Shown here in pieces: positions 1-30,117 of a DNA stretch of 30,117 bases. Position numbers and translations under genes: made by a program. The stretch is from an uncultured bacterium. GTDB lineage: Bacteria > Pseudomonadota > Gammaproteobacteria > Burkholderiales > SG8-39. The stretch is from contig CAWUMP010000001.1 of assembly GCA_963923385.1 (NCBI GenBank), forward strand, positions 1-30,117, in the 5' to 3' direction. The notes below the pieces were generated by a model. That model did not search any database. It had not been told where the DNA came from and saw only the letters and a program-made list of their open reading frames with translations. The first letter of the stretch is position 1; every line of letters begins with the position of its first letter.

Positions 1-69
1 TAGCGTTTTGGTTGGCGAGGGCTGGTCCAAACCCCCAATTTACCGGGTCGCTTGCAACAACCCCTTCGC

Positions 70-123
70 TGACTTGCCCCGATGACTTACCCTTTTTTGA
101 CTTGCCCGTTTTCTGATTCACCC
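70..123 (+). repeat. Four imperfect 10-bp direct repeats upstream of pstS (TGAYTYRCCC), possible regulatory array
   Basis: TGACTTGCCC 70-79, TGACTTACCC 83-92, TGACTTGCCC 98-107, TGATTCACCC 114-123; start-to-start spacing 13, 15, 16 bp. The repeats are seen directly; function is inferred. Confidence 0.6.
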
Positions 124-155
124 TACTTTGGGTGCTACTTCGAGGTCACCACAAG

Positions 156-1184
156 ATGATGCAGAACACCATTCGCTGTTTGATCGCCGCCTTAGGTTTA
201 TCGCTAGCCCTAACGAACGGCGCACGCGCTGCCGATATCACCGGCGCTGGCGCCACCTTCCCGTTTCCCATCTACGCCAAGTGGGCTGAGGAATACAAAA
301 AGGTGTCCGGCAATGGTTTGAATTATCAGTCGATTGGTTCCTCGGGTGGTATCCGTCAAATCCGCGCCAAAACTGTGACCTTTGGTGCAACCGATGCCCC
401 GCTCACCGCAGACGAATTACAAAAAGATGGTTTAGTGCAATTTCCAGCCATCTTGGGCGGGGTGGTGCCAGTGATCAATCTTGAGGGCTTTACCCCAGGT
501 GAGTTACGGATCAATGGCGAAGTTTTGGCTGAGATTTTTATGGGCACCATCACGCAATGGAACGATAAAAAACTCGAGGCACTGAATCCCGGTAAAAAAC
601 TCCCCAACATGGCCATCACCGTCGCGCATCGCGCCGATGGTTCGGGCACCACGTTTATTTTTACCGACTACTTAAATGAAGTAAGTCCCGCTTGGGCTAA
701 GGCTGTTGGTAAAGGTGCTGCGGTGAAGTGGCCAGCCGCTTCATCGGTGGGTGGCAAAGGCAATGAAGGCGTTGCTGCTAACGTAATGCGCGTCAAAGGC
801 GCCATCGGATATGTGGAATACGCATACGCCAAGAAAAACAAAATGGGCTATCTCACCATGCAAAATCGCGACGGCAAATTTGTCGCACCCGATGACCTCA
901 CCTTTGCTGCCGCTGCAGCCGGCGCAGATTGGAAGAGCGTCCCTGGCATGGGGCTGTCGCTCGTGAACTTAAAAGGTGCCAATGCATGGCCCATCACCGG
1001 CGCATCGTTTATTTTGTTATTTGCGCAACCAGCCAATGTGGCTGATTCAAACGAAGCCCTAAAGTTCTTCGATTGGTCGTTTAAGAACGGCAAAAAAATG
1101 GCCGAAGACTTAGACTACGTTGCGCTGCCAGATGCGGTCACCAAATACATTCGTGAATCGGTGTGGACGCAAATCAAACGCTAA
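156..1184 (+). CDS. pstS: Phosphate ABC transporter substrate-binding protein PstS
   Basis: Signal peptide, then ITGAGATFPFPIYAKW, YQSIGSSGGI, FGATDAPL, HRADGSGTT, GGKGNEGV, WPITGASF. Start moved from GTG 132 to ATG 156 (159 also possible), after GAGG at 142-145. Confidence 0.97.
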   Translation: MMQNTIRCLIAALGLSLALTNGARAADITGAGATFPFPIYAKWAEEYKKVSGNGLNYQSIGSSGGIRQIRAKTVTFGATDAPLTADELQKDGLVQFPAILGGVVPVINLEGFTPGELRINGEVLAEIFMGTITQWNDKKLEALNPGKKLPNMAITVAHRADGSGTTFIFTDYLNEVSPAWAKAVGKGAAVKWPAASSVGGKGNEGVAANVMRVKGAIGYVEYAYAKKNKMGYLTMQNRDGKFVAPDDLTFAAAAAGADWKSVPGMGLSLVNLKGANAWPITGASFILLFAQPANVADSNEALKFFDWSFKNGKKMAEDLDYVALPDAVTKYIRESVWTQIKR

Positions 1185-1192
1185 CGCAGCGT

Positions 1193-1223
1193 TGCGCACA
1201 ACGCCTTGAGTTCGTTGTGCGCA
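1193..1223 (+). other. Intercistronic stem-loop between pstS and pstC
   Basis: Perfect 11-bp inverted repeat TGCGCACAACG (1193-1203) / CGTTGTGCGCA (1213-1223) with a 9-nt loop and no clean U-tract directly after it. Confidence 0.7.
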
Positions 1224-1268
1224 TTTGCGCTTTGTTACATCACCAACGCACCCTGAGATTACCCTTCG

Positions 1269-2279
1269 ATGTCTGCACTTCCTGAATTCAGCACGTCGTC
1301 ATTCGCCGCATCGGCCCAGCTTGCCGATGCCGGGCGATTGCGCAAAGCGCGCATACAAAACGTGCAGGATTTTTTATTTCATAAAATCACCCTGCTGTTT
1401 GCGCTCAGCGTCCTGATCACCTTGATCGGCATCCTCGCTTCGCTGGTCATCAACGCTTGGCCAACCCTACATCGTTTTGGTCCTGCGTTTTTTTACACCG
1501 TTGAGTGGGACATTATCCGCGGCGAATTTGGCGCAGCCATCGCCATCTTTGGCACGCTCGCGAGCGCGAGTATTGCACTGGCTATTGCTGTACCCTTGAG
1601 TTTTGGTGTTGCGCTTTTTTTAACTGAAACCTGTCCAGTGTGGTTACGCAGACCACTCGGCACTGCGGTCGAATTGCTCGCTGCGGTGCCTTCGATTATT
1701 TACGGCATGTTTGGTTTGTTTATTTTTGCCCCGTTGTTTGCTGAGTACGGTCAGCCAGCGCTGCAATCCACCCTAGGACAAATGCCCTTGATTGCGCCTT
1801 TTTTTGGTGGAGCGATGAACGGCATCGGCATTCTTGCTGCGGGTTTAATTTTATCGATCATGATCTTGCCCTTCATCGCCTCGGTGATGCGCGACGTGTT
1901 TGAAATTGTTCCACCCATCTTGCGTGAGTCGGCCTATGGCTTAGGTTGCACCACCTGGGAAGTGATGCACAACATCGTGCTGCCTTTTACTAAAACTGGC
2001 GTGATCGGCGGCATCATGCTTGGCCTTGGACGCGCCTTGGGTGAAACGATGGCAGTTACGTTTGTGATTGGTAATTCACAACGCATCGGCATGTCATTGT
2101 TTTCTCCGGGTAGCTCAATTGCATCAACGCTGGCCAATGAATTTGGTGAAGCCGATGGCTTACATCTGTCGAGTTTATTTGCGCTCGGCTTAGTGCTGTT
2201 CTTTATCACCTTCGTTGTGCTCGCTGCTGCCAAGTTATTACTTGCACGCATGGAACGCAGTCAAGGAAGCAAAACCTAA
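1269..2279 (+). CDS. pstC: Phosphate ABC transporter permease PstC
   Basis: Multi-TM protein with ELLAAVPSIIYG, EAA-type loop RESAYGLGCT, GLGRALGETMAV, IASTLANEFGEA; follows pstS. Confidence 0.96.
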   Translation: MSALPEFSTSSFAASAQLADAGRLRKARIQNVQDFLFHKITLLFALSVLITLIGILASLVINAWPTLHRFGPAFFYTVEWDIIRGEFGAAIAIFGTLASASIALAIAVPLSFGVALFLTETCPVWLRRPLGTAVELLAAVPSIIYGMFGLFIFAPLFAEYGQPALQSTLGQMPLIAPFFGGAMNGIGILAAGLILSIMILPFIASVMRDVFEIVPPILRESAYGLGCTTWEVMHNIVLPFTKTGVIGGIMLGLGRALGETMAVTFVIGNSQRIGMSLFSPGSSIASTLANEFGEADGLHLSSLFALGLVLFFITFVVLAAAKLLLARMERSQGSKT

Positions 2280-2293
2280 CCGCGACCACATCC

Positions 2294-3142
2294 ATGGACC
2301 TTGCACGCTACCAACGCCGACGTCGTATCAATCAAGTTGGACTGACGCTCTCCATGCTGGCCATGGTGCTGGGTCTGTCTGTTTTACTCTGGATACTCGC
2401 ATTGCTATTTTACAAAGGGCTCTCAGCATTGAGTTGGGATTTCTTTTTTGCATCCACACCGGCGCCAGGCTCGGACGGTGGTGGCTTAGCCAACGCGATT
2501 GTTGGGAGCGTGATGTTGGTGGGTAGCTGCACGCTGATCAGCACACCGATTGGCGTACTGGCTGGCGTGTATCTGGCTGAGTACGGTGATCGCAGTCCAA
2601 TTGCTGGCGTGACCCGATTTGTTTCGGACATCATGTTGTCGGCGCCCTCGATCGTGATCGGCTTATTTGTGTATGCCATCGTGGTTGCACAGGTCAAACA
2701 TTTTTCGGGATGGGCAGGCACACTCGCCCTATCGTTAATTGCCATTCCCGTGGTGGTTCGCACCACTGAAAATATTTTGCGTCTTGTCCCTGGCAGTTTG
2801 CGCGAAGCCGCCTTTGCGCTGGGTGCACCGCGTTGGAAAGTCGCCATCATGGTGACATTGCGTGCCGCCAAGTCAGGCATCATGACCGGTGTGTTGCTTG
2901 CTTTAGCGCGTGTCAGCGGCGAAACCGCACCGCTACTCTTCACTGCCCTTAGTAATCAATTTTTCTCGCTCGACATGAATCGCCCGCTGGCCAATTTACC
3001 AGTGGTGATTTTTCAATTCGCGATGAGCCCTTATGAAAACTGGATCAAGCTGGCTTGGGGTGGTGCGCTATTGATCACCATGGTGGTGTTACTCATCAAC
3101 ATCATCACCCGATTATTTTTCCGCGAAAAAGTTTCTGCATAA
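2294..3142 (+). CDS. pstA: Phosphate ABC transporter permease PstA
   Basis: GGGLANAIVGS, APSIVIGLF, LREAAFALGA, LARVSGETAPLLFT; operon position. Confidence 0.96.
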   Translation: MDLARYQRRRRINQVGLTLSMLAMVLGLSVLLWILALLFYKGLSALSWDFFFASTPAPGSDGGGLANAIVGSVMLVGSCTLISTPIGVLAGVYLAEYGDRSPIAGVTRFVSDIMLSAPSIVIGLFVYAIVVAQVKHFSGWAGTLALSLIAIPVVVRTTENILRLVPGSLREAAFALGAPRWKVAIMVTLRAAKSGIMTGVLLALARVSGETAPLLFTALSNQFFSLDMNRPLANLPVVIFQFAMSPYENWIKLAWGGALLITMVVLLINIITRLFFREKVSA

Positions 3143-3173
3143 CACCGCACAGTAGTGCACCAAGGATAAGCGC

Positions 3174-4019
3174 ATGAACACCACAATCGAAGCCCAAAGC
3201 GCCGCACCAAAAACGACGCGCTTTTCAACCGAGCCGCCGGTGGCTGCTGCAGCGACCGCGCCGCTTCCGCTCGCCATTCAAACTGTCGGCTTAAATTTTT
3301 TTTATGGCACCTTCCAGGGCCTAAAAAATATCAATCTCGATATCGCCGAAAACAAAGTCACCGCATTTATTGGGCCCTCGGGCTGCGGCAAGTCCACGCT
3401 TTTGCGCACCATGAACCGCATGTACAGCCTCTATCCGGGACAACGCGCCGAAGGACAAATTAATTTCTACGGACAAAATATTTTGGATCCCAAACAGGAT
3501 CTAAATTTATTGCGCGCTCGCATTGGTATGGTGTTTCAAAAACCCACGCCATTTCCAATGTCCATTTACGACAACATTGCTTTTGGTATCAAGCTCTACG
3601 AAAACTTATCTCGCTCTGCGCTCACCGAACGCGTCGAATGGGCTTTACGTAAAGCAGCAATCTGGGATGAAGTCAAAGATAAGCTTGGGCAAAGCGGTTT
3701 ATCGTTATCTGGTGGGCAGCAACAACGCTTGTGTATCGCACGTAGTATTGCAGTGCGTCCGGCGGTGTTGTTGTTAGACGAGCCTACCTCAGCCTTAGAT
3801 CCCATTTCTACCGCCAAAGTTGAAGAGCTCATGCATGAGCTTAAAAGTGAGTACACCGTCGCGATCGTGACGCACAACATGCAACAAGCAGCGCGTGTTT
3901 CGGATTTCACCGCTTACATGTACTTAGGCGAGATGATCGAATTTGGTAAGACCGATGAGATTTTCATCAAGCCAAAAAAGAAAGCCACTGAAGACTACAT
4001 CACCGGCCGTTTTGGTTGA
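3174..4019 (+). CDS. pstB: Phosphate ABC transporter ATPase PstB
   Basis: Walker [26 protein letters not shown], signature LSGGQQQR, Walker [14 protein letters not shown]-terminal [10 protein letters not shown]. Confidence 0.98.
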
Positions 4020-4057
4020 GACGTGCATTTCACCCCTAGGCGGGTGACAATTGGGGC

Positions 4058-5275
4058 ATGCAGCCTGCCCCCGCAAACACACGGTTGATCGTTGCGCTAG
4101 GCACCACGCAAACTTTAGCGTGGGCCTCGAGCTATTACCTGCCTGCCATGTTGGCCGCACCGGTATCGCGCGCGCTAGGTATCGAGAATGCATTTTTCTT
4201 TGCCGCATTTTCTGGCGCGCTGATTGTGGCGGCACTCATTGGCCCACTGGTCGGCCGCGCAGTCGATCGCGCTGGTGGTCGCAACATGTTGTGCGCTTCA
4301 AACGTGGTGCTTGCGGTTGGGTTGAGCTTACTGGCCATGACACAACACGTGCCAATGTTGATCTTTGCGTGGGTCGTGCTTGGTATTGGGATGGGCATGG
4401 GGTTGTACGACACCGCATTTGCCACATTGACGCGCATCTATGGCACAGCAGCGCGCGGTCCGATCACGGGCATTACCTTGATTGCGGGTTTTGCCAGCAC
4501 CATCGGCTGGCCCATCACCGCCAGCATCGACGCTACTTTGGGTTGGCGTAGTGCGTGCATCACTTGGGCGGTGATTCATCTGTTGGTGTGCTTACCCATC
4601 AACGCATGGTTACTACCTCGTACCAAAAAATTATCGAGCGCCGCGACATCGTCACCATCGATCACCGCCGCCCATGACGCGACCACCGTCGCTCTATCTT
4701 CATCCATCGACACACAGCGCCCGCGTCAACCTTGGCCATTGATGATGTTACTTGCCGCGATATTTGCAGCCACTTGGTTTGTGACGGGCGCCATGGCCAC
4801 GCATTTGCCAAGCCTGTTACTACAAGCCGGTGCCAGCACCGCGCAAGCGATTGCGTTTGCAGCGTTGGTTGGTCCGGCCCAAGTGGCCGCACGGATTGTT
4901 GAGTTCACGCTACTCAAACACATTCATCCGGTGGTGTCGGCACGTATTGCCACCGCACTACATCCGTTGGGTTATGCCGCGCTGTGTTTTCTCGGTCCGG
5001 CGGGCTTGGCCGCGTTTGCGGTATTGCACGGCGCAGGTAACGGTCTACTCACGATTGCGAAAGGCACTTTGCCGCTTGCACTACTTGGCGCAACAGACTA
5101 CGGGTATCGGCAAGGCTTGATTGGACTGCCTGCACGCTTTACGCAAGCCCTCGCCCCTGTGTTGTTTGGCTTTTTAGTGACCCGCTTTGGTGCAGACGCA
5201 CTCGCCATTTCATCCGCACTCACGCTGATGGCGTTTATCACGCTGTGGTTTGTTGGGCGACGCGCTGCGGTGTGA
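4058..5275 (+). CDS. MFS transporter with ArsK-family-like motifs, substrate unknown
   Basis: 405 aa hydrophobic protein with MFS motif A-like GRAVDRAGGR, TLIAGFASTIGWP and VCLPINAW, and an S/T/A-rich central linker. The MFS call is solid; the ArsK resemblance is from recalled motifs only. Confidence 0.85.
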   Translation: MQPAPANTRLIVALGTTQTLAWASSYYLPAMLAAPVSRALGIENAFFFAAFSGALIVAALIGPLVGRAVDRAGGRNMLCASNVVLAVGLSLLAMTQHVPMLIFAWVVLGIGMGMGLYDTAFATLTRIYGTAARGPITGITLIAGFASTIGWPITASIDATLGWRSACITWAVIHLLVCLPINAWLLPRTKKLSSAATSSPSITAAHDATTVALSSSIDTQRPRQPWPLMMLLAAIFAATWFVTGAMATHLPSLLLQAGASTAQAIAFAALVGPAQVAARIVEFTLLKHIHPVVSARIATALHPLGYAALCFLGPAGLAAFAVLHGAGNGLLTIAKGTLPLALLGATDYGYRQGLIGLPARFTQALAPVLFGFLVTRFGADALAISSALTLMAFITLWFVGRRAAV

Positions 5276-5317
5276 TAAGTTCTGTCCGAGCCCTATTTTT
5301 GTACCGGAGACCCCACC

Positions 5318-6382
5318 ATGAAGCGCACTGCTATTACGCTCGCCTTACTGAGCGCTGCCGTTGTTGTTCAAGCCCAAACCCTCCCCGCAGGTCCCAAAGT
5401 GACGGTGAGTGCGGTGACTCAAGTCGCGCCAACCGTGCCGCAGTACACCCGCATCGATATTCCGATGCTGCGCGAAGACGTCCCCAAGCGTAGCGGTGGC
5501 CGCGTTGAAGTCAATTTAAAAAGCTGGCCCGAGATGAGCGTGCAAGGTCCGGAGGTGATTCGTTTGGTGCGCTCAGGTCAAGTTGATTTAGGCGCAGCGC
5601 CGCTCACCACCGTGTCAGGTGATGTGCCATTTTTAGATGGCATTGATTTAGCTGGGCTCGCGCCTGAGCTCGACACCGCGCGCAAAATCGCCAACGTGTT
5701 GGTGCCGATTGCCAATAAAGATCTTGAACGCATCGGCGTGAAACTTGTGGCAACGTATCCGTTTCCTGCGCAAGTGTTCTTCTGCAAAAAGCCCATCGCG
5801 AGCTTGGCTGATTTAAAAGGCATGAAGGTGCGCACCAATGGTCCATCAGCCTCAGACTTAGTGAGCTTTTTAGGTGGTCAACCTGCAGCGATTGCATTTG
5901 GTGAGGTGTACACCGCACTCGAGCGCGGTACGGTCGATTGCGCAATTACCGGTACCGGGAGCGGCAACGGCGTGAAGTGGTACGAAGTGACTAGCCACCT
6001 GTACACCTTATCCACCGCTTGGTCGACTTCTGGCTACTTTGTGAACCTGGCGTGGTGGAATAAGCTCGACCCACAAGTGCGTGCCTTCATGGAAAAAACC
6101 ATGAGCGGCATTGAAGACGCGCAATGGAAACTCGGTGCCGAAGTCACACAAGATGGTATCGATTGCAATATCGGCAACGCTGCTGGTTGCAAGCTTTACA
6201 CGCTAGTCAAAAATAAACCCATGGTGCAAGTCAAGGCCACCGAGGCCGATCGCGCGAAATTGCGTGAGGCGCTCACCGCTACCGTGTTACCGGGTTGGGT
6301 GAAACGCTGCGGCGCGCGTTGCGGCGAAATCTATAACCAAGCCATCGCGCCAATTTCTGGTGTGAAATACGTCGCGCAGTAA
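5318..6382 (+). CDS. dctP: TRAP transporter substrate-binding protein (DctP family)
   Basis: Signal peptide MKRTAITLALLSAAVVVQA, ADLKGMKVRT, FGEVYTALERGTVDC; adjacent small and large TRAP subunits; GGAG RBS. Confidence 0.93.
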   Translation: MKRTAITLALLSAAVVVQAQTLPAGPKVTVSAVTQVAPTVPQYTRIDIPMLREDVPKRSGGRVEVNLKSWPEMSVQGPEVIRLVRSGQVDLGAAPLTTVSGDVPFLDGIDLAGLAPELDTARKIANVLVPIANKDLERIGVKLVATYPFPAQVFFCKKPIASLADLKGMKVRTNGPSASDLVSFLGGQPAAIAFGEVYTALERGTVDCAITGTGSGNGVKWYEVTSHLYTLSTAWSTSGYFVNLAWWNKLDPQVRAFMEKTMSGIEDAQWKLGAEVTQDGIDCNIGNAAGCKLYTLVKNKPMVQVKATEADRAKLREALTATVLPGWVKRCGARCGEIYNQAIAPISGVKYVAQ

Positions 6383-6383
6383 T

Positions 6384-6402
6384 TTTTAAACGATCGTTGT
6401 TT
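6384..6402 (+). repeat. Copy 1 of an approximately 20-bp motif with palindromic core AACGATCGTT
   Basis: TTTTAAACGATCGTTGTTT in the dctP-dctQ gap; a near-identical inverted copy lies at 12727-12746. Confidence 0.4.
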
Positions 6403-6403
6403 C

Positions 6404-7045
6404 ATGAATTCGTGTGTCGTGCTCAGTGTGCTCCGCGCCATCAACCGTCGCGTGGACGCACTGGCACGTGGCATGAGTCGCTGCGCCGGATGGATGTTCG
6501 TGTTGTGTGCCGCTTACATCACGCTCGATGTAATCGCGCGACGTTTTTTGGGTTTTTCTTCGCAAGCCACCACAGAGTTATCCGGATACATGCTCGGCGT
6601 GGGCATCGCTTGGGGATTAGCCGGGGCCCTGGAAGCACGCACGCATGTGCGTATTGATATTTTGATTCAACGCATCGCGCCCAAATGGCGACGCTATTTA
6701 CATGCGCTCGCCTTAGCGAGTTTGATGGTATTTGCCGCGTTCTTGGTTTATGGCGCGTGGCACACCACCGAAGAATCATGGGATTTTCGTGCCACCGACA
6801 ATAGCTTATTAAAAACACCGCTGGTGATTCCGCAAGGCTTGTGGCTCATCGGTATCGGCGTGTTTGGGTTGATGACGTTATTGCGATTACTTGAAGTGTT
6901 ATTGCTGCTACCCAGCGCCGACATTGGTGAAATCGAGCAACTCACCGGTCCGCGCAGTTATCTTGAAGAAGCCGACGAAGCACTTGAAGCCATCGGTGCC
7001 GCACAAAAGTTGATGGCTGCTGAATCGCAGGAAAAGCGCGCATGA
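6404..7045 (+). CDS. dctQ: TRAP transporter small permease (DctQ)
   Basis: About four TM segments, LDVIARRF, ELSGYML, HVRIDIL; position between dctP and dctM. Exact start uncertain. Confidence 0.9.
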   Translation: MNSCVVLSVLRAINRRVDALARGMSRCAGWMFVLCAAYITLDVIARRFLGFSSQATTELSGYMLGVGIAWGLAGALEARTHVRIDILIQRIAPKWRRYLHALALASLMVFAAFLVYGAWHTTEESWDFRATDNSLLKTPLVIPQGLWLIGIGVFGLMTLLRLLEVLLLLPSADIGEIEQLTGPRSYLEEADEALEAIGAAQKLMAAESQEKRA

Positions 7046-8415
7046 TTGCCGTTGTTTTTCTGTTGATCCTCCTTGCGGTCTCGTTCGGTGCGGTGTTATT
7101 TGGCGGCGGTTCGATCAGTCAATTACCGATCGGTCCGTTGTTACTATTAATTGGTTTGTTCTGCGTATTTTTTGGTGCAGGCATTTACATTGCTGCTGCA
7201 CTCGGTGTGTTGGGCATCATCGCCGGATTTGCATTTTCCGATCGACCTTTTTGGGATTTCATCGGACAAATGGTGTGGGGCCCCACCACCAACTTTGTGC
7301 TCGTTGCCGTACCACTGTTTTTGCTGATGGGCGAAATCATGTTGCGCGCGGGCCTGTCTGACAAACTGTATCGCGGCTTAAACCTCTGGTTTCAACGCGT
7401 ACCGGGTGGCTTACTCCACACCAACATTGTTTCATGCAGTGTGTTTTCTGCGATCTCAGGATCGAGTGTGGCAACCGCCGCCACCATGGGCGCCGTCGCA
7501 TTGCCCTATTTTCGTCAAACCGCCTATGCTCCATCGATGGTGTTGGGATCACTTGCAGCGGGTGGTGCGCTTGGCAATTTAATCCCACCAGGTATCACCT
7601 TCATTGTCTACGGCCTGATCACTGAAACGTCCGTTGGCAAACTGTATTTAGCTGCGGTGGGTCCCAGTATTTTGGTGGTACTGCTGTTCACTGCGCTGAT
7701 CTTTGTACATGGCTTGCGTCATCCCTTGCCACAACCGGCTGCGATTCCACTGAAGCAAAAATTACTTGGCCTGATTGATCTCATCCCGACGCTCATTTTA
7801 ATTTTAGTGGTGCTCGGCACCATCTACACTGGTTTAGCCACGCCCACCGAATCCGCTGCACTGGGTGTGATTGCCGCCATTGTGTTTGCGCTACTATCTG
7901 GCCGCTTTAGCTGGAAGATGCTCAACGAATCCGCAGAATCTACCGCGCGCACCACCGCGTTTATTGGCTTAATTTTATGTGGCGCGTACATTTTGAATTA
8001 CATCTTTGGTAGCTTGGGTGTGCCACAAGCCCTCGCAAAGTTTGTGGCCGGACTGCCTGTACCGCCGTGGGTGATCATGGCGCTGATCATTGGTTTTTAT
8101 CTTGCTTTAGGTACGTTCATGGAAGGCTTTTCGATGATCGTGACCACGATTCCCGTCATCTTTCCGGTCGTTAAAGCCCTTGGCTATGACCCGATTTGGT
8201 TTGGTGTGATCGTCACCATGTTGGTTGAAATTGCGCTGATCAGTCCACCCGATGGCACGGTGCTATATGTGCTGCAAGGCATGCGTGGCACACCCGGGCC
8301 AATCACCGATGTGTTTCGTGGTGTGGTGCCCTTTATGGTCGCATATGTATTTGCAGTCGCTATCTTGATGTTGGTGCCTGAACTGGCCTTGTGGCTACCA
8401 CGCGTGATGCAATAA
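7042..8415 (+). CDS. dctM: TRAP transporter large permease (DctM)
   Basis: LVAVPLFLLMGE, FSAISGSSVATAA, AGGALGNLIPP, GLATPTESAALG, ISPPDG; ATGA overlap with dctQ. Confidence 0.94.
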   Translation: MIAVVFLLILLAVSFGAVLFGGGSISQLPIGPLLLLIGLFCVFFGAGIYIAAALGVLGIIAGFAFSDRPFWDFIGQMVWGPTTNFVLVAVPLFLLMGEIMLRAGLSDKLYRGLNLWFQRVPGGLLHTNIVSCSVFSAISGSSVATAATMGAVALPYFRQTAYAPSMVLGSLAAGGALGNLIPPGITFIVYGLITETSVGKLYLAAVGPSILVVLLFTALIFVHGLRHPLPQPAAIPLKQKLLGLIDLIPTLILILVVLGTIYTGLATPTESAALGVIAAIVFALLSGRFSWKMLNESAESTARTTAFIGLILCGAYILNYIFGSLGVPQALAKFVAGLPVPPWVIMALIIGFYLALGTFMEGFSMIVTTIPVIFPVVKALGYDPIWFGVIVTMLVEIALISPPDGTVLYVLQGMRGTPGPITDVFRGVVPFMVAYVFAVAILMLVPELALWLPRVMQ

Positions 8416-9018
8416 ATGACCATGCAAACCAACCTGCCACGCTTTCGGCGTTACATCCAGGACATGACGCAACTGGTCAGCCAACACGGTGACGATGAAC
8501 CCACCGTACTCGCGCGCGGCGAAGTGCTGCTCAAAGCGCTGATCGATCACGATGACTGGTTACCCGTTGCCTTTACGGTGCCCTCAACGGAGGGCTATCG
8601 GCAATATTTGTTGTATTGCGATCCGCTCGAGCGTTTTTCGGTGGTGAGCTTTGTGTGGGGCCCCGGGCAGAACACACCAATTCATGATCATCAGGTATGG
8701 GGCTTGATTGGCGTACTGCGCGGTGCAGAACAATGCGATGAGTACACGCAAAGCAACAGCACGCTCACCGCGTGTGGATCGCATCGCATCAACCCCGGTG
8801 AAATCGACAAAGTGTCGCCCACTCTTGGTGATATCCACGTGGTGTCGAATGCGTATACCGATCGCGCGTCGATCAGTATTCATGTGTATGGTGGCAACAT
8901 CGGTGCAGTGCGGCGACATGTATTTGATCCGGTCACTGGCGCGCCGCGCACCTTTATTTCTGGCTACCACAACAGCGTCATGCCCAATTTATGGGATCGC
9001 TCTAAAGAAACCCCGTGA
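8416..9018 (+). CDS. Thiol dioxygenase of the cysteine dioxygenase family, Gln-type (3-mercaptopropionate dioxygenase-like)
   Basis: Cupin motifs WGPGQNTPIHDH (H-x-H), third His in GDIHVVSN, SIHVYG; YRQYLL has Gln where cysteine-specific CDOs have Arg (Y-x-R). ATG directly follows the dctM TAA. Confidence 0.88.
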   Translation: MTMQTNLPRFRRYIQDMTQLVSQHGDDEPTVLARGEVLLKALIDHDDWLPVAFTVPSTEGYRQYLLYCDPLERFSVVSFVWGPGQNTPIHDHQVWGLIGVLRGAEQCDEYTQSNSTLTACGSHRINPGEIDKVSPTLGDIHVVSNAYTDRASISIHVYGGNIGAVRRHVFDPVTGAPRTFISGYHNSVMPNLWDRSKETP

Positions 9019-10490
9019 ACGCACCAGAGCTTGCTGCAGTACTCGATTGGGATCATCGCTTCACCCGCTTGCCCGAAACGTTTTACACACGCCTCGTACC
9101 CACGCCGCTACCCGATCCATATTTAGTGGCGTTTAACCCAGATGCCGCTGCATTGATTGGTTTAGATGCGCAGGCCGCGCGTCACCCCGCGTTCATCGAA
9201 ACATTGATTGGTAATCGCGTACCGAGCGGTGCCGATCCTTACGCAGCCATTTACGCCGGGCATCAATTTGGGACGTTCGTCTCGCAACTCGGCGATGGCC
9301 GCGCCATTACATTCGGCGATGTACGCGGCCCCGATGGTCGACATTGGGATATCCAACTCAAAGGCGCCGGACAAACGCCGTACTCACGTATGGGTGATGG
9401 CCGCGCTGTGCTACGTTCATCGATTCGCGAATACCTTTGCTCTGAGGCCATGCATGGTCTTGGGATCCCAACCACGCGAGCGCTGGCAATTGTTGGCAGC
9501 AATGCACGGGTACGGCGCGAACAATTTGAAACCGCCGCAGTGGTCACACGCATGGCACCGTGTCATGTGCGTTTTGGATCGTTTGAACTGTTTTATCACC
9601 GTCGTCAATACGCCGAAGTGCGGCAACTTGCCGATTGGGTCATCGACGAACACCTACCGCAACTGCGCGATCAAACGCAAGCTTACGTGGCCTTGCTCGA
9701 CACGGTGGTTACACGCACCGCGCAACTGATAGCGCAATGGCAAGCCGTGGGCTTTTGCCATGGCGTCATGAATACCGACAACATGTCGATTCTCGGACTC
9801 ACGCTCGATTATGGCCCGTTTGGATTTTTAGATGGCTTTGACGCCCATCACATCTGCAACCATTCAGATGATCGCGGTCGATATGCCTACGACATGCAAC
9901 CACGGGTAGCGCAATGGAATTTATATTGCCTAGGGCAAGCACTGTTGCCGCTGATGGATATCGAGCAAGCAGAACACACCCTCGAGCAATTTACCGAACG
10001 CTATCGCTTAGCGTACGAAACCCGCATGCGCCATAAATTGGGGCTGGTGACTGCACACACTGATGACCCCATCCTGATCAGCGACTTACTCGACTTAATG
10101 CACGCATCGCGCACCGACTTCACGCGGTTTTTTCGCGCACTCGCTGATTTTTCATTGAACGCATCTAGTCAAAGTGCATTACGTAATGAATTTGTCGACC
10201 GCGATGCCTTTGATGCATGGGCACAACGTTATGCCGCGCGCTTAACGCAAGAAGCGCGCGACACCCAGGCGCGTCGTGTCGCGATGCTGGCCACCAACCC
10301 GTGTTACGTTTTACGTAATTGGATGGCAGAAGAGGCCATTCAACGCGCGCGCGACTTAGGTGATTACGGCATGATTCGCGAGCTGCATCAATTGTTACGC
10401 ACACCCTTTACCGAACAAGAAGGTATGCAACGTTACGCGGCGCTGCCACCAGATTGGGCCACACATATTTCGGTGAGCTGTTCTTCTTAA
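9015..10490 (+). CDS. selO: Protein adenylyltransferase SelO (YdiU)
   Basis: YAGHQFG, QLGDGRA, QLKGAGQTPYSRMGDGRAVLRSSIREYLCSE, HGVMNTDN, DYGPF, C-terminal VSCSS; GTGA overlap with the upstream stop. Confidence 0.96.
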   Translation: MNAPELAAVLDWDHRFTRLPETFYTRLVPTPLPDPYLVAFNPDAAALIGLDAQAARHPAFIETLIGNRVPSGADPYAAIYAGHQFGTFVSQLGDGRAITFGDVRGPDGRHWDIQLKGAGQTPYSRMGDGRAVLRSSIREYLCSEAMHGLGIPTTRALAIVGSNARVRREQFETAAVVTRMAPCHVRFGSFELFYHRRQYAEVRQLADWVIDEHLPQLRDQTQAYVALLDTVVTRTAQLIAQWQAVGFCHGVMNTDNMSILGLTLDYGPFGFLDGFDAHHICNHSDDRGRYAYDMQPRVAQWNLYCLGQALLPLMDIEQAEHTLEQFTERYRLAYETRMRHKLGLVTAHTDDPILISDLLDLMHASRTDFTRFFRALADFSLNASSQSALRNEFVDRDAFDAWAQRYAARLTQEARDTQARRVAMLATNPCYVLRNWMAEEAIQRARDLGDYGMIRELHQLLRTPFTEQEGMQRYAALPPDWATHISVSCSS

Positions 10491-10512
10491 AATTTTTTTC
10501 ATCAGGTGCTTA

Positions 10513-11268
10513 ATGGATCTACAGATCGCCAATAAAACCGCACTCGTGACTGGCGCTAGCACGGGCATTGGTCGCGGCATTGCCAAAGCGCTTGCAGCCG
10601 AAGGAGTACATGTGGCGATTGCTGCACGTCGCACGTCACTGTTACATGAACTCGCCGCAGAAATTGTGGCCGATGGCGGTCAATCTCCGGTGGTGATTGC
10701 CTGCGATCTTTACGCCGACGATGCGGCACGCACCTTGGCCAGTCACGCACTCGACGGTTTAGGTAGCGTGGATATTTTGATCAACAACGCCGGTGGCTCG
10801 CGCGCCTTTAGTGATTTACATGTCTCGGAAGAACGTTGGCAAGAAGCGATGACCTTAAATTTTCATCGGCCACGTCAATTAGCCGATGTGTTGATCGATC
10901 AAATGATTGCTCGCAAATGGGGCCGTATTATCAATATCACCGGTAAAAGCGAACCCGATCATGTGAATGGTGCGTTCTGCGCCAAAGCCGGCATTCATAG
11001 CTGGGCCAAAGGACTGTCGCGTATGGTGGGTAAGCACGGCATCACCGTCAATTGCATTCCACCCGGACGCATTCACTCCGAACAAATCTTGCGCAACTAC
11101 ACGCCAGAATATCGTCAGTGGCAAGCCGACAATGAAATTCCGATGGCGCGTTATGGCGAACCCGAAGATCTCGCCAATTTAGTGTGTTTTCTGGCCTCGC
11201 CTCGCGCAAGTTACATCACAGGTGCAGTCATTCCCGTGGATGGTGGATTACGTCGTTATCAGTTTTAG
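10513..11268 (+). CDS. Atypical short-chain dehydrogenase/reductase (no YxxxK tyrosine)
   Basis: TGASTGIGRG nucleotide-binding motif, AARR, INNAGG, NCIPPGRI, VDGG; the catalytic segment reads AFCAK. Confidence 0.9.
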   Translation: MDLQIANKTALVTGASTGIGRGIAKALAAEGVHVAIAARRTSLLHELAAEIVADGGQSPVVIACDLYADDAARTLASHALDGLGSVDILINNAGGSRAFSDLHVSEERWQEAMTLNFHRPRQLADVLIDQMIARKWGRIINITGKSEPDHVNGAFCAKAGIHSWAKGLSRMVGKHGITVNCIPPGRIHSEQILRNYTPEYRQWQADNEIPMARYGEPEDLANLVCFLASPRASYITGAVIPVDGGLRRYQF

Positions 11269-11282
11269 TGGTACGTCACACT

Positions 11283-12281
11283 GTGCGAGCAAATCTTTCT
11301 CTGCGCTTGTATCGCTGCATTCTGCAGTGTGGTTGCGCCATGGTTGTATTGAGTTTGAGTGCGTGGTGTATCGCGCAACCTCAGTGGCCCAACAAACCCA
11401 TTCGTTTGGTGGTGCCCTTTGCACCTGGAGGGACCTCTGAAATCGTAGCGCGCACCGTGGCCAATGAACTTGGCCGGCAATGGGGCGAAACCGTGGTGGT
11501 TGAAAACAAACCCGGTGGCGCAGGCACCGTGGCGATGCAAGATGTGGCGCGCGCGGCGCCCGATGGCTACACACTCATTCTTGGTCACGTGGGCACGTTG
11601 GCAGTCAATCCCTACATGCTCAACAATCAACCTTACGATGTGAATCGTGATTTTCAGCCCATCACGTTGTTGGCCAAAGTGCCGAATGTGTTTGTGATTC
11701 ACCCAAATGTACCGGCTAAAGATTTTCGAGAATTTGTGGCCTACGCCAAACGTAATCCTGGACGCATGAATTACGGTTCTGCAGGAAACGCCAGTGCCGG
11801 CCATCTGGCAATGGAATATCTCAAACTCGTGACTGGTATGTTTATCACGCACATTCCGTATCGAGGCACCGGACCGCAACTGACCGACTTGTTAGCCGGA
11901 CGCACCGAAGCTTCATCAGCGGGCTTGCCTGCGTTGGCACCACACATCAAATCAGGCAAATTGCGCGCGATTGCTGTGGGCACACAACAGCGCATTCCGG
12001 CCTTACCCGACATACCGACTGTGGCAGAACTGGGCTACCGCCACTTTGAAACTGCGCAGTGGTACGGCTTACTCGCCCCGGCGGGGATCCCCAGTGATAT
12101 TGCTCGACGCATCCAAGAGGACACGCAAAAGGCGTTACGTGCAAACGCCGTGACCGAACGCTTTGCAGCAGACAACGCCCTACCCGGCGGCGGCCCAGCT
12201 GTTGAATTTGCCAACTTCATCACCCAAGAACAAAAAATCTGGAGCGACATCGTACGTCGCGCAAAAATTAAACCAGATTAA
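11283..12281 (+). CDS. Bug/TctC-family tripartite tricarboxylate transporter substrate-binding protein
   Basis: WPNKPIRLVVPFAPGG, VVVENKPGGAG, APDGYTL, YGSAGNASAGHL, HIPYRGTGP. The ORF-track start 11184 overlaps the SDR; GTG 11283 or ATG 11340 is more plausible. Confidence 0.93.
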   Translation: MRANLSLRLYRCILQCGCAMVVLSLSAWCIAQPQWPNKPIRLVVPFAPGGTSEIVARTVANELGRQWGETVVVENKPGGAGTVAMQDVARAAPDGYTLILGHVGTLAVNPYMLNNQPYDVNRDFQPITLLAKVPNVFVIHPNVPAKDFREFVAYAKRNPGRMNYGSAGNASAGHLAMEYLKLVTGMFITHIPYRGTGPQLTDLLAGRTEASSAGLPALAPHIKSGKLRAIAVGTQQRIPALPDIPTVAELGYRHFETAQWYGLLAPAGIPSDIARRIQEDTQKALRANAVTERFAADNALPGGGPAVEFANFITQEQKIWSDIVRRAKIKPD

Positions 12282-12343
12282 TTATTAGTAAAGCCAAAAT
12301 AAAAAATTAGATTTTCCAGTCAGCGATCTTGCGTAGCAACGAC

Positions 12344-12488
12344 TCACTGACTTCTCGCCTTCTCCTGCAACCAAATTTTTAGCAGCGATTGATAAGCTAC
12401 ATCACGTGCGTTGGCAGCCATCTTCAGCGAATCGAGTAAATGCTGTGGCAGGCTCAGTGAGATTGTCTTTGTCGTTGCCCTTGGGCAT
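12344..12488 (-). pseudogene. Remnant of a BrnA/CopG-type ribbon-helix-helix antitoxin gene
   Basis: Manual minus-strand translation 12478-12344 gives ATTKTISLSLPQHLLDSLKMAANARDVAYQSLLKIWLQEKARSQ*, matching the recalled BrnA-family C-terminus (KPTTKTISLRLP..LL..K..AN.RDVPYQSL.K.WL.E). In-frame stop at 12496-12494; the nearest upstream ATG (12488) is one base out of frame. Not in the ORF track. Confidence 0.75.
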
Positions 12489-12568
12489 TTCCTTCATCCC
12501 AGTTAAAGCCCGGGATTTAGGTGAGGTCAATGATTATTTTTTTGTATTACCATCATGTACAAGTGTGA

Positions 12569-12604
12569 GTCTGCTGAAGGGTCTGCTGAAGGTTTTGCCG
12601 AAGG
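12569..12604 (+). repeat. 12-bp tandem repeat, 3 units
   Basis: GTCTGCTGAAGG at 12569-12580 and 12581-12592 (identical), TTTTGCCGAAGG at 12593-12604 (degenerate). Confidence 0.75.
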
Positions 12605-12726
12605 CTCTCGCCCGCCTCATTTCGATCAGAAGAACGGGCGTCCACCCCAAACATCAAGCGCGTGAGCAACGCTAGAACTGCCGCAGTTTCAACCAAGAAC
12701 GCCGAGAAAACTCCTTAACCACAGAT

Positions 12727-12746
12727 AACCAACGATCGTTTTAAAA
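12727..12746 (-). repeat. Copy 2 (inverted) of the motif with core AACGATCGTT
   Basis: The reverse complement reads TTTTAAAACGATCGTTGGTT; it differs from 6384-6402 by one indel and one mismatch. Confidence 0.4.
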
Positions 12747-12780
12747 GCCTCGGTGGATGTCCAATGACGGGCTGCCCACT

Positions 12781-12786
12781 TACAAT
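12781..12786 (+). promoter_or_regulatory. Candidate sigma70 -10 element (TACAAT) for mutS
   Basis: TACAAT ends 16 bp before ATG 12803; no convincing -35 seen. Confidence 0.35.
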
Positions 12787-12802
12787 AGTGCCCGTGACCT
12801 CC

Positions 12803-15361
12803 ATGACCGCGCCAACACCCGCCGCACACACCCCAATGATGCAGCAATACCTCGCCCTCAAGGCCGCGGTGGTGCGCGATCACGGTGACATCTTGCTGTT
12901 TTATCGCATGGGTGATTTTTACGAGTTGTTTTTTGAAGACGCAGAAAAAGCCGCGCGATTACTCGACATCACATTAACTGCACGTGGCGCCTCTGCCGGT
13001 CAGCCAATCAAAATGGCCGGTGTGCCATTTCACGCCGCCGAGCAATATTTGGCGCGCTTGGTCAAGCACGGTGAATCAGTCGCGATTTGCGAACAAGTCG
13101 GAGATGTTGCAACCAGTAAGGGACCTGTCGAACGCAAGGTAGTGCGCATCGTCACACCCGGCACGCTTACCGATGCCGCCTTGTTAGATGACAAAGCCGA
13201 GAGCTTATTGTTAGCTATCTCGGTTGAACCCAACAGCATTGGTTTAGCTTGGTTATCGCTGGCCAGTGGCGCGCTGCGTGTGACGGAGATTGCACCTCAA
13301 GCGCTGTTGAGTGAGTTGCGCCGCATTGGTCCGGCCGAAATCTTGCTCGCTGCCGAGAGCCTCGATGAAACAGTACTACATGGATTTTCATTAACGCATC
13401 TTGCCGCGTGGCAATTTGATCGCGCTGCTGGCGAGCGCCAATTACTTGATCAGTTCAAGACCAATTCATTGGCCGGTTTTGGTTGCGAAGATCTCGGGCC
13501 CGCCATTGGCGCATGCGGAGCGCTGTTGGATTACGCACGCAAAACACAAGGGCAATCGTTAGCGCATGTGGTGTCACTCACAGCCGAACGCAGTGGTGCG
13601 TTTGTGCGACTCGATCCAGCCACCCGTCGCAATCTCGAACTCACCGAAACACTGCGCGGCGAAGCTGCGCCGACGTTGTTTTCGTTGATGGATGTCTGCG
13701 CAAGCAGCATGGGCAGCCGACTGTTACGTTATTGGCTACACCATCCATTGCGCGATCGGGACACGCTGCAAGCGCGTCACGCAGCCATTGCGATGCTACA
13801 AAACACCGCGCAGCATATTTTGCAGGCCTTGCGACAAATTTCTGATCTGGAGCGCATCACCGCGCGCGTGGCGCTCAAGAGTGCGCGGCCACGGGATCTG
13901 TCTAGCCTACGCGATAGCCTTGCGCAGTTGCCGCAGCTCGCGCAACAACTGCCGCATCAAGACGCGTTACTACAAGCAATCGCTGCGCAGCTATCTCGCA
14001 CGCCCAATTGCCTCGCAACACTCACGCAAGCCATCGCACCCGAACCGTCTGCACGTATCCTAGATGGTGGAGTGATTGCCGAGGGCTATCACTCCGAGCT
14101 CGATGAATTGCGTCGCTTACAAACCAATGCCGGTGAGTTTTTGCTCGAACTCGAAACCCGCGAACGCACACGTACAGGTATTGCCAATCTGAAGGTGGAA
14201 TACAACCGGGTGCATGGGTTTTATATTGAGGTCACCAACGCACAAACCGAAAAAGTGCCCGACGATTACCGCCGCCGGCAAACGCTCAAAAATGCTGAGC
14301 GTTACATCACGCCAGAATTAAAAGCGTTTGAAGATAAAGCGCTCTCGGCACGTGATCGTGCACTGGCGCTCGAAAAATCGTTGTACGACGCGCTGCTTGA
14401 GCAACTCGCGCCAGATGTGCCAGTGTTACTTGAACTGGCGCGCGCCGTGGCACAACTCGATGTACTGTGTGCGTTTTCACAACTCGCGCAATTGCATCAG
14501 TGGTGCGCACCGCAGTTTGTCCAAGCGCGTTTTCTCGATATTCAAGCCGGTCGACATCCGGTGGTCGAAGCGCAAGTCGAGCAATTTATTGCCAACGACA
14601 CGCGCTTAAGTAACACGCGCCAACTGCTGTTAATCACGGGCCCCAACATGGGTGGTAAATCGACCTACATGCGTCAAGTGGCGTTGATTACGTTGCTCGC
14701 CCATGTGGGTAGCTTTGTACCTGCCACCGCGGCGCGTATCGGGCCAATTGACCAAATCTTTACGCGTATTGGTGCCTCCGATGATCTGGCTGGGGGTCGC
14801 TCTACGTTTATGGTCGAGATGACCGAAGCGGCCAATATTTTGCATAACGCCACCGAACACAGTTTGGTGCTGATGGACGAAGTAGGACGCGGCACCTCAA
14901 CCTTTGATGGCTTAGCACTCGCGTGGGCGATTGCGCGTCATTTACTTGAACATAATCGCGCGTTGACTTTGTTTGCCACGCACTACTTCGAGCTCACACG
15001 CATCAGTCAAGATTATCCGCAAGCCGCGAACGTGCATCTCGACGCCATTGAGCATCAAGATCGGATTGTGTTTTTGCATGCCGTTGAAGAAGGTCCCGCC
15101 TCACAAAGTTACGGACTCCAAGTAGCGGCGCTCGCTGGTGTGCCCAAGAGCGTGATTCGTCAAGCGCGTCGCACCCTTCAACAGCTCGAAGACAACGCCC
15201 CCAACCGCAGTGCGCAAACAGATTTATTTACCGTCAGCGCCGAACCCGAACCAACCGAACCCGCTATCGATCCTATGCGTGCGGCACTGACGCAAGTCAA
15301 TCCAGATACACTCACGCCGCGCGATGCGCTTGAATTACTTTACCGATTAAAGGTCCTATGA
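12803..15361 (+). CDS. mutS: DNA mismatch repair protein MutS
   Basis: [19 protein letters not shown] mismatch-binding motif, [14 protein letters not shown] Walker [32 protein letters not shown], clamp-binding-like QTDLF. Start 12803 preferred over 12764. Confidence 0.98.
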
Positions 15362-16275
15362 ATCGTTTGACGAAGCGCATCTGGCTGTCACGTATCGCAA
15401 GCCTGTTGTTTGTGTTATTGCTCGGTGCTTGCGCATCTACGCCGTCGTTTTACCGCGCACCGTTTGAATTTGCGCTGTTGGGCGATACCCCCTATTCCGA
15501 TGCAGACGTTGTGCGCCTCGATCAAGTGATCGATCAAATCAATACGGCACAACCCGCATTTGTGGTGCATTTAGGCGACATCACCGCAGGCCGTGGCCCG
15601 TGTTCTGATGCTTGGTTAGAAGCTCGCAAAGTGCAATTCATGCGCTTTCAAGCCCCGTTTGTTTTAACGCCTGGCGATAACGACTGGACCGATTGCCATC
15701 GCACGGGGTTTGATCCTCTGGAGCGCTTAGAAAAAATGCGCGTGTTGTTTCATGGCGCGCCACCCACCGCGTTGCGTGCTGCACAACAGTCTGGCGCTTA
15801 TACAGAACATGTTCGTTGGCAAGCAGGCGGCGCGGTGTTTGTCACCATCAATGTGCCTGGCAGCAACAACAATCTTGGACGCACACCTGCAGCCGATGCA
15901 GAACATTACGCACGTATGCCGCAGGTGTTGCGTTGGTTATCGGAAGCAGTACAAGCGGCAAGCGCAGCTGATGTGCACAGCTTGTTTGTCATGTTCCAAG
16001 CCAACCCAGATTTTGAAGGCACCTATCCCCCGCCCAAAGGCGCACCCGATGGTTTTGCGAGTTTGCGCGCCGCCTTAATTCAACACGCGCAAACCTTGGG
16101 TAAGCCCCTGATCGTGGTGCATGGCGATACCCACGCGTTTAAACACGATCGTCCGGTCGCGGCAGCACCCAATCTCGTGCGGATTGAGGTGGATGGTTGG
16201 CCCACCGTGGGGTGGTTGCGCATCGGGCTCGGCCCGGGTAGCACGCTACAAATCGAGCGACATCGCTTGCCCTAG
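15358..16275 (+). CDS. Putative lipoprotein, calcineurin-like metallophosphoesterase
   Basis: Basic N-terminus, hydrophobic stretch and lipobox LLGAC; metal-binding-like motifs [23 protein letters not shown]; ATGA overlap with the mutS stop. Confidence 0.8.
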
Positions 16276-16283
16276 CGTCTGAC

Positions 16284-16335
16284 AGCGCATCGGTTTACGC
16301 AGCGATGCACGCCAACATCGCATGATGGATGCGCT
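16284..16335 (+). other. Nested inverted repeats downstream of the phosphoesterase gene
   Basis: AGCGCATC (16284-16291) / GATGCGCT (16328-16335) enclosing GCGATG (16302-16307) / CATCGC (16316-16321). Confidence 0.5.
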
Positions 16336-16436
16336 TGGCACTACAATGAAGCGTTGTGAATTTGCGCCCCGCTGCTTAGCCTTTGTTTTCACTTCAAAAT
16401 TCCCTGCCATCTCATTGCGTCGATACGGTTGATCAA

Positions 16437-16452
16437 TGGCACAGCCCTTGCG
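16437..16452 (+). promoter_or_regulatory. Sigma54 (RpoN) -24/-12 promoter
   Basis: TGGCAC-AGCCC-TTGCG: GG at 16438-16439 and GC at 16450-16451 with exact N10 spacing, about 70 bp upstream of ATG 16522. Confidence 0.75.
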
Positions 16453-16521
16453 TTGATTTTTTTTGAATAGATGCAGTACGGTAATAACAACCCAGTTCTT
16501 TTTTCAACGGAGTTTGACCTC

Positions 16522-18114
16522 ATGCAAAAAACGCTGATTGTGAGTGCCCTTGCGGCCGCGACACTCGCTTTATCCCCCCTAGCGAATGCACAAGGCACCT
16601 TGCGCATTGGCATGACCGCTGCAGATGTCCCAACCACCACGGGCATGCCCAACAACGGATTCGAAGGCATGCGCTTTTTGGGTTACCCCGTGTTTGAACC
16701 TTTGGTCGCATGGGACCTTTCTAAGGGTGACAAACCTGCAGGATTACGCCCTGGGCTCGCCACCAGCTGGAAGCAAGACGCCAAAGACCCAAGCACCTGG
16801 ATTTTCGCGTTACGCAAAGACGTCAAGTTCCACGATGGCACACCATTTAATGCCGACGTGTTCGTCTGGAACATGGAACGCTACATGAATGACAAGTCCA
16901 AACAGTTTGAACCGCCTGCCGCGGGTTTAATGCGTGCCCGTAATCCCTACATCAAGTCGTATAAAAAAATCGACGACTACACGGTCAGCGTTACCACCAT
17001 TCGTCCGCTGTCTTATTTTCCGATGTTGATGGTGTATCCACTGATGGCCAGTCAAGTAGGCTGGGAAAAAGCAGGTTCATGGGCTGAATTTGCTAAAGCC
17101 CCCGCCGGTACTGGTGGATTCAAAATCGCGCGCTGGACGCCTCGTCAGAGTGCAGAGCTTGAAAAAAATACTGCCTATTGGGATAAAACGCGCATCCCCA
17201 AGCTCGACAAAATTGTCTTGCTTCCGATTCCTGAAGCCAACACGCGTACTGCGGCTTTGCGCTCGGGCCAAGTCGATTGGGTAGAAGCTCCTGCACCCGA
17301 TGCTATTCCTAGCCTCAAGCAAGCGGGCTTCACGATTTCGACGAACTCCTATCCACATTACTGGCCGTGGTTTCTAAACACCACCAAAGCACCGTTCAAC
17401 GACATGCGCGTGCGCCAAGCCATTAACTACTGCGTGGATCGCGAAGCCGTGGTGAAGCTGGTTGGTGGCATGGCCGAACCATCGACGGGATATTTCTCAA
17501 AGAAAAATCCTAACTACGGCGTCCCCGCACAGCAATACAAATACGACCCAGCTAAAGCCAAGCAATTGCTCACCGCTGCAGGTTATCCAGAAGGCAAACG
17601 TATTCCGGTGAAGGTCATGATCTCGACCTCGGGTTCAGGACAGATGCAACCCTTGCCGATGAACGAGCTGGTTCAACAACAAGTTGCATCCTGCGGTTTT
17701 GATGTGAGCTTCGAAGTAGTGGAGTGGGGCTTGGTGCTCAACGCGTGGCGTAATGGCGCACCCTCAAAAGAATCGCGTGGTGTAGATGGCTTAAACATTT
17801 CGAGCCCATCGATGGATATCGCCACCATGGCACGCTACCTGCTGTCTGGCAATGGCGGACCCAACGGCGCCAACTGGGGCCACTTTAAGAGCGAAGCCTA
17901 CGACCGCATCTTGCAACGCATCGAAACTACCAGCGATGCAGGCGAGCTGGCCCGCGGCACCACGCAAGCACATCAGCTGATTGTCGATGAGGCACCGTAT
18001 TTATTCGTGGTACACGACCTGAATCCAGTGGCCTTTACTAAAAAGGTCAAAGGCTTTGTGCAGGCACAGTCGTGGTTCCAGGATTACAGCAAGGTATACA
18101 TCGACAACAAGTAA
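16522..18114 (+). CDS. ABC transporter substrate-binding protein, family 5 (Opp/Dpp/Nik-like), no permease genes adjacent
   Basis: Signal peptide, PGLATSW, LRKDVKFHDGTPFNA, GTGGFK, APFNDMRVRQAINYCVDRE. Start set at ATG 16522 after GGAG (16509-16512) rather than 16471. Confidence 0.92.
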   Translation: MQKTLIVSALAAATLALSPLANAQGTLRIGMTAADVPTTTGMPNNGFEGMRFLGYPVFEPLVAWDLSKGDKPAGLRPGLATSWKQDAKDPSTWIFALRKDVKFHDGTPFNADVFVWNMERYMNDKSKQFEPPAAGLMRARNPYIKSYKKIDDYTVSVTTIRPLSYFPMLMVYPLMASQVGWEKAGSWAEFAKAPAGTGGFKIARWTPRQSAELEKNTAYWDKTRIPKLDKIVLLPIPEANTRTAALRSGQVDWVEAPAPDAIPSLKQAGFTISTNSYPHYWPWFLNTTKAPFNDMRVRQAINYCVDREAVVKLVGGMAEPSTGYFSKKNPNYGVPAQQYKYDPAKAKQLLTAAGYPEGKRIPVKVMISTSGSGQMQPLPMNELVQQQVASCGFDVSFEVVEWGLVLNAWRNGAPSKESRGVDGLNISSPSMDIATMARYLLSGNGGPNGANWGHFKSEAYDRILQRIETTSDAGELARGTTQAHQLIVDEAPYLFVVHDLNPVAFTKKVKGFVQAQSWFQDYSKVYIDNK

Positions 18115-18134
18115 CATCGACTAGGTCGCAACAT

Positions 18135-18170
18135 CACTGCGCCCACGCTGTTACAGGCTTGGGCGCAGTG
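18135..18170. terminator. Stem-loop between convergent genes, possible bidirectional terminator
   Basis: 11-bp inverted repeat CACTGCGCCCA / TGGGCGCAGTG with a 14-nt loop; no strong U-tract on either side. Confidence 0.5.
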
Positions 18171-18214
18171 CGTTGTAGGCTCACTGACGTTACAACGCCG
18201 CCGAATGAGCGTTG

Positions 18215-19627
18215 TTAATGACTGGTGTGGGCGGCGATATACGTTTTAATCGCCGCCACGTCGGCATCCATCACCTCAAAGCGCTGCGCGAGCGCTTCAA
18301 TGTTTTCGTATCCGCTCGGACGATCGGCGTCACGCCCTAACGCCTCACGAATGGTCTCTGAAAACTTTGCCGGTAAGGCGGTCTCAAGACACAGCATCGG
18401 TATACCGGGCTCGCGCTGCTCTAGGGCCACCTTGTAGCCATCGGCCGTGTGCGGATCAATCACGGTTTGATAACGCGCAAACACATCACGAATGGTCTGT
18501 AAGCGTTGGGCGTGCGTACTGCAACCCGACACAAACCCACTGGCGGCCATCTTGTCGCGATAGGCTGTCGAAGACAAATCAAAGTGCCCCGTCGTTTCTA
18601 ACGTGCGCCAGAGCGCGGCGAGCTGTTGTGGGTCACGATCAACTAAGTCGTAGACATAACGCTCAAAGTTTGAGGCCTTTGAAATATCCATCGATGGGCT
18701 TGAGGTGGCATGCACTTCTTGACTACGCCTTGGGCGATAGATACCCGTACGAAAAAATTCATCGAGCACATTGTTTTCGTTGGTGGCGAGTACCAATTTT
18801 CGGATTGGCAAACCCAGCTGACGGGCAATGTGTCCGGCGTAAATGTTGCCGAAATTTCCGGAGGGAACGGCAAACGAGACGCACTGATCGTTGCTTTGCG
18901 TCGCCGCAAAATATCCCTTGAAGTAGTACACCACTTGCGCTGCCACGCGCGCCCAATTAATTGAATTGACCGTGCCAATGTGCTGTTGTGCTTTAAAAGA
19001 CGCATCAGCAGACACCGCCTTCACCATATCTTGGCAATCATCAAAGACCCCGCGCACCGCCACATTAAAAATATTGGCGTCTTGCAACGAAAACATTTGC
19101 GCAGTTTGAAACGCACTCATACGCTGATGTGGCGACAACATGAACACCCGCACGCCCCGCTTCCCACGCATGGCATATTCAGCGGCTGAGCCTGTGTCGC
19201 CCGATGTCGCGCCAAGAATATTTAACTGCGCGCCACGTTTGGCAAGGGTGTGCTCAAAGATGTGCCCTAAAAATTGCATGGCCACATCTTTAAACGCTAA
19301 CGTTGGGCCATTGGAGAGACGCAGCAAATAGAAATCTTTTTCGAGTGCGTGTAGCGGCGTGATGTCATCACTACGAAACACCACCTTGGTGTAGGTGCGC
19401 TCAACTAACGTGCGTAAATCGGCGCTGGGGATATCGTGAATAAAGTAGCCCAACACCGTTGCAGCCAATTCGGCATAGGACATACGACGCATCGCTTGCA
19501 GCGTATCCGCATCGATACTTGGATACGATTGCGGCACATACAACCCGCCATCGGGCGCGAGGCCTTCAAGCAAAATATCGGTAAAGCCAAGCGGCTTACC
19601 GCCGCCGCGTGTGCTGACGTAGTTCAT
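18215..19627 (-). CDS. thrC: Threonine synthase
   Basis: MNYVSTRG, GLAPDGGLYVP, NGPTLAFKD (PLP lysine), GATSGDTGSAA, NSINWAR, PSGNFGN, ETALPAKF. Confidence 0.97.
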   Translation of the reverse strand: MNYVSTRGGGKPLGFTDILLEGLAPDGGLYVPQSYPSIDADTLQAMRRMSYAELAATVLGYFIHDIPSADLRTLVERTYTKVVFRSDDITPLHALEKDFYLLRLSNGPTLAFKDVAMQFLGHIFEHTLAKRGAQLNILGATSGDTGSAAEYAMRGKRGVRVFMLSPHQRMSAFQTAQMFSLQDANIFNVAVRGVFDDCQDMVKAVSADASFKAQQHIGTVNSINWARVAAQVVYYFKGYFAATQSNDQCVSFAVPSGNFGNIYAGHIARQLGLPIRKLVLATNENNVLDEFFRTGIYRPRRSQEVHATSSPSMDISKASNFERYVYDLVDRDPQQLAALWRTLETTGHFDLSSTAYRDKMAASGFVSGCSTHAQRLQTIRDVFARYQTVIDPHTADGYKVALEQREPGIPMLCLETALPAKFSETIREALGRDADRPSGYENIEALAQRFEVMDADVAAIKTYIAAHTSH

Positions 19628-19652
19628 GAACGTTGACCTAACTTGTGTGCGT

Positions 19653-20963
19653 TTACAGCAGTTCTTCCATACGAATCCGCGTGACCTGACCCACTACGGT
19701 GGCCAAACGCTCAATGCGGGCAATCGCAGTATCGACATTTTTTTCGATCGCTTGATGCGTGAGCAACACGATATCCACGTGCACCTCTCCTTCAGCAGGC
19801 TCTTTTTGCACCATGGCGCCAATCGAGATACGGGCCGCCGCAAGAATGCGTGTGATATCCGCTAACACGCCAGGGCGATCCACCACACGCATCCGCAAGT
19901 AATAGGAGGTTTGCACCTCACCCATCGGCAGGATAGGCGTGCTCGACAATTGATCTGGTTGAAATGCCAGATGCGGCACACGATGCTCAGGGTCCGCGGT
20001 AATTAATCGCGTTACATCGACCAAATCAGCAACCACTGCGCTGGCCGTCGGCTGGCTGCCCGCACCCGCGCCGTAATACATGGTCGCGCCCACTGCATCA
20101 CCTTTAGCAAGCACCGCGTTCATTACGCCCTCGACATTGGCGATCAAGCGCGAAGCAGGGACGAGCGTCGGATGCACACGCAACTCGATACCTTTTTTTG
20201 CTCGCCGCGTGATACCGAGCAACTTAATCCGATAGCCCAGCGCTTCAGCATATTCGATGTCTTTACGCGTAAGTTTAGAAATACCTTCGGTGTAAGCCTT
20301 CTCAAATTGCATGGGGATGCCAAACGCAATCGCCGAAATAATGGTGAGCTTATGCGCCGCGTCGATGCCTTCGATATCAAAAGTCGGATCAGCCTCAGCA
20401 TAGCCTTTTTGCTGCGCTTGGCCGAGCACGGTCTCAAAGGGCAAACCCTTATCGCGCATTTCGGAAAGAATAAAATTTGAAGTGCCATTGATGATGCCGG
20501 CAATCCACTCAATGCGATTGGCCGATAAACCTTCGCGTAGCGCCTTGATCACCGGAATACCACCGGCCACCGCCGCCTCAAAGGCCACCATCACGCCCTT
20601 TTTTTGCGCCGCTGAAAAGATGGCGTTACCGTGTTTAGCGAGTAGTGCTTTATTGGCCGTGACGACATGCTTACCGTGACGAATCGCCTCCATTACCAAG
20701 GTGCGCGCTACACGATCGCCACCGATCAGTTCGACGACAATATCCACATCGGGCGAACACACCACTTGCATGGCATCGGCAGTCACCTTGACCTTGCCAC
20801 CCGTGATTTTTTTAGCGTGCGCCACCTCGCGATCGGCCACCATGGTGATGCGAATCGGGCGACCGGCACGACGCCGAATTTCGCTGGCGTTACGTTGCAA
20901 CACATCCCAGGTGCCACGACCTACTGTACCAATGCCCAACAAACCAACGCGTATGGGTTTCAT
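19653..20963 (-). CDS. hom: Homoserine dehydrogenase with C-terminal ACT domain
   Basis: [66 protein letters not shown]. Confidence 0.97.
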
Positions 20964-22144
20964 ATCAAACCATCCTTACGAAACATTTCTTTAATGCCGC
21001 GCACTGCTTGGCGCAACCGATGTTCATTTTCGATTAACGCAATCCGCACATGATCATCACCATAGTCACCAAAGCCCACGCCGGGTGAAACCGCGATCTT
21101 GGCTTCGTTGAGTAACTTCTTGGCAAATTCAAGCGAGCCCATCTTGGCGTAGGGTTCCGGAATTTTTGCCCAGACATACATCGATGCCTTGGGGTTCTCG
21201 ACCATCCAGCCAGCGTCGTGTAAGCCATGCACCATCACGTCGCGACGCTTTTGATACTTCATGCGAATTTCTTCGACGCACTCTTGCGGCCCATCTAAAG
21301 CAATAATGGACGCCACTTGAATCGGCGCAAAGGTGCCGTAATCGTGATAACTCTTGATGCGCGCGAGCGCAGAGACGAGCGCTTCATTGCCGACCATGAA
21401 GCCCACTCGCCAACCGGCCATGTTGTAGCTTTTCGACATGGTAAAAAATTCGACTGCCACATCCCGCGCACCTGGCACTTGCATGATCGATGGTGCTTTG
21501 TAGTCATCAAACACAATATCGGCGTAGGCCAAATCATGCACCACCAAAATGTTGTGCGCTTTGGCTAGCGCCACTACTTTTTCGAAGAATTCAAGCTCGA
21601 CACATTGCGCCGTCGGGTTGGATGGAAAGCCAATGATCAACATCTTGGGCTTCGGAATCAGCTCACGAATCGCGCGCTCGGCTTCGGCAAAAAAATCGAC
21701 ACCTGGCGTCATCTGCACCGAACGAATATCTGCACCCGCAATGATGGCGCCGTAAATATGAATCGGGTACGAAGGATTCGGTACCAACACCGTGTCGCCC
21801 GCATCTAATGTAGCGAGCATCAAATGCGCCAAACCCTCTTTGGATCCAATCGTGACAATTGCTTCAGTATCTGGATTAAAGCTCACCGCGTAACGACGCT
21901 GATACCAATCGCAAATCGCGCGACGCAGGCGTGGAATGCCTTTAGACACCGAGTAACCGTGCGTGTCCTCGCGCTGCGCCGCTTCGACCAGCTTTTGCAC
22001 GATGTGCGGTGGCGTGGGTCCGTCTGGATTACCCATCGACAGATCGATGATGTCCTCACCACGCCGACGCGCAGCCATTTTTAATTCCGCCGTGATGTTG
22101 AACACGTACGGTGGCAATCGTTTGATGCGTGCAAACTCTCTCAT
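20960..22144 (-). CDS. alaC: PLP-dependent class I aminotransferase, AlaC-like
   Basis: [56 protein letters not shown]; 4-bp overlap with hom. Confidence 0.92.
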
Positions 22145-22200
22145 GGGAATTGTTTTCCGCTTGTGATGCGGCTAGCCGAGATAGCCGGTGACCAAAAGGT

Positions 22201-22206
22201 TACAAT
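22201..22206 (+). promoter_or_regulatory. Candidate sigma70 -10 element (TACAAT) for the arn operon
   Basis: TACAAT in the divergent alaC/arnT region; a TAGCCG direct repeat with 10-bp period lies upstream (22172-22177, 22182-22187). No clear -35. Confidence 0.3.
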
Positions 22207-22265
22207 TTTACGCGAGCTTCGCTGCTCACCGACACACTTTGCTGCAATCTCTGACGGAACTACCT

Positions 22266-23927
22266 TTGAATTTTTCTTCTAATCCCGCGCCATCGACCTG
22301 GCCACGATCAGTTTTACTGCTCATCGCCGGCCTATTTACGTGGGTTTGGTTGGCGGCGCTGGGTGGGCGGGGCTTATTTAGCCCAGATGAAGGGCGCTAT
22401 GCCGAAATCGCCCGCGAAATGCTCGCGCGCGGAGACTGGATTTTGCCGCATCTCAACGCCTACCCCTACTTTGAAAAACCGCCGTTGCAGTATTGGGCAA
22501 CCGCCACCGCTTTTCAATGGTTTGGTACGCACGATTGGAGCGCGCGTTTGTGGACGGGCCTCTGTGGCTTACTCACGGTGTTTGCATGTGCTTGGACTGG
22601 CCAGGTACTGTTTGATCGTCAGCGTGGCATCGTCGCTGCGTTGGTGCTTGGCAGTAGTTTGCTTTGGTACTACTTAGGTCATTACGCAACGCTCGATATG
22701 GGGGTGGCTGCGATGCTCAGCGGCGCAGTGTTTGCGTTTATTTATGCACAACACGATCGCGCTTCATTGAATGCACAACGCATTGGCATGTATGTGGCTT
22801 GGGCCTGTGCGGCATTGGCAGTGCTGTCAAAAGGACTGATTGGCATCGTGCTGCCGCTGGGCACCTTGGCCGCTTATGTGCTTTGGCAGCGGGATTGGGC
22901 TCGATTAAAAAAATTACATTTGCGCTGGGGATTGGTCATCTTCTTTTGTATGACTGCACCGTGGTTTATCGCCGCCAGTGCGCAACATGCGCAGTTCGCG
23001 CAGTTTTTCTTTGTGCACGAGCATTGGACGCGGTTTGTCACCACCTCGCATGGACGCAGCGCGCCGGGATGGTATTTCATCCCTGTGATTTTGATTGGCC
23101 TAGCGCCCTGGACCTTTGCGCTACCCGGCGCCCTTGCGCGCGCTTTGCACCGCACCACAACGCAGTTTCAACCACAACGCTTTCTATTGACTTGGATCGT
23201 GGTGGTGTTTAGTTTTTTTTCGCTCTCAGGCTCAAAGCTACCTTCGTACGTGTTGCCAATCTTTCCTGCCGCTGCATTGCTGATTGCGGATTGGCTTTGC
23301 GTTAGTCGTCGTCGCCGAATTTTTTGGATTTGCGCGAGCACCGCGTTCGCGGCCGCGTGTTTGTATGCGGTTGCTGAACCGTGGCTCGCCAGTGATTCCA
23401 ATCCAGCGCATGTGGCCGCCTTTATGCCGTGGATGCACCCAGCGACGCTCGCACTCACCCTCTGCGCAGGCCTTGCTGCAGGGTTTGCGTGGTGGGCTAA
23501 ACCAGCGATAGCGCAAACCTTGCTTGCCGTCGGTGGCGTGGCCTTTGTTCAGCTCTTGTTGGTCGGCTACACAGCACTGGCCCCTGTATACTCTGCCCGC
23601 GATGTGGTGGCACAAATGACTGCCCAACCCTCGCCCCCTGCCGCTTCGGACACGCTCTATCTCGTGGATACCTTCGACCACGCATTTCTTTTTTACGCCA
23701 ATCGCACCGGAATCATGGTCGGTTATCGCGATGAGTTGGTACAACCCATTCAATGGGCACCCGGCGCTTATTTACCCTCGGTAAGTGCCTTCGAGCGCGT
23801 ATGGCAAAACGAACAAAACGCCATCGCGCTGATGCGCCCGTCGATGTATACCGAATTACAAGCACGCGGTTTACCGATGCGTGAACTTGCACGCGATGTG
23901 CGTCGTGTGGTGGTGTCACGTCAATGA
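22266..23927 (+). CDS. arnT: Ara4N transferase ArnT (GT39/PMT-like membrane glycosyltransferase)
   Basis: PDEGRYAEIAREM, YFEKPPL, WSARL, LSKGLIG, FFVHEHW, SGSKLPSYVLP; first gene of the arn cluster. Start uncertain (GTG 22188 or TTG 22266 after GACGGA). Confidence 0.9.
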   Translation: MNFSSNPAPSTWPRSVLLLIAGLFTWVWLAALGGRGLFSPDEGRYAEIAREMLARGDWILPHLNAYPYFEKPPLQYWATATAFQWFGTHDWSARLWTGLCGLLTVFACAWTGQVLFDRQRGIVAALVLGSSLLWYYLGHYATLDMGVAAMLSGAVFAFIYAQHDRASLNAQRIGMYVAWACAALAVLSKGLIGIVLPLGTLAAYVLWQRDWARLKKLHLRWGLVIFFCMTAPWFIAASAQHAQFAQFFFVHEHWTRFVTTSHGRSAPGWYFIPVILIGLAPWTFALPGALARALHRTTTQFQPQRFLLTWIVVVFSFFSLSGSKLPSYVLPIFPAAALLIADWLCVSRRRRIFWICASTAFAAACLYAVAEPWLASDSNPAHVAAFMPWMHPATLALTLCAGLAAGFAWWAKPAIAQTLLAVGGVAFVQLLLVGYTALAPVYSARDVVAQMTAQPSPPAASDTLYLVDTFDHAFLFYANRTGIMVGYRDELVQPIQWAPGAYLPSVSAFERVWQNEQNAIALMRPSMYTELQARGLPMRELARDVRRVVVSRQ

Positions 23928-25075
23928 GCCAATCGCCCGCAGCGTTTCTGCCCTTCACCCGCCCGAGTATCGACGAAGCGACCATCGCTGGAGTGGTGGA
24001 CGTGTTGCGCTCCGGATGGTTGACCAGCGGCCCGCAGATGCGCGCGTTCGAAGCGCGTCTGAGTGATTATTTTGGTGGGCGCGCCGTGTGCAGTTTGGTT
24101 TCGGGAACGGGGGCCCTCGAACTCGCACTCACCGTCATTGGCGCGGGCCCTGGCGATGAAATTATCACCACCCCACTTTCTTGGGTCGCCACCGCCAATG
24201 TGATCGTACGCGCTGGTGCCAAACCCGTCTTTGTGGATATCGATCCTGTGACGCGCAACATCGATCCCGCTCGTATCGAAGCCGCCATGACACCACGCAC
24301 CAAAGCAATTCTTGCTGTCGATATGGCAGGGCTACCGTTTGATCGATCACAGGTCTATGCCATCGCAAAAAAACATGGCGTACGGGTGATTGAAGATGCC
24401 GCGCAAAGCTTGGGTGCGCAATGGAACGGTCAACGCATTGGCAGCATGGGTGACATCACGTGTTTTTCTTTTCATGCCAATAAAAATCTCACCACTGCAG
24501 AAGGCGGCTGTATCGTCCTGAGTGATCCTGATGAAGCCGCGCGGTGTGTACGCTTGCGCTTGCAAGGCGTTACACGACTTGAAGGCGGTGAACAAGAAGT
24601 CGAAGAAGCAGGCGCCAAACTCAACCTCACTGACGTTGCTGCGCGTATTGGTTTAGGACAGCTCGATCAGCTTGAGGCATTCAACGCGCAGCGCCACATC
24701 TTAGCCAAACGCTACTTTCAACGATTGGATCGCACGCTGGGTTGCACGCTACCGCTGGAAGATTTCAGCAACACCAATTGGCATATGTTTCAAATCTTGC
24801 TGCCACTGGCCAATTTGCGTGCGAGCCGCGCCGAGGTCATGCAAGCCTTGCACAATCTGGGGATCGGTACCGGTGTGCACTATCCGGCAATGCATTTATT
24901 CAAGCTGTATCGCGCCCAAGGTTGGCGTGAGGGCGATTTTCCACATGCAGAAGCGGTGGGACGCAGCACCCTGACCTTACCGTTGTTTCCTGCGATGCAA
25001 CCACAAGATGTCGATCGCGTGTGTCACGCGCTCAGCACTGTCCTTCGTCCCCTAATGATTGCACCTGCCGCATGA
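23924..25075 (+). CDS. arnB: UDP-Ara4O aminotransferase ArnB (DegT/DnrJ family)
   Basis: FLPFTRP, SGWLTSGP, IEDAAQS, FSFHANKNLTTAEGG, GVHYP; ATGA overlaps on both sides; arn context. Confidence 0.9.
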   Translation: MSQSPAAFLPFTRPSIDEATIAGVVDVLRSGWLTSGPQMRAFEARLSDYFGGRAVCSLVSGTGALELALTVIGAGPGDEIITTPLSWVATANVIVRAGAKPVFVDIDPVTRNIDPARIEAAMTPRTKAILAVDMAGLPFDRSQVYAIAKKHGVRVIEDAAQSLGAQWNGQRIGSMGDITCFSFHANKNLTTAEGGCIVLSDPDEAARCVRLRLQGVTRLEGGEQEVEEAGAKLNLTDVAARIGLGQLDQLEAFNAQRHILAKRYFQRLDRTLGCTLPLEDFSNTNWHMFQILLPLANLRASRAEVMQALHNLGIGTGVHYPAMHLFKLYRAQGWREGDFPHAEAVGRSTLTLPLFPAMQPQDVDRVCHALSTVLRPLMIAPAA

Positions 25076-26028
25076 GCACACCCCACGTTTCGATCATTAT
25101 TCCGGTTTACAACGAAGCCGCTGTCTTGCCTGCGTTGTTTGCGCGACTCTATCCAGCACTGGATGCGCTTCAAAAAAGCTATGAAGTTATTTTTATCAAT
25201 GACGGTAGCCGCGACCGGTCTGCCGCACTCTTACGCGAACAATTTCAAGCACGTCCAGACGTGACGCGAGTGATTTTATTCAATGGCAATTTTGGTCAGC
25301 ACATGGCCATTGTGGCGGGCTTTGAACGCGCACGTGGTGAGCAGATCGTGACACTCGATGCCGATTTACAAAACCCACCAGAAGAAATTGGAAAGTTACT
25401 CACACAGCTGGATGCGGGTCACGATTATGTTGGTGGCGTGCGTGCCGCGCGCCAAGACACAGCGTTTCGTCGCTGGGCCTCGTATTTAATGAATCGTATT
25501 CGCGAACGTACCACGCACATTCGTATGACCGACCAAGGCTGCATGTTGCGCGCTTACAGTCGCAGCGTTGTTGATGCCATTAATTTATGTCGCGAATCGA
25601 ACACCTACATCCCGGCATTGGCTTATACCTTTGCGCTGCATCCGGTTGAAATTTCTGTGGCGCATGCTGAGCGTGCAGCGGGCGAATCAAAATATTCGTT
25701 GTACAGTCTTGCACGATTAAACTTTGATTTAATGACGGGGTTTTCGCTAGCGCCACTGCAGCTGTTTTCGTTGCTCGGTATGTTGGTATCGGTCGGTTCA
25801 GTGTGTTTGTATTTAGTCATCATGCTGCAACGCTGGGTCGTGTCTGGCAGTTTCATGGAAGGTTTGCGCACTATCTGGGATCGCGACATCCTGCAATTCT
25901 TTTTAATTGGACTGGTGTTATTTGGCCTTGGGTTGCTCGGCGAATATATCGGTCGAATTTACGAACAAGTACGCCAACGTCCACGCTATCTTGTGCAAGG
26001 GGTCCTTGAGCGACATGCCGATGACTGA
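25072..26028 (+). CDS. arnC: Undecaprenyl-phosphate Ara4FN transferase ArnC (GT2)
   Basis: SIIIPVYNE, INDGSRD, NFGQHMA, TLDADLQNPPEEI, DQGCMLRAY, two C-terminal TM segments, GEYIGRIY. Start at ATG 25072. Confidence 0.92.
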   Translation: MSTPHVSIIIPVYNEAAVLPALFARLYPALDALQKSYEVIFINDGSRDRSAALLREQFQARPDVTRVILFNGNFGQHMAIVAGFERARGEQIVTLDADLQNPPEEIGKLLTQLDAGHDYVGGVRAARQDTAFRRWASYLMNRIRERTTHIRMTDQGCMLRAYSRSVVDAINLCRESNTYIPALAYTFALHPVEISVAHAERAAGESKYSLYSLARLNFDLMTGFSLAPLQLFSLLGMLVSVGSVCLYLVIMLQRWVVSGSFMEGLRTIWDRDILQFFLIGLVLFGLGLLGEYIGRIYEQVRQRPRYLVQGVLERHADD

Positions 26029-27016
26029 CCCTGTGCGCAGCCGCCGTGCGCGCGCGGTTGTGTTTGCGTATCACAACGTTGGCGTGCATTGTTTATACAG
26101 CCTACTGGCACACGATGTTGAGGTTGCCTTGGTGGTCACACACCCAGATGACCCCAACGAAAACCAATGGTTTGCCAGCGTAGGTGAGCTTGCCAAAGAA
26201 CATCACCTGCCCGTGCTATATGTCGAGGATGCGCAATCGGCGCAACTACGCGCACAAATCCTAGCGATCGCGCCTGATTTTATTTTTTCATTTTATTTTC
26301 GTCGCATGCTACCCACCGCGCTATTAGCGCTGGCTACACGGGGCGCGTTGAACATGCACGGTGCGTTGCTACCCAAATACCGTGGACGCGCTCCGGTGAA
26401 TTGGGCCGTGATTCACGGCGAAACTGAAACCGGCGCAACCCTGCATTACATGACGGCCAAACCTGACGCGGGTGATATTGTTGGCCAAGAACGCGTCACG
26501 ATTCTTCCAGACGAAACCGCCGGTGAAGTGTTCGATAAAGTCACCTTCGCAGCGCAAGCACTCATGCAACGCGTGTTACCAGATCTACTCAAGGGCACCG
26601 CCCAAGCACAAGCACAAGATCTTTCGCAAGGCAGTTATTTTGGTGGGCGTCGCCCAGAAGATGGACAGATCGACTGGTCGGCGGATGCGCACACCATCCA
26701 CAATCTTGTGCGCGGGGTTGCGCCACCCTACCCCGGGGCTTTTACCGAAGTACGCGGGCTACATCTGCGGGTGTTACGCACGCGGCTAGAACCGCAAAGT
26801 AGCCCAGCCACAGACGCACCCGCGCTTTATGTGCAAGGCGATGCTTGCTTTGTGGACTGCCTGCAAGGTGGTCGACTACGTCTGCTAGACCTCGAAATTG
26901 ACGGTAAATCAGCCAATGCGGCTCAGTTCGCGTTACGCTTCGGGTCTGAACGCATTGCACTCGGGTCCGCGCCCACCGACAAGGCAAATACCATTCCCTC
27001 TTCTATCCAGACTTAA
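26021..27016 (+). CDS. arnA: UDP-Ara4N formyltransferase, stand-alone N-terminal ArnA domain
   Basis: VVFAYHNVG, FSFYFR, NMHGALLPKYRGRAPVNW, DAGDIV, YFGGRRPEDG, NLVRGVAPPYPGAF; own TAA stop. Start 26021 (or 26015). Confidence 0.9.
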   Translation: MTDPVRSRRARAVVFAYHNVGVHCLYSLLAHDVEVALVVTHPDDPNENQWFASVGELAKEHHLPVLYVEDAQSAQLRAQILAIAPDFIFSFYFRRMLPTALLALATRGALNMHGALLPKYRGRAPVNWAVIHGETETGATLHYMTAKPDAGDIVGQERVTILPDETAGEVFDKVTFAAQALMQRVLPDLLKGTAQAQAQDLSQGSYFGGRRPEDGQIDWSADAHTIHNLVRGVAPPYPGAFTEVRGLHLRVLRTRLEPQSSPATDAPALYVQGDACFVDCLQGGRLRLLDLEIDGKSANAAQFALRFGSERIALGSAPTDKANTIPSSIQT

Positions 27017-27029
27017 ACAATTACCGCTC

Positions 27030-28076
27030 ATGAAAAAAAAGCTGCTGATTCTTGGTGTCAACGGGTTTATTGGTCATCATTTGTCGAAACGACTACTCGA
27101 TGATACGGACTGGGAAATCTACGGAATGGACATGCAGTCCGATCGCGTGGAGGCATTACGCGAAAATAAGCGCTTTCATTTTTTTGAAGGCGATATCACC
27201 ATCAATAAAGAGTGGATCGAATATCACATCCGTAAATGTGACACGGTAATTCCACTGGTGGCGATTGCCACACCAGCCCTCTACGTGCGCGAACCACTAC
27301 GCGTGTTTGAACTCGACTTTGAAGCCAACTTACCCATCGTGCGTTCTTGCGTAAAACACAAGAAACGTCTGGTGTTTCCCTCAACCTCCGAAGTGTATGG
27401 CATGAGTCGCGATACCGAATTCGATCCAGAACACTCCGAGTTAGTGCTTGGTCCGATTAACAAGCAACGTTGGATTTACTCGTGCGCCAAACAACTCATG
27501 GATCGTGTCATTTGGGCTTATGGGCAACAAGAAAAACTCGACTTCACTCTGTTTCGTCCGTTCAATTGGATTGGTTCTGGGCTCGACTCACTCAACGCTG
27601 CCAAAGAAGGTAGCTCGCGCGTGATCACGCAATTTTTGGGACACATTGTGCGGGGTGAAAATATTCAATTAGTCGATGGCGGAAAACAAAAACGCGCTTT
27701 TACGTATATCGACGATGGCATCGATGCATTAACGCGCATCATCGCTAACCCCAAGCGCGTGGCGAGCGGTAACATTTACAACATCGGTAACCCACGCAAT
27801 AACATTTCGATTCGCGAATTGGCCACACGCATGCGTGCCTTGGCACTCGAACTCCCCGAGTACGCCGCCAATGCCAAACGCATGCGCATCGTCAACACCA
27901 CCGCGCAAAAATATTACGGTGGTGGCTATCAAGACGTACAACATCGTGTCCCGAAGATCACCAACACCCGTCATGATTTAGGCTGGCGCCCACGGGTCAA
28001 CATGGACGATGCACTCGCGCGTATTTTTGATGCCTATCGCGGTGACGTGATCGGCGCTCGCCACCTCGTCGATTAA
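27030..28076 (+). CDS. arnA: UDP-glucuronate oxidase/decarboxylase, stand-alone C-terminal ArnA domain
   Basis: LILGVNGFIGHHL, PLVAIATP, FELDFEAN, FPSTSEVYG, RWIYSCAKQL, FRPFNW, GSSRVITQ, YQDV. Start at ATG 27030. Confidence 0.93.
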   Translation: MKKKLLILGVNGFIGHHLSKRLLDDTDWEIYGMDMQSDRVEALRENKRFHFFEGDITINKEWIEYHIRKCDTVIPLVAIATPALYVREPLRVFELDFEANLPIVRSCVKHKKRLVFPSTSEVYGMSRDTEFDPEHSELVLGPINKQRWIYSCAKQLMDRVIWAYGQQEKLDFTLFRPFNWIGSGLDSLNAAKEGSSRVITQFLGHIVRGENIQLVDGGKQKRAFTYIDDGIDALTRIIANPKRVASGNIYNIGNPRNNISIRELATRMRALALELPEYAANAKRMRIVNTTAQKYYGGGYQDVQHRVPKITNTRHDLGWRPRVNMDDALARIFDAYRGDVIGARHLVD

Positions 28077-28088
28077 GCGCGCGTCTGG

Positions 28089-28988
28089 TTGAAGCTCGCG
28101 CTCAAAATCGATGTCGACACCTATCGCGGCACGCGCGAAGGGATACCCAACCTGCTGCGTCAGCTTGGCTCGGCGGGCGCAGACGCAACGTTTTTATTTT
28201 CGCTGGGCCCAGATCACACGGGGCGCGCCATCAAACGCGTATTTCGTCGTGGGTTTCTTGCCAAAGTGCAACGTACGTCGGTAATTGAGCACTACGGACT
28301 ACGCACCTTACTCTACGGCACGCTGCTACCTGGCCCAGACATTGGCAAACAGTGCGCGGATGAATTACGCGCCGTGGCGCAGGCCGGTTTTGAAACTGGC
28401 ATACACACCTGGGATCACATCGCTTGGCAAGATGGGGTGTTGCGCGCATCAATCGATCGAACACAACAGATGATGCAACGTGCATTTGATCGCTACGCAG
28501 AACTATTTGGTCAAGCAGCCACCGTACACGGCGCAGCCGGCTGGCAAATGAACACGGCAGCCTATGCCTTCGAATCCGCCTTGGGGTTTCGCTACGCGTC
28601 CGACACGCGCGGAGTTTGTCCGTTTATTCCGGTGGTGGATGGCAAGGCGTGCGTTCCACAACTGCCCACCACCTTACCGACGCTCGATGAATTAATTGGT
28701 GTCGACGGTGCCACGCCAGAAGACGCTGCACGTCAATTACTGGCACGGACCGAGCAGGCACCAGCGACCGGACACGTCTACACCTTGCATGCAGAGCTCG
28801 AGGGCGCACGTTTAGCCGGCGTGTTCGACACACTACTCAAGGGTTGGCAAACACAGGGCTACCAACTAGTCAGTATGCAAAGGCTATTCGATTCGCTCGA
28901 CAGCGCGACCTTGCCGCGTCATCACGTGATACATGCCCCACTCGAGGGCCGCAGCGGCACACTGGCACAACAGGGGCCACGACAATGA
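28089..28988 (+). CDS. arnD: Undecaprenyl-P-Ara4FN deformylase ArnD (polysaccharide deacetylase fold)
   Basis: LKIDVDTYRGTREG, FLFSLGPDHTGRA, LLYGTLLPGPDIG, GIHTWDH, YASDTRG, QLPTTLPTLDE, YTLHAELEG; TTG start. Confidence 0.9.
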   Translation: MKLALKIDVDTYRGTREGIPNLLRQLGSAGADATFLFSLGPDHTGRAIKRVFRRGFLAKVQRTSVIEHYGLRTLLYGTLLPGPDIGKQCADELRAVAQAGFETGIHTWDHIAWQDGVLRASIDRTQQMMQRAFDRYAELFGQAATVHGAAGWQMNTAAYAFESALGFRYASDTRGVCPFIPVVDGKACVPQLPTTLPTLDELIGVDGATPEDAARQLLARTEQAPATGHVYTLHAELEGARLAGVFDTLLKGWQTQGYQLVSMQRLFDSLDSATLPRHHVIHAPLEGRSGTLAQQGPRQ

Positions 28989-29353
28989 AACTGCACGCTG
29001 CCGCGCCGACCCACCTTTACACCATCACCGGCTACGGCGCGGATTTTGTACAGATCAATGCAGAGCGTCACACCAATCATTTGATCGTGACACCGGAAGC
29101 ACTGTATCCCTGGTCGGTGCGCAACTTTGATGCACTCACACCCGACGATTTTTCAGTGTTATTGAGCCTCAGCGTTGAAGTCGTGATTCTCGGCACAGCC
29201 ACACGCCAACGCTTTGCGCACCCTCGACTGATACAACACCTCACCCAAGCACGTATTGGAGTTGAATGTATGGATTTACAAGCGGCCTGTCGAACCTACA
29301 ACATCTTGATGTCTGAAGAACGTAAAGTGGCCGCCGCTTTGTTATTTGAATGA
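28985..29353 (+). CDS. Mth938-like (DUF498) protein
   Basis: ITGYG, VVILGT, IGVECMDLQAACRTYNILMSEERKVAAAL; start ATG 28985 overlaps the arnD stop (ATGA). Confidence 0.9.
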   Translation: MKLHAAAPTHLYTITGYGADFVQINAERHTNHLIVTPEALYPWSVRNFDALTPDDFSVLLSLSVEVVILGTATRQRFAHPRLIQHLTQARIGVECMDLQAACRTYNILMSEERKVAAALLFE

Positions 29354-29363
29354 AAGCTCTCGT

Positions 29364-29735
29364 ATGAGTCTACTCAGCGCCTTATTGATCGCCACAGGTG
29401 TACTACTCAACACCGCAGCACAACTGTTGTTAAAAGCAGGCACCAACGCGGTCGGATCATTTGCATTCACACTCGATACTGCGCTCAGTACGGCACTTCG
29501 ACTTGCGTTCAACCCCTATATTTTGGGTGGTTTGAGCTGTTACGCGATTAGTTTGGTGGTGTGGTTAATGGCCTTATCTCGTACCGAAGTCAGCATCGCT
29601 TACCCCATGCTTTCAATCGGATTTGCGCTCAACGCCGCCATCGCCTGGTGGTGGTTAGGCGAAGCCATCAGCGTGCAGCGCGTCGTCGGCGTGAGCATCA
29701 TCATTGTTGGCGTGTTTCTTGTGGCACGCTCTTAA
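29364..29735 (+). CDS. SMR/EamA-type small membrane protein, probable undecaprenyl-P-Ara4N flippase subunit (ArnE/F-like)
   Basis: 123 aa, about four TM segments, AQLLLKAG, VWLMALSRTEVSIAYPMLSIGF; arn context. Confidence 0.85.
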   Translation: MSLLSALLIATGVLLNTAAQLLLKAGTNAVGSFAFTLDTALSTALRLAFNPYILGGLSCYAISLVVWLMALSRTEVSIAYPMLSIGFALNAAIAWWWLGEAISVQRVVGVSIIIVGVFLVARS

Positions 29736-29749
29736 CGAAAGGGCCCGTC

Positions 29750-30117
29750 GTGACTGACGCATTGGGTTGGCGTAAAAAATTTGCGGTTCTGATTCCTTCG
29801 ACAAACACCAGCGTACAGCCCGAGTTTGATGGGATGCGCCCACCCGGTGTAACCAACCACACCAGTCGAATACGAATTCCTAACGATCCACTCAAAAACG
29901 ACGATGATTTTCGGCAGCTCGTTGAAAATATCGCCAGCGCACAACTCGAAGCCGTCGATAGCGCCATGAGTTGCGAACCCGATCACATCGTGCTGGGAAT
30001 TTCGGTGGAAACATTTTGGGGTGGACGTGCCGCGAGCGAACGATTGATGGCGGATCTGCGTCAGCACACAGGCTTGCCTGTCGCTGGTGGCGCAGGCGCA
30101 TGTGATGCAGCATTTAA
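29750..30117 (+). CDS. Maleate cis-trans isomerase / arylmalonate decarboxylase (Asp/Glu racemase superfamily) protein, truncated by the window edge
   Basis: Manual translation from GTG 29750: MTDALGWRKKFAVLIPSTNTSVQPEFDGMRPPGVTNHTSRIRIPND...PDHIVLGISVETFWGG...ACDAAF, open to the end of the window; AAAGGG upstream. Absent from the ORF track, presumably because no stop is in view. Confidence 0.85.
   Translation, partial: MTDALGWRKKFAVLIPSTNTSVQPEFDGMRPPGVTNHTSRIRIPNDPLKNDDDFRQLVENIASAQLEAVDSAMSCEPDHIVLGISVETFWGGRAASERLMADLRQHTGLPVAGGAGACDAAF

Follow-up and report, generated by a model that had tools for sequence, protein, structure and literature searches.

A gene for a 3-mercaptopropionate dioxygenase (MDO) and a gene for the protein adenylyltransferase SelO overlap by four nucleotides in a stretch of DNA from an uncultured Burkholderiales bacterium. 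Comparison with related genomes points, on balance, to a lineage-specific MDO-selO pair as the only conserved unit of the locus, in which case the rest of the gene string would be a mosaic of neighbors packed together in a streamlined genome. No paper describing an mdo-selO link was found in a literature search, in agreement with an earlier note on this DNA, which knew of none. The window is the whole analyzed stretch of 30,117 nt. Its source genome (G000) measures 2.5 Mb with 53% GC, and the congeners have 4-5.8 Mb with 66-70% GC.

Gene content and junctions

ORF and profile annotation places seven genes, from dctP through the gene of a Bug receptor, on the plus strand (Table 1), and this annotation together with direct reading of the sequence confirms both the gene content and all the junctions given in the earlier note. 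By direct reading, dctQ and dctM overlap in an ATGA at 7042-7045, the ATG of MDO at 8416 abuts the TAA stop of dctM (8413-8415), and the GTG of selO overlaps the TGA of MDO. This GTG is the sole start codon in the open frame 5' of the conserved SelO region. A gap of 22 nt separates selO from the SDR gene, whose TAG stop shares 1 nt with a possible GTG start of the Bug gene; the next in-frame ATG lies 71 nt further.

Table 1. Features at and next to the MDO-selO locus, in window coordinates
Feature	Coordinates	Strand	Basis
MFS transporter, monocarboxylate / oxalate-formate-like	4058..5275	+	Pfam MFS_1
TRAP solute-binding protein DctP	5318..6382	+	PF03480, E 3e-32
TRAP small membrane subunit DctQ	6404..7045	+	PF04290, E 2.4e-20
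TRAP large membrane subunit DctM	7042..8415	+	PF06808, E 2e-79; TIGR00786, 312 bits vs cutoff 268
3-mercaptopropionate dioxygenase (MDO; Gln-type cysteine dioxygenase homolog), 200 aa	8416..9018	+	matches to solved MDOs
GTGA overlap, MDO stop / selO start	9015..9018	+	direct reading
SelO/YdiU protein adenylyltransferase, 491 aa	9015..10490	+	PF02696, E 5.6e-140; NF000658
SDR-family protein without catalytic tyrosine	10513..11268	+	adh_short and adh_short_C2 matches
Bug/TctC periplasmic receptor	11268 (GTG) or 11340 (ATG)..12281	+	PF03401, E 1.4e-75

The dioxygenase and SelO

Enzymes of the MDO family use Fe(II) and O2 to oxidize the thiol of 3-mercaptopropionate to 3-sulfinopropionate, a reaction that the dioxygenase of this locus would share. 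In Gln-type homologs, Gln replaces Arg60, the substrate-carboxylate residue of mammalian CDO. Judged by its solved relatives and catalytic residues, the cupin encoded directly after dctM is a Gln-type 3-mercaptopropionate dioxygenase; the earlier note had made the same call, which is borne out by its matches to solved MDOs (E 1e-63 to 1e-65) and by invariant catalytic residues. The protein aligns over its full length with the solved MDOs of Pseudomonas and Azotobacter (E 3.9e-65 to 6xb9, 1.3e-63 to 3uss/4tlf). H90, H92 and H141 align with the three-His Fe(II) ligands of 3uss/6xb9, the counterpart of Q63 in the P. aeruginosa enzyme is Gln62, SISIHVYG carries the Ser-His-Tyr outer-sphere triad (S154, H156 and Y158), and VWGLIG has Gly (G96) at the site of the mammalian CDO Cys that is cross-linked to Tyr. 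The His ligands, the triad, the Gln and the Gly are thus shared with the MDOs of P. aeruginosa (3uss/4tlf) and A. vinelandii (6xb9), and all these residues, together with R167, are invariant in the MDO alignments A1 and A2. Pfam CDO_I scores 20.7 bits, below its cutoff of 23, and so it is the solved relatives that carry the assignment. At the position of G96, the aligned 4wvz chain reads Cys (vwClig) and the wild-type 3uss chain reads Gly.

SelO scores 467 bits with PF02696 and 608 bits with NF000658 (cutoff 431), and it matches P. syringae SelO (6eac) at E 1.6e-159 with the HGVMNTDN block and the C-terminal CSS present. The 6eac alignment, with HGVMNTDNMSILG..D and a terminal SCSS, leaves the active-site block intact. 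Like the SelO/YdiU AMPylases of P. syringae (6eac) and E. coli (6iii), the SelO of the window is therefore full-length and intact, and as the single match in G000 it is the only copy in that genome. To our knowledge, few bacterial SelOs have been assigned physiological cues and targets.

Conservation of the MDO-selO junction

The neighborhood comparison across the genus shows that the mdo-selO link is kept in close relatives together with its stop/start overlap. The relatives are MAGs, and an apparent gene break in one of them (G010) is a run of N. Eighteen genomes of the genus were sampled, and in each of them selO or a selO remnant lies directly downstream of MDO; a 4-nt NTGA overlap joins the two genes in 17 of the 18 (16 of the 17 analyzed plus the remnant in G001). 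The N-terminal tail of SelO varies in length by up to about 28 codons across the genus, always in frame. The upstream flanks of the pair vary among AMP-ligase, AMP-ligase with amidase, AMP-ligase with TRAP, MFS with CoA-transferase, and MFS with TRAP, and the downstream flanks are either ank/msrB/bolA/ppi or SDR/Bug/mutS; the junction is constant throughout.

A separate start context is missing from selO, and throughout the SelO clade its start codon overlaps with the stop of the gene that precedes it. Since selO lacks such a context, SelO would be made from the mRNA of MDO by ribosomes terminating on MDO, and the two genes are likely co-expressed. In this the selO of the window differs from published SelO neighborhoods, as it overlaps the upstream gene and has no separate start context. 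A published analysis of SelO neighborhoods (ProFaNA) ties SelO to oxidative-stress genes and redox homeostasis, in agreement with the selO-msrB-bolA-ppi block found in relatives; a CDO/MDO, SelR or BolA neighbor of SelO is absent from the main text of that paper (PMC10364804).

Probable origin of the pair

Among 78 MDO loci sampled outside the genus or family, none has selO. A 527-aa four-domain rhodanese lies downstream of MDO in 18 of the 78 (Pseudomonas, Azomonas, Azospirillum and Paraburkholderia), so that MDO of the Pseudomonas type is followed by a rhodanese whereas MDO of the window is followed by selO. CoA-transferase and/or crotonase (ECH) genes flank MDO in 17 of the 78 unrelated loci, all without selO. 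By this comparison, bacterial MDO genes fall into two settings that recur, one with the rhodanese and the other with CoA-transferase/crotonase. The Variovorax paradoxus TBEA6 cluster comprises mdo, act, acdA and ech-20/-30, and SelO is not reported there (PMC6370202). MDO thus sits among organosulfur-acid catabolic genes in that cluster, as it does in those relatives that carry a family-III CoA-transferase directly upstream of MDO (G003 and G045) or a crotonase directly downstream (G022 and G045). In contrast to TBEA6, which has act and ech, MDO of the window adjoins neither a CoA-transferase nor a crotonase. The ORFs of the window scanned, up to 25075, include no CoA_transf_3 gene, as expected from the earlier note, to which no CoA-activation gene had been recognizable. 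In G000 as a whole, we found only weak matches to the rhodanese (E 4e-8) and no close ortholog, and the search for the MDO-linked CoA-transferase of G003 returned no close ortholog, the best of 21 paralogs being 38% identical.

The two genes also occur apart. Genera g5, g30 and g40 of the family have MDO and no SelO, and g26 has SelO and no MDO; by these gene contents, the distribution of MDO over the genera of the family is independent of that of SelO. In a genome of another family (G033) the order is selO-msrB-bolA-ppi. The four genomes of g34 have ECH-selO-msrB-bolA-ppi, where ECH and selO share 20 nt. The order is CoA-transferase-MDO-ECH-selO in G045 and MDO-ECH-selO in G022, where the contig ends inside MDO, and ECH and selO overlap by 14 nt in both. 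Hence selO overlaps the crotonase gene in three sister genera (g34, g6 and g28) and MDO in the genus of the window.

These arrangements would best be explained if a cassette of 3-mercaptopropionate catabolism, CoA-transferase-MDO-crotonase, had landed 5' of an older selO-msrB-bolA-ppi block for protein oxidation repair. MDO and selO would then have come to adjoin because the cassette landed upstream of the resident selO-msrB block. In g34, the CoA-transferase and MDO would have been lost from the site, leaving crotonase-selO, and in the genus of the window the crotonase would have been lost, leaving MDO-selO. In the low-GC lineage of G000 and G004 the msrB block would also have been replaced by SDR-Bug-mutS. 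The TRAP system is most likely an importer of the 5-oxoproline type that was inserted upstream and then repeatedly lost. The order of these events is given by parsimony, because the SelO tree leaves the branching of g1, g6, g28 and g34 open. SelO is most likely a general redox-stress AMPylase that happens to share the expression of MDO, and is unlikely to be dedicated to thiol catabolism. If the pair is merely a historical accident of this kind, the finding is an ordinary one.

It is also evident that the pair and its exact overlap persist across SelO sequences that diverge by about 35% and across three or more flank contexts, an observation that points against such an accident. Persistence of this degree exceeds that usual for simple synteny, and selection for purposeful co-expression could account for it. 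MDO and SelO might then form a dedicated pair, in which SelO AMPylates MDO or thiol-sensitive enzymes, or replaces a rhodanese or crotonase partner, and the overlap sets their co-expression. Such a pair would fit the retention of the NTGA overlap through several rearrangements, the position of SelO in the slot held by rhodanese or crotonase in other MDO loci, the reported tie of SelO to redox homeostasis, and the company that selO keeps in other relatives with msrB, a sulfur-oxidation repair gene. Moreover, because G000 lacks a rhodanese ortholog and a close ortholog of the CoA-transferase, the two usual partners of MDO, a role may have passed to SelO. However, the linkage apparently arose once, to judge from its absence at the other MDO loci, and selO overlaps whatever gene lies upstream, a crotonase gene in the three sister genera. 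The independent distribution of the two genes argues in the same direction, as does G001, which retains an intact MDO beside a decayed selO and carries another selO, 44% identical, elsewhere. Furthermore, as the sole copy per genome, SelO must also serve the general function of the family. We thus regard a dedicated pair as unlikely, and hold at still lower probability the specific version in which SelO was recruited and translationally coupled to MDO and AMPylates MDO or thiol- or sulfinate-sensitive enzymes during the turnover of thiol to sulfinate. If recruitment of SelO to 3-mercaptopropionate oxidation were true, it would be the first defined metabolic trigger for a bacterial SelO. The likely genus-wide tie of selO translation to a thiol dioxygenase provides a concrete condition, exposure to 3-mercaptopropionate, under which targets can be hunted.

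Changeable neighbors of the pair

The earlier note had proposed an operon that imports a thiol- or disulfide-carboxylate, oxidizes it and co-expresses SelO to protect or regulate enzymes under thiol stress. Spelled out as a system of five parts, TRAP (with Bug) would be the importer, MDO would oxidize the substrate and the SDR would process a product. The seven genes are indeed co-directional, with gaps of at most 22 nt from dctP to Bug, and within the genus TRAP-MDO-selO is found with two different sets of flanking genes. Uptake of thiodipropionate by TRAP and TTT (TctC) transporters has also been proposed in Variovorax (PMC6370202, PMC8102459). However, the genes further upstream, pstSCAB and the MFS gene, are spaced just as tightly, and the neighbors prove changeable. 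DctPQM is complete, with PF03480, PF04290 and PF06808 all above their cutoffs, and the dctM-mdo junction is as the earlier note described it, but the pairing is not constant: TRAP adjoins MDO in 7 of the 18 genomes of the genus and in none of the 78 other MDO loci. Its presence is patchy even between sister genomes. DctM is 89-91% identical among the genomes of the genus that retain TRAP, G002 has a 54-residue DctM remnant, and G007 has a damaged TRAP copy with an internal deletion.

The substrate of the transporter may also lie elsewhere. Orthologs of DctP with 83-86% identity are found in G085 within a D-Glu cyclase-TRAP-oxoprolinase operon and in G052 near a D-Glu cyclase, and a non-sulfur substrate is suggested by these positions in or near a D-glutamate-cyclase/5-oxoprolinase operon. 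G000 itself carries both D-Glu cyclase and 5-oxoprolinase on contig C58. The nearest solved relatives of DctP, though distant (E 1e-22), are 2pfz/2pfy of the pyroglutamate-binding subfamily, Bordetella pertussis receptors that were crystallized with pyroglutamate (Rucktooa et al. 2007, as cited in PMC5812351). The DctP substrate is therefore probably 5-oxoproline-like and not a thiol, a reading that rests on two ortholog contexts and distant structural relatives. The earlier note had named a non-sulfur DctP substrate as contrary to its own proposal, and the ortholog context and the pyroglutamate relatives appear to approach that outcome.

As for the other two members, SDR and Bug accompany MDO-selO only in G000 and G004 among the 18 genomes, which argues against their being parts of a system. 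The SDR has TGASTGIG and NNAG, and the position of YxxxK reads AFCAK (GAFCAKAG), with no catalytic Tyr. Bug looks like an orphan receptor because no TctA/TctB was found among the neighboring genes scanned. A constant thiol-acid importer and a system of five parts are thus both improbable, and the lineage-specific MDO-selO pair with changeable TRAP, SDR and Bug neighbors is the better description.

In a streamlined genome, close packing can make unrelated genes resemble one system. Because the genome is small and no gap between pstS (132) and Bug (12281) exceeds 84 nt, spacing alone says little; what is above chance here, as the genome comparison indicates, is not the close spacing but the MDO/selO overlap conserved in distant, uncompacted relatives. 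That there is no functional unit at all, the overlaps reflecting compaction and a TGA stop after a purine or T, with MDO and selO expressed independently, would agree with these short gaps, with the lack of promoter- or terminator-like signals above shuffled controls and with alternative selO starts further downstream in G007, G011 and G012, but it is very doubtful given that the overlap persists in the large, GC-rich congeners, that the reading frame of selO extends uninterrupted to the MDO stop even where the tail differs in length, and that AGGAG stands 6-7 nt 5' of the selO start in most relatives.

The MFS gene, which lay outside the locus as delimited in the earlier note, is a conserved upstream neighbor in the subclade of G000, G004 and G003, and its ortholog in G003 (63%) lies upstream of CoA-transferase-MDO-selO. 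If any neighbor carries the thiol acid or the sulfinate, this transporter would be the better candidate. Its assignment as ArsK was rejected (NCBIfam ArsK, 226 bits vs cutoff 400), and it also has weaker matches to L-lactate and oxalate/formate MFS transporters.

A conserved overlap between MDO and selO

The plus strand of the window bears an unbroken run of co-directional genes from pstSCAB through the Bug receptor gene, followed by mutS. The junctions described in the earlier note were all found, namely ATGA at dctQ/dctM, TAA followed by ATG at dctM/cupin, and GTGA at cupin/selO, and its close spacing of the SDR gene holds as well, with a gap of 22 nt after selO. The GTG at 9015 is the sole possible start of the selO frame. 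A promoter and terminator scan of positions 3900-12900 gave no signal exceeding shuffled expectation, and no family was returned by an Rfam search of the window.

Genes of the co-directional run in the window
Feature	Position	Strand	Remark
pstSCAB	132-4019	+	
MFS gene	4058-5275	+	monocarboxylate / oxalate-formate-like group
dctP	5318-6382	+	
dctQ	6404-7045	+	
dctM	7042-8415	+	
CDO-like cupin (MDO)	8416-9018	+	200 aa
selO	9015-10490	+	
SDR	10513-11268	+	
Bug/TctC receptor	11268 or 11340 to 12281	+	
Gap Bug/mutS	12282-12763		~480 nt; the only substantial non-coding gap in this region

The cupin scores 20.7 bits against Pfam CDO_I, below the cutoff of 23, and its full-length alignments with solved 3-mercaptopropionate dioxygenases (MDOs) from A. 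vinelandii and P. aeruginosa have E values of 1e-63 to 1e-65. All three His ligands and the Ser-His-Tyr triad are present, Gln63 corresponds to Gln62 of the P. aeruginosa enzyme, and Gly96 replaces the cross-linking Cys; judged by its sequence, the cupin is a genuine MDO of the Gln type. The window SelO is intact and complete in length; it matches P. syringae SelO at E = 1.6e-159 and carries the HGVMNTDN block and, at the C terminus, CSS. In the SDR the cofactor motifs are intact and the Tyr position of YxxxK is Phe (GAFCAKAG), which makes the label "atypical" a fair one. A complex prediction for SelO and MDO, using the genus alignments A3 and A2, returned a score of 0.00, which counts neither for nor against a complex.

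MDO and SelO were searched in 40 related genomes, and the loci were then fetched and read by tblastn with the window proteins, together with Pfam on selected ORFs; ORF calling is unreliable in the relatives of 66-70% GC, where long spurious and antisense ORFs arise. Open frames of 588, 692 and 511 aa around MDO, which suggested MDO fusions, are likewise high-GC artefacts. The earlier note had proposed examining the neighbours of selO in close relatives, and these keep selO directly after MDO: each of the other 17 genus genomes has selO or a selO remnant immediately downstream on the same strand. G001 is the sole genus genome in which SelO is not single-copy. An NTGA overlap, in which ATG, GTG or TTG lies over the MDO TGA, is present in 16 of the 17 genomes analysed and also in the G001 remnant; the exception is G008, where the selO ATG lies 2 nt past the MDO TAA. 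The N-terminal tail of SelO varies in length by up to ~28 codons, always in frame, and most relatives show AGGAG 6-7 nt upstream of the selO start, inside the last MDO codons. Since the stop/start overlap is kept across the genus, co-translation of MDO and selO is very probably a conserved property of the genus, of which compaction of the window's own genome (G000) would not be the sole cause. Co-expression of the two proteins is likewise very probable.

In G001, MDO is intact and the linked selO is a pseudogene (L044:8301-8945) with an in-frame TAA, no N in the sequence, and large internal deletions that take out the catalytic block. A second selO on another contig (G001:C74:9515-10972) is 44% identical and resembles the clade common in other genera; it looks like one SelO clade was replaced by another. 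A seemingly broken MDO in G010 was considered as a case of independent decay; the break is a 159-nt run of N, so it was withdrawn as evidence.

Variable flanks and genome compaction

Flank contexts were compared by explicit gene lists, single-linkage clustering having chained distinct contexts. In the main high-GC clade the order is sulfatase<, AMP-ligase>, amidase> or TRAP>, MDO>, selO>, ankyrin<, msrB>, bolA>, ppi> (>, same direction as MDO and selO; <, opposite). In G003 it is pstCAB ... MFS>, family-III CoA-transferase>, MDO>, selO>, and in G000 and G004 it is pstSCAB>, MFS>, TRAP>, MDO>, selO>, SDR>, Bug>, mutS>. The MDO/selO junction is thus constant while the flanks vary. TRAP adjoins MDO in 7 of the 18 genus genomes. 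G002 retains a 54-residue dctM remnant, and matches to TRAP in G007 (L034:5887-8148) are limited to DctQ residues 6-55 and DctM residues 88-457, which suggests a deletion spanning the dctQ/dctM boundary that took away the last part of dctQ and the first part of dctM. TRAP-positive and TRAP-negative genomes are sisters in the SelO tree (G007/G017, G011/G012 and G013/G002), indicating that TRAP was lost repeatedly. Among genus genomes, SDR and Bug follow selO in G000 and G004 only.

From pstS to Bug, all gaps in the window are ≤84 nt over 12 kb. G000 is 2.5 Mb in size with 53% GC and its congeners are 4-5.8 Mb with 66-70% GC; G004, its closest relative, is 2.7 Mb and is placed in the same genus. 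G000 and G004 look like a streamlined, AT-shifted sublineage with collapsed intergenic gaps, and the tight spacing is general in this part of the window, where neither a promoter or terminator signal nor an Rfam family sets off an operon. Of the five-part system that had been proposed for the use of thiol- or disulfide-carboxylates, the MDO-selO link with its overlap stands as conserved in the genus, whereas the neighbourhood made up of TRAP, SDR and Bug varies; the five parts are not upheld as a system, and selO rides on whatever gene precedes it.

Origin of the linkage

In a species-representative genome scan, 80 MDO loci were found, 78 of them outside the genus. Only two of the 80 have selO or TRAP near MDO, and both are from the window's genus. 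Among the remaining 78, two neighbourhood types predominate, and they are almost mutually exclusive. In the first (18 loci, in Pseudomonas, Azomonas, Azospirillum, Paraburkholderia and others), MDO is followed by a 527-aa four-domain rhodanese. In the second (17 loci, mostly Burkholderiales), a family-III CoA-transferase lies upstream and/or a crotonase (ECH) downstream of MDO. Loci of the second type match parts of a characterised cluster, that of Variovorax paradoxus TBEA6 (PMC6370202), in which mdo is accompanied by act (CoA-transferase), acdA (desulfinase) and several crotonase genes.

In the family sample of 151 genomes, SelO forms two clades, A in the window's genus (g1) and the genera g6, g28 and g34, and B in most other genera, with 59-68% and 43-49% identity to the window SelO, respectively. 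The four g34 genomes (L147-L149, L151) show ECH>, selO>, msrB>, bolA>, ppi>, with MDO absent nearby; between selO and msrB the opposite strand carries a gene of the carboxymuconolactone-decarboxylase family. G045 (g28) has CoA-transferase>, MDO>, ECH>, selO, and G022 (g6) has MDO>, ECH>, selO, with the contig end falling inside MDO; in G041, the second genome of that genus, the contig end is too near selO to show MDO. In g34, selO and the 3' end of ECH share 20 nt; in g6 and g28 they share 14 nt. G033 belongs to another family and has selO>, msrB>, bolA>, ppi (L140:4743-8364). The selO-msrB-bolA-parvulin PPIase block links SelO with methionine-sulfoxide repair genes. It is common to different families of the order and is also seen in G014 (L037:3572-8980).

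Because the SelO tree does not settle the branching order of g1, g6, g28 and g34, we infer the following history as the simplest account. A CoA-transferase-MDO-ECH cassette would have been inserted upstream of a resident selO-msrB-bolA-ppi block; CoA-transferase and MDO would then have been lost from the selO site in g34; and loss of ECH in g1 would have let the MDO stop overlap with the selO start. The MDO-selO pair seems to have arisen once, and it represents a variation on known MDO cassettes that is specific to this lineage. An obligate partnership is contradicted by related genera in which each gene occurs without the other: MDO without SelO in g5, g30 and g40, and SelO without MDO in g26 (MDO tallies include the unpublished G143, affecting only g5 and family-total counts). 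It is unlikely, though conceivable, that SelO is dedicated to thiol oxidation. A literature search for a link of SelO with MDO or cysteine dioxygenase found no description, and the MDO-SelO link appears to have been described by nobody so far.

Substrate of the TRAP importer

DctP has only distant solved relatives, of which 2pfz and 2pfy are the best; these were crystallised with pyroglutamate, according to PMC5812351. G085 and G052 have DctP orthologues of 81-86% identity in a tandem dctP-dctP-dctQ-dctM layout, with MDO on other contigs. In G085 (L156:3437-13651), TRAP is flanked on one side by the gene for a D-glutamate cyclase and on the other by that for a 1202-aa fused hydantoinase A/B 5-oxoprolinase. 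All of these are on a single strand with gaps of ~10 nt, and a LysR gene, also on this strand, is found just upstream; in G052 the D-glutamate cyclase is 2.8 kb from TRAP. Contig C58 of G000 carries an oxoprolinase (76% identical) and a cyclase (61%). Because of this orthologue context, the pyroglutamate-bound DctP relatives and the two genes on C58, we lean towards a 5-oxoproline-type importer. The context and the relatives thus bring TRAP near to a non-sulfur substrate, which the earlier note had itself named as counting against its thiol importer. The MFS protein, whose gene also lies beside the cassette in G003, may, speculatively, be a better carrier candidate for the thiol acid or its sulfinate.

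The G085 locus is in its own right a candidate TRAP-dependent operon for utilisation of 5-oxoproline, possibly the D-form. In the window, pstSCAB is directly followed by the MFS gene, an order similar to that in G003, and the PhoU family had no match among the scanned window genes (ORFs up to 25075). Further along, at 18215-25075, the minus strand carries threonine synthase, homoserine dehydrogenase and a class I/II aminotransferase, and the plus strand an ArnT-like glycosyltransferase and a DegT/ArnB-type aminotransferase, which are genes of aminoarabinose lipid A modification.
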